IMG/VR virus record: IMGVR_UViG_3300042480_000415 | Span: 1 to 31,207 of that record | Source: a virus | Lineage: Duplodnaviria > Caudoviricetes | Direction: 5' to 3' (one strand) | DNA length: 31,207 nucleotides | Part shown: positions 1-31,207 of the stretch, one piece after another | Numbering within the stretch: the stretch's first letter is position 1 | Layout of the letters: each line of letters opens with the position of its first letter | Notes under the pieces: model-generated | Seen by the model: the letters and a program-made list of their open reading frames with translations, nothing else | Databases searched by the model: none | Told to the model about the DNA's origin: nothing | Position numbers and translations under genes: made by a program

Positions 1-1
1 A

Positions 2-1672
2 CAGGTTACATCAAGCTCTGGTGTCGGTTCTCCTACATTCATGGGTTTTTATACCAATGTAGATGCTGCCAGTGACACAGAGCGGATGCGCATCACGAAC
101 ACCGGGCAACTGCTTGTTGGGACAACGGCTAGTGTTTCATCTTATAATGGGGCTCCTCAAGTTCAAGTATTTGCTAGCGGCACTGATCGCCTTGCTAGTT
201 TTACGTACGGCGCCAATAATGCTTCTGGCCCTCAAATAAACCTTGTCAAGAGCAGAAACACAAGCCCTGGATCGCGCACCATTGTCAATAATAATGATTT
301 GCTTGGTGGCTTTTACTTTGTTGGTGATGACGGCGTAGATTTGGCGCAAGCCGGTGCGTCTATTGAGGCGTTTGTCGATGGCGTTCCCGGCAGCAATGAC
401 ATGCCCGGTAGATTGGTGTTTTCTACCACCCTCGATGGGGCCTCCACCCCAACTGAACGCGCCCGCATCACGAGCGGTGGTCAGTTAGCAGTCAGTTCTG
501 CCGGGTCTGCATCGGCTCCAGTCATCTCCAAGTCTGACGACCTCAACACTGGCATCTTCTTTCCCGCTGCTGACACCATTGCTTTTGCAGAGGGTGGCAC
601 GGAGTCGATGCGTCTGGACTCCTCCGGCAATCTCGGGATTGGCACTTCGCCAAGCTACAGACTCCACGCCCTATCCACGACGGCGAATACCTGGGCGTCT
701 TACATCCACAAGAATGCAGGTGCAACGGCGCCAACTGACGGTATTGCCTACTTTTATGGCCAGACCTCAACAGGTTCCGCTACAGCGACAAACGCTTATA
801 TTAGAATTGTTGGCGCTAATGGAGTTAATAGTAGAGGCGTTGAATTAGGGGTTGGTGTGCCATCAACCTACGGAGAGCACGATACTGGCTTTTTGTTGTT
901 GGGCACATCTCCAATGTGGCAGCCAGCATCTGGCGTGTTTAAGTGGAGCACCACCGGAACAACTGTTGGCAGTGGCAATAACCAATATAAAGGTTACGAG
1001 TGGTACAACAATCAATCAGATAGCCAGAACGCATTTTGGTTCCATCATGCCGCCACCAGCGGATCTGGCGAAACTTTCCGCATCTACTCTGCAAAAACTG
1101 CCAATACAAATACGTCGGTATTGAGCGTCACCTCTGCGTCTGGTGCGAACTTCCAGATTGACAATACTGGACTGGTCACAACAAAGAGCACTATAGGTGT
1201 GGGGAATACAACCCCTTCATCTTCAGGCGCAGGCATCACCTTCCCCGCAACCCAATCCGCCTCATCCGACGCCAACACCTTGGACGACTATGAGGAGGGG
1301 ACTTGGACGCCAACTATTGAAGGTACGACACTTGCTGGTACAGCAACGTATACAAGCAGAGTTGGCAGATACACCAAGATTGGCCGTGTAGTTGAGATTG
1401 AGTTGTATGTGCAGTGGAGTAGTGGGACAGGTACAGGTGATTTGCGAATATCAGGTTTGCCTTTTACGTCTGCTAACGCTTCTGTGTTTCCTCAGCTTGC
1501 AACATCTTGTGATGGACTGACTCTCGCTGCAAATAGTGTGTTGTTTTCTTATGTAAATAATAATGCAACGACTATTGGCATATTTCAGTATGCGTTGGGT
1601 ACTGGGGTAAGATCATCTGTAGCCTACGATGCTACAGCAGAACTTTTAATCACCGGAACTTACTCTGTTTAA
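2..1672 (+). CDS. Tail fibre / receptor-binding protein, 5'-truncated by the window edge
   Basis: Frame is open from position 2 (QVTSSSGVGSPTF-M41). G/S/T-rich. Repeated fibre modules ERMRITNTGQL, ERARITSGGQL, ESMRLDSSGNLGIG; C-terminal DANTLDDYEEGTWTP...GRYTKIGRVV...ISGLPF segment typical of phage tail fibres. Confidence 0.85.
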   Translation, partial: QVTSSSGVGSPTFMGFYTNVDAASDTERMRITNTGQLLVGTTASVSSYNGAPQVQVFASGTDRLASFTYGANNASGPQINLVKSRNTSPGSRTIVNNNDLLGGFYFVGDDGVDLAQAGASIEAFVDGVPGSNDMPGRLVFSTTLDGASTPTERARITSGGQLAVSSAGSASAPVISKSDDLNTGIFFPAADTIAFAEGGTESMRLDSSGNLGIGTSPSYRLHALSTTANTWASYIHKNAGATAPTDGIAYFYGQTSTGSATATNAYIRIVGANGVNSRGVELGVGVPSTYGEHDTGFLLLGTSPMWQPASGVFKWSTTGTTVGSGNNQYKGYEWYNNQSDSQNAFWFHHAATSGSGETFRIYSAKTANTNTSVLSVTSASGANFQIDNTGLVTTKSTIGVGNTTPSSSGAGITFPATQSASSDANTLDDYEEGTWTPTIEGTTLAGTATYTSRVGRYTKIGRVVEIELYVQWSSGTGTGDLRISGLPFTSANASVFPQLATSCDGLTLAANSVLFSYVNNNATTIGIFQYALGTGVRSSVAYDATAELLITGTYSV

Positions 1673-1719
1673 CCACGCCGGATAACTAGCGCGGTCGGAC
1701 CACAACGAAAGGAGCCATC

Positions 1720-1995
1720 ATGGCAATCACGAAAGAAACCAAAGTCGATCAGATCACAGTCACCGAGAGCGGCGTCGTCTTGTACCGAGAGGCCACACGA
1801 ATTCTTGAGGACGGTGAGGAACTGACCAAGAAGTACCACCGCAACAGCCTCGCTCCGGGGCAAGACCTGACGGGTGTGCCTGCCAACGTGGTGGCAATCT
1901 GCAACGTGGCTTGGACGCCGGAGGTTGTGGCTGCGTTCCAAGCTCAGCAAGCTGTTGAGGTCCAACTATGGTCATCCGCCCCGCAAACGGCCTGA
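1720..1995 (+). CDS. Small conserved phage protein following the tail fibre (possible fibre assembly chaperone)
   Basis: RBS AAAGGAG upstream of ATG. MAITKETKVDQITV...REATRILEDG...YHR type recalled as common downstream of tail fibres; function inferred from position. Confidence 0.7.
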   Translation: MAITKETKVDQITVTESGVVLYREATRILEDGEELTKKYHRNSLAPGQDLTGVPANVVAICNVAWTPEVVAAFQAQQAVEVQLWSSAPQTA

Positions 1996-2234
1996 TTGGC
2001 TGGACCCTACGCCGTACCGGCTTCGCGGGCGTGACGCTCCCATGGGGCATCTACATCCTGCCCGAGCGTCTGCAAGACGAACGTCTCATCAAGCATGAAC
2101 GCGAACACGCACGGCAGATCGACGAGCTTGGCGTGATCGGCTTCTACGCACGGTATCTGTGGTTCACCCTCCGCCACGGCTACCGAAACAACCCGCTGGA
2201 GGTCTCGGCCCGAAGGGCGGAAGAGCTGGCGTAA
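1968..2234 (+). CDS. Small HExxH zincin-like protein (DUF4157-like)
   Basis: LIKHEREHARQ followed by GYRNNPLEVSAR (putative third Zn ligand E). Overlaps the upstream gene end. Confidence 0.7.
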   Translation: MVIRPANGLIGWTLRRTGFAGVTLPWGIYILPERLQDERLIKHEREHARQIDELGVIGFYARYLWFTLRHGYRNNPLEVSARRAEELA

Positions 2235-2259
2235 CAGTAAGGACTGAAAGGATCTCGTG

Positions 2260-2535
2260 ATGGAAACCGCATACAGCGACGCCATTCTTCGATTGGAGAG
2301 CAAAGTGGACAAGCTGACAGACGCTGTGCAGCGCCTCATCCTCATTGAGGAGCGCCAGTCCTCGCAGGGCGAGCGCATTGGCAAGTGCGAGGCCAATCTG
2401 GCCGTTCACGACCAAGCCATCCACAAGACCCAGCGTGCGCTGGACCAGTGGATCAACCGCGGTATCGGCGTGTGGGCCGCGGCCGCGGTGCTCTTCACGC
2501 TGGTGCAATTCGGCGCCAAGTTCTTCGGAAAGTAA
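2260..2535 (+). CDS. Coiled-coil protein with C-terminal TM helix (holin/antiholin or XhlA-like lysis-cassette protein)
   Basis: GAAAGGA RBS; ATG 2260 (GTG 2257 alternative). Coiled coil then hydrophobic GIGVWAAAAVLFTLVQFG; directly upstream of holin and lysozyme. Confidence 0.6.
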   Translation: METAYSDAILRLESKVDKLTDAVQRLILIEERQSSQGERIGKCEANLAVHDQAIHKTQRALDQWINRGIGVWAAAAVLFTLVQFGAKFFGK

Positions 2536-2538
2536 GCC

Positions 2539-3009
2539 ATGCTGGAAACCTTGCTCGGGGGCGTGTTTGGCGGCCTGCTTCGCTTGGCCCCGGAGGCGTT
2601 CAAGCTGTTCGACCGCGCCAACGAGCGCAAGCACGAGCTTGCGATGGTCGGGGCGGAGATGGAGTTCGCCAAGATCCGTGGGGAGATCGCCATGCGTCAG
2701 ACCGAAGCAGCCATGACGATGGCCGAGATGGACACGATGGCCGAGGCATTCAAGGAGCAAAGCCAGACGGCCAAGAACGCCGGCTGGTTTGTTTCGGCCC
2801 TCTCTGCGCTGGTCCGGCCGGTGGTGACCTACGCCTTCCTTGGGCTGTTTGTCGCTGTAAAGGTGGCGGCGTACTTGATCGCCATTGAGCAGGGCGGAAA
2901 TTGGAAGGACGTGCTGATCACGATGTGGGGCGCGGATGACTTGGCCGTGTTCAACATGATCTTGTCGTTCTGGTTTGTGGGGCGGGTATATGAGCGGACC
3001 CGTAAGTGA
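2539..3009 (+). CDS. Putative holin (3-TM GTA-holin-like)
   Basis: N-terminal hydrophobic segment, soluble helix, WFVSALSALVRPVVTY TM, C-terminal ILSFWFVGR; adjacent to lysozyme. Confidence 0.7.
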   Translation: MLETLLGGVFGGLLRLAPEAFKLFDRANERKHELAMVGAEMEFAKIRGEIAMRQTEAAMTMAEMDTMAEAFKEQSQTAKNAGWFVSALSALVRPVVTYAFLGLFVAVKVAAYLIAIEQGGNWKDVLITMWGADDLAVFNMILSFWFVGRVYERTRK

Positions 3010-3448
3010 GGCCGTCGACATTGCGGCTGCGCTGTGCCGGCCGTTCGAGGGCTTGCGGTTGAAGCCCTACATTTGCCCGGCCGGCTACCCCACCATTGGC
3101 TACGGAACGGTCTGGAAGCCTGACGGCAGCAAGGTGTCGATGGACGACCCGCCGATCGACAAGAAGACCGCTGAGGCCTGGCTGATGCACGAGCTGAGGG
3201 TGACCTACCTGCCGGGCGTGTTGAAGGCGTCTCCGGGCCTCCTGGCGCACCCGCGAGCGCTCGGCGCTCTGACGGACTTCGCCTACAACCTCGGCGTGGC
3301 CAGGTACAGAGGAAGCACCTTGCGCAAGCGCGTGGACGCGCTGGACTGGGAGGGCGCCAAGGAGCAGCTCATACTCTGGGTACGCGGCGGCGGGCGTGTT
3401 CTGCCCGGCTTGGTGAAACGACGCGACGCAGAGTGCGAGCTCCTGTGA
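2990..3448 (+). CDS. Endolysin, GH24 phage lysozyme
   Basis: FEGLRLKPYICPAGYPTIGYG = E-x8-C-x5-T catalytic triad (Cys variant); FAYNLG; GLVKRRDAE C-terminal motif. ATG 2990 preferred. Confidence 0.92.
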   Translation: MSGPVSEAVDIAAALCRPFEGLRLKPYICPAGYPTIGYGTVWKPDGSKVSMDDPPIDKKTAEAWLMHELRVTYLPGVLKASPGLLAHPRALGALTDFAYNLGVARYRGSTLRKRVDALDWEGAKEQLILWVRGGGRVLPGLVKRRDAECELL

Positions 3449-3456
3449 GCCAGGAC

Positions 3457-3485
3457 TATCACAATGCTGTCTTTCCACCTACAAT
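3457..3485 (+). promoter_or_regulatory. Putative promoter: -10 TACAAT (3480-3485) with TATCACAATGCTG box over the -35 position
   Basis: Intergenic; good -10, no consensus -35; the 12-mer box recurs at 29412-29423 on the minus strand. Confidence 0.4.
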
Positions 3486-3519
3486 CTTCTGCGGGTCACT
3501 GCGTCTGCGGTGACCTCAC

Positions 3520-3548
3520 TGGCTCGCTTCGGCGGGCCATTTTCGTTT
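3520..3548 (+). terminator. Intrinsic terminator-like hairpin (UUCG loop)
   Basis: TGGCTCGC-TTCG-GCGGGCCA followed by TTTTCGTTT, between lysozyme and the 961-aa gene. Confidence 0.7.
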
Positions 3549-3559
3549 GAGGGCTTCTC

Positions 3560-6445
3560 ATGGCAACCATGGTCACCAACAACCCCTACGACACTCAGCA
3601 GCCGTCTGGCGGGTCTGGAATCGTTGCTGGCGCCATGGGCAATTCCAGCTCCGGGCAGCTTGCTTCTACTACCCCGGCCGCCACCGCGGTCGGGCCAATG
3701 GCGCAGGCCGCGCAGCTCCAGGTGCAGCAGCGTCAGATTGACCGCCAGACCGAGACCGCGGCCGGACAAGTAGAAAGCCTGCTGGCCAAGGACAACCCGC
3801 TGATGCAGCGTGCTCGCACGCTGGCCATGCAGAACATGAACCAGCGCGGCTTGGTCAACAGCTCCATGGCGCAGGGTGCCGGCGTGGCGGCCATGATCGA
3901 CCGCATCACGCCGATCGCTCAGCAGGACGCGCAGACCTACAGCAATCAAGCGCTGGCGAACCAGAAGTTCGTCAACGAAGGCGGAATGTTCAATGCTGGC
4001 GAGCAGAACAAGTTCGGCCTGCAGCTTGGCGAGCAGACGTTCGAGCGCGGCGAGAACGCGGCTCAGCGCCAGTTCCAGACCGGAGAGCGCATCGGTTCTC
4101 AGGTCTTCACCTCAGAGCAAAACGTCGCCACGCAAGCCTTCCAGGCGGCGCAGGCGCAGCTTGACCGGGCTCAGCAGACGGCGATGGCCGACAAGTCCAT
4201 TGAGGCTCAGCAGGCGCTGTTGCTTGCGCAGCAGAATTTCCAGGGAGCTCAGAGCGAGCTGGACCGAGTCAATCAAAAGGCTTTGCAGGAAAGCCAGCAG
4301 AGGTTCACGGGCGAGCAGTCTGCGCTTGACAGGCTGCAGCAGGTCACGCTGCAACAGGCGCAGCAGACGTTCCAGTCGGCCCAATCGGAGCTCGATCGCG
4401 CTCAGCAGCGAGCGCTGACCGACCGCAGCATTGAAGCTCAGCGGGCCCTGCAGACTGCGCAGCAGAATTTTGAGGGTGCGCAAGCGGATCTGGATCGTGT
4501 TCAGCAGCGTGAGCTGCAGACCAGCCAGCAACAGTTCCAGGCCGGAGAGGGGTTGATTGCGCGGCAATTTCAAGCCGGCGAATCGGCTCTGGATCGCGGT
4601 CAGCAAGCTGCGCTTCAGACCTCTGCTCAGACCTTTCAAGCGACCCAAGCTGAGAAGGACCGCGCACAACAGATCATGCTGGCCGACAAGAGCATCACTG
4701 CCCAGCAGGCGCTTGAGATTGCGCGGCAGGCGTTCCAGTCCGAGCAAGCTGGACTTGATCGACAGCAATCCGTCACGTTGGCTCGCGAATCTCAGACCTT
4801 CCAGGCTACGCAGGCTGAGAAGGACCGCGCTCAGCAGATCATGCTGACCGACAAGAACATCACGGCCACGGCAGCGCTGGAGAAGGCTCGGCAAGATTTC
4901 CAGGCCGGCGAGGGCATCATCAATCGTGCATTCCAGGCTGGCGAATCGGCTCTGGATCGCGGTCAGCAAGCTGCGCTTCAGACCTCTGCTCAGACCTTTC
5001 AAGCGACCCAAGCTGAGAAGGACCGCGCACAACAGATCATGCTGGCCGACAAGAGCATTACCGCGGACAAGGCCATGGAGCAGGCGCGGCAAGAGTTCCA
5101 AGCGGGCGAGAGTTCGCTGGATCGCGCGCAACAAGAAAAGCTGCAGACTGCACAGCAGGCATTCCAGTCTGCACAAGCCGGACTCGACCGCGCTCAGCAA
5201 GTTGTCCTTACTGACAAGAGCATTGCCGCTCAAGAGAATCTCCGCGCCGCGCAGGAGAAGCACGATTCCGCAGAGGCTGCGCTTGATCGGATTCAGCAGA
5301 GCAAGATTTCTGACAATCAGATCGCTGCTCAGAAAGCGCTTCAGACCTCTCAGGAAAAATTTCAGGAAGCACAAGCTGGTCTCGATAGAGCTCAGCAGGT
5401 CGCGCTGGCCGACAAGAGCATCGCCGCTCAAGAGAAACTGCAAGCGGCGCAGCAGACATTTCAGGGCGCGCAAGCAGGTCTTGACCGCCTGTCGCAGGAA
5501 GTCATGCAGTCTGCACAGCGGACATTTCAGTCTGCGCAGGCCGACCTTGACAGGGCTCAGCAGGTTGTGCTCAACGACAAAAGTATTGCTGCTCAGGAGA
5601 AGCTGCAAACGGCACAGCAGAACTTCCAGTCTGCTCAGGCTGGCCTTGACCGCCTGCAACAAGCAAGTTCGCAGAAGGCACAGCAGGACTTCCAGGCTAC
5701 GCAGGCCAACCTTGACCGCCTGCAACAGGCAAGTTCGCAGAAAGCACAGCAGGACTTCCAGGCTGCGCAGGGGTTGCTTGATCGTGGACACCAGGAAGCG
5801 ATGACGCGGCTGCAGAACACGCTTTCTCAGTCCGGTGTCGGAAGCTCGTTTGCGGCCAATCTGACGTCGAACACCGCGAACGCGATCAATGCTGTCATAG
5901 GCGACGGCACCATGGATGCGACAGCAAAGGGACAGGCGATCGACAACATCATTGCCAATGCCAATAGCTCGCTGTCATGGGCGCAGACTTTTTACGGGAC
6001 GCAGATGACGCCGATTGTTCGAGGCACAACCCCGTCTCCGCTTCCTCCTGCTGCACCTGTTGCTGCACCTCCTGCACCTACACCCGCACCTCCTGCGGCG
6101 ACGCCTGCACCGCCTGCTCCTACACCGGCGCCCCCAGCACCGACGCTTGCACCTACACCCGCACCTCCTGCGGCGACGCCTGCACCGCCTGCTCCTACTC
6201 CTGAACCTCCCGCACCTACACCCGCACCCACGCCGATTTACACGCAAACGCGGGACACTTGGGGCGGAGCAACTTTGCCTGGCGGCCATACCCTTCCGAG
6301 CAACTGGGACGGCCTTTCCGGTACACAAAAAATCAATTACTTCAATACGAATGGCATGACGCCGTCCATGATCAAGTACGTTGACCCCGGCGTCACTGAC
6401 GAGGCCATCCAGTATTGGCGTCAATACATGGGCTACAAATACTGA
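3560..6445 (+). CDS. Q/A-rich hendecad-repeat protein, putative ejection/DNA-conduit protein with Pro-rich C-terminal linker
   Basis: 961 aa; GAGGG RBS; ~54 consecutive 11-aa units; PAPTPAPP tract; first gene of the ejection cluster. Function inferred. Confidence 0.75.
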   Translation: MATMVTNNPYDTQQPSGGSGIVAGAMGNSSSGQLASTTPAATAVGPMAQAAQLQVQQRQIDRQTETAAGQVESLLAKDNPLMQRARTLAMQNMNQRGLVNSSMAQGAGVAAMIDRITPIAQQDAQTYSNQALANQKFVNEGGMFNAGEQNKFGLQLGEQTFERGENAAQRQFQTGERIGSQVFTSEQNVATQAFQAAQAQLDRAQQTAMADKSIEAQQALLLAQQNFQGAQSELDRVNQKALQESQQRFTGEQSALDRLQQVTLQQAQQTFQSAQSELDRAQQRALTDRSIEAQRALQTAQQNFEGAQADLDRVQQRELQTSQQQFQAGEGLIARQFQAGESALDRGQQAALQTSAQTFQATQAEKDRAQQIMLADKSITAQQALEIARQAFQSEQAGLDRQQSVTLARESQTFQATQAEKDRAQQIMLTDKNITATAALEKARQDFQAGEGIINRAFQAGESALDRGQQAALQTSAQTFQATQAEKDRAQQIMLADKSITADKAMEQARQEFQAGESSLDRAQQEKLQTAQQAFQSAQAGLDRAQQVVLTDKSIAAQENLRAAQEKHDSAEAALDRIQQSKISDNQIAAQKALQTSQEKFQEAQAGLDRAQQVALADKSIAAQEKLQAAQQTFQGAQAGLDRLSQEVMQSAQRTFQSAQADLDRAQQVVLNDKSIAAQEKLQTAQQNFQSAQAGLDRLQQASSQKAQQDFQATQANLDRLQQASSQKAQQDFQAAQGLLDRGHQEAMTRLQNTLSQSGVGSSFAANLTSNTANAINAVIGDGTMDATAKGQAIDNIIANANSSLSWAQTFYGTQMTPIVRGTTPSPLPPAAPVAAPPAPTPAPPAATPAPPAPTPAPPAPTLAPTPAPPAATPAPPAPTPEPPAPTPAPTPIYTQTRDTWGGATLPGGHTLPSNWDGLSGTQKINYFNTNGMTPSMIKYVDPGVTDEAIQYWRQYMGYKY
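4040..5821 (+). repeat. 33-bp (11-aa) periodic coding repeat array, including a perfect 119-bp duplication (4577-4695 = 4940-5058) and a ~66-bp near-perfect tandem (~5644-5770)
   Basis: Manual parsing into 11-mers without register slips (FQAAQAQLDRA/QQTAMADKSIE/AQQALLLAQQN...). The duplication offset is 363 bp = 11 x 33. Confidence 0.9.
6030..6235 (+). repeat. Pro/Ala/Thr-rich coding tandem repeats
   Basis: GCACCTACACCCGCACCTCCTGCGGCGACGCCTGCACCGCCTGCTCCTAC repeated at ~6074 and ~6149. Confidence 0.85.
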
Positions 6446-6897
6446 TGACCAAAACCGTCTGCCGCAAGGCCACCTACCGCGACATCACCGCGATCGTGGA
6501 CATCGCGGTGGAATCCGTCATGCGCGACCCGCTGCCGGTCACTGTGGACCGCGAAGCGATGCGCGAGATGGCCATGCAGTGCTTGAACCCGGCGCACTTC
6601 ATGTGGGTGGCCGAGGACGAGGCGGGCAACGTGGTGGCTTCGGTGGCGGCGATGACGCAGAAGTCGTTCTGGTATCGAGGCCTGCAGTGCTCGGTGCTGC
6701 TGTACTACACACGCCAGCCTGGCGCTGGCGCGGCCCTGCTGCGCGAGTTCGCCAGGTGGATGAAGTCGCGATCGGGCATCAAGGTGGCGGTGCTCGAGCT
6801 TGAGCCCAACGTCGACCTGCGGCTGACGCGCTTTCTCAAGCGCCTGGGATTCGGTCGCAAGTCGATCAACATGACGTATGTGAGGAGTTCACTGTGA
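6445..6897 (+). CDS. GNAT-fold acetyltransferase-like virion-module protein
   Basis: TGATG coupling to upstream gene; RKATYRDITAI start, WVAEDEAGNVVA strand, GAGAALLREF, FLKRLGF motifs of GNAT folds. Confidence 0.7.
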   Translation: MTKTVCRKATYRDITAIVDIAVESVMRDPLPVTVDREAMREMAMQCLNPAHFMWVAEDEAGNVVASVAAMTQKSFWYRGLQCSVLLYYTRQPGAGAALLREFARWMKSRSGIKVAVLELEPNVDLRLTRFLKRLGFGRKSINMTYVRSSL

Positions 6898-7577
6898 GCA
6901 AAGTTGTCAAGGGTATCGGGCGGGCCGTCAGCAAGGTCGTCAAGGGCGTCGCCAACGTCGTGAAGAAGGTGGCCTCCTCCAAGTTTGGGAAGATCCTGGT
7001 GGGCGCTGCGCTGGTGTACTTCGGCGGCGCGGCGCTGATGGGTGGCCTTGGCGGCGCGTCTGCTGGCGGCCTATCGGGTGCGCTGACTGGGGCTTCAAAA
7101 GCCGTGAGCGGTGCATGGGGTGCCCTCACCAGCGGCAGCGTGAGTGCCATGGGCAGCGCCTTTACGGGCTCCTACGGCGCTGGTCAGGCGGCTGTCACCG
7201 GCTTGGGCGGTAGCGTTGCCGGCACAGGCCTTTCTGCTGCAGCAAACGCCGCAGCAGCAACTCCCGGCATGTCCATGGCTCCGCAATCAATCGTGTCCCC
7301 AGCGCAGGCTGCGATCACGCAGGCCACTGGTGGCGCCCCCATGTCTATGGCGGCGCCTGCCGGCATGACCCCGGCAGCAGCCGGCGCCAGCAAGGGCTTC
7401 ATCGCCAGCGCCATGGCCAGCCCCTACTTTGCGCCGGCTGTAGTCACGTCCGGCACGCAGCTCATCGGCGGCGTCATGCAGGGTTACGGCGCGCGGCAGG
7501 AGCAGAAGCGCCAAGAGCAAATGGCGGCCGATCAAAAGGCCACCTACAACCGCAACATTGGCGGCTTCCGCTACTGA
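6894..7577 (+). CDS. Gly/Ala-rich ejection (internal virion) protein
   Basis: GTGA overlap, GAGGAG RBS; basic amphipathic N-terminus (SKVVKGIGRAVSKVVKG) followed by hydrophobic Gly-rich segments, as in small podovirus ejection proteins. Confidence 0.65.
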   Translation: MSKVVKGIGRAVSKVVKGVANVVKKVASSKFGKILVGAALVYFGGAALMGGLGGASAGGLSGALTGASKAVSGAWGALTSGSVSAMGSAFTGSYGAGQAAVTGLGGSVAGTGLSAAANAAAATPGMSMAPQSIVSPAQAAITQATGGAPMSMAAPAGMTPAAAGASKGFIASAMASPYFAPAVVTSGTQLIGGVMQGYGARQEQKRQEQMAADQKATYNRNIGGFRY

Positions 7578-7588
7578 AAGGAACGACC

Positions 7589-8182
7589 ATGGCAGGACTG
7601 ATCAAAGACCAGATGGCGCCGTCGTCGGACGTGGACGACGCGATGCAGCAGCAGCCCCTGCAGCGCCAGTCTCCTCAGCAGATGGAGCAGCAGGAGGCTG
7701 AGGCCATGAATGCCCAGCAGCAGGGCCAGGAGCCCGCTGGTGAGGGCGTTGACCCTGAGTCGGACCCTGGGTATCAGCAGGCCGCTCAGTTCGCCATGGA
7801 GGCCCTGTACAAGAACAAGGCGGCCAAGGACATTGCCAAGGCACTCAAGACTGCGCGTGACCCGGTGGAGGCCCTGGCCAACACCGCTTACGAAATCATC
7901 ACCATCACCGACGAGCGCACCAACGGCGCAGTGCCTGACGAGATGCTGGCCGCCTTTGCGACCTTCGTGCTCGAAGAGGTGGCCGAGATCGCCGAGGCGG
8001 CCAACGTCCCTCTGCAGCCGTCCGACGTGGCGATGGCCCTGAAGCAGATGATCCTGCGCTTCCTGGGCGAGCAGGGCGTGGACACGACGCAACTGCAGCA
8101 GGCCATGGACCAGGTCGACCCTGAGGAGTTCAACCGCATGGCTGAGGGCGAGGAGCCTGAGCTTGAGGAGATGCCAGCATGA
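7589..8182 (+). CDS. Acidic Q-rich helical hypothetical protein (ejection module)
   Basis: AAAGGAA RBS; typical codon usage; ATGA overlap with next gene. Confidence 0.75.
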   Translation: MAGLIKDQMAPSSDVDDAMQQQPLQRQSPQQMEQQEAEAMNAQQQGQEPAGEGVDPESDPGYQQAAQFAMEALYKNKAAKDIAKALKTARDPVEALANTAYEIITITDERTNGAVPDEMLAAFATFVLEEVAEIAEAANVPLQPSDVAMALKQMILRFLGEQGVDTTQLQQAMDQVDPEEFNRMAEGEEPELEEMPA

Positions 8183-9363
8183 GCGGACTGATCTGGGCCG
8201 GGATCGGCAAAGGCATCGCAGATGCCGGGACCACCTTTGGCAGCTACATGCTGAAGGACATCGAGGACCAGCGCAGGCGCGAGGACGAGGAGCGGCGCGA
8301 GGCCAACGCCATCAAGCGGGCCGAAGAAGCCACGCGCATCAAAGAAGAGAGCGACGCCAGGAAAGCTGAAGAGCTCAAGCAGCGCGTGAGCAAAGAGACC
8401 GCGCAGGTCGAGCAGCGCGCCACGCAGATTGGGACCGAGCGCCGCACTGCGCGCATGGACTCAGACGCCACCAGGTTGGGTGAGATGTCTGCCAAGGCCG
8501 GCGAAGAAGGCGACATCGCGTTCACCAAAGAGCAGATGCTTGACTTCATCCGCAAGGATCCGACGCTACGCGAGAGCTACCGCAAGTCGGGGCTGATCGA
8601 GGGCGCGGCCGAGTCGACCCGCGACCCGCGGATGATCGCTGCCGAGGACCGCGTAACCGCGGCCATGGGGATGGGTGCGCACTCGTCTGTGCTGGACGCC
8701 TACACGAAGGCGCGCAAGGACACGCTCGACGAGATCAGGCGGGAGAACGAACAGAAGAGGGCTGAGGCCTCGCAGGCTGCGACGGATCGCCGGCTGGACT
8801 TGATCGAAGAAGGGAATAGGCAGCGCGCAGCAGAAGGTAGCCGCCGAGGAGATCAGACCGATCGCCGCCTGAACATCATGGAGGCAGAGGCGCGCACCCG
8901 TGAAAGACGGGCTGAGCGCTCGGCAAGCCCGTCGGACCCGAACAAGAAGCCGGCAACCACTGCGGACATTCAGCGCCAGATCAACGCCAGCAAGGACGAC
9001 ATCGCGCTGACTCTCGGAGTCACCAAGAACGAGGTCAACGCCTCGCTTGCATCTTTGCGCAAGCGTGCCGATGCTGGTGACGCAAAAGCCAAGACAAGGC
9101 TTGAAGAGATCCAGCCGTTCCTGAACGAGCTGACGGAACTGAATGCGGCGATGAAGCAGTTCAAGCGCCCTGCTGGTGCAGAATCGGCCAACGCTCCCGC
9201 GGCGGCTCCTGCGGCTCCGGCTCCTTCTGATGCCAAGAGTCCGCCGCAGATCGCCCAAGTGCAGGGCGCCCCTGCGGGGTCCTCGATCGGCACGCTCGTG
9301 TCGGGTCGGGGCTGGGAGGTCAAGGACAAGAGCGGCAAGGTCATCGGCTACGTCGGGAAGTAA
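8179..9363 (+). CDS. Charged coiled-coil protein, putative ejection protein
   Basis: GAGGAG RBS; Gly-rich N-terminus then long R/E/K-rich helices; directly precedes the giant ORF. Confidence 0.7.
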   Translation: MSGLIWAGIGKGIADAGTTFGSYMLKDIEDQRRREDEERREANAIKRAEEATRIKEESDARKAEELKQRVSKETAQVEQRATQIGTERRTARMDSDATRLGEMSAKAGEEGDIAFTKEQMLDFIRKDPTLRESYRKSGLIEGAAESTRDPRMIAAEDRVTAAMGMGAHSSVLDAYTKARKDTLDEIRRENEQKRAEASQAATDRRLDLIEEGNRQRAAEGSRRGDQTDRRLNIMEAEARTRERRAERSASPSDPNKKPATTADIQRQINASKDDIALTLGVTKNEVNASLASLRKRADAGDAKAKTRLEEIQPFLNELTELNAAMKQFKRPAGAESANAPAAAPAAPAPSDAKSPPQIAQVQGAPAGSSIGTLVSGRGWEVKDKSGKVIGYVGK

Positions 9364-9365
9364 GC

Positions 9366-12300
9366 ATGCGATTCGTACCCATCTCCGAGTTCGAGAAGGA
9401 AGAGCAGAAGGCCTTCCGATTCATCCCGATTGAGGAGGTGGAGTCCGCCAGTACGACTGACTACTCCGACATGGCCACGGCCATGCAGGGGACGCCTACC
9501 GGCGGGCCGCTGATTCGCAGCGTGCTGGACCAGCCCGGCCCCGTGCCGAAGACGCCGGGTTACGACCCGATGCTGAATCAGGGCTATGTGGCCGAAGTCC
9601 GCCGGGACATCATCGGCAAGGCCGCGCCTGAAGACCGCATGGGCCTGCTGACCACGCTGGCCGAGAACCGCACCGATGTGCTGGGCCGTGCCGCTCGCCA
9701 GATCCTGGCCGAGGTGCAGGCAGAGAACAAGCGCATCAACCTCGATCAAGAAGGGCGCGCTCAGCGGCTGCTGGACGCACCGCGTGGCCCCGGCAACCTG
9801 CCGCCCCCGCGCCCGGGTGCAGGCGCAGCGCCGCCACCCGTGCCGGTGCCCGATGTGTCCCCTGGCATCAGCGATGTCATGGACGGGCGCACCGCCAAGC
9901 AGATCGCCGAGCGGCGCATGCTGGCGCAGGGCGTTCGCGTGGCCGATGAGGGCATGCGCGTAGACGAGATCAGTGGCGCTACCAGCCGAATGGCGGAAGC
10001 CGAAGGGCGCCGCAAGTTTGCCGAAGAGAATCCGCTGCTGGGCTCCATTGCCGCCGGCTCCGCGGGCTTGATCAGCGGCGTGATTAACATTCCCTCGGTC
10101 GCCGCAGACGCCTTCAACAAGACCGCCATCAACCCAGTGCTTCGCGCATTGGGAATGCAGGATCTTCCGCCCGTGTCTACGGCATTTGGCACTGAGTACC
10201 TGGCCAAGTCTGCCAGCGACTTCATGCCAAAAGTTGGCAAGCAAGAGATGGACGAGGCCATTGCGCGCCAAGAGTTTGCGCCCTGGCTGATGTCGAAGCT
10301 CGCCGCCAACTCGCCGCAGATCGCGCAGTCTCTGCTGGCTGCGTTTGTGCCCCCGCTGCGCGCAGTGCTGCTGCCAGGCATGGCAGGTACGGCGGCTGGC
10401 CAGAGCTTTGCCCAAGGAGACGACTCTCGCGTGGCGCTCGCCAAGGGTGCGGTGGAGTATGTATCCGAGAAGCTGCCGCTTGGCGTGTTTGACAAGGTCG
10501 GAGACGTGCTCAAGGGGATGTCTCCTGCCAAGGCCAACACGGTGTTGGCGGTGGCTGGCCAGCGCGCTCTGCAGGCCGGCGGTGCAATCACTGCCAACGG
10601 GCTGACCAACGCGATTGAGGAAGTGGCCGCACAGTTCGGTGGCAACGTGCTCGACAAGTACTTCCAAGGCAAGGACATTGAGCTGACCAAGGGCCTGGCC
10701 GAAGCCGGAGTTGTTGGCGGCGTGACGGGCAAGCTGATGAGCGCGCCTCAGGTTGCCGCCGCGGCGACCGGCTACTACGAGCCTGAGCGCCAGATTGCGC
10801 GGGAGATCGACTCGGTTGGGCGTGCGTTTGAGAACCTCGGGCCAGAGGCATCTCGAGCTATCAGCATTGACATGCTGCGCACGGAAGCCGGCACCTCCAA
10901 CCTGATCTCCCCCGCCGCGACCGTCAAGAACTTCACCCCGCCCGACTCGCCGACCAAGCAGGCTGGCCTGGTGGACATCGAGGTGCCGCTGCCAAACGCG
11001 GCTCCTATCCTGCCCGAGATCAACCCGTCGACCGAAGAGCAGTTCGGTCTGGATAAGCTGCGCATGGGAGGCGCGAATGTCGGCACAACAGGCGTACCTG
11101 GAGGACTGGCTGGAGCAGGGGGTGAGGCAGGGGGCGGTCTCATTGACGGAAGCATGGGAGCTGCAGGACCTGGCGATGCAGGTGCCCCCGGGCTCGGAGG
11201 CAGAACTGCCCCAATCCCTGGAGTCAATGATCGACAGGCTGTTCCTCCTGGAGGTGCGCCCGGCCAACAACTTGCCGGCGTAGCTGTAGGCGGTGAACCT
11301 CTGACGTGGACTGGGCGCGCAAAGACTGGCTATGCGAACGAGCAGGACGCCGAGCAGGCGATGGCCACTGCCAGCACGGTCATCGACACCAGGCAGACTC
11401 ACGACTGGCGCGTCGAGCCCATAGGCAATGGGCGCTTTCAGATTGTCGGATACCAAAAGGAGACCAACCTTGGCACGCAAACCCCTCAAGCCCAGCAAGG
11501 CCAAACGCAAGGAGCAACACCAGCAGGCCAAATGGCAGGTGCCGCACAAGGCGGCGCAGGTGGCATCCCAGCAGCAACCGGCACGCCGGTTGAACTGTCT
11601 GATACTGAACGTGCCGGACTGAAGCTTGCGCCGACGGCGCCGCTGCGAGAGCTGAGCTCGCTCAACAAGCAGCTCGATCAGCAGATCGGTGTCACGTTCT
11701 CGCCGGTCAAGTCGACCGACCTGAACGACTCGCAGCGCCTGGCCAGTGCGGTGGCGCGCCTGATGGGCAAGACCCTGACGGTAGTCCACCAGGAGACCGG
11801 TGCAGGCGCGCTGCCCAACGGCATGATCAACACCGTCGGGGGCAAGCACCTGTTTGTCGCTGACGATGCGGACGATGCCCCGCTGGCCATCACTGTGCAT
11901 GAGGCCTACCACGGCCTGCCGGAGGCTCAGCGCAAGAGCCTGAATGCTGCGCTGCTGGATCTGTTCCGCCAGGACCGCAAGGACAAGTTCCTCGACGAGT
12001 TCAGCTACACGCCGGACAAGTTCGAGGAGGAAGCCCCGGCCATGATGGTGCAGGCCATCAGCAAGCGCGAGGACTTCTGGCAGGAGCTGCGCACGAAGAT
12101 GGGCAACAAGGAGTTCGGCGAGGTGGCCAAGACCATCATCGCCAAGCTCGGCGACATCATCACCGGCGCGAAGAAGCAGTACGGCGAAGACTTTGTCAAC
12201 AAGTACATCTCCGACGTCGCGAAGGCTCGCGACCTGTTGACGACCGCCTACGCCGACGCGATGAAGGCGCAGGGCCTGCAGCCCGATGTGCAGCTCGAAG

Positions 12301-15300
12301 GCATGGCCATGGCCTCCGAGCGTTCGCGCATCGGCATGGACTTCAAGGACGTCGTCAAGCGCACGCCCGAGCTCCAGGCTGCGGCCGAGAGGGTCAAGGC
12401 CGGCGAGATGACGGCGGCCGAGTACGACAAGCTCGTCGCTGAGTACAAGCCTGTCGAGCCCTACACCTCGGTGCCTGCGCCGGCCGCCGACGCAGACATC
12501 CGGGCAGCGCTGACCAGCGACAAAGTCGACCGTATCGGTGTGCCGTCGAAGACTCTCAAGGCCGGCGACCCCGTGGGCCTGCGCCTGGACATCCCGGCCT
12601 ACTCCAACCACGGCACCTGGGTGGTGTCAGTGCATGAGCAGCAGGCGGGCTACAACGCGGGCAAGTCGATCGGATACGAGCCGGTCGCCGCTGCCACCAA
12701 CGTCACGTTCGGTGTCGTTGAGAAGGCCGCGCTGAACATCGCGGGCGGCAAGCCCAAGGCGACGATCGCCGTCATCAAGGGCGGATGGAAGCCCACGACG
12801 CCGGCCGAGGCAAAGCTCAAGGCCGACCAGGCGCTGAAGTCCAAGGACTGGGTGCAGGTCGGCATGGACCCCGAGCGGCACAGCTACTTCTACGACCGCT
12901 CCAGCATGGAGCCGGTGACGGCCGCCGACGAGGTCATCCAGATCGGCCCCCTGGTGCTGGCCAAGAACCCGACCTACGGGCAGAAGTCCGAGTTCATGTT
13001 CAGCGGCCGGGCTCGCGAGCCGATCAAGGTCAGCGACTACAACCCGAAGGCCGACAACTTCAACAAGCAGCGAGACATGACCTCGCTGCTGGCTGAAGCG
13101 GTGCCGGCAGAGACCATCGCCGCGGCCGACGGGTTCGTCGAGAAGTACTTCAAGGAGCGGCAGCCAGTCTCCGTTTCGCCGCAGGATCGCCTGCGCGCAG
13201 AGATCTTGCTGAAGCCCAGGATGGAAGCGGCCGAGCAGGCCAAGCCGGAGTACGACCAGAAAATCCTGAACATCGCAGCGCGCACCGGCGCCACCGGCCA
13301 GATGCTGGCGCCCATCAAGGGGCTCAAGCGTGCGGCCGAGAAGCTGGCGCTCGAGGAGAACTACCAGGTCGACAACATCAAGGACCTGCTGCGTTCAACC
13401 ATCGTGGTCGACAGCTACGCCGACGCGCCCGCGATCATCGACGAGATCCGCAAGGAGTTCGACGTGGTCCGCATCAAGGACCGCGCCGGCGTAGGCGTGG
13501 CTGGCGACAAGGTGGAGGCGTCAGACCGTCAGAAGTTCGGCGGCTATGCCGACGTGCTGATCAACATCAGGATGCCCAACGGCACGGTGGGTGAGATCCA
13601 GATCAATACGCCCGCCATGCTGGCCGCCAAGGATGGCCAGGGCCACAAGCTGTACGAGGCCGCCCGTGAGCAGCCTGAGGGTTCACCGCTGCGCGGCGAG
13701 ATCTACGACGCGATGCGTGGTCTTTACGACGCAGCCTTCTCGGCGGCGAACTTGCGGCAGCCCTCGGCGCAGGACAGGAACGCAGCCTCCGACATCGGGG
13801 CGCCGCGTGCCGGCAGCGAGCTGACTGCAACGAGCTCGTCGCCAGAGTCGGCGAGCTTGAAGACCTTGCCGTCAGGAAAGACGACGAACTCGTCGCCGGA
13901 GAACGAGGCAACGAACTCGCAGCCGGGCGGGAAGGAAGAGGGGACTTTCATAGGATCTCCTGACGAGTCGAGTATATCACAACCCTTATACACAAAGCCG
14001 CCTCGGCGGGGCGCCGAAAGGATCGGGAGCTTTGATGTTCGCACCATGAAGGACGGCTCGATTGTCGTCTACGGTGATTCGCAAAACATCAGATCGCAGA
14101 TCCCAGAAGACGTCAAGGGTCGCGTCACCAAGGACGGCTACCTCTTTACCAACGCAGCCGCGCCTCGTGTAAAGGCCGCGCTCGAGGGGCGCAAGACCGC
14201 CTACAGCCGCGGCGGTGCAGTGCTCGACAAGCTGCCGATGAAGGACGGCAAGTACCTGGGCGCGCCCGAGAAGTACAACACCCCTGGAAAGATCGTCGCG
14301 CTGCGCAAGCAACTGCGCATGCTCACGCTGGAGGGGGAGCGCGGCCGCTACTGGTACGAGAACAGCAGCCTGGCGATCTTGCGCATGACTGGCGGCAACG
14401 TGCAGGAGGCGCGCAAGTTCGTGGCCCTGCTGGCCATCTACAGCCCGCAGGCGCGTGTCGACAGCAACTCGACGTTTGCTCTGCGAGCCTGGGCGCAGTA
14501 CAAGGCTGGCCAGCCGATCAGCGTGAAGACCGGAGTGCAGGACAAGAAGGCGACCCAGGCCATGGCCGACGTCGACGCCTTCTGGTCTGGCGAGAAGACA
14601 GGCAACTTCTTCTTCAATCTGTTGCGCGAGATCGACACCAGCACTGCTGGCAAGCAGGGCGCGACGATCGACATGTGGATGATGCGTGCGGCCGAGTACG
14701 CCAACGACGCGCCCACTGCCACGCAGTACGCCTTCATGGAGAACGAGACCAACCGCATTGCGCAGGAAATGGGCTGGGAGCCGCAGCAAGTGCAGGCCGC
14801 CATCTGGGTCGCGATGAAGGCCCGCATGGAGAACAAGGGTGTCAAGCAGAGGACCGAGGCCACCAGCGAGAAGAAGGGCTGGATCAAGTTCGAGCGCGAT
14901 GCGAAGGGCAAGAAGGTCCGCGTGATCATCGACGCACAGAAGCACCGCGACAACTGGCTCAAGCATGCGATGGAGCATGTGCCAACGAAGGAAGACACCG
15001 AGCAGGCCAAGTTCGACTTCGCCGATGGAGTCGGGCGCCACATCGGCCAGCTTTCGTTCGAGGCTCGGCCAGGCCGCAGCACGGGCGTTCTGGATGGGAT
15101 CCACACCGCACCGTATGCCCAGCAGGTGGAGTTCCAGCAGGCCGTGCAGCGTGCGTTCTACGACGAGAACGGCACCGACATGCTGGCTGCACAGCTCGGC
15201 CTGCTGACGGAGCCCAGCGACATCATGCGCCCTGGCGTGTGGCAGGGCGAGGTGTCACCCAGCACGCAGAAGCGCGTGGCAATGGCGCCGGCTGGTGGCG

Positions 15301-18300
15301 ATGCTGGCAAGACCAACGTCGACCCGGCGCAGGCCGAACTGCTCAACGTCTATGCGTCTGTGGCTGGCCTGGTGGCCAGGCAGGAAGGGGTGGGCTGGCA
15401 CCGTCCCTTCTACGCCGGCACGAAGGGGCAGTCCAACGGCCTAGACATCGACATCGGCCGGGCGCTGAACCCAACCGAGACGAAGGACCTCGAGGCGGCG
15501 ATCGGCAAGTGGATGGATGAGAAGAAACACGCCAACTGGCAGAACCAGTTTGCGCTGATCAGCTCGCCCACTGGCATAAGAGTTGTGAATTTCGGTATCA
15601 TCACAAACGCAGTACTCCATTCCGACATCGTGAAGGTCGCGGAAGGTGTGCTGCCAGATGGATCTGTGCGCGTGTTCGCCTCAAGTGGCGACATGCCAAC
15701 TAACGACTGGGAGGCAAACCCCAATGGGCAAACTTACGTACAAAGGATTGGTGCCGCGGGACGATCCGATGTTCTCGACTGGGCCAGAAGTGTTCTCGCG
15801 CCTCGGGTCCAGCGAGTCTTCGAGGACTTCGCCGAAAAGTACCAGTGGGGAGACCCCGGCCGAATCCAGTTCAGCAACCGAGGCGGATCTGATGCAGCCG
15901 GCGGTGGACGCGATAGAGGAGTGGGGCCGCAAGACGTTCAAGCGGTAACCCCTTCCTACGGCACCCCTCGAGAGGGTGCCGCTTCCGCGGTCGCCTACCA
16001 CTACAGCACCCAGCCCCGCACGACCCTCGACAGCGTGATGTATGGCACCGGCCTGCGCGGTGCCGAGATGGCGCGCCTGCAGGGCGCAGATCCGCGCCTG
16101 AAGCAGCGCGTCTACTTCTACATCGATCGCGGCACTGGCATCAATCCTGAGGCCGGCGTGGGCGGCCAGGCCCACCGCGTCAATCTGCAGAACCTGTATG
16201 ACGTCGACGAGGACGCGCTGCGTCTGCGCCGCGACAACGAGGCCTTCAACGACTTCGAGTCTGCGGTCATCGACGCCGGCTTCGACGGCTACATGGTGCG
16301 CGACGCCGGGCCGTCAGGCAACGCGGTGCTGCTGGGTCGGCACGCCGTGCCCGTCGAGCAGCTCGGCGCACGCGGCCGCATGACAGGCGAGCCCGTCGCA
16401 CCGGCCCGCGAGCGAGTGCTGAGCGACGCTGAGAAGATCTCGGCCAACAAGATGCTGCCGGCCGGGCAGGTGTCCGGCAAGCGCTGGGCGGAGCTCATCT
16501 CTCGCGGCATGCCGGAGGTCTACGAGCGCCTGGCTGGCAGCCCGGTGTGGCAGTCCGACAAGGTCATGTACCGCGGCGATCTGGCTCGCGAGCTTCGCGC
16601 TCAGCCGATGTTCAGCAACCGCCAACTGCCGACGGTCTCACCGCAGAGCGCGCTGGACGCGGACATCAAGGTTGCGTCGGAGAGCCTGCAGCGCTACATC
16701 CGGGCTGCGGAGCAGGGGCGCCAGTTGCCCAAGCTCACGATCGGCCGCCTGCCCCATGTGCTCAACATGCTGGGCGCACGCACGCAGGATTTCGACATCG
16801 CCACCAGCATTGTCAAGAAGGTGTTTGTCAGGACCAAAGCAGAAAAAGGACACGCGGACGAGCTGCCCGACATCACGCCCAAGCAGCTCATCGAGGGCAT
16901 CTACCGCCCGGCCATGGTGCTGAAGTCGAAGGACGGCAACCCTCGCGAGTTCGAGCTGGTGCTGCCCATCACCAACGACAAGGGCGCGGTGATCGTCCCG
17001 ATCAAGGTGTCGGTGGACAAGACCGATCCGACCGGCGCGGTGATGTCGATCTACGCCAAGGGCGTGTCGATCTCCGGCGGCAAGCCGAACGAGCAGGTGC
17101 TGATGAAACGCATCAACGACGGCAACCTGCTGTACCTGGACCCCGGCCTGGCCAAGCAGGCGCTGACTGGTCGCAAGGCTGGAGATCCTAAGGCTGACGT
17201 CAAGCTCAATGGCAACTTCGTGTCTTGGCCTGGGGTGTGGCCCAAGCTGGCGGAGATGATCTCTGCGCGCACGGTCAAGACCGACATCAACCTAATGGGC
17301 TGGATCGGCAAATACTACACGCCGAGCTCGTCGCCGCAGGGCTGGGAGGATGCGCCCGCATTCAGCCGTCGTGCTCAGACCGAGACGCCCGAATTCAAGC
17401 GCTGGTTCGGCAACAGCAAGGTGCTTGAGAAGCCAGGAAGGACTATTGATCAGGCCCGCGCCTTGGAGATTGCAAGTCTCAAGCGCGAGATGGATTCCTT
17501 GCCGTATGCCGAAAACGAGCTGAAGGACTATGGGGAGCGGTTCAAGGAGGACCCCGATCGCGCCGGCTGGTGGGGGCCCAAGATCGAGAAGCAAAAGTCT
17601 TTGATTGCCTCATTGAAAATAGAGAACGAGAAGGCGCGCGAAAGGATCGCCGAGCTTGAGTCGGGTGGAACGCCAACCAAGTTCCCCTTCAGCGATGGGT
17701 CGAAGAAGCCAAAGGTGATGTACCACGCCACCGACAACCCGCTCGAGGGTGGCGTGTTCAGAATCGGAGTTGGCGGAGCGATCTATGTGTCACCCGACCC
17801 CGATGCGGCCGAGGACATTGCCAAGCCCAAGATCTTCGGCAAGCGCTTCCCTGGTGTGCCGTTCTCGCCAGATCTGATGGGGGGACCTGACCTCTTCCAG
17901 GGGCTCAACGTCATCCCCGTCTACGTCAAGGCAGAGAACCCATTCGACTACGAAATCAAGGAGCACAGGCAGGCTCTTGCCGATCACCTCAAGAGCATTG
18001 GCTTTAAGCCGCCCAGTGCCGTGCAATTGGCCGAGGACGCACCAGACGAGGCGTCTGGTGCAAGCGACATCCTCGAGATGATCCACGCCGGCGACTACCG
18101 CGTGATCGAGAGCCCAGAGGCGATTGAGTGGATCAAGAAGAACAACTTCGACGGGTTCTACGTTCAGGAGCTTCAGGAGGACGAAGAGATAAAGAACCTC
18201 GGCGTCTTCTCATCGAACCAGATTAAGTCCGCCATCGGCAACATCGGTACGTTCGATCCGGCCAACCCGGACATCCGCTTCAGCCAGCGCGCCCGCGCTG

Positions 18301-18485
18301 AGGACAAGGAAGTGGCCAGCCTGTTCCGCGATCTGCAAGATGCCCGCGGCCTTGGGCGCGTGCGTGCGCTCGAGCGGGTTGACGCGCACCCGATGGCTGA
18401 GACAATCCGCCGCATCGACCAAGAGTTCATGAACATCCTGGAGCGGCTTGACGACGCCGGCCTGGTGAAGATCAACTGCAAGTGA
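9366..18485 (+). CDS. Large polyvalent (multi-effector) internal virion protein, 3039 aa
   Basis: Single 9.1-kb ORF with several recognisable catalytic motifs (listed as domain features); architecture matches described phage polyvalent proteins. Confidence 0.9.
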   Translation: MRFVPISEFEKEEQKAFRFIPIEEVESASTTDYSDMATAMQGTPTGGPLIRSVLDQPGPVPKTPGYDPMLNQGYVAEVRRDIIGKAAPEDRMGLLTTLAENRTDVLGRAARQILAEVQAENKRINLDQEGRAQRLLDAPRGPGNLPPPRPGAGAAPPPVPVPDVSPGISDVMDGRTAKQIAERRMLAQGVRVADEGMRVDEISGATSRMAEAEGRRKFAEENPLLGSIAAGSAGLISGVINIPSVAADAFNKTAINPVLRALGMQDLPPVSTAFGTEYLAKSASDFMPKVGKQEMDEAIARQEFAPWLMSKLAANSPQIAQSLLAAFVPPLRAVLLPGMAGTAAGQSFAQGDDSRVALAKGAVEYVSEKLPLGVFDKVGDVLKGMSPAKANTVLAVAGQRALQAGGAITANGLTNAIEEVAAQFGGNVLDKYFQGKDIELTKGLAEAGVVGGVTGKLMSAPQVAAAATGYYEPERQIAREIDSVGRAFENLGPEASRAISIDMLRTEAGTSNLISPAATVKNFTPPDSPTKQAGLVDIEVPLPNAAPILPEINPSTEEQFGLDKLRMGGANVGTTGVPGGLAGAGGEAGGGLIDGSMGAAGPGDAGAPGLGGRTAPIPGVNDRQAVPPGGAPGQQLAGVAVGGEPLTWTGRAKTGYANEQDAEQAMATASTVIDTRQTHDWRVEPIGNGRFQIVGYQKETNLGTQTPQAQQGQTQGATPAGQMAGAAQGGAGGIPAATGTPVELSDTERAGLKLAPTAPLRELSSLNKQLDQQIGVTFSPVKSTDLNDSQRLASAVARLMGKTLTVVHQETGAGALPNGMINTVGGKHLFVADDADDAPLAITVHEAYHGLPEAQRKSLNAALLDLFRQDRKDKFLDEFSYTPDKFEEEAPAMMVQAISKREDFWQELRTKMGNKEFGEVAKTIIAKLGDIITGAKKQYGEDFVNKYISDVAKARDLLTTAYADAMKAQGLQPDVQLEGMAMASERSRIGMDFKDVVKRTPELQAAAERVKAGEMTAAEYDKLVAEYKPVEPYTSVPAPAADADIRAALTSDKVDRIGVPSKTLKAGDPVGLRLDIPAYSNHGTWVVSVHEQQAGYNAGKSIGYEPVAAATNVTFGVVEKAALNIAGGKPKATIAVIKGGWKPTTPAEAKLKADQALKSKDWVQVGMDPERHSYFYDRSSMEPVTAADEVIQIGPLVLAKNPTYGQKSEFMFSGRAREPIKVSDYNPKADNFNKQRDMTSLLAEAVPAETIAAADGFVEKYFKERQPVSVSPQDRLRAEILLKPRMEAAEQAKPEYDQKILNIAARTGATGQMLAPIKGLKRAAEKLALEENYQVDNIKDLLRSTIVVDSYADAPAIIDEIRKEFDVVRIKDRAGVGVAGDKVEASDRQKFGGYADVLINIRMPNGTVGEIQINTPAMLAAKDGQGHKLYEAAREQPEGSPLRGEIYDAMRGLYDAAFSAANLRQPSAQDRNAASDIGAPRAGSELTATSSSPESASLKTLPSGKTTNSSPENEATNSQPGGKEEGTFIGSPDESSISQPLYTKPPRRGAERIGSFDVRTMKDGSIVVYGDSQNIRSQIPEDVKGRVTKDGYLFTNAAAPRVKAALEGRKTAYSRGGAVLDKLPMKDGKYLGAPEKYNTPGKIVALRKQLRMLTLEGERGRYWYENSSLAILRMTGGNVQEARKFVALLAIYSPQARVDSNSTFALRAWAQYKAGQPISVKTGVQDKKATQAMADVDAFWSGEKTGNFFFNLLREIDTSTAGKQGATIDMWMMRAAEYANDAPTATQYAFMENETNRIAQEMGWEPQQVQAAIWVAMKARMENKGVKQRTEATSEKKGWIKFERDAKGKKVRVIIDAQKHRDNWLKHAMEHVPTKEDTEQAKFDFADGVGRHIGQLSFEARPGRSTGVLDGIHTAPYAQQVEFQQAVQRAFYDENGTDMLAAQLGLLTEPSDIMRPGVWQGEVSPSTQKRVAMAPAGGDAGKTNVDPAQAELLNVYASVAGLVARQEGVGWHRPFYAGTKGQSNGLDIDIGRALNPTETKDLEAAIGKWMDEKKHANWQNQFALISSPTGIRVVNFGIITNAVLHSDIVKVAEGVLPDGSVRVFASSGDMPTNDWEANPNGQTYVQRIGAAGRSDVLDWARSVLAPRVQRVFEDFAEKYQWGDPGRIQFSNRGGSDAAGGGRDRGVGPQDVQAVTPSYGTPREGAASAVAYHYSTQPRTTLDSVMYGTGLRGAEMARLQGADPRLKQRVYFYIDRGTGINPEAGVGGQAHRVNLQNLYDVDEDALRLRRDNEAFNDFESAVIDAGFDGYMVRDAGPSGNAVLLGRHAVPVEQLGARGRMTGEPVAPARERVLSDAEKISANKMLPAGQVSGKRWAELISRGMPEVYERLAGSPVWQSDKVMYRGDLARELRAQPMFSNRQLPTVSPQSALDADIKVASESLQRYIRAAEQGRQLPKLTIGRLPHVLNMLGARTQDFDIATSIVKKVFVRTKAEKGHADELPDITPKQLIEGIYRPAMVLKSKDGNPREFELVLPITNDKGAVIVPIKVSVDKTDPTGAVMSIYAKGVSISGGKPNEQVLMKRINDGNLLYLDPGLAKQALTGRKAGDPKADVKLNGNFVSWPGVWPKLAEMISARTVKTDINLMGWIGKYYTPSSSPQGWEDAPAFSRRAQTETPEFKRWFGNSKVLEKPGRTIDQARALEIASLKREMDSLPYAENELKDYGERFKEDPDRAGWWGPKIEKQKSLIASLKIENEKARERIAELESGGTPTKFPFSDGSKKPKVMYHATDNPLEGGVFRIGVGGAIYVSPDPDAAEDIAKPKIFGKRFPGVPFSPDLMGGPDLFQGLNVIPVYVKAENPFDYEIKEHRQALADHLKSIGFKPPSAVQLAEDAPDEASGASDILEMIHAGDYRVIESPEAIEWIKKNNFDGFYVQELQEDEEIKNLGVFSSNQIKSAIGNIGTFDPANPDIRFSQRARAEDKEVASLFRDLQDARGLGRVRALERVDAHPMAETIRRIDQEFMNILERLDDAGLVKINCK
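11077..11283 (+). CDS. Nested +1-frame small acidic protein (68 aa) within polyvalent ORF
   Basis: GGAGG at 11067-11071, ATG 11077. Codons CTG/GAG/GAC/CAG are genome-typical, while the host frame here is a GGA/GCA-coded Gly-rich linker. Confidence 0.6.
   Translation: MSAQQAYLEDWLEQGVRQGAVSLTEAWELQDLAMQVPPGSEAELPQSLESMIDRLFLLEVRPANNLPA
11470..11622 (+). CDS. Possible nested +1-frame basic peptide (50 aa, TTG start; MARKPLKPSKAKRK...)
   Basis: AAGGAG at 11457-11462, 7 nt before TTG; host frame is a low-complexity Q/G/T linker. Confidence 0.35.
   Translation: MARKPLKPSKAKRKEQHQQAKWQVPHKAAQVASQQQPARRLNCLILNVPD
11640..12290 (+). other. Zincin-like metallopeptidase (MPTase-type) domain
   Basis: LPNGMINT...LFVADD...AITVHEAYH (11898-11912) and downstream FEEEAPA; boundaries approximate. 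Confidence 0.7.
13230..13740 (+). other. RelA/SpoT-like nucleotidyltransferase domain
   Basis: IKGLKRAAEK / IKDLLRSTIVV / GGYADVLINI / GEIQINT / GHKLYE, ordered like the synthetase motifs but diverged; boundaries approximate. Confidence 0.8.
13724..13951 (-). CDS. Nested antisense small protein (75 aa), candidate immunity/antitoxin for the RelA/SpoT-like domain
   Basis: Minus strand AGGAGA-TCCT-ATG; MKVPSSFPPGCEFVASFSGDEFVVFPDGKVFKL... globular-looking; sense frame here is an S/T-rich linker; own promoter-like element. Function is inference. Confidence 0.6.
   Translation of the reverse strand: MKVPSSFPPGCEFVASFSGDEFVVFPDGKVFKLADSGDELVAVSSLPARGAPMSEAAFLSCAEGCRKFAAEKAAS
13971..13979 (-). promoter_or_regulatory. 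Extended -10 element (TGATATACT) upstream of the nested antisense gene
   Basis: TGn-TATACT in an AT-rich island ~20 nt upstream of ATG 13951; the same 9-mer occurs in the 29405-29432 promoter. Confidence 0.55.
14340..14830 (+). other. HhH-GPD / Ogg-like DNA glycosylase-type domain
   Basis: YWYE...LLAIYSPQ...SGEKTGNFFFNL...ATIDMWMMR...PQQVQAAIW; Lys (14595) and Asp (14670) sit as in the GxK..F..N...IDxH motif of Ogg-type enzymes. Confidence 0.55.
15724..15948 (+). CDS. Possible nested +1-frame protein (74 aa; MGKLTYKGLVPRDDPMFSTGPEVF...)
   Basis: GGAGG at 15710-15714; host-frame codons become atypical here (GTA CAA AGG ATT, GGA CGA); AT-rich patch at 15575-15620 upstream. Confidence 0.4.
   Translation: MGKLTYKGLVPRDDPMFSTGPEVFSRLGSSESSRTSPKSTSGETPAESSSATEADLMQPAVDAIEEWGRKTFKR
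15990..16350 (+). other. ADP-ribosyltransferase-like domain 1
   Basis: AYHYS...YGTG...RVYFY...NLYD...AGFDGY pattern parallels the other ART-like domains in the window. Confidence 0.55.
16730..17140 (+). other. MuF-C / PBECR-like (predicted RNase-fold) domain
   Basis: IGRLPHVLNMLG...KGH...KQLIEGIYRPAMVLKS...VIVPIKV...VMSIYAK. Confidence 0.6.
17376..18285 (+). other. ART-PolyVal-like ADP-ribosyltransferase domain 2 (with coiled-coil insertion)
   Basis: ETPEFKRWFGNSKV...PKVMYHAT...IYVSPD...VIPVYVKAENPFD...FDGFYV...VFSSNQIKSAIGNIGTFDPANPDIRFS. Confidence 0.8.
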
Positions 18486-18494
18486 GGTATCACA

Positions 18495-18986
18495 ATGCCT
18501 GTTTCCAACCTTCTCGACAAGCCCACCGAGGACATGCTGAACAAGGCTGTCCACGCCGAGCTCTACGCCTCGCACTTGTACCGCCATGTGTCCAACCAGA
18601 TGCAGCGCGTCGGGTTCTTCGGCACGCAGAAGTTCTTCGCTGGCGAGAGCGCTGACGAGCTGAAGCACTACCAGCTCATCGCCGACTACATGAACGACCG
18701 CGGCACCAGCGCGAAGGTGCCGGCGCTCGAGGCCTGCACTGAGGTGGTCACCGACATCGTCGACGCCATTGAGCTGGGCTACGAGACCGAGCTGCAGCTC
18801 ATGCGCGACTACGAGAAGTGGTATCGCGAGTGCAAGTGCGTGACGACCCAGCAGTTCATGCTGCAGTTCCTCGAGACCCAGCGCAAGAGCGTGGGCGAGT
18901 ACGGCGACCTGATGTCACGCCTGGGCCTGGTAAGCGGCGACAAGGCGGGCATGCTGATGATGGACCAGGAGCTGGGCAATGGCTGA
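18495..18986 (+). CDS. Ferritin-like protein (non-haem ferritin family)
   Basis: GAGGT RBS; AELYASHLY, FF..ESADELKH...YMNDRG, YETEL, TQQFMLQFLETQ; 163 aa, ferritin length and ferroxidase ligand spacing. Confidence 0.85.
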   Translation: MPVSNLLDKPTEDMLNKAVHAELYASHLYRHVSNQMQRVGFFGTQKFFAGESADELKHYQLIADYMNDRGTSAKVPALEACTEVVTDIVDAIELGYETELQLMRDYEKWYRECKCVTTQQFMLQFLETQRKSVGEYGDLMSRLGLVSGDKAGMLMMDQELGNG

Positions 18987-21900
18987 TTGCACCTACACGT
19001 TCAAGACTGCGGAGGGCGAGGTCACCATCAAGGGGATGGCCGAGATGAAGGCCTTCCTCGCCTTGAACGGTGTGGGTGCTATTGATGGCGCCAAGGCGCC
19101 TATGTTCAGCCAGCGCGCTTTTCACGGTACGCCGCACCGTGGCATCAACAAGTTCAGCACCGACAAGATCGGCACCGGCGAGGGAGCCCAGGCCTACGGC
19201 TGGGGGCTGTACTTCGCCGACAAGCGAGAGATCGCGGAGCACTACCGCAAGGTTCTGCAGGGCGGCCCGCTTGGGTTGAAAGTGCAAGGGGCTGCCACCC
19301 GGGCGCTGGGCGTTGAGTACGACGAAGCCGCATCTTCGTCGCAGTTCATTGATGGGGTGCGCAATGTCGCCGGCAACGGCGAGGATGCGGTGCGCGAAGC
19401 CATCATCAAGACCGCAGACAGGATGTCGCGATCGCAGTGGCCCGGCGACAAGCGTTTGGCTGAGCGTGTGCGGGCGCTTGCGGACAACACCGCTGTCGTG
19501 AAGGCCGTCAACAAAGAAGCCGCTGGCCAACTCTACGAGGTTGAAATCCCTGAGGACAGCGAGATGCTGCTGTGGGACAAGCCACTGAGCGAGCAGTCGG
19601 AGGCGGTGCGGGCGGCCGTTGACAAGCTATTTGAAAACGGGGCACTGGACGACGGCTCCAAAAAGCTCATTGAGTCGCAAGGCATGCGCCAAGATTTGAA
19701 GGGCAAGACCCTTTACGAACTGCTCGCGACATCAGACAACTTGGCCATCGACGGCACGGGCCGCGCCGCCAGCCTGGCGCTGGCCGAAGCGGGCATCAAG
19801 GGTATCAAGTATCTTGACGGCACCAGTCGCGACGCAGGCGGTGGCAGCTACAACTATGTGGTGTTCAGCGGCGACGATGTGGCAATTCAGCAAGCCTTTT
19901 ACAGCAAGCGCGCCAAGCAGTCCTGGTTCCTCGGCCGCGACGACCTGGGCAACTTCACCTTCGGCGCCGGCGCGAAGGCCTACCGCTACGCGGCGGACAT
20001 GGCCAACCTGGTGTTGGACAAGATGGCGCTCAAGCCCATCAGCACCGACCTGTCGCGGGCCATGCGGAAGATGAAGATGGAGATCTCCAAGGCTCAGGAG
20101 CTGACGGTGGACGTGGCCACCAAGCTGCAGGAGCTGCCGCAGCAAGAGCGCGAGATGATCAGCGACGTCATCGAAGGCGAGCTCAAGCGTGGCGCCAAGC
20201 CGCCCAAGCGGGTGCTCGAGCTGGCGGCCAGCATGCAGGCCATCATGTCCGAGCAGACCGCCGAGCTGGTGCGCCTGGGCATGCTGACAAAGGACGCGGC
20301 CGGCCGGTGGGACGGCAAGTACCTGCCGCGCTTCTACGAGTCCAAGCTGAAGAGCGAGGCCAACGGGTGGGTCAAGGCGGCCAAGGCGTTGCTCGGCCGC
20401 AAGAAGACCATGCAGGGCATCGGCGGCTCCAGCCTGAAGGGTCGGGGTCTGTTTCAGACCATACCCGTTGAAGACCTCGAGGCCTGGCTTGCCGAGGGAT
20501 GGGAGGAACGCGACCCCGACTTTGACCCCGACACCGACACTGAGATCACGGTCTGGCGCGACTACACCCGCCAGGAGCGCGACGACATGGGCGAGATTCG
20601 GGACTCCATGTTCCGGTTCGTCATGGGCTACAGCAAGAGCCAGCGTGACATCTCGCTGGGCCGGCTGTACGAGAACATCGCCAGCACCGTAGCCAGCAAG
20701 AAGGAGAAGCCTGGTTTCGTGCAGGTGCCGCGCACCAACATCGAGGACACCTATGCCAAGCGGTACGGCAAGCTTGCCGGCATGTGGGTTCCCCAAGAGG
20801 TGCTGGACCACCTGACCGCTTTCGATGACTCGATGCAGAGCGAGGTGCTGAAGATGTACCTCAAGGGCATGAGCATGTGGAAGGAGGGCAAGACCGTGCT
20901 GAACCCGGTCAGCCACGCCAACAACATCATGTCCAACGTGACCATGGCGCACTTCGCTGGCGTTTCCTACTGGGACGCTCACAAGTATGTGGCCACCACG
21001 CGCGACATCATGAAGAACGCGCCGATGCTGCAGGAGGCGAAGGACGCCGGCCTGTGGCTGGGCACCATGACCCAGGCCGAGATGACCGACCTCCTGCCTG
21101 ACCAGCTCAAGGTGCTGGCCGCCAAGACAGAGAGCAAGTCGGGCCAGGCGGTGGAAGGCGTGTGGAACGCGCTGTCGTTCTGGCTGCGCAAGCCTATGGG
21201 CAAGGCCTACGAGGCCGAGGACCTGTTCTTCCGCTACCTGATCTACCGCGATGCGCGCACGAAGGGGCTGACCCCAGATGAGTCCGTCGACTACGCCCAG
21301 AAGTTCATCTTCACCTACGACGACCTGCCGAAGAACGCCAGGCGCATCCGCGACTTCGCCCTGCCGTTCTTCGCCTACACCTACAAGGCGATCCCGGCGA
21401 TGGCCGAGACGGCGCTGACACACCCATGGCGGTATGCCGCCCCGGCAGCAGCCCTGTACACGATCAACGCGGCCATGTACGCGATCGCTGCGGGGGCGGG
21501 TGAGGACGAGGAGTGGTGGGAGCTGATCAAGCGGCGCTTCACTGACGAGGACTTCGCGGCCCAGGCCAAGGCCCTGGAGGCGGACGAGCGCAAGAACCTT
21601 CCCGAGTGGATGAAGGGCGCCAGCCTGACGCTGGGGACCTACAAGTCCATCCGCCTCGGGATGGACGAGGCGACAAACCTGCCCGTGTTCCTGGACGTCA
21701 GCCGGATCTTCCCGGGCGGCGACCTGTTCGACGCGGTCAACAACGCGGGCGGCGTGCCGCTGATCGCACCGCTCACTCCGAACAACCCGATCCTGACAAC
21801 GGCCTACGCCATGCTGGCCAACAAGGACACGTTCCGAGGCAAGGACATTGTGACCCCGGCCGACACCGACGCGGAGGCCGCAGCCAAGCGCGCCGACTGG

Positions 21901-22299
21901 GCGTGGAAGCAGTTCACCCCAGCGGTCGCGGTGGGTAACGCCCACTTCGAGCGGGCGATGAACGTGATCGCCAACCAGATGGGCAAGCCGCTGGACCTTG
22001 GCATCGCCGAGTACACCGGCGTGGACAAGCAGGGTCAGCCGGTGTCGCTTGCCTACTCTGCCATGCAGACCGTCGGCATCAAGGCCAGGCCCATCGACCT
22101 AGAGCTGTCAGAGAAGATCCGGCAGTCGCAGGAGAACAAGCTCATCCGAGACATCGAGGCCAGCATGCGCAGCATTCGCCGCCTGGAGCAGAAGGGTGCG
22201 ATCAGCTCCGAAAATGCCGAGCGCCAGATCGAGCTGCAGCAGGAAAAGAGAGACCGGCTCAGGGCCGGTCTCACGGTGGAAGGCGAGGAGCGGGACTGA
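18979..22299 (+). CDS. Second large internal virion protein: N-terminal ART-like domain plus helical ejection-protein-like C-terminal region
   Basis: AGGAG RBS; AFHGTPH...IGTGEGAQAYGWGLYF...LYEVEIP...GIKGIKYLD...NYVVF, then NPVSHANNIMSN...FTYDDLP...PFFAYTYK and a hydrophobic segment. Confidence 0.85.
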   Translation: MADCTYTFKTAEGEVTIKGMAEMKAFLALNGVGAIDGAKAPMFSQRAFHGTPHRGINKFSTDKIGTGEGAQAYGWGLYFADKREIAEHYRKVLQGGPLGLKVQGAATRALGVEYDEAASSSQFIDGVRNVAGNGEDAVREAIIKTADRMSRSQWPGDKRLAERVRALADNTAVVKAVNKEAAGQLYEVEIPEDSEMLLWDKPLSEQSEAVRAAVDKLFENGALDDGSKKLIESQGMRQDLKGKTLYELLATSDNLAIDGTGRAASLALAEAGIKGIKYLDGTSRDAGGGSYNYVVFSGDDVAIQQAFYSKRAKQSWFLGRDDLGNFTFGAGAKAYRYAADMANLVLDKMALKPISTDLSRAMRKMKMEISKAQELTVDVATKLQELPQQEREMISDVIEGELKRGAKPPKRVLELAASMQAIMSEQTAELVRLGMLTKDAAGRWDGKYLPRFYESKLKSEANGWVKAAKALLGRKKTMQGIGGSSLKGRGLFQTIPVEDLEAWLAEGWEERDPDFDPDTDTEITVWRDYTRQERDDMGEIRDSMFRFVMGYSKSQRDISLGRLYENIASTVASKKEKPGFVQVPRTNIEDTYAKRYGKLAGMWVPQEVLDHLTAFDDSMQSEVLKMYLKGMSMWKEGKTVLNPVSHANNIMSNVTMAHFAGVSYWDAHKYVATTRDIMKNAPMLQEAKDAGLWLGTMTQAEMTDLLPDQLKVLAAKTESKSGQAVEGVWNALSFWLRKPMGKAYEAEDLFFRYLIYRDARTKGLTPDESVDYAQKFIFTYDDLPKNARRIRDFALPFFAYTYKAIPAMAETALTHPWRYAAPAAALYTINAAMYAIAAGAGEDEEWWELIKRRFTDEDFAAQAKALEADERKNLPEWMKGASLTLGTYKSIRLGMDEATNLPVFLDVSRIFPGGDLFDAVNNAGGVPLIAPLTPNNPILTTAYAMLANKDTFRGKDIVTPADTDAEAAAKRADWAWKQFTPAVAVGNAHFERAMNVIANQMGKPLDLGIAEYTGVDKQGQPVSLAYSAMQTVGIKARPIDLELSEKIRQSQENKLIRDIEASMRSIRRLEQKGAISSENAERQIELQQEKRDRLRAGLTVEGEERD

Positions 22300-22300
22300 C

Positions 22301-22945
22301 CTACTCGCCCCGCTCGTCGTAGGTCACCGTCGAGGTGTCGCCCAGGCGCCACTTCGCGGTGTTCTCCACCCGGAAGATGCGGTTGCACACCTTGAAGTCC
22401 GGCATGCGCAGGTTGGAGTGCGTGATCGCCGGGTCGAAGAACCTGCAGCGGTTGTTCGGCTGCAGTGCGAACTGGCCGTTGTCCAGGCGCAGAAGGTTGA
22501 ACGACTTGTGCTCCTCCGGCGTCTCGCTGAACCCGAAGTCAGGGACCCGCGGGTCGGGGTTGCACGAGTCGATCGTCAGCATGTACTCGCCACCGTGGAG
22601 CTGCTTGTCCTTGCCGAAGAACTCAGCGCGCAGGCCCTTGAGGAAGGGCTTGTCGATCACCTCGATGTGGTAGCTCATGCAGTCCCAGATCTGCAGGACA
22701 TCCAGCGGTAGCTGGTCATCCTCCTCCAGGACGTCGTGCCACACGAACGCGCTCAGCGGGAGCTTGTCGTACAGCGCGCCGAACTCCGGCAGGTAGGTCT
22801 CGAAGCGGAAGGCCTGGCCGCGGATGGACTTTGCGCTGACCCAGATCCCTTCGATGAGCTGGCCGACCCGGGCCGGGTCGTGGCCGTAGAGGTACTCGGC
22901 GCGCACGAAGACCTTCTCGGGCGGCAGGGGGCAGACGAAGCTCAT
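22301..22945 (-). CDS. Conserved phage hypothetical protein
   Basis: Start trimmed to ATG 22945 (AAGGAGG RBS, ATGA overlap); VRAEYLY...GALYDKLPLSAF...LQIWDC...NGQFALQPNNR. Confidence 0.8.
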   Translation of the reverse strand: MSFVCPLPPEKVFVRAEYLYGHDPARVGQLIEGIWVSAKSIRGQAFRFETYLPEFGALYDKLPLSAFVWHDVLEEDDQLPLDVLQIWDCMSYHIEVIDKPFLKGLRAEFFGKDKQLHGGEYMLTIDSCNPDPRVPDFGFSETPEEHKSFNLLRLDNGQFALQPNNRCRFFDPAITHSNLRMPDFKVCNRIFRVENTAKWRLGDTSTVTYDERGE

Positions 22946-23259
22946 GCTGCCTCCTTGACGAAGACGCCAGATGGCAGCAGTGTGCCCTTGCGGTTCTTGA
23001 TTTCGTCGTATGCGCCGGCCAGACAGTCGACCACGTCGATGTCTAGCAGGGCACACATGTTGATCAGGCACACCAGGGTGTCGCCGACGGCGTCCTTGGT
23101 GGCGGCCAGATCCTTCTTGTTAATGGCGTCGGCCAGCTCGCCCATCTCCGACACAGCCTTCAGGAACTGAGCCTGCGCCGTGCTGTTCGGGATGATGCGC
23201 CTGGCCTCAGCCCAGCGGATGACATCCATCTCGACTTCGCGGTAGTTGGGGCGGTTCAT
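22942..23259 (-). CDS. MazG-like nucleotide pyrophosphohydrolase
   Basis: KAVSEMGELADA...KDAVGDTLV (ExxE...DxxD); AYDEIKNRKG; start ATG 23259. Confidence 0.85.
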   Translation of the reverse strand: MNRPNYREVEMDVIRWAEARRIIPNSTAQAQFLKAVSEMGELADAINKKDLAATKDAVGDTLVCLINMCALLDIDVVDCLAGAYDEIKNRKGTLLPSGVFVKEAA

Positions 23260-23477
23260 GATTCCCTCGCTTCCAGCATGGCGTCGGCCATCTTGTAGGC
23301 GGCCTTGGCCGCCCAGCGCTCCGTCATCCCCATGGCTCTGGGCAAGCAGATTCCAGCGAAATAATCGCGCAGGGTCATGCCGTCGCAGACCACCATTGAC
23401 TTGGCGTATGTCGTGCCTTCTGGCACCTCCGGTCGGTGAACCGGAAATGCCGGCCCGCCTGTCTTGGGTTCGCTCAT
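23256..23477 (-). CDS. Conserved small phage protein (GGPAFP...GMTLRDYFA...AYKMADAML)
   Basis: Recognisable widespread phage motif; ATGA overlaps on both sides. Confidence 0.8.
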   Translation of the reverse strand: MSEPKTGGPAFPVHRPEVPEGTTYAKSMVVCDGMTLRDYFAGICLPRAMGMTERWAAKAAYKMADAMLEARES

Positions 23478-23785
23478 ACCTCACCCCCCTCGCTGTCGGC
23501 CGCGGACTTGGCGCGCAGCCACTGCGGCAAGATCGGGTAGACCTTGCCGTCGTGGTCGATCAGCGCCGGCTCGTTGACGTTGTCGTTCCGGGTGACGTGG
23601 CAGCCGTGGATCTCGCCAGGCTCGAACCCGGGCGCGACGCCCAGCTCATTGCGGACCTCCTCCATCCACCAGCCGGGCGCGGCGATGACCGGCAGCGGGG
23701 TCTCGCCCCACTTCTCCGGGGGGATCTTCTCTTTCAGCGCCTGCAGTGCGTGCTGCACGTTGGCGATGGCGTAAGTGGCGCTCAT
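23474..23785 (-). CDS. Hypothetical protein
   Basis: GGAGA RBS, ATGA overlaps, typical codon usage. Confidence 0.7.
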   Translation of the reverse strand: MSATYAIANVQHALQALKEKIPPEKWGETPLPVIAAPGWWMEEVRNELGVAPGFEPGEIHGCHVTRNDNVNEPALIDHDGKVYPILPQWLRAKSAADSEGGEV

Positions 23786-24057
23786 GTTTTCTCCAAAAAA
23801 TCCTCACGGGGGTTGTGCCCAGCATTGATGATGCCCGCTGGGTGATGGGCGTCTTTGGTCTCCAACTCGATCAACTTATCGAGGTAGTGTCTGGCCTTGC
23901 GCAGGTCCTCCACGCCGGCCTTGTCGCGCCAGCGACTGACGTACTTCACGACGTTGCCCTCGAAGAAGCCGAGGCCATTGGCCGCGATGTAGTCCCAAGG
24001 CTGGATGGGTTGGCGCTTGTAATGGTCGCCGGCCACTTGTGTGTCGTTTGCGTTCAT
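23782..24057 (-). CDS. DUF3310 (T7 gp1.7-like putative nucleotide kinase) protein
   Basis: QVAGDHYK...QPWDYI...FFEGNVVKYVSRWRDKAGVEDLRKARHYL; start ATG 24057. Confidence 0.85.
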   Translation of the reverse strand: MNANDTQVAGDHYKRQPIQPWDYIAANGLGFFEGNVVKYVSRWRDKAGVEDLRKARHYLDKLIELETKDAHHPAGIINAGHNPREDFLEKT

Positions 24058-24059
24058 GG

Positions 24060-24263
24060 TCAGAAGGGAATGAAATCGTAGGACCACTCGTCGCATCCGG
24101 CCGCCACCACCTCGGGCGGCGGATCGACCTCGAACTTCTTGCAGTGGGGGCGGCCGTAATAGACGTAGTGCTCGCAGCTCTGGCAGTGCACTTTGATCGA
24201 GCGCAGCCTGTCGAGCTCGCGCTCGTGCAGCTCGACGCGGATGTTCAGTTCGGTCTTGGTCAT
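24060..24263 (-). CDS. Small Cys-rich protein ending in DFIPF
   Basis: ATGA overlap with helicase stop; CQSC..C..C; C-terminus GCDEWSYDFIPF. Confidence 0.75.
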   Translation of the reverse strand: MTKTELNIRVELHERELDRLRSIKVHCQSCEHYVYYGRPHCKKFEVDPPPEVVAAGCDEWSYDFIPF

Positions 24264-25870
24264 GCTGGCTGGTCCCACTGGTGGGACACGATGGTCGGGT
24301 ACTGCCCGGCCCGGTTGACGATCACGGCCGCGGGCCTGCGCAGGATCTGGTCGTCGTACTCCAGCCACTCGAGGGCTTCCTCGGTGTCGCTGGGCACGGC
24401 GTCGATCTTGGCGCGCATGGCCCACCAGGCCTCGGCCTTCTTGCGTGCGTAGCCGTCGTGGCTGAGGCACACCCACTCAGAGGCCACGCGCTGGAAGCCG
24501 TCGTAGTACTCCACGCGCAGGCTCTCGGTGCTGCCGGGCTTGTTGTGCAGGCGGTAGCGCACCTCGGTGACGGGCACCGTCTCCATCATGGTCTTGGCCT
24601 GGCTGCTGAGGATGGCCGCGCTCGAGGCCTGGTCGCCGTGCTTGATGCGCTCGGGCTCCGGGAACTTGAACCCGCAGTCGATGCACTCCGGCGCGGCCGC
24701 ATGGTTCTGGCTTCCGCACTCTGGGCACAGCTTGCTGGGCGCCTGGCCCTTGCCCTTGGTGCTGGGCATGCGGCCTTTGACCTCGTCGACCGGGCCCATC
24801 TCGATGGTGGTGTCAGTAAAATCTGCCCACAAGCAGTCCTCCTTGCCGGGCGCGATCCGCATGCCGCGGCCGGCGATCTGGACGTACAGCACCGGGCTCT
24901 TGGTGGCGCGCAGCAGGGCGATGAAGTCCACCTCGGGCACGTCGAAGCCGGTGGTCAGCACGGCCACGTTCACCAGGCAGCGGATCCTGCCCCCGCGGAA
25001 GGCCGCAATCAGGGCTGCACGCTCTTGTTTCTGGGTCTCTGAGCTCACCACAGCGGCCGCCACTCCGCGGCGCTGTAGCGCGTCCCTGACGTGCTCTGCG
25101 TGCTCGATCGTCACGGCGAACACCAGCCACCGCTTGCGGTCGCGGGCGAGCTCGACGATCTCCTTGCAGGTGGCCTCGACGAGGTCGGCCCTGTCGGTGA
25201 CCTTGGCCAGCTCGCTGATGACGTAGTCGTCGCCCGAGGTGCGCACGTCGCGTGCGTCCACCCTGGCCACGGTCGGAGCCGGCACCAGGGGCGACAGAAA
25301 CTTCAGCTCCAGCAGCTCCTTCATCGTCACGCGGGTGGCGATGTTGGTGAACAGCGCGTCGTCGCCTGCGGTCAGCCACACGCCGTTGCCGCGGAAGGGC
25401 GTGCCGGTCCAGCCGATCACGCGGGTGTGCGGGTTGTAGCGGGCCAGGTCGCTGATGAAGGAGCGCCACATGCCGGCCTCCTTCGGGTTGATCAGGTGGC
25501 ACTCGTCGGCCAGCACGATTTCGATGCGGCCGAGGCGGTGCGCCTGCTTGTAGATGCTGCCGATGGTGGCGTAGGTGAGCTGCCTGCCCATCTGCTTCTT
25601 GCCGATGGCCGCCGAGTACAGGCCCACGTCCGCGGTCGGCCAGATCTTGAGCAGCTTCTCGATGTTCTGCTCGAGTAATTCGCGTTGATGAACAAGAACA
25701 AGAATCCTTGTTCCCGGAAATTCTTTGTCGGCCTTGCGAGCAAGCTCTGCAATCATCAAGCTCTTGCCGGCACCGACGCACGCCTCGACGATGGGGTTGC
25801 CGCCCTCGTGCCGGCCGAACCAATCCCAAAGCTCGTCCAGTGCGCGGGCTTGGTAGTCGCGCAGCTTCAT
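24260..25870 (-). CDS. Superfamily 2 DExH helicase, RadD/YejH-like, with Zn finger
   Basis: LRDYQ, GAGKS, DECH, GWTGTP, VLTTGFD, YVQIAGRGMR, CPECG..CIDCG; start ATG 25870. Confidence 0.92.
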   Translation of the reverse strand: MKLRDYQARALDELWDWFGRHEGGNPIVEACVGAGKSLMIAELARKADKEFPGTRILVLVHQRELLEQNIEKLLKIWPTADVGLYSAAIGKKQMGRQLTYATIGSIYKQAHRLGRIEIVLADECHLINPKEAGMWRSFISDLARYNPHTRVIGWTGTPFRGNGVWLTAGDDALFTNIATRVTMKELLELKFLSPLVPAPTVARVDARDVRTSGDDYVISELAKVTDRADLVEATCKEIVELARDRKRWLVFAVTIEHAEHVRDALQRRGVAAAVVSSETQKQERAALIAAFRGGRIRCLVNVAVLTTGFDVPEVDFIALLRATKSPVLYVQIAGRGMRIAPGKEDCLWADFTDTTIEMGPVDEVKGRMPSTKGKGQAPSKLCPECGSQNHAAAPECIDCGFKFPEPERIKHGDQASSAAILSSQAKTMMETVPVTEVRYRLHNKPGSTESLRVEYYDGFQRVASEWVCLSHDGYARKKAEAWWAMRAKIDAVPSDTEEALEWLEYDDQILRRPAAVIVNRAGQYPTIVSHQWDQPA

Positions 25871-26133
25871 GCGGCCCCCGCCTTGACCAGGAACATCGGC
25901 GTGCGCGGCCCGACGTAGGCGCCTGCGGTGTTGAAGCTGAACCACTCCTCAGCCTCTTCGCGGTCCATGCCGCCCAGCATCAGGCTGCTGATCACCTCCT
26001 CTTGGTCGTACACCACGACAGGCTCCATGCCGCAGCGGTGCGCCACGCCGACGATGCAGCGATCAAAGGACTCTGGCGGATCTAGGAACAACAGTTCTTC
26101 GCCGTACTCTTCGGCCAGTGATTCCCGATTCAT
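25867..26133 (-). CDS. Conserved phage hypothetical protein
   Basis: FDRCIVGV...VVYD...EEAEEWFSFNTAGAYVGPRTP; ATGA overlaps. Confidence 0.8.
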   Translation of the reverse strand: MNRESLAEEYGEELLFLDPPESFDRCIVGVAHRCGMEPVVVYDQEEVISSLMLGGMDREEAEEWFSFNTAGAYVGPRTPMFLVKAGAA

Positions 26134-27185
26134 GCGACGACCCTCGCCGTGGTGATGCCGTGCGCTCGCAGCGCGGCCGTCATGGCCGCCGCATCGGCGA
26201 GCATCTCCTTCTGCTTGCAGGCCTTGATCTCCAGCGAGCTCAGCGCGCCGTCGCCCTGGCCGTTGGCGAACGTGCCGTGCTCGTGCTCGTACACGACATC
26301 ACCATTGACATAGTCTTTCTGCGTCGCGAAGCGCTCGAGCAGGATGGGGATGTAGCGGTGCGTGCTGCAACGGTGCGACTCGCGCTGGGCGATCAGGCCC
26401 ACCTCGCCGAACTCGCGGCAGTTCCACTTGCCGTCCTCGCCTTCGACCACGGGCGTGCTGTGCGCGCAGGTCCGGCAGTTGACGTCGGGTGCCTCCTCGC
26501 CGTGGCACAGGCTGTGGAAGTCGCACATCTTGCAGACGTACCAGCTCGGGTCGTTTGAGCACCGAAGCGGCGGTTCGGCCGCAGTGATCACGCGCTCGGC
26601 GCGGGCCATGATCTTGGCGAACTCGACCTCGTCGAAGTGGACCCATTCAGCGTAGAGCTCGCTGGTGTCCTTGTTCTCGGCGATGTACATGGCGCGGGCC
26701 ATGCCGGTCATGCCCATGTAGGTTTGCATCTGAGCCCAGTGCTGCGGCTTGGACTTCTGCACGCCATCCTTCAGGGCCGCAAACGACTTCGCGTTGTGCG
26801 TCTTGAACTCGACGACGGCCCAGGCCTTGGGCGCCTCGGGGAAGCCTCGTGCGGCGCCGTCCATGCTGCCTCCGAAGTGACCGCCGACAGCGGACACGCG
26901 CCACTGCTTACCGTCGGGCGCGGTCTCGTGGACCTCGACTCCGATGCGGCGCAGCTCGGCCACGATGCGGGGCTCGAAGTCCTGGCCCGCCTTGAACAGG
27001 CGCAGCATCCGGCCCGAATGCTTCTTCGATCCGGCCCAGCGGAAGGTCAGCCACAGGTAGCGCTCGCAGGCGTGGCCGATCAGGGATGCGCCCAGGTGCG
27101 GGCGGTGGCCGTCGCCTGCGTCGGACTCGTAGGCCCGGTAGATCGTCGCGACGGTCGTGTGTATGGGTTCGGGCACTGTGGCCAT
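26130..27185 (-). CDS. PD-(D/E)XK exonuclease (YqaJ/Cas4-like with Cys cluster)
   Basis: HLGASLIGHACER...GSMDG...VEFKT...QMQTYM...CKMCDFHSLC; AAGGAG RBS. Confidence 0.88.
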   Translation of the reverse strand: MATVPEPIHTTVATIYRAYESDAGDGHRPHLGASLIGHACERYLWLTFRWAGSKKHSGRMLRLFKAGQDFEPRIVAELRRIGVEVHETAPDGKQWRVSAVGGHFGGSMDGAARGFPEAPKAWAVVEFKTHNAKSFAALKDGVQKSKPQHWAQMQTYMGMTGMARAMYIAENKDTSELYAEWVHFDEVEFAKIMARAERVITAAEPPLRCSNDPSWYVCKMCDFHSLCHGEEAPDVNCRTCAHSTPVVEGEDGKWNCREFGEVGLIAQRESHRCSTHRYIPILLERFATQKDYVNGDVVYEHEHGTFANGQGDGALSSLEIKACKQKEMLADAAAMTAALRAHGITTARVVA

Positions 27186-27207
27186 GTGGGAACACTCCTT
27201 GTGTCGT

Positions 27208-27289
27208 TGCAGGGGTGAGGGGCCTGTTACTGGCGCGCGGGGCGGCCCTCCCCGGCCGGCCCCTCACCGCTGCAGGCCCTTGCGGGCCT
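27208..27289 (-). other. Structured intergenic element (GCAA-tetraloop hairpin plus 17-bp stem)
   Basis: Arms 27208-27224 / 27258-27274 pair at 16 of 17 positions; AGGCCC-GCAA-GGGCCT (minus strand) at 27274-27289. Confidence 0.6.
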
Positions 27290-27296
27290 ACACGGG

Positions 27297-27497
27297 TCAT
27301 GGCGTGGACGGGTTCTCGTCGGCGCCTGCCGTCTCGATCGCGACGCCGTCCTTCATGGCGGCCACCAGGGTCTTCTGGTTGGCCACCGAGACGGTGAAGT
27401 GCTTCTCTGCGACGTGTCGCAGGGCGCCGACCTTGGTGCCGGCCTCCACGAGGTGGAAGCCCTGCGGGCCCTCGACGGCGTAGATACGGGTGCTCAT
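27297..27497 (-). CDS. Small hypothetical protein
   Basis: AAGGAG RBS, ATGA overlap; MSTRIYAV...ALRHVA. Confidence 0.75.
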   Translation of the reverse strand: MSTRIYAVEGPQGFHLVEAGTKVGALRHVAEKHFTVSVANQKTLVAAMKDGVAIETAGADENPSTP

Positions 27498-27688
27498 TGC
27501 TGCGGTTCTCCTTCTTCAGCGGGTTGGGGTTGAGACTCCAGGGTTTGGAGCTGGTACTCGGCCTGGCCGCGGATCTCCGCGATCAGTCCAGCACTCTGGT
27601 CGTATGGCAGCTTGCCGAGGGCGGCGAGCACGAGCTCGACGCCGGCAGGCACCATCTTGATCGACAGGATGGGCGGGATCTTGCTCAT
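27494..27688 (-). CDS. Small hypothetical protein (LAALGKLPY...LIAEIRGQA)
   Basis: Start trimmed to ATG 27688, 2 nt after the upstream stop; fits operon packing. Confidence 0.7.
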   Translation of the reverse strand: MSKIPPILSIKMVPAGVELVLAALGKLPYDQSAGLIAEIRGQAEYQLQTLESQPQPAEEGEPQQ

Positions 27689-27690
27689 GA

Positions 27691-28200
27691 TCAGGCCGCC
27701 CGCTTCTGCCACGGGGGCACGGCTGCGCCAGCCGCGGGTGCGTTGGCTGCAGGCGCAGCGGGGCGGGACGGGGCGGCAGCAGCCATGGGCGCTGCACCAC
27801 CGGCCGCAGGCTTGAAGCCGCTGACCTCGTTCTGGTCCTCGTACTGGCCGGTCTCGTCCTTGCGGACCTTGACCTTGATCTGCATCGGCTTGTTGTGCAG
27901 CTCGACCGTGTCGTTGAAGCGGGCCAGGCCGATGGATTCGCAGAGCTCGCGCAGTTGCTGCTGAGCGATGCTCTCGGCCTGCTGGTTGGTGTGCCGCACG
28001 TTCAGGCGGGCCCACACCTTGCGGCCGCGGTAGCCGTCCTGCAGCACCTCGATGGTGAGCTTCAGGGCCTTGCCGTTGCCAGACTTCAGGGGCACGATCT
28101 CCGACTCGGTGACCTGTGCCGTGTACCAGCCTGCGGGCAGCAGCTCGTAGCTGTTCTCGCGCTTCTCAACGCTGTCGGTGTTGAACTCAAATTGCGCCAT
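27691..28200 (-). CDS. DUF669 single-stranded DNA-binding-like protein
   Basis: AAAGGA RBS; YELLPAGWYTAQV...YRGRKVWARLN...QNEVSGFK, A/P-rich tail ending PPWQKRAA; follows the Sak4-like gene. Confidence 0.82.
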   Translation of the reverse strand: MAQFEFNTDSVEKRENSYELLPAGWYTAQVTESEIVPLKSGNGKALKLTIEVLQDGYRGRKVWARLNVRHTNQQAESIAQQQLRELCESIGLARFNDTVELHNKPMQIKVKVRKDETGQYEDQNEVSGFKPAAGGAAPMAAAAPSRPAAPAANAPAAGAAVPPWQKRAA

Positions 28201-28220
28201 GATGGGTGTCCTTTCAGGAG

Positions 28221-28913
28221 TTACTTGGCGGTGGTGGAAATGACCTTGGCAGCGATTGCCGACAGGTCGGGGGACTCGAACATCTCGAGGCTGCCGGAGC
28301 GGTCCTTGGCCTCGTAGTTGTAGTCGCGGCTGGTCTGCAGCCAGCGGGTCGGGTTGCCGTCCGCATCCTTCTCGATGCGCATGGCGAACACGAAGTCGAA
28401 GAAGTACCCGACGCCCTGCTTGAGCATGTTGCCGGGCATGGCGGGGTAGTACAGCATCGCGCCCGACTGCTCGTCCTTGGCGCGCTCCTGCTTGCAGGAG
28501 AAGTACACGTTGCGGCCGGGCAGGTCGCGGAAGGCGCGGATCAGATCCGTCATCTTCTCGGCCAGCGCACCGTAGGCCTGGCGCGGATCCTTCGCGACCT
28601 TCTTCTCGTGGTTCAAGACCACCTCGGCGATCTCCGAGATGGAGTCCAGGCAGACCCACTTGAAGGCCTGGCCCTGCTCGGTGTTGGTCACGAAGTCGTA
28701 GGCCTCGTAGAGCTGGTCCAGGGTCTTGACCTCGATGACCGGGATGTCAACGCCACGCAGTGACAGCAGGCCAGATTCTGCGCTGATGATCACGGTGGGC
28801 TCGCCAGTGGTGGCGCAGAGCGAAGTCTTGCCGGCGCCCGCAGGGCCGTGGACCAGGAACTTCAGGCCGTTGAGCGCGGCGCTGTCTTTGGTGGAAGTGA
28901 GGGTGATTGCCAT
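28221..28913 (-). CDS. AAA_24 / Sak4-like ATPase (phage recombination protein)
   Basis: HGPAGAGKT Walker A, ISAESGLLS, VCLDSISE Walker B, AKDRSG. Confidence 0.88.
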   Translation of the reverse strand: MAITLTSTKDSAALNGLKFLVHGPAGAGKTSLCATTGEPTVIISAESGLLSLRGVDIPVIEVKTLDQLYEAYDFVTNTEQGQAFKWVCLDSISEIAEVVLNHEKKVAKDPRQAYGALAEKMTDLIRAFRDLPGRNVYFSCKQERAKDEQSGAMLYYPAMPGNMLKQGVGYFFDFVFAMRIEKDADGNPTRWLQTSRDYNYEAKDRSGSLEMFESPDLSAIAAKVISTTAK

Positions 28914-28931
28914 GTCGTCTCCAGGCAGTTG

Positions 28932-28956
28932 AAAAAATGGGCAGCTCGCGCTGCCC
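28932..28956 (-). terminator. Intrinsic terminator
   Basis: Minus strand GGGCAGC-GCGA-GCTGCCC-ATTTTTT. Confidence 0.75.
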
Positions 28957-28970
28957 GGGTGGAGCTGAAG

Positions 28971-29354
28971 TTAGACCGCTTCGATCGTGATCGAGGGGCT
29001 GGCTTCCTTGCTGGTGATGAACACGGCAGCAGCGGCGGCGTCGGCGGGCTCCAGCTTGCGCAACTCAGAGACGGAGACCTCGGGCTTCCACTTGAAGGCG
29101 GCCTGGGCGCCGCCGGACAGCTTGTCCCAGCCCTTGGTCAGGGCGGCGGCGTCGACCTTGCGGTCGATCTTGTAGGTGACCGTCACCTTGCAGCCTTCGG
29201 TGCGCTGGCTGATGGAGCCCTCGGGCTTGGCCGGGTCCTTCAGCATGTCGGCGATGGCCTTGTCGACGGCGCGGCGCTCGGCGATGGCCTCGTCTTCGAT
29301 CCGCTTGGCGGCGATGCGAGCTGCGATGAGCTCAGAGAGAGTGACTGCTTGCAT
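28971..29354 (-). CDS. Conserved phage hypothetical protein
   Basis: AAAGGA RBS; first gene after the promoter; FKWKPE...ITSKEASPSI. Confidence 0.8.
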   Translation of the reverse strand: MQAVTLSELIAARIAAKRIEDEAIAERRAVDKAIADMLKDPAKPEGSISQRTEGCKVTVTYKIDRKVDAAALTKGWDKLSGGAQAAFKWKPEVSVSELRKLEPADAAAAAVFITSKEASPSITIEAV

Positions 29355-29404
29355 GATGTCGTCCTTTCGGAGTGGTTGAAAAACGTGTCGTCTCTGACGT
29401 TGTC

Positions 29405-29432
29405 AGTATATCAGCATTGTGATGCTGGTCAA
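29405..29432 (-). promoter_or_regulatory. Sigma70-type promoter with palindromic operator-like spacer
   Basis: TTGACC-N16-TATACT with extended -10 TG; CAGCA-TCACAA-TGCTG inverted repeat between the hexamers. Confidence 0.75.
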
Positions 29433-29635
29433 GCGGTTTCGAACAGCTCGGGGAACTCGCTGCGCAGCATGTGCTCGACCTCCGAGAAACGCAGCGAACT
29501 GATCAGCTCGTGCAGAGCGTTTTTGATCTGGTCGTCGCTGAGGTGCAGCGTGACGTCGATGTAGCAGCCGCGGCGGTCCAGCGGGTGGCCGTGCATGACG
29601 GACATGCTGGTGGCCTTGATGTTGAGCTTGTTCAT
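29429..29635 (-). CDS. Hypothetical protein
   Basis: AAGGAGG RBS, ATG 29635 with ATGA overlap. Confidence 0.7.
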   Translation of the reverse strand: MNKLNIKATSMSVMHGHPLDRRGCYIDVTLHLSDDQIKNALHELISSLRFSEVEHMLRSEFPELFETA

Positions 29636-30063
29636 GCTGCCTCCTTCAGGTTGAAGTTGGGGCCGCCGATGCACCAAGCGCGGCTGTCTTCGTAGCCGGG
29701 CAGGGAGCGGATGGCGGACTGGGTGATGCCATCGATGATGGCGTGCGCTTCGGTCTGCTCCCAGTCGTCGGTCTCGCAGGCCTGGTAGCCGTAGCCGTGG
29801 CAGCCCTTGATCACGTCGATCGGGTTGAGCATGTTGGCCACCAGCTTGAACGCGAAGCCGTGCGCCGGGTCGTGCTCCTTGTAGCGGCTGTTGACGCTGC
29901 GCACGTTCTGCGCGTAGAGCACCGAGGCGATGCGCTTCTCGTCGCCACGCAGGTCGCGACGGCGGCCGCCCCAGTAGTAGCTGACGGCGTTGGAGCCGTG
30001 CTTGCCGGCGGCCCAGCTCACGAGGGCGTTGATGTGGTAGTCGGGAACGAGGTATGCGGACAT
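29632..30063 (-). CDS. Conserved phage hypothetical protein
   Basis: AAGGAG RBS; QNVRSVNSRY...YGYQACETDDW. Confidence 0.8.
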   Translation of the reverse strand: MSAYLVPDYHINALVSWAAGKHGSNAVSYYWGGRRRDLRGDEKRIASVLYAQNVRSVNSRYKEHDPAHGFAFKLVANMLNPIDVIKGCHGYGYQACETDDWEQTEAHAIIDGITQSAIRSLPGYEDSRAWCIGGPNFNLKEAA

Positions 30064-30073
30064 GGCGGTCTCC

Positions 30074-30202
30074 TTAGCGAGCGCGGTTGAGGTGGGCGAG
30101 GGCAGCGGCGCGGGACTCGAAGCGGCCGCCGATCGGGGTCTGGTGCGGGCCGCGGACGATGAGCCATCCGCCGAGGAGCTTGTTGAAAATCACGCGGGGC
30201 AT
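30074..30202 (-). CDS. Small hypothetical protein (42 aa)
   Basis: GAGGAG RBS before ATG 30202; MPRVIFNKLLGGWLIVRGPHQTPIGGRFES. Confidence 0.65.
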   Translation of the reverse strand: MPRVIFNKLLGGWLIVRGPHQTPIGGRFESRAAALAHLNRAR

Positions 30203-30213
30203 GTCGGGTCTCC

Positions 30214-30393
30214 TCAGTTGGCGGGGCTGCAGATGCCTTGTTCGATCAGGTGCTGGGCCGTGCGGCCGAAGAAGCCTTGCAGCCTCCAGCACAGGCCGGT
30301 GTCGATCAGTTGCTGCCAGGCTTCGATGTACTGCTCTTCGCTGTCGGCAGGCAGGGCGCCTTCGGCGATCATCACTACGTTTGCGAGGTTCAT
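30214..30393 (-). CDS. Small conserved phage protein (59 aa; absent from the ORF track)
   Basis: GGAG RBS; translated by hand: MNLANVVMIAEG...AWQQLIDTGLCWRLQGFFGRTAQHLIEQG; fills the gap between neighbours. Confidence 0.8.
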   Translation of the reverse strand: MNLANVVMIAEGALPADSEEQYIEAWQQLIDTGLCWRLQGFFGRTAQHLIEQGICSPAN

Positions 30394-30406
30394 GTTGGGT
30401 CTCCGG

Positions 30407-30613
30407 TCAGGCAGCGATCAGCAGCTCAGGCTTCAGGAAAGACGCGGCGTCGACGTAGTCGATCTCGAAATTAAGCTCGTTGTAGGCGATGCGCAAGTCA
30501 GCGGCAGAAAACGTCTTCTTGCCGGTCAGCTTCGCAAGCGCTTTGGCAGCGTCGTTGAGCGGGTAGTACAGCGTGTTGCCGTACACAGACTTGATTAGGA
30601 TCTCGAGCTTCAT
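30407..30613 (-). CDS. Small conserved phage protein
   Basis: AAGGA RBS; IKSVYGNTLYYP...AKLTGKKT. Confidence 0.78.
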   Translation of the reverse strand: MKLEILIKSVYGNTLYYPLNDAAKALAKLTGKKTFSAADLRIAYNELNFEIDYVDAASFLKPELLIAA

Positions 30614-30678
30614 GTTGCGTCCTTCTGGAGCGCCCGGTGCCGCCGGGTCGGTGTCGACTGCTCCGTCGACAAGAGAGA

Positions 30679-30708
30679 TTTCATCACAGTTGTGAAGTGT
30701 CTGTCAAT
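30679..30708 (-). promoter_or_regulatory. Putative early promoter with TCACA-N2-TGTGA palindrome
   Basis: Perfect TTGACA (30703-30708), weak -10 (TGAAAT, 18-bp spacer), palindrome in the spacer; AT-rich intergenic. Confidence 0.55.
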
Positions 30709-30716
30709 AACCATTG

Positions 30717-31172
30717 TTATTGCTCGGGTATTCCAGAGAGCCGCCGGATCGCCCGCTGATACCTGGGTTCCAGAACCTGGCGCCGCTCTTCTCTGAGCTG
30801 CGACAGGCGATCGGGATGCAGGTTGTGCAGCACGTCCGCGAGCTTGATGATCTTCGCCTCGACACCCGCGGCAATGACCCGGTCCAGGTAGGCGCCGTAG
30901 TCTTCGCCCTCGCGCTTGGTGAGCGCTTCCACGAGCTGCAGTGAGCGCTCCGACACGCCGGCCGCGCGTAGCGTGTTGAGGCTGTGGAAGGTGTCCTCCA
31001 CGACGTCGTGCAGCACCGCTGCGCACTGCGCGTCGATGTCGTTTGGTAGCTGCTTGGCCACCGTGTGCATCACGGTCAGGGGGTGCAGGATGTAGGCCAT
31101 GCCGGCCTTGTCCTTCTGTCCGTTGTGCGCGTCGGCGGCGATGCCGATCGCGTAGAAAAGGTTGTCGTGCAT
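30717..31172 (-). CDS. HD-domain small alarmone hydrolase-like protein (SpoT/Mesh1-type HD domain)
   Basis: AHNGQKDKAGMAYILHP, AVLHDVVEDT, IKLADVLHNL; ATG 31172 preferred over GTG 31181 by RBS spacing. Confidence 0.85.
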   Translation of the reverse strand: MHDNLFYAIGIAADAHNGQKDKAGMAYILHPLTVMHTVAKQLPNDIDAQCAAVLHDVVEDTFHSLNTLRAAGVSERSLQLVEALTKREGEDYGAYLDRVIAAGVEAKIIKLADVLHNLHPDRLSQLREERRQVLEPRYQRAIRRLSGIPEQ

Positions 31173-31207
31173 GGTACTCACCCCTCGTACACGGCCAGGC
31201 GGCCGGG

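What the first reader, a model, noticed from the sequence alone, without database searches (positions are those of the whole stretch)
11067..11283. +1-frame overprinted 68-aa gene in a Gly-rich linker of the giant ORF
Seen: perfect GGAGG and ATG. The alternative frame reads as an acidic amphipathic helical protein with genome-typical codons (CTG GAG GAC TGG CTG GAG CAG), while the main frame degenerates into GGA/GCA/CCT-coded Gly/Ala/Pro. Inference: the nested frame is the selected one, possibly an inhibitor or chaperone of a neighbouring domain such as the zincin. Gene callers would miss it.
Basis: partly seen in the sequence, partly recalled or inferred. Interest (0 to 1): 0.72.

Follow-up and report, generated by a model that had tools for sequence, protein, structure and literature searches.

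The report
Conserved gene inside phage ejection gene
A small gene, written in a shifted reading frame inside a phage's giant DNA-injection protein gene, is kept intact in many related phages and likely makes a separate helper protein of a so far undescribed family.

Summary
The nested gene is real by every sequence test available. Window 11077-11283 has GGAGG, 5 nt, ATG, 68 codons and TAG in the +1 frame of a 3039-aa polyvalent ejection-protein gene. Its codon adaptation beats the host frame's (0.58 vs 0.26). All 37 related loci examined keep ATG, an SD-like motif, 61-68 codons and an open host frame. Selection acts on the nested frame (omega 0.36 vs 1.54; better conserved than the host frame in 12 of 12 pairs). 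Homologues are nested in three cultured phages; BA3 annotates one as hypothetical BA3_0004. The product is a predicted three-helix protein with no family or fold match.

The zincin-inhibitor idea is weak: four distant hosts have no nearby zincin motif. The N-terminal host domain also swaps freely. Best guess (0.45): a late, non-enzymatic helper for making or packaging the ejection proteins. Translation is not shown. The same gene holds three more hidden ORFs; one antisense ORF tracks the RelA/SpoT domain in 10 of 10 loci. This scan noted nested genes in DarB-like genes of at least 16 other genomes, but not this family.

The parts
9366..18485 (+). Host gene: 3039-aa phage polyvalent / internal-virion (ejection) protein, last of a run of likely ejection-protein genes
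   Evidence: Pfam: DUF7178 aa1658-1819, ART-PolyVal aa2781-2963; below cut-off: MuF_C, Phage_L5_gp82, RelA_SpoT aa1318-1429. HEAYH zincin motif. The equivalent gene BA3_0002 is listed as a T7 IVP-D homologue in PMC4819975.
10929..10988 (+). Host-frame 20-aa motif (FT-x9-GL, then aliphatic residues and Pro) just upstream of the nested gene; conserved as peptide, function unknown
   Evidence: Present in 25 of 25 environmental loci examined, 73-172 nt before the nested ATG; third codon positions vary in 18 of 19 columns. Not recognisable in the Vibrio phage hosts and at most faint in L044.
11067..11071 (+). Shine-Dalgarno GGAGG of the nested gene, 5 nt before ATG
   Evidence: Sequence. SD-like motif 4-12 nt before the ATG in 38 of 38 loci including the window: GGAGG 17, GGAG 11, GGGG 9, GAGG 1.
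11077..11283 (+). Nested +1-frame gene, 68 aa, acidic and Leu/Trp-rich, predicted three-helix protein of an undescribed family
11470..11622 (+). Second nested +1 ORF (TTG start, AAGGAG), 50-aa basic peptide with a conserved N-terminal KP[LI]KPSK motif; likely real
   Evidence: Family of 20 among 25 hosts scanned; motif in the +1 frame in 23 of 24 loci; pN/pS 0.53 nested vs 0.99 host over codons 2-15.
11898..11912 (+). HEAYH zincin (MPTase) motif of the host protein, 274 codons after the nested start
13724..13951 (-). Antisense nested ORF, 75 aa, AGGAG 5 nt before ATG, just downstream of the RelA/SpoT-like domain; candidate antidote
   Evidence: Present with ATG and GGAG in 10 of 10 loci that carry the RelA/SpoT region, absent from the other 15 of 25; pN/pS 0.47 antisense vs 0.58 sense over 40 codons, so both frames are constrained.
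15724..15948 (+). Third nested +1 ORF (GGAGG, ATG), 74 aa; probably real
   Evidence: Family of 9 including the window; tblastn hits in 10 of 23 loci; CAI only modestly above host (0.49 vs 0.42).

Best explanation
This is a conserved gene in the +1 frame of a podophage's giant ejection-protein gene, likely translated from its own ribosome-binding site on the same late mRNA, and its predicted three-helix product likely acts in the infected cell as a non-enzymatic helper for making or packaging the ejection proteins. Shown: own SD and start, fixed length, purifying selection on the nested frame, an always-open host frame, and a constant position in the first linker after the N-terminal region of the giant protein (host codon about 470-660 in hosts with a complete N-terminus). 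Inferred: translation, late timing, cytoplasmic location and the helper role. The host linker only has to stay free of stops; its Gly/Ala/Val richness follows from the G/C-rich third positions of the nested gene. The partner is not identified. It is probably neither the zincin nor one particular N-terminal domain variant.
For: 38 of 38 loci (37 related plus the window, 30 distinct) have ATG, an SD-like motif and an open host frame; lengths 61-68 aa, 31 of 38 exactly 68; all three stop codons are used. All-pairs omega 0.36 nested vs 1.54 host over 17 distinct sequences. In 12 of 12 disjoint pairs the nested protein is better conserved; 188 of 364 changes are silent in the nested frame vs 79 in the host frame. 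25 clusters of 66-75 aa at 34-57% identity among 26 hits. Profile A2, built without them, hits nested ORFs of VvAW1 (42.8 bits), vB_ValP_FGH (37.5), BA3 (40.9) and L044 (53.8). The position stays fixed while downstream payloads change completely: ART, Zeta, PBECR5, DarB methylase-helicase, LPD38. That points to the core ejection module rather than one payload. T7 has a non-structural assembly protein in its IVP operon (PMC4819975 passage). In the same genes other nested ORFs directly follow a Zeta-toxin domain (6 of 6) or the RelA/SpoT region (10 of 10), so nested ORFs here can be tied to the host protein.
Against: No direct evidence of translation or function. The N-terminal host domain is exchanged independently of the nested gene: 24 of 36 locus pairs with nested identity of 85% or more have N-terminal identity under 35%; Spearman 0.24 vs 0.52 for the downstream region, which is physically closer. 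The conserved upstream host motif is not recognisable in the distant hosts. A profile of the N-terminal regions placed none of L040, L041 or L044 above threshold, so a shared N-terminal domain across all hosts is not shown. The start region is more structured than other starts. Fixed position could be simple inheritance.
Confidence: 0.45

Rival explanations
1. A real gene whose product acts on a conserved bacterial target (host takeover, counter-defence or exclusion of competing phages) and merely uses an unconstrained linker as coding space.
For: The nested protein stays 85-100% identical while the upstream host domain is swapped, and persists where zincin, upstream motif and second nested peptide are all missing. 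Both termini and the length are conserved, as expected for one fixed partner.
Against: Never found outside this linker in 37 related loci, whereas host-takeover genes usually move about and sit in early regions (general knowledge). No sigma-70 promoter-like site in 10500-11700, so expression should follow the late operon.
Confidence: 0.33
2. A specific inhibitor or chaperone of the zincin (MPTase) domain 274 codons downstream, holding back self-processing until packaging or injection.
For: A nearby HExxH in 23 of 25 hosts and in L043. PMC5512222 proposes autoproteolytic processing by these MPTases. Nested identity follows the downstream region better than the upstream one.
Against: No nearby HExxH in L044, VvAW1, vB_ValP_FGH or BA3. 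L033, L035 and L036 carry HExxH regions with no tblastn match to the window's zincin, yet keep the nested gene at 49-54% identity. The close loci share one ancestry, so the 23 are not independent.
Confidence: 0.1
3. The +1 frame is reached by programmed frameshifting, giving a short form of the ejection protein (N-terminal domain capped by the 68 residues) rather than a free protein.
For: Constant position right after the N-terminal region; SD-like sequences can stimulate frameshifts (recalled). In the window the +1 frame is open for 57 codons before the ATG.
Against: ATG with an SD at initiation spacing is kept in 38 of 38 loci although the upstream DNA differs; conservation starts at the Met; no shared slippery site is visible upstream.
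Confidence: 0.06
4. A small structural or co-ejected virion protein.
For: Lies in the virion ejection operon; conserved length.
Against: No match to solved virion proteins by sequence or fold; acidic, with no obvious DNA-binding character.
Confidence: 0.05
5. Not a gene: a by-product of a Gly-rich linker.
For: The +1 frame stays open in about 11% of codon resamplings of this linker; no expression data.
Against: Silent-change bias, conserved start, SD and stop position, and homologues under host linkers of quite different composition (Glu/Gln/Arg-rich in the Vibrio phages).
Confidence: 0.01

Closest known systems
Embedded phage genes of the lambda Rz1-in-Rz type
   Same: Small gene wholly inside a larger one, same strand, +1 frame, own ribosome-binding site, missed by annotation.
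   Different: Host gene is a 2200-3600-aa ejection protein, not a spanin; the nested product has no lipoprotein signal; several nested ORFs per host gene; partnership with the host protein is not shown.
Phage polyvalent proteins (Iyer et al. 2017, PMC5512222; passages read by term search)
   Same: The host gene has the MPTase motif, ART-PolyVal, MuF-C and RelA/SpoT-like domains in one polypeptide among late genes.
   Different: The paper's main text has 0 hits for 'overlap' and 'linker', and its two 'nested' hits concern a hairpin fold; no nested genes appear in the passages seen. Supplements were not read.
Thalassomonas phage BA3 BA3_0004 (YP_001552273.1), hypothetical protein
   Same: Homologue (40.9 bits), +1 frame inside BA3_0002 at host codon 471. 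The best BFVD fold hit (A8HNW3, 110 aa, TM 0.72, rmsd 1.8, E 0.065) has the same length and is probably this protein (inferred; the tool gave no name).
   Different: Annotated as 110 aa from an upstream start, whereas homology begins about 47 codons later (63 aa); no function assigned; no paper found under its identifiers.
TnpV-like and other genes nested in DarB-like phage genes
   Same: Same layout: SD-led +1 ORFs in linkers of giant injected proteins.
   Different: Different protein family: no TnpV match for any of 42 members, no look-alike in the scan's index; the window's host gene has no methylase-helicase.
T7 IVP-A (non-structural assembly protein of the internal-virion operon; PMC4819975 passage)
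   Same: Proposed role: needed for building ejection proteins into virions without being part of them.
   Different: IVP-A is a separate upstream gene; no similarity to the 68-aa protein was tested or found. This is a functional analogy only.

Membership tests
Embedded out-of-frame phage gene (Rz1-type layout) | Wholly inside another ORF, same strand, different frame | tested here: met
   38 of 38 loci.
Embedded out-of-frame phage gene (Rz1-type layout) | Own SD and start codon, conserved in relatives | tested here: met
   ATG 38 of 38, SD-like motif 38 of 38 (9 of them only GGGG).
Embedded out-of-frame phage gene (Rz1-type layout) | Purifying selection on the nested frame | tested here: met
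Embedded out-of-frame phage gene (Rz1-type layout) | Protein shown to be made | not testable with these tools
   Needs ribosome profiling or proteomics.
Embedded out-of-frame phage gene (Rz1-type layout) | Product works together with the host-frame protein | tested here: inconclusive
   Position fixed, but neighbouring domains vary independently.
Spanin Rz1 itself | Lipoprotein signal with lipobox Cys, host gene an inner-membrane spanin | tested here: not met
   No Cys and no signal-like N-terminus in the 68-aa sequence; host is a 3039-aa polyvalent protein.
Phage polyvalent protein (host gene) | Several conflict domains in one polypeptide (MPTase, ART, MuF-C, RelA/SpoT) | tested here: met
   ART-PolyVal and DUF7178 above cut-off; MuF_C and RelA_SpoT below; HEAYH.
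Phage polyvalent protein (host gene) | Located among late virion genes | tested here: met
   Tail-fibre and acetyltransferase genes upstream; in VvAW1 and BA3 the host gene follows head, tail and 'DNA ejection' genes.
Phage polyvalent protein (host gene) | Packaged and injected with the DNA | not testable with these tools
   Inferred from context and from PMC4819975 listing BA3_0002 as an IVP-D homologue.
Cognate zincin inhibitor | Always accompanies the zincin domain | tested here: not met
   Four distant hosts lack a nearby HExxH.
Cognate zincin inhibitor | Binds and inhibits the protease | not testable with these tools
   Needs a biochemical assay.
TnpV (PF14198)-like nested genes | Match to the Pfam TnpV profile | tested here: not met
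   0 of 42 members match it at E <= 1.
Any solved protein fold | Clear structural match | tested here: inconclusive
   Foldseek PDB no E <= 0.001; VIA-align best Z 3.9, rmsd 4.7, 58 aligned.

The most novel reading that the evidence does not exclude
Giant podophage ejection genes carry a second, hidden layer of genes: linkers encode separately translated safety or assembly partners that travel with the domains they follow (a +1 ORF after every Zeta-toxin domain, an antisense ORF after every RelA/SpoT region), and the 68-aa gene is the ancient core member that lets the phage build a toxic multi-enzyme virion protein without killing its host early.
Probability: 0.3. Interest if true: 0.85.

Novelty: new variant of a known kind. 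Interest (0 to 1): 0.66.

Why it matters
Polyvalent virion proteins carry domains predicted to be toxic (ADP-ribosyltransferase, RelA/SpoT, Zeta, proteases). How the phage makes and packages them safely is open, and their low-complexity linkers are usually read as mere spacers. Here a linker is a conserved gene of an unannotated family that reaches from freshwater phages to cultured Vibrio and Thalassomonas phages. The window's single giant ORF probably hides four genes. This corrects annotation, explains the odd linker composition, gives a natural example of long-lived dual coding where the large gene's frame is the passenger, and is directly testable in three cultured phages.

Tried and rejected
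Complex prediction of the 68-aa protein with host aa 515-984 (upstream motif, linker, small W-GR domain, zincin): no answer, score 0.00 in two runs, controls not folded; no evidence either way.

Sequencing runs: no RNA holder was listed.

Family searches found nothing: Pfam (only scattered weak hits, at most 2 of 42 members), PHROGs 0 of 42, NCBIfam, PDB sequences, ESM Atlas twice. Fold searches found no clear PDB match; absence does not show a new fold. A recalled resemblance to UPF0175-like helix motifs got no Pfam support.

A search for longer or fused forms found none among 8000 candidates, which is weak evidence. The genome-contig scan gave only L042, a false hit that profile A2 does not recognise; it was left out of all counts. 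P0029 (1235 aa) is an unrelated repeat protein and was dropped. L001-L007 are shorter-flank copies of contigs fetched again among L008-L015 and were not counted twice. tblastn of P0027 and P0041 against cultured phages found nothing, nor did the antisense ORF. No sigma-70 promoter or terminator was found in 10500-11700.

My own first idea, a specific partner of the N-terminal domain, was weakened by domain swapping.

Nine literature searches listed no paper on nested genes in polyvalent, DarB-like or IVP-D genes; the library lacks most subscription papers.

Full report
Observation. The window is a whole 31.2-kb phage contig. ORF 9366-18485 encodes 3039 aa. Inside it, GGAGG (11067-11071) is followed after 5 nt by ATG at 11077, and the +1 frame runs 68 codons to TAG at 11283. 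With codon weights trained on other parts of the genome, the nested frame has CAI 0.58 and GC3 0.87, and the host frame over the same bases has CAI 0.26 and GC3 0.40; the host gene as a whole has GC3 0.81. When the host peptide is held fixed and its codons resampled, the +1 frame stays open in 2140 of 20000 trials, but the full layout of SD, ATG, open frame and stop at codon 69 appears in 1 of 20000 (19 of 20000 with uniform codon use). The description is accurate.

Conservation. A protein search found 13 relatives, 12 of them 68 aa long, down to 64% identity. The exhaustive search gave 26 hits, 25 of 66-75 aa at 34-57% identity, and one unrelated long protein that I dropped. I fetched DNA for 34 environmental loci and three cultured phages; one further hit, L042, was false. 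In 38 of 38 loci including the window (30 distinct sequences) the gene starts with ATG, has an SD-like motif 4-12 nt upstream (GGAGG 17, GGAG 11, GGGG 9, GAGG 1), is 61-68 aa long, ends in TAG, TGA or TAA (16, 13, 9), and lies under an open host frame. Host frames exceed 2000 codons wherever the fetched DNA is long enough. No stand-alone copy was seen.

Which frame is selected. Over 17 distinct sequences the nested third position is the most variable (57 of 68 columns) and the nested second position, which is the host's third, the least (31 of 68). All-pairs omega is 0.36 for the nested frame, 1.54 for the host frame and 0.80 for the third frame. In 12 disjoint pairs that I chose, the nested protein is more conserved than the host peptide every time; 188 of 364 nucleotide differences are silent in the nested frame and 79 in the host frame. 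These counts are not phylogenetically corrected, but the pairs share no member. The host linker is Gly/Ala-rich in GC-rich phages and Glu/Gln/Arg-rich in the Vibrio phages, so its composition follows the nested gene.

Cultured phages. tblastn found a weak hit under the DarB-like gene of Vibrio phage VvAW1 (E 5e-3), then in vB_ValP_FGH and Thalassomonas phage BA3. Profile A2, which contains none of them, scores them at 42.8, 37.5 and 40.9 bits. All three are +1-nested at about host codon 470-560. VvAW1 and FGH do not annotate the gene; BA3 annotates it as hypothetical BA3_0004 with a start that is probably 47 codons too early. The top viral fold hit is a 110-aa protein (TM 0.72, rmsd 1.8, E 0.065), probably BA3_0004 itself (inferred from length).

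The host gene. Pfam gives ART-PolyVal and DUF7178 above cut-off, and MuF_C, Phage_L5_gp82 and RelA_SpoT below it; a HEAYH motif lies at aa 845. This fits the polyvalent proteins of PMC5512222, of which I read term-search passages only. PMC4819975 (passages) lists BA3_0002, the host of the BA3 homologue, as a T7 IVP-D homologue and describes IVP-A as a non-structural assembly protein. PMC3558961 (passages) has no mention of overlap or nesting in VvAW1. Other papers were seen as search listings only, and no supplements were read; Rz/Rz1 is recalled.

The product. It has 11 acidic and 3 basic residues. AlphaFold2 on 42 sequences gives three helices (10-17, 23-35, 46-58), pLDDT 86. There is no match in Pfam, PHROGs, NCBIfam or PDB sequences and no clear fold match. 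The invariant residues in the alignment are Met, Ala and Leu, with Trp, Asp, Pro and Leu nearly invariant; this suggests a binding protein and not an enzyme (inference).

What it partners. The zincin idea fits close relatives (HExxH 263-399 codons downstream in 23 of 25 hosts) but fails in L044, VvAW1, FGH and BA3. The upstream domain is no better: 24 of 36 pairs with nested identity of 85% or more have N-terminal regions under 35% identical, and a profile of those regions did not detect the distant hosts. A 20-aa host-frame motif just upstream is present in 25 of 25 environmental loci examined and is conserved as peptide, but is not recognisable in the Vibrio hosts. What never changes is the position: the first linker of the giant ejection protein, whatever payload follows. 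No sigma-70-like promoter lies nearby, so expression probably follows the late operon. I therefore favour a general helper for producing or packaging the ejection proteins (0.45), with a host-directed small protein using free coding space as the close rival (0.33). The gene itself I hold real at about 0.97. One result against strong independent initiation is a start region more structured than six other starts.

More hidden genes. A scan of 25 host genes for SD-led out-of-frame ORFs whose codon adaptation beats the host's returned only +1-frame ORFs, in six clusters; the filter missed some known members, such as L016 and L019. The window has two more: 11470-11622, a basic 50-aa peptide whose motif is in 23 of 24 loci, and 15724-15948. 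An antisense ORF, 13951-13724, with AGGAG and ATG follows the RelA/SpoT region in 10 of 10 loci that have the region and in none of the other 15; a +1 ORF follows the Zeta-toxin domain in 6 of 6 loci. These domain-tracking ORFs have the gene order of toxin-immunity pairs. That reading is untested, and the loci are related to each other.

Novelty. Embedded phage genes are a known kind. Nine searches of the held literature listed no account of nested genes in polyvalent, DarB-like or IVP-D genes. This scan has unchecked notes of the same layout in DarB-like genes of at least 16 other genomes, none with this sequence or this genome. Verdict: a real, deeply conserved nested gene of an undescribed family; new variant of a known kind; interest 0.66.

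Noticed in passing
window 13724-13951 (-): Antisense 75-aa ORF with AGGAG and ATG directly after the RelA/SpoT-like domain; present in 10 of 10 loci with that domain and absent from the other 15; candidate antidote. No Pfam, NCBIfam or cultured-phage match.
   Followed up: partly
window 11470-11622 (+): Second +1 nested ORF, TTG start with AAGGAG, basic 50-aa peptide; N-terminal motif kept in 23 of 24 loci, C-terminus variable.
   Followed up: partly
window 15724-15948 (+): Third +1 nested ORF, 74 aa; in L012 and L026 the same C-terminal half is joined to a different N-terminal half.
   Followed up: partly
L016:12443, L020:5958, L031:9987, L032:12960 and the equivalent places in L018 and L019: A roughly 60-aa +1 ORF starts at the end of the Zeta-toxin domain in 6 of 6 loci that carry one.
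   Followed up: partly
L040:12502-12831 (Vibrio phage VvAW1): A second unannotated +1 nested ORF (109 aa, AGGAG) before the methylase domain; no Pfam hit.
   Followed up: partly
window 10929-10988: Host-frame 20-aa motif conserved in 25 of 25 environmental loci at the point where the N-terminal domain is swapped; possible docking, cleavage or recombination site.
   Followed up: partly
window 9966-10865: [quoted passage not shown]
   Followed up: partly
window 9366-18485 and 18979-22299: Short [MF]FS-x-R-like motifs recur at domain boundaries of both large proteins (seen); possibly processing sites.
   Followed up: no
window 18495-18986: A ferritin-like gene sits between two polyvalent genes and is kept in that region in several relatives.
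   Followed up: no
window 15486-15850: A dip in host-frame GC3 starts about 240 nt before the third nested ORF and is not explained by it.
   Followed up: no
L044:9219 and L043:1929, 7080: Further SD-led +1 ORFs in distant hosts.
   Followed up: no

Follow-up and report, generated by a model that had tools for sequence, protein, structure and literature searches.

A conserved gene nested antisense behind a Tas1/Apk-like synthetase domain in a phage polyvalent protein, and its probable role as a cognate immunity gene

The polyvalent protein, its synthetase domain and the nested antisense gene

The DNA analysed (31,207 nt, hereafter the window) is a phage record that is about 55% complete. Its plus strand carries tail, lysozyme and large structural-region genes, and its minus strand a helicase, a Cas4-like nuclease, Sak4 and other early-type genes. 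Since a relative lies in the genome of Hydrogenophaga intermedia and four of 24 related records are classified as proviruses, the phage group is likely temperate on Betaproteobacteria. In the cultured H. intermedia strain S1, the cassette described below is part of a prophage (L111). The sequence of the window was also found in lake-water DNA runs, with no RNA run among the sequencing runs listed, and strain variation was visible across the four DNA runs compared with it.

The gene in which the locus lies (9366..18485, plus strand), recognized by its open frame and domain matches, codes for a 3039-aa phage polyvalent protein. Its parts include an HExxH motif (aa 845–849), a Phage_L5_gp82-like region, an Apk/Tas1-like synthetase, DUF7178, MuF_C and ART-PolyVal; no match to PAAR or Phage_Mu_F was found in a domain search of the whole protein. 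Its assignment to the polyvalent proteins follows from its large size, its multidomain make-up, the combination of ART-PolyVal, MuF_C and HExxH, and an architecture that varies in the nine relatives scanned. The giant proteins of these relatives carry ddrB-ParB, methylase-helicase and InPase domains. The position of the gene among structural and lysis genes, together with the description of such proteins in PMC5512222, suggests that virions would contain the product and deliver it along with the DNA.

The domain of interest (aa 1258–1465; 13137..13760, plus strand) had been described as RelA/SpoT-like in an earlier note on this DNA. A RelA_SpoT match was indeed found at aa 1318–1429, at sub-threshold level, and profile and fold matches now refine the assignment. 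The best sequence match was Tas1 (6ox6_A; E 2.4e-6 with the single sequence, E 8.7e-17 with a profile), which was the sole PDB match of note at the sequence level. The domain model (pLDDT 90.5) also ranked Tas1 first in Foldseek (E 1.1e-8, TM 0.66, 27% identity), with other alarmone synthetases close behind (8vx3, E 3.6e-8). Thirteen positions are listed here as invariant in 21 aligned loci: K61, R65, K69, D83, R86, G136-Y137, D139, E153, H170, Y173, E174 and Y197. The K/R donor-site residues, the D-x-x-R, G-Y and E-x-Q motifs and the GHxLYE tail, which the domain and Tas1 have in common, were invariant or near-invariant in these loci and aligned with Tas1; they presumably have catalytic roles. 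The domain is internal, with 1574 aa of the protein lying C-terminal to it. The sequence and fold matches support its assignment specifically to the Tas1/Apk (p)ppApp-synthetase type; by analogy with Tas1 it would make (p)ppApp, and it is likely a toxin.

Behind this domain, the opposite strand carries an ORF of 75 aa plus a TAA stop (13724..13951, minus strand), predicted to code for a Tis1-like immunity protein on the basis of its conservation, selection, fold and co-fold. A Shine-Dalgarno site, AGGAGA (13956..13961, minus strand), lies 4 nt before the ATG, and an extended -10 promoter-like element, TGATATACT (13971..13979, minus strand), ends 19 nt before it and has no -35 region. The order on the minus strand is thus TGATATACT (13979–13971), 9 nt, AGGAGA (13961–13956), 4 nt and ATG. 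All three elements were found where the earlier note had placed them. Its statement that the ORF ends at the C-terminus of the domain needs adjustment: the ORF lies directly behind the domain except for its last ∼10 codons, which overlap the domain's final helix. The stop is formed by the codon of an invariant Tyr (aa 1454) and the base before it. The antisense stop lies 27 codons past GHxLYE in 28 of 35 loci, but as the invariant Tyr of the toxin supplies the stop, this fixed position is not independent evidence. A longer reading of 107 aa, from an ATG at 14047, was rejected: homologues start at the Met at 13951, and many have in-frame stops shortly upstream. In the polyprotein, the S/T/N/P/G-rich ‘linker’ (13761..13990, plus strand) is what results when the nested gene and its promoter are read from the other strand, and is under weak protein constraint.

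A second copy of TGATATACT (29405..29413, minus strand), outside the cassette, is part of a fuller promoter-like site (TTGACC-16-TATACT, with TTGACC as the -35 and a 16-nt spacer) that precedes minus-strand replication/recombination genes. The earlier note had pointed to this shared 9-mer. The element does occur exactly twice in the window (13971 and 29405), but the sharing alone is weak evidence, since with one mismatch allowed the window holds two matches, a number reached by 28 of 100 shuffles and therefore not above chance. A generic promoter scan missed the -10 of the nested gene because it requires a -35. When the five long plus-strand ORFs were scanned, the nested start was the only antisense start having both a Shine-Dalgarno site and TG-N-TANNNT. 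This pairing of signals, along with a layout conserved in relatives, is what goes beyond chance.

Conservation, exchange and selection

Searches with the 75-aa protein yielded 27 called homologues (57–97% identity) and 56 representatives with E values up to 0.001, including a few spurious repeat proteins. With the small-protein alignment, 42 loci, some of them redundant, were fetched. In 32 of these the gene is nested antisense in a long open frame, and in the other 10 it stands alone. The synthetase lies directly behind it in 31 of the 32 nested loci, the remaining one being cut by the contig end. The reverse search, with the synthetase alignment, recovered 67 loci; since nested loci had supplied the query, this survey leans to the clade of the window. 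A homologous antisense ORF was present in all 40 synthetase loci of that clade, 18 of which are on contigs not used to build the query. The 75-aa protein had no family match in Pfam, PHROGs, NCBIfam or PADLOC and no usable match in the ESM Atlas, and none of the cultured phages in INPHARED matched it. Three INPHARED records matched the synthetase domain, all of them distant and with an ordinary same-strand layout.

The start signals are also kept, as the earlier note would lead one to expect. Among 36 unique nested copies, the start codon is ATG in 33, a Shine-Dalgarno site of at least four bases is present in 34 (86 of 2032 for background antisense ATGs), and TG-N-TANNNT is present in 27, ending 19 nt before the start in 24 of them (7 of 2032 in the background). 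Both signals together were found in 26 of the 36 copies and in none of the 2032 background ATGs. A similar filter applied to 20 stretches with giant ORFs passed 18 of 5003 antisense starts, 17 of them at the synthetase-linked site; this two-signal filter is strict and missed five known nested genes. That antisense nesting might be a general feature of these polyproteins was thus unsupported, the filter signal being limited to the site behind the synthetase.

The comparison of the window with the close relatives L055, L057 and L053 revealed identity breaks near 12990, 13890 and 13990, which approximately delimit a swappable cassette (12990..13990) made up of the synthetase, the nested gene and its promoter. 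L055 is 98–100% identical to the window at 12811–12930 and again at 13891–14550, except for one 60-base bin at 83%, while between these near-identical flanks identity is only 33–85%; its synthetase and most of its partner gene have therefore been replaced together, with one breakpoint falling within the partner gene. L057 shows the same swap, and both L057 and L053 have a different downstream domain from near 13990, just past the -10. The synthetase and the nested gene are thus exchanged as a unit among near-identical phages, in agreement with the proposal that the two travel as a cassette. Partner and toxin divergence were moderately correlated (Mantel rho 0.33, 38 loci), which shared ancestry alone could also yield.

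The 10 stand-alone copies have no nearby synthetase in the DNA examined. Three of them, in phage-like contexts, match nested copies from ∼41 nt upstream of the ATG, promoter included, over most or all of the ORF, and retain a remnant of the last helix of the toxin. There are stand-alone copies with the opposite frame closed on either side of the ORF, and in three of the ten it is closed inside the ORF as well. These orphans, three of them lifted out together with the promoter, could suggest that the gene is mainly a defensive moron directed against foreign Tas1/Apk-type toxins, from rival phages or T6SS attackers, protection from the adjacent domain being secondary. Nevertheless, the gene is kept in every in-clade synthetase locus and the partner changes when the synthetase changes. 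Further, BcTis1 gave no protection against Apk1 in the experiments described in PMC10083569, indicating that cognate specificity tends to hold, and orphans are also expected if the gene is a cognate immunity gene. A mainly defensive moron is therefore considered very improbable.

The two frames share their third codon positions, a caveat correctly raised in the earlier note. Third-position transversions were therefore counted where both neighbouring codon contexts were unchanged, and were sorted according to the protein altered (39 unique loci). In the overlap, changes altering only the antisense protein occurred at 0.13 of the synonymous rate in 269 pairs (95% interval 0.05–0.29) and at 0.17 in 18 non-overlapping pairs (0.06–0.33), while changes altering only the polyprotein occurred at 0.60 and 0.47 of that rate, respectively. 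The synthetase region, used as an internal control, showed the reverse, with values of 1.13 and 1.26 for antisense-only changes and of 0.29 and 0.25 for sense-only changes. When the alignment was made on the sense protein, antisense-only changes in the overlap remained at 0.18–0.21 and sense-only changes at 0.59–0.65. The sense frame in the overlap retains some constraint, and the antisense frame is under purifying selection beyond what the sense frame explains, as predicted from the earlier note. The nested proteins are almost devoid of Tyr, His and Gln, whose codons can make stops in the host frame, and both frames are thereby kept open.

These rates bear on whether the ORF might be only the shadow of a conserved linker, or whether the sole product of its promoter might be a silencing antisense RNA against the late polyprotein gene. 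The antisense phase is often open anyway (1041 of 5541 70-codon windows elsewhere), the first two codon positions of the antisense frame are tied to the sense frame, and a convergent transcript could dampen the sense gene. However, selection on the antisense frame is the stronger even with the alignment made on the sense protein, the ATG and Shine-Dalgarno site are conserved at a fixed spacing, the product has a confidently predicted fold, and stand-alone copies exist in which the opposite frame is closed. Both versions of this explanation are largely refuted already and their likelihood is minimal; the nested ORF is almost certainly a real gene.

Predicted fold, binding and function of the nested gene product

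The 75-aa protein was modelled as a small beta-sheet plus a C-terminal helix (pLDDT 94.9). A full structural scan placed Tis1 (6ox6_B) first among 48,161 chains; the match is weak (Z 4.8, rmsd 3.5, 58 aligned residues, 7% identity), and the next chain, 2jlp_A, which is unrelated, is nearly tied with it (Z 4.7). The score alone means little; the match counts because the top chain is the protein that confers immunity to Tas1, itself the best match of the neighbouring domain. Foldseek returned nothing at E 0.001 or below for this model in either the PDB or BFVD, Tis1 being absent among the PDB matches listed and the best BFVD rows being small uncharacterized phage proteins. No sequence homology to Tis1 was detected with hhalign (probability 0.1% in a shallow comparison with a three-sequence Tis1-like alignment), and the profile A3 of the 75-aa protein did not match 6ox6_B when run against the PDB.

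Co-folding of the domain with the 75-aa protein, a further point of the earlier note, gave a score of 0.76, while the best of three controls scored 0.00; the mark used was reached by 116 of 157 solved pairs and by 2 of 215 mismatched pairs. Contact agreement was at least 55% and partner pLDDT at least 86. The run used the analysis's own alignments, and as the Tas1-Tis1 complex has been solved, memory of it may contribute to the score. In the predicted complex an F17-S18-G19 loop enters the active site and contacts D83, D139, E153, Q155, K114 and K165. The predicted interface contains 12 invariant residues among its 36, drawn from the 25 invariant residues of the synthetase (Fisher p 1.3e-4). 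The model thus predicts that the nested gene product binds and blocks the active site of the synthetase.

Taken with the conservation of the pair, this prediction makes it very probable that the nested gene is the cognate immunity gene of the adjacent Tas1/Apk-like domain, itself a likely toxin. The product could also bind a domain that is not a (p)ppApp toxin but instead makes (p)ppGpp, modifies tRNA or has a mild activity, the partner being a regulator or a folding/packaging chaperone. The low identity to Tas1, the proximity of other alarmone synthetases in Foldseek (8vx3, E 3.6e-8) and the existence of some internal domains without a nested partner are compatible with that alternative. It is nonetheless improbable, given that Tas1 is the only notable PDB match by sequence and has the same GHxLYE tail, that the predicted interface would cover the active site, and that, as reported in PMC11782079, Tis1-like partners accompany (p)ppApp makers while pZFD partners accompany tRNA-targeting enzymes.

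The window also contains an unlinked HD-domain gene (30717..31181, minus strand) whose best PDB match is the (p)ppApp hydrolase Aph1 (7smg_A, E 1.7e-13). An Aph1-like gene is present in four of the 24 related records, and such a hydrolase may, judging by this similarity, provide a second, enzymatic layer of protection. It was rejected as the main antidote, since just 3 of the 18 near-complete records contain such a gene.

The extended -10 is presumably read by host sigma-70 polymerase, and constitutive transcription from it, on the same strand as the replication genes, would yield an mRNA that has a short leader and does not depend on late transcription. If the nested gene is the cognate immunity gene, the antidote would thus be on hand in lysogens and in advance of polyprotein synthesis, and would protect both the producing cell and cells with the same cassette. 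Since the toxin domain lies in the middle of a protein, its partner gene cannot follow on the same strand; nesting would keep the toxin/partner pair linked through domain shuffling. More speculatively, the virion-delivered domain might act at entry, or on cells with a non-matching cassette.

Origin of the nesting and relation to known systems

Outside the clade of the window, 27 distant synthetase loci were found. The nested layout occurs in 18 of them (redundant, about six lineages): behind an internal synthetase lies an antisense ORF of 68–88 aa, in that same phase and preceded by a Shine-Dalgarno site. Three others are convergent, two overlapping and one abutting a Tis1-like gene: in the two overlapping ones a C-terminal synthetase is overlapped tail-to-tail by such an antisense gene, and at L115 a C-terminal synthetase and a Tis1 homologue meet tail-to-tail. 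One more locus has a Tis1 homologue on the same strand (E 1.2e-21 to 6ox6_B). No partner gene was found in five of the 27; in L085, L086 and L091 the synthetase is internal, its motifs look intact and a nested gene is missing, and L109 and L113 have a C-terminal synthetase with no partner seen. In a tree of 57 distinct synthetases from 65 rows, which omitted L115 and five in-clade loci and in which several deep branches are long and unsure and the root is also unsure, the clade of the window forms a single group (support 99/96). The convergent L095 and L099 branch successively below one nested clade (support 100/98 and 100/95), and their partners match nested ones.

The branching of tail-to-tail forms below a nested clade favours an origin in a convergent toxin/immunity pair that was read through the stop of the toxin, so that the reverse strand of the immunity gene became the linker. 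We regard this as the probable course of events, with the linker as its younger product. The earlier note had proposed instead that the immunity gene was overprinted in the linker; on that view it arose de novo inside an existing linker. Such an origin would fit the lack of Tis1-like sequence homology in profile comparisons and the finding that nested partners from different clades could mostly not be aligned with one another; moreover, nested forms might have been truncated secondarily into the tail-to-tail ones. Against it stand the predicted Tis1-like fold of the 75-aa protein, the weak match of the nested partner of L092 to a genuine homologue of Tis1 (E 0.002, 17 sequences compared), the tail-to-tail Tis1 homologue of L115 and the basal position of L095 and L099, with partners that match those of their nested relatives. 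With the antisense frame also the more constrained of the two, the direction given in the earlier note is probably backwards, the linker being more likely a read-through shadow of an older gene; de novo overprinting is an unlikely origin, although it keeps some weight.

(p)ppApp is the product of Tas1 and of its relatives in phage MuF proteins (Apk2), and these toxins are accompanied by small immunity proteins of the Tis1-like type (PMC10083569, PMC11782079). The closest known system is Tas1 (Apk1)-Tis1 from the T6SS of Pseudomonas aeruginosa PA14 (PDB 6OX6). Tas1 is the best match of the domain in both sequence and fold, Tis1 is the best, if weak, fold match of the partner in the wide search, the partners are similar in size, and the active-site blocking predicted here is described for Tis1 in PMC11782079. 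In contrast, the present system is phage-encoded, its domain is internal to a 3039-aa protein, and its partner is nested on the opposite strand, with a promoter-like site of its own and no detectable sequence homology to Tis1. The Apk2 MuF toxins of temperate phages (PMC10083569; e.g. Bordetella phage PHB04) resemble it in being phage-borne synthetases with a small partner. At Apk2 loci the Tis1-like gene is constant and the Aph1 hydrolase variable, a pattern mirrored here, the hydrolase occurring in 4 of 24 records. The Apk2 toxin, however, is a C-terminal MuF domain with partner and hydrolase downstream on the same strand (PMC10083569), whereas here the domain is internal, the partner is antisense, and the hydrolase lies 17 kb away or, in two relatives, is a domain of the giant protein itself. 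As the strict Apk1/Apk2 layout (a C-terminal domain on PAAR or MuF, with a same-strand downstream immunity gene) is absent and no Tis1 sequence homology was found, the system is not filed under the Apk1/Apk2 or Tis1 families, although it would work like them.

Phage polyvalent proteins with RelA/SpoT domains were described by Iyer et al. (2017, PMC5512222), and the protein studied here shares with them its giant modular build, ART-PolyVal, MuF_C and HExxH. In the main text of that paper the terms ‘antisense’, ‘opposite strand’ and ‘overlap’ do not occur, no nested partner is described, and no immunity gene is assigned to the RelA/SpoT domain; ‘polyvalent’ and ‘antisense’ are likewise absent from the available part of PMC12691689. 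The literature searched, which did not extend to most subscription papers, yielded no description of an immunity gene nested antisense within a polyvalent protein of a phage. The biochemistry would therefore be of a known kind (Tas1-Tis1, Apk2), while the gene architecture is apparently unreported. Protein-coding ORFs wholly embedded antisense in another gene are known from nog1, asa and laoB, which PMC7457138 describes as typically young and without a clear partner; the present family, by contrast, is old, is under stronger selection than the host frame, and has a predicted target encoded by the host gene itself.

A wider interpretation is offered tentatively, as possible rather than probable. 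Phage polyproteins might have absorbed a lethal (p)ppApp toxin and its antidote by tail-to-tail read-through in several lineages, the antidote staying as a self-promoted cassette on the opposite strand and yielding swappable, polymorphic keys. The injected domain might drain host ATP or kill non-matching cells, and the nested gene, among the first expressed upon entry and active in lysogens too, might switch the toxin off; the arrangement would then serve kin recognition and timing, hidden inside the gene of a virion protein.

Whether long antiparallel overlaps in prokaryotes code for selected proteins is disputed (10.1101/724807, PMC7457138), and most such overlaps show no negative selection (10.1101/724807). 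The case presented adds a conserved family in which the hidden frame is selected more strongly than the host frame and has a specific function open to testing. It also suggests how the producer of a polyprotein could survive a toxic domain in the middle of it. Some ‘low-complexity linkers’ would then be the shadows of other genes, which gives a route to immunity genes that have been missed.

Features within and around the polyprotein gene

Close relatives at two loci (L049 and L055) carried some 350 additional bases at a site corresponding to window positions 12286-12307, within the polyprotein gene (9366-18485, + strand); this difference is another modular indel in that gene. Opposite the initial third of the polyprotein coding sequence, the - strand contained an open frame of 1087 codons (9348-12611), which reads like a GC-rich shadow ORF. 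A second large protein of 1106 aa was encoded at 18979-22299 (+ strand), and its start showed a partial match to ART-PolyVal; a ferritin-like gene (18495-18986, + strand) was located between this ORF and the polyprotein gene.

Other arrangements of the synthetase and its predicted partner

Among the related loci, L006 (3001-3777) contained a Tas1-like domain that was continued in frame, with no intervening stop codon, by a sequence similar to the immunity protein Tis1; either toxin and immunity protein are fused there, or an internal start codon lies in the same frame. At L095 (2-2860), a single protein combined Acb1 (anti-CBASS), MuF and a C-terminal synthetase, and its gene was overlapped by a small partner gene in convergent orientation. 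No nested partner was found at the internal synthetase domains of L085, L086 and L091, the motifs of which look intact; the L085 synthetase was fused to a portal domain.

The predicted immunity gene was also present, together with its promoter, as orphan copies inserted in the Rha/antirepressor region of related phages (L031:736-1006, L035:3357-3628 and L039:433-716). Stand-alone homologues of the partner occurred in contexts other than the polyprotein in L036, L038, L041, L046 and L047, those of L041 and L046 bearing C-terminal extensions. The homologues of L038 and L041 were adjoined by a metallophosphoesterase-like gene and, in L038, also by a gene for an NrtR-type NUDIX regulator.

Genes and domains possibly acting on alarmones

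An HD-domain gene was identified at window positions 30717-31181 (- strand), the top PDB match of which was the (p)ppApp hydrolase Aph1. In two relatives, L132 (aa 3485-3574) and L134, an alarmone-hydrolase-like HD_4 domain and the synthetase were found in one giant protein. A MazG-like nucleotide pyrophosphohydrolase was encoded among the - strand genes of the window (22942-23484, - strand); enzymes of this type can accept alarmones as substrates as well.

Follow-up and report, generated by a model that had tools for sequence, protein, structure and literature searches.

Gene layout and positions of the motif

The window, a 31,207-nucleotide stretch from a lake-water phage covering positions 1 to 31,207 of IMG/VR record IMGVR_UViG_3300042480_000415 (Caudoviricetes), contains two giant open reading frames, ORF A and ORF C, with a ferritin gene between them (Table 1). 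Both ORFs look like phage polyvalent proteins, in which unrelated domains are joined in one large polypeptide. Five Pfam families were detected on ORF A, two of them above their own cut-offs, and the domains are typical of the class (ART-PolyVal, RelA/SpoT, MuF_C, and LPDs), with homologues carrying LPD1, LPD37, LPD38, and InPase. The genes belong to a terminase-portal phage with virion genes—tail fibre and endolysin genes lie upstream in the window, and terminase, portal, and major head protein are present in the relatives G001 and G005.

A short F/Y-S-x-R motif had been proposed to punctuate a single polyprotein at nearly every domain boundary. All nine strings listed in the original prediction are present in frame where it had placed them, distributed over two ORFs rather than one. 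Strict [FY]-S-x-R matches number seven in the window, five in ORF A and two in ORF C, against 0.54 and 0.23 expected from composition (total 0.76), and seven were reached in none of 20,000 shuffles. The pattern TTCAGCnnnCG, named as the main coding of the motif, indeed occurs six times on the plus strand, every time at a motif site, and once on the minus strand of the window.

Eight of the nine strings are true module joints, with the consensus hydrophobic-x-[Phe/Tyr/Ala]-Ser-x-Arg. The variant MASER was confirmed as a genuine member by its learned-profile score (14.3) and a breakpoint peak. The exception, AYSRG, has its Arg one position early and scores below 5 with the learned profile; 46 of 46 homologue alignments run across it, indicating a conserved internal feature rather than a swap joint. 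The claim of nearly every boundary is slightly overstated, since two breakpoint peaks lack the motif: one near residue 2330 of ORF A, and one near residue 1540 (about 13990), where the motif is absent in the window phage and present in 14 of 21 distinct homologous contexts among those listed. Whether the ferritin cassette is always flanked by the motif was also considered and rejected, the motif following the head in 39 of 46 cases and preceding the tail in just 9 of 36. An Atlas search with the ORF A tail gave no matches.

Table 1. Features of the giant-protein locus and of nearby candidate recombination genes
Feature	Coordinates	Strand	Evidence or remarks
ORF A (3,039 aa), polyvalent protein forming the first half of the split giant	9366..18485	+	Pfam DUF7178 6e-14, ART-PolyVal 9e-10, MuF_C 1e-4, L5_gp82 3e-3, RelA_SpoT 4e-3
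Predicted zincin-like domain	11595..12290	+	HEAYH residues 845-849 (nt 11898-11912); downstream Glu about residue 889
Joint 1, M-A-S-E-R, immediately after zincin	12309..12323	+	Breakpoint peak
L5 gp82-like module	12324..12998	+	PF25735 E 6e-5, under curated cut-off; phrog_586
Joint 2, F-S-G-R	12999..13010	+	9 downstream families
RelA/SpoT-like module	13011..13740	+	PF04607 E 1e-4, under curated cut-off
Single large module made up of a small domain, DUF7178 and a third domain lacking annotation	14000..15869	+	Contains AYSRG (14199-14213)
Joint 3, F-S-N-R	15870..15881	+	Breakpoint mapping, contig comparison
Unannotated module	15882..16610	+	Without Pfam, PHROG or NCBIfam match
Joint 4, F-S-N-R	16611..16622	+	Motif match, breakpoint mapping, learned profile
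MuF_C-like module	16623..17360	+	PF18819 E 5e-6; 27.1 bits vs cut-off 27.6
Joint 5, F-S-R-R (17361-17372), with 918-bp ART-PolyVal module	17361..18278	+	PF18760 E 2e-11
Joint 6, F-S-Q-R	18279..18290	+	Breakpoint mapping, contig comparison
ORF A conserved tail	18291..18485	+	Ends I-N-C-K-stop, Cys invariant; alignment of 24 sequences
Ferritin gene splitting giant protein	18495..18986	+	PF00210 9e-19; NF007638
ORF C, 1,106 aa	18979..22299	+	Head, ART-PolyVal-like module, C-terminal domain
ORF C Cys-bearing head	18979-19104	+	
Joint 7, F-S-Q-R	19105..19116	+	14-bp identity to joint 6
ORF C ART-PolyVal-like module	19117-19899	+	
Joint 8, Y-S-K-R	19900..19911	+	Breakpoint peak
ORF C conserved C-terminal domain, 799 aa		+	Weak LPD38
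Cas4/RecE-like exonuclease	26130-27185	-	PHROG match (set: PHROGs 1990, 6015, 124)
SSB	27691-28152	-	PHROG match
Sak4-like annealing protein	28221-28913	-	PHROG match

Module exchange at the joints

Swap breakpoints were taken as the ends of alignments against homologues. For ORF A, 130 of 334 ends lie no more than 5 aa from a motif (3.4% expected), and for ORF C 62 of 94 (2.1% expected). Mapping breakpoints among related phages, a check proposed with the original prediction, gave a 13.5-fold enrichment across 127 representative homologues (1,027 of 8,284 ends at [FY]SxR vs 76 expected), with control motifs at 0.3–0.8 times the expected ends; 151 of 209 motifs in these representatives bear an alignment end, against a background of 10%.

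Individual joints show what is exchanged. At joint 1, differing inserts are present in L002 and in L004/L005 and another module in L008, with 16 downstream partner families overall; at joint 2, identity to L001 and L002 ends at 13004, directly past TTCAGC. The block 13990-15865 is replaced whole in L001 and in contigs from runs X13 and X15, and at joint 8 L004 and L005 change to a different C-terminal region. The 918-bp module is absent motif-to-motif, with a 7-bp microhomology, in six related IMG/VR contigs, in one of which (L008) it has moved to the other gene, at joint 7; it is also polymorphic in lake metagenomes, where the same skip appears as a joint in contigs of three of eight runs. 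Crossovers among relatives fall within 6–7 shared bp. The motif is where relatives drop, acquire, substitute, and relocate modules, with 6–7 bp in common, which bears out the proposal of microhomology junctions for shuffling.

The Cas4/RecE-like exonuclease, SSB, and Sak4-like protein encoded together on the minus strand (26130..28913) may constitute the shuffling machinery; alternatively, host repair may make the crossovers. No tyrosine or serine recombinase was found among the 14 window proteins scanned, the record being 55% complete. Nor was there a DNA site, of the integron or shufflon type, conserved irrespective of codon choice: the motif is encoded by 73 different 12-mers in 115 contexts, with third-base usage near background.

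The motif as a protein tag and its possible readers

The motif behaves as a protein signal, with a DNA-level signal also present. Compared with the rest of the proteome, as had been suggested, it is almost restricted to the giant proteins: in five genomes, 22 profile matches fall in the giants (17,583 aa) and 2 in the remaining ORFs (58,055 aa). In addition, 95 homologues hold 239 strict motifs vs 51 expected. Ser/Ala and Arg/Lys exchanges are tolerated, keeping the chemistry and breaking DNA identity: TCN serine is found at 27 of 160 sites and Lys in place of Arg at 29 of 160, changes needing two base substitutions in most cases. Distant lineages repeat their own motif "dialect" (FSED, xARG, FSRA), encoded in varying ways. 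Joints of the same gene keep one dialect and differ in codons—both serine codon boxes are used by the joints of one gene, and L055 has F-S-E-D four times with TCG, AGC, AGT, and AGT. Furthermore, a hydrophobic residue two positions upstream is conserved in 121 of 140 orthologous joint pairs, a set that leaves out a profile match which, in 29 of 89 subjects, fell within the final helix of the C-terminal domain. A de novo search for the most repeated pattern per protein was swamped by Ala-rich linkers.

The motif marks in-frame module-swap joints and, on balance, has probably been kept there as a protein tag that the predicted HEAYH zincin would cut to release modules. The junction and cleavage readings are compatible, and the likeliest case is that both are correct. 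The giant proteins would be packed into the virion and then injected; the zincin, acting as a protease, would cut at the tag or next to it, reaching the ORF A sites in cis and those of ORF C in trans. The tag codons, mostly TTCAGC, would supply shared bases for crossover, which would keep each recombinant in frame and rebuild the tag at the new joint. The protein-like substitutions, the intact HExxH (108 of 108 homologous domains), and the lineage dialects lend indirect support to cleavage.

The putative zincin combines an HExxH helix with a conserved downstream Glu: H102, E103, H106, and E146 are invariant in 12 divergent sequences, and an HExxxH form occurs in L093. In the structure model (pLDDT 82), three strands precede the HExxH helix. 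Fold searches with the model returned no significant protease match (Foldseek, best E 0.37; VIA, helical hairpins only, best Z 7.2), and at the sequence level PDB, Pfam, and NCBIfam yielded no match, while an Atlas search returned unnamed clusters and one cluster with LPD23 in 18% of members. The absence of a significant protease match counts against cleavage, as does the disorder of the MASER-bearing linker in the model. The zincin had been proposed to act in cis; HEAYH does lie in ORF A, and the account is incomplete, as ORF C bears motifs without HExxH, so cleavage there would need to occur in trans. The motif closely follows the zincin in most cases listed. Among 108 full-length unsplit giants, the 104 carrying the zincin have 232 strict motifs vs 88 expected, 16 of them having no strict motif, and the four without it have 2 vs 3.5 expected.

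It is unlikely that the motif amounts to no more than a scar of recombination, with joints descending by crossover at TTCAGC-like microhomology, selection acting on shuffling and frame, and the peptide inert. Such a scar would fit the location of crossovers in 6–7 shared bases and the phage-encoded Sak4, SSB, and exonuclease. It would also fit the codon data, with AGY serine at 100 of 109 F-S sites (background 43%) and a synonymous change of 0.14 for the Arg of the motif vs 0.44 elsewhere, and the amino-acid identity of the motif at the 140 joint pairs (0.70–0.84), which is not above that of its flanks; the codon bias and the flank comparison count against a cleavage tag as well. Against an inert scar stand the diversity of 12-mers, the near-background third-base usage (CGC for the motif Arg at 63 of 115 vs 55.5%), the occurrence of serine codons from both boxes in a single gene, exchanges that preserve chemistry and destroy DNA identity, and the retained upstream hydrophobic residue.

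About equally improbable is a protein signal that something other than the HExxH domain reads. This reader would be a protease of the host, a chaperone or unfolding step as the giants are packed or ejected, or a binding site on the conserved C-terminal carrier domain. The substitution pattern does not name the reader, and the zincin is no better a guide to dialect than the C-terminal domain. On FastTree trees of 76 units, coarse dialect classes, which were defined after the data were seen, change 6 times on the zincin tree and 9 times on the C-terminal tree, compared with about 28 when shuffled, which counts for cleavage. At the fine scale (84 units), dialect similarity has a partial rho of 0.29 with the C-terminal domain vs 0.11 with the zincin, which counts against cleavage. 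L021 and L022 have a near-identical C-terminal domain and dialect with different zincin clades, and in 11 close pairs whose zincin clades differ, dialect is shared as well (0.58) as in 45 same-clade pairs (0.59). However, if zincin swaps survive only between enzymes of like specificity, unchanged dialects are expected under cleavage too. Also against another reader are P0168, whose zincin clade and F-S-K-K-Q dialect are both those of a distant lineage, the close following of the zincin by the motif in most cases listed, and the lack of motif excess in the four giants without one.

That a prohead maturation protease cuts the sites as heads are assembled, on the model of T4-type phages, is very improbable: head proteases with short degenerate sites provide a general precedent, but in G001 and G005 no profile match was found in the terminase, portal, pre-capsid-gene ORF, or major head protein, and G001 has no recognizable protease ORF between the portal and capsid genes. 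Chance or assembly artefact can be dismissed, since, although all sequences are metagenomic assemblies in which short repeats can misjoin contigs, the repeats of 6–7 bp are much shorter than assembly words, and the shuffles, the breakpoints of the 127 representatives, and the identical 918-bp skip in IMG/VR and metagenome contigs already refute it.

Relation to known systems and significance

The window proteins resemble phage-type polyvalent proteins, in which unrelated enzymes (ART-PolyVal, RelA/SpoT, MuF_C, LPD38) are joined with an HExxH zincin-like domain whose predicted role is their release (Iyer, Burroughs, Anand, de Souza, and Aravind, 2017; PMC5512222). The available text of that paper gives no cleavage or junction motif, has no occurrence of "linker," "shuffl," or "ferritin," and has "cleavage site" in a reference only; its supplementary alignments could show the motif. 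Cassette recombination is suggested there, as far as that text goes, for one Verrucomicrobium locus only, whereas the present analysis maps individual joints, names them, and shows that they are swap points, with lineage dialects. The N4 virion RNA polymerase and the crAss-like gp65-gp67 ejection proteins (PMC13434306; 10.1101/2020.03.07.982082) are likewise giant virion proteins with an HExxH or zincin-like domain and a proposed processing role; no RNA polymerase was found in the window phage, and the available accounts of the N4 and crAss-like proteins describe no repeated joint motif. According to the available text of PMC5512222, the N4 polymerase is packaged unprocessed despite its HExxH domain, which counts against cleavage. 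A further comparison is phi24B gp47, a 2,811-aa podovirus virion protein with LPD38 and MuF-C, detected by proteomics and proposed to be an ejection protein, whose peptidase has been assigned to peptidoglycan and not to self-processing (10.64898/2026.04.10.717836). The window domains have no detectable match to such records. No cultured relatives were found: the C-terminal domain retrieved four weak uncultured-type records at 23%, and the zincin and ART module no matching records.

Polymorphic toxin families also have junction motifs, and their cassettes resemble the present proteins in exchanging domains at a conserved junction; here, in contrast, every internal slot is exchangeable and not a single C-terminal tip. 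RNA-virus polyproteins, an analogy drawn in the available text of PMC5512222, resemble them in that an embedded protease frees domains at repeated sites. Unlike in either system, the same short tag appears to serve both crossover and putative processing.

A broader picture can be offered tentatively, as a possibility on the doubtful side: in a widespread freshwater phage family, one tag of 4–6 residues may be at once the co-evolving cut site of the zincin and the crossover point between slots, genes, and phages, with lineage-specific protease-tag dialects, and a Cys-tail/ferritin/Cys-head cassette may split the chain into two products that re-join. Self-processing of polyvalent proteins was predicted in 2017, and no published site motif was found in the available text of the sources; the motif supplies exact candidate cleavage sites, natural specificity variants, and natural negatives for that prediction. 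Module exchange at the tag explains the diversification of the giant proteins. The tag also offers natural boundaries along which giant proteins of uncultured phages, in their hundreds, can be divided into candidate domains for anti-defence; Acb1 is present in one homologue.

Motif distribution and anatomy of the giant proteins

ORF A and ORF C have the domain layout of phage polyvalent proteins, a class defined by Iyer et al. (2017; PMC5512222). All nine motif strings of the original prediction are present and in frame (MASER at 12309, MFSGR at 12999, AYSRG at 14202, QFSNR at 15870, MFSNR at 16611, AFSRR at 17361, RFSQR at 18279, MFSQR at 19105, and FYSKR at 19900). Seven of these fit [FY]-S-x-R strictly, where 0.76 would be expected in the two giants, and a count of seven was reached in 0 of 20,000 shuffles; the single polyprotein assumed to carry them did not stand, the set being split over two ORFs with the ferritin gene between. 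The domains found between the motifs with Pfam, several of them below cut-offs, are L5 gp82-like, RelA/SpoT, DUF7178, MuF_C, and two ART-PolyVal domains.

Coordinates of genes in the window
Feature	Coordinates	Strand	Remark
Gln/Ala-rich repeat protein, Pro-rich tail	3560-6445		961 aa
GNAT acetyltransferase gene	6415-6897		among putative ejection genes
ORF A	9366-18485	+	3,039 aa
ORF C	18979-22299	+	1,106 aa
Stand-alone HD phosphohydrolase	30717-31181	-	phrog_990

Among 95 homologues retrieved with the zincin region (the predicted HEAYH-bearing domain of ORF A), 239 strict motifs were counted, versus 51 expected. Training on breakpoint sequences yielded the profile hydrophobic-[M/R/Q/A]-[F/A/R]-S-[N/K/R/Q]-R; the eight window sites that it scores include MASER, as the proposed variant, and leave out AYSRG. 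The suggested enrichment over the rest of the proteome was borne out for the window together with four complete relatives: the giants gave 22 matches over 17,583 aa and the remaining ORFs, called mechanically, 2 over 58,055 aa, only the latter count being independent because the profile was trained on the family's own giants. In relative genomes G001 and G005, the proteins recognised as terminase, portal, and major head protein contained no profile match. The motif occurs across the family and almost exclusively in giant proteins; no published description of it was found in the mostly open-access literature, in which short motifs search poorly.

The window is a linear virus record of 31,207 bases, 55% complete, in which tail fibre and endolysin genes lie upstream of the giants, and genes for replication and recombination follow downstream on the opposite strand. 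The repeat protein, which gave no family match and measures 685-981 aa in relatives, is likely another ejection protein. The HD phosphohydrolase, which we take to resemble a small alarmone hydrolase, coexists with the RelA/SpoT-like module in the giant of the same phage. Lake-water metagenomes hold DNA near-identical to the window (24 runs among the matches listed, five of them flagged as possible sources), and database searches with its sequences found no cultured relative; the source names of more distant homologues point to Betaproteobacteria.

Module shuffling at the motif

Modules are shuffled at the motif, and the proposed mapping of breakpoints bore this out, with module-swap ends concentrating there in both the proteins and the DNA of relatives. 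In comparisons with 204 giants, 130 of 334 internal alignment ends of ORF A (counted from residue 740) and 62 of 94 of ORF C lay within 5 aa of a motif (3.4% and 2.1% expected, respectively), and all-against-all comparison of 127 representatives placed 1,027 of 8,284 ends at [FY]SxR versus 76 expected, with four control motifs at 0.3-0.8 times expectation and an end carried by 151 of 209 motifs versus 10% of random places; as the proteins are related, these counts are not independent. S-x-[RK] was found near 229 of 505 breakpoint peaks, the remaining peaks being without the motif.

At the DNA level, a 918-bp module (17361-18278) is missing from ORF A in six related contigs (L002, L003, L004, L005, L008, and L012), the join falling inside a shared TTCAGCC; in L008 the module, 98% identical, occupies ORF C's first joint. 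The join that skips the module was also seen in metagenome contigs from 3 of 8 runs examined, and two further runs showed a loose end there, with module-holding contigs alongside. The MASER joint holds one insert in L002 and a different one in L004 and L005, and window identity with L001 and L002 ends at 13004, directly 3' of TTCAGC. At the YSKR joint, L004 and L005 switch to another C-terminal region; the unrelated region (L004:12867-15710 and L005:14244-17086) replaces the whole 799-aa C-terminal domain, and therefore even the conserved carrier is swappable. By rough clustering, the ART end is followed by 25 downstream partner families, the zincin by 16, and the gp82-like domain by 9. The cargo modules of one homologous giant include an anti-CBASS Acb1 domain (P0189, residues 1320-1460).

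AYSRG failed as a joint, 46 of 46 homologue alignments running straight across. A-Y-S-R-[GA] at 14199-14213, kept in 45 of 46 homologues, resembles the 'S-R-G' version of distant lineages and may be a fossil joint. At about 13740-14000, a motif-less breakpoint peak (P-L-Y-T-K-P-P-R-R) follows a long low-complexity linker and is possibly a decayed joint; most homologous contexts of this slot do carry the motif.

The giant is split into two genes by a block at 18291-19104 (Cys-ending tail, ferritin, and Cys-starting head), lying in this phage between FSQR joints 6 and 7, whose sequences have 14 bp in common. The last 58 residues of ORF A form a domain with I-N-C-[KD] at its end, and ORF C starts with M-x-x-C-x-Y-x-F, both Cys residues being invariant across the 24 loci aligned. 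Of 101 loci, 53 have tail, ferritin, and head together and 44 have none of the three, the other 4 being cut by a contig edge; neither end was ever found inside a giant among 312 giants. Our idea is that tail and head would bind and hold the split chain together; alternatively, the Cys ends may bind metal.

Protein-level and DNA-level signals, and the predicted zincin

A protein signal is indicated by the 73 different 12-mers encoding the strict motif in 115 contexts (third bases near background), by TCN serine in 27 and Lys at the Arg position in 29 of 160 profile sites, by residue classes retained in 107-128 of 140 orthologous joint pairs (pseudo-replicated, with one joint class dominant), and by distant lineages reusing their own version, or dialect, at their joints with varying codons: F-S-E-D four times in contig L055, x-A-R-G four times in L093, and x-S-R-Q-R in L075 and L079. 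A DNA signal is indicated by AGY serine at 100 of 109 F-S sites versus 43% background, by synonymous change of 0.14 at the motif Arg versus 0.44 at other Arg, and by motif residues no more often strictly identical than their flanks in the same pseudo-replicated pairs. The latter features would suit a pure recombination scar, which is nevertheless unlikely given the 12-mer diversity, the TCN and Lys variants, and dialects that stay constant while codons vary. We read the motif as both signals, that is, a protein tag whose copies would be spread by crossover, each keeping its codons. Among the genes of the phage are those for a Sak4-like annealing protein, SSB, and an exonuclease. According to the accessible part of PMC5928155, which does not mention activity on 6-7 bp, Sak4 can anneal oligonucleotides that differ by up to 20%; a role of the Sak4-like protein in module crossover is therefore a guess.

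Domain release by zincin-like peptidases has been predicted for polyvalent proteins, and N4 vRNAP is packaged uncut, both according to PMC5512222; zincin-driven release is a candidate in this phage too. All of the 108 homologous domains retain an intact HExxH, and across 12 divergent zincin-like domains a downstream Glu does not vary. In the zincin model (pLDDT 82), strands precede the HExxH helix and MASER lies in a linker predicted as disordered; fold searches with the model gave no protease match. An HExxH or HExxxH domain of the joint-type kind occurs in 104 of 108 full-length unsplit giants, which hold 232 strict motifs versus 88 expected (16 having none); the 4 giants without it hold 2 versus 3.5 expected. 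The homologous giants P0202, P0161, P0206, and P0138, which share the C-terminal domain, lack a joint-type zincin, and show no motif excess, are natural negative controls.

Dialects vary between zincin clusters, S-N-R being that of the window's cluster and [SA]-K-[KR]-Q, S-R-A, and [AS]-R-G those of others; the association is confounded by lineage. Recognition by a protein reader other than the zincin would fit the partial correlations of dialect over 84 units (0.29 with the C-terminal domain, 0.11 with the zincin) and the unchanged dialect of close relatives with different zincin clades, but appears improbable in view of the zincin-less giants without motif excess and of a coarse dialect class, picked after seeing the data and covering 76 of the 84 units, that changes 6 times on the zincin tree, 9 times on the C-terminal tree, and about 28 times when shuffled. 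Contigs L021 (1310-12385) and L022 (1877-12415) are one such pair, in which the dialect is constant and a single slot is filled by zincins of different clades; the protease domain itself appears to have been exchanged between them. The dialect evidence on the zincin is mixed, and on balance we lean towards the predicted zincin cleaving at the tag. The motif is a genuine junction code used throughout this family of phage polyvalent proteins; cleavage there is likely and can now be tested directly.
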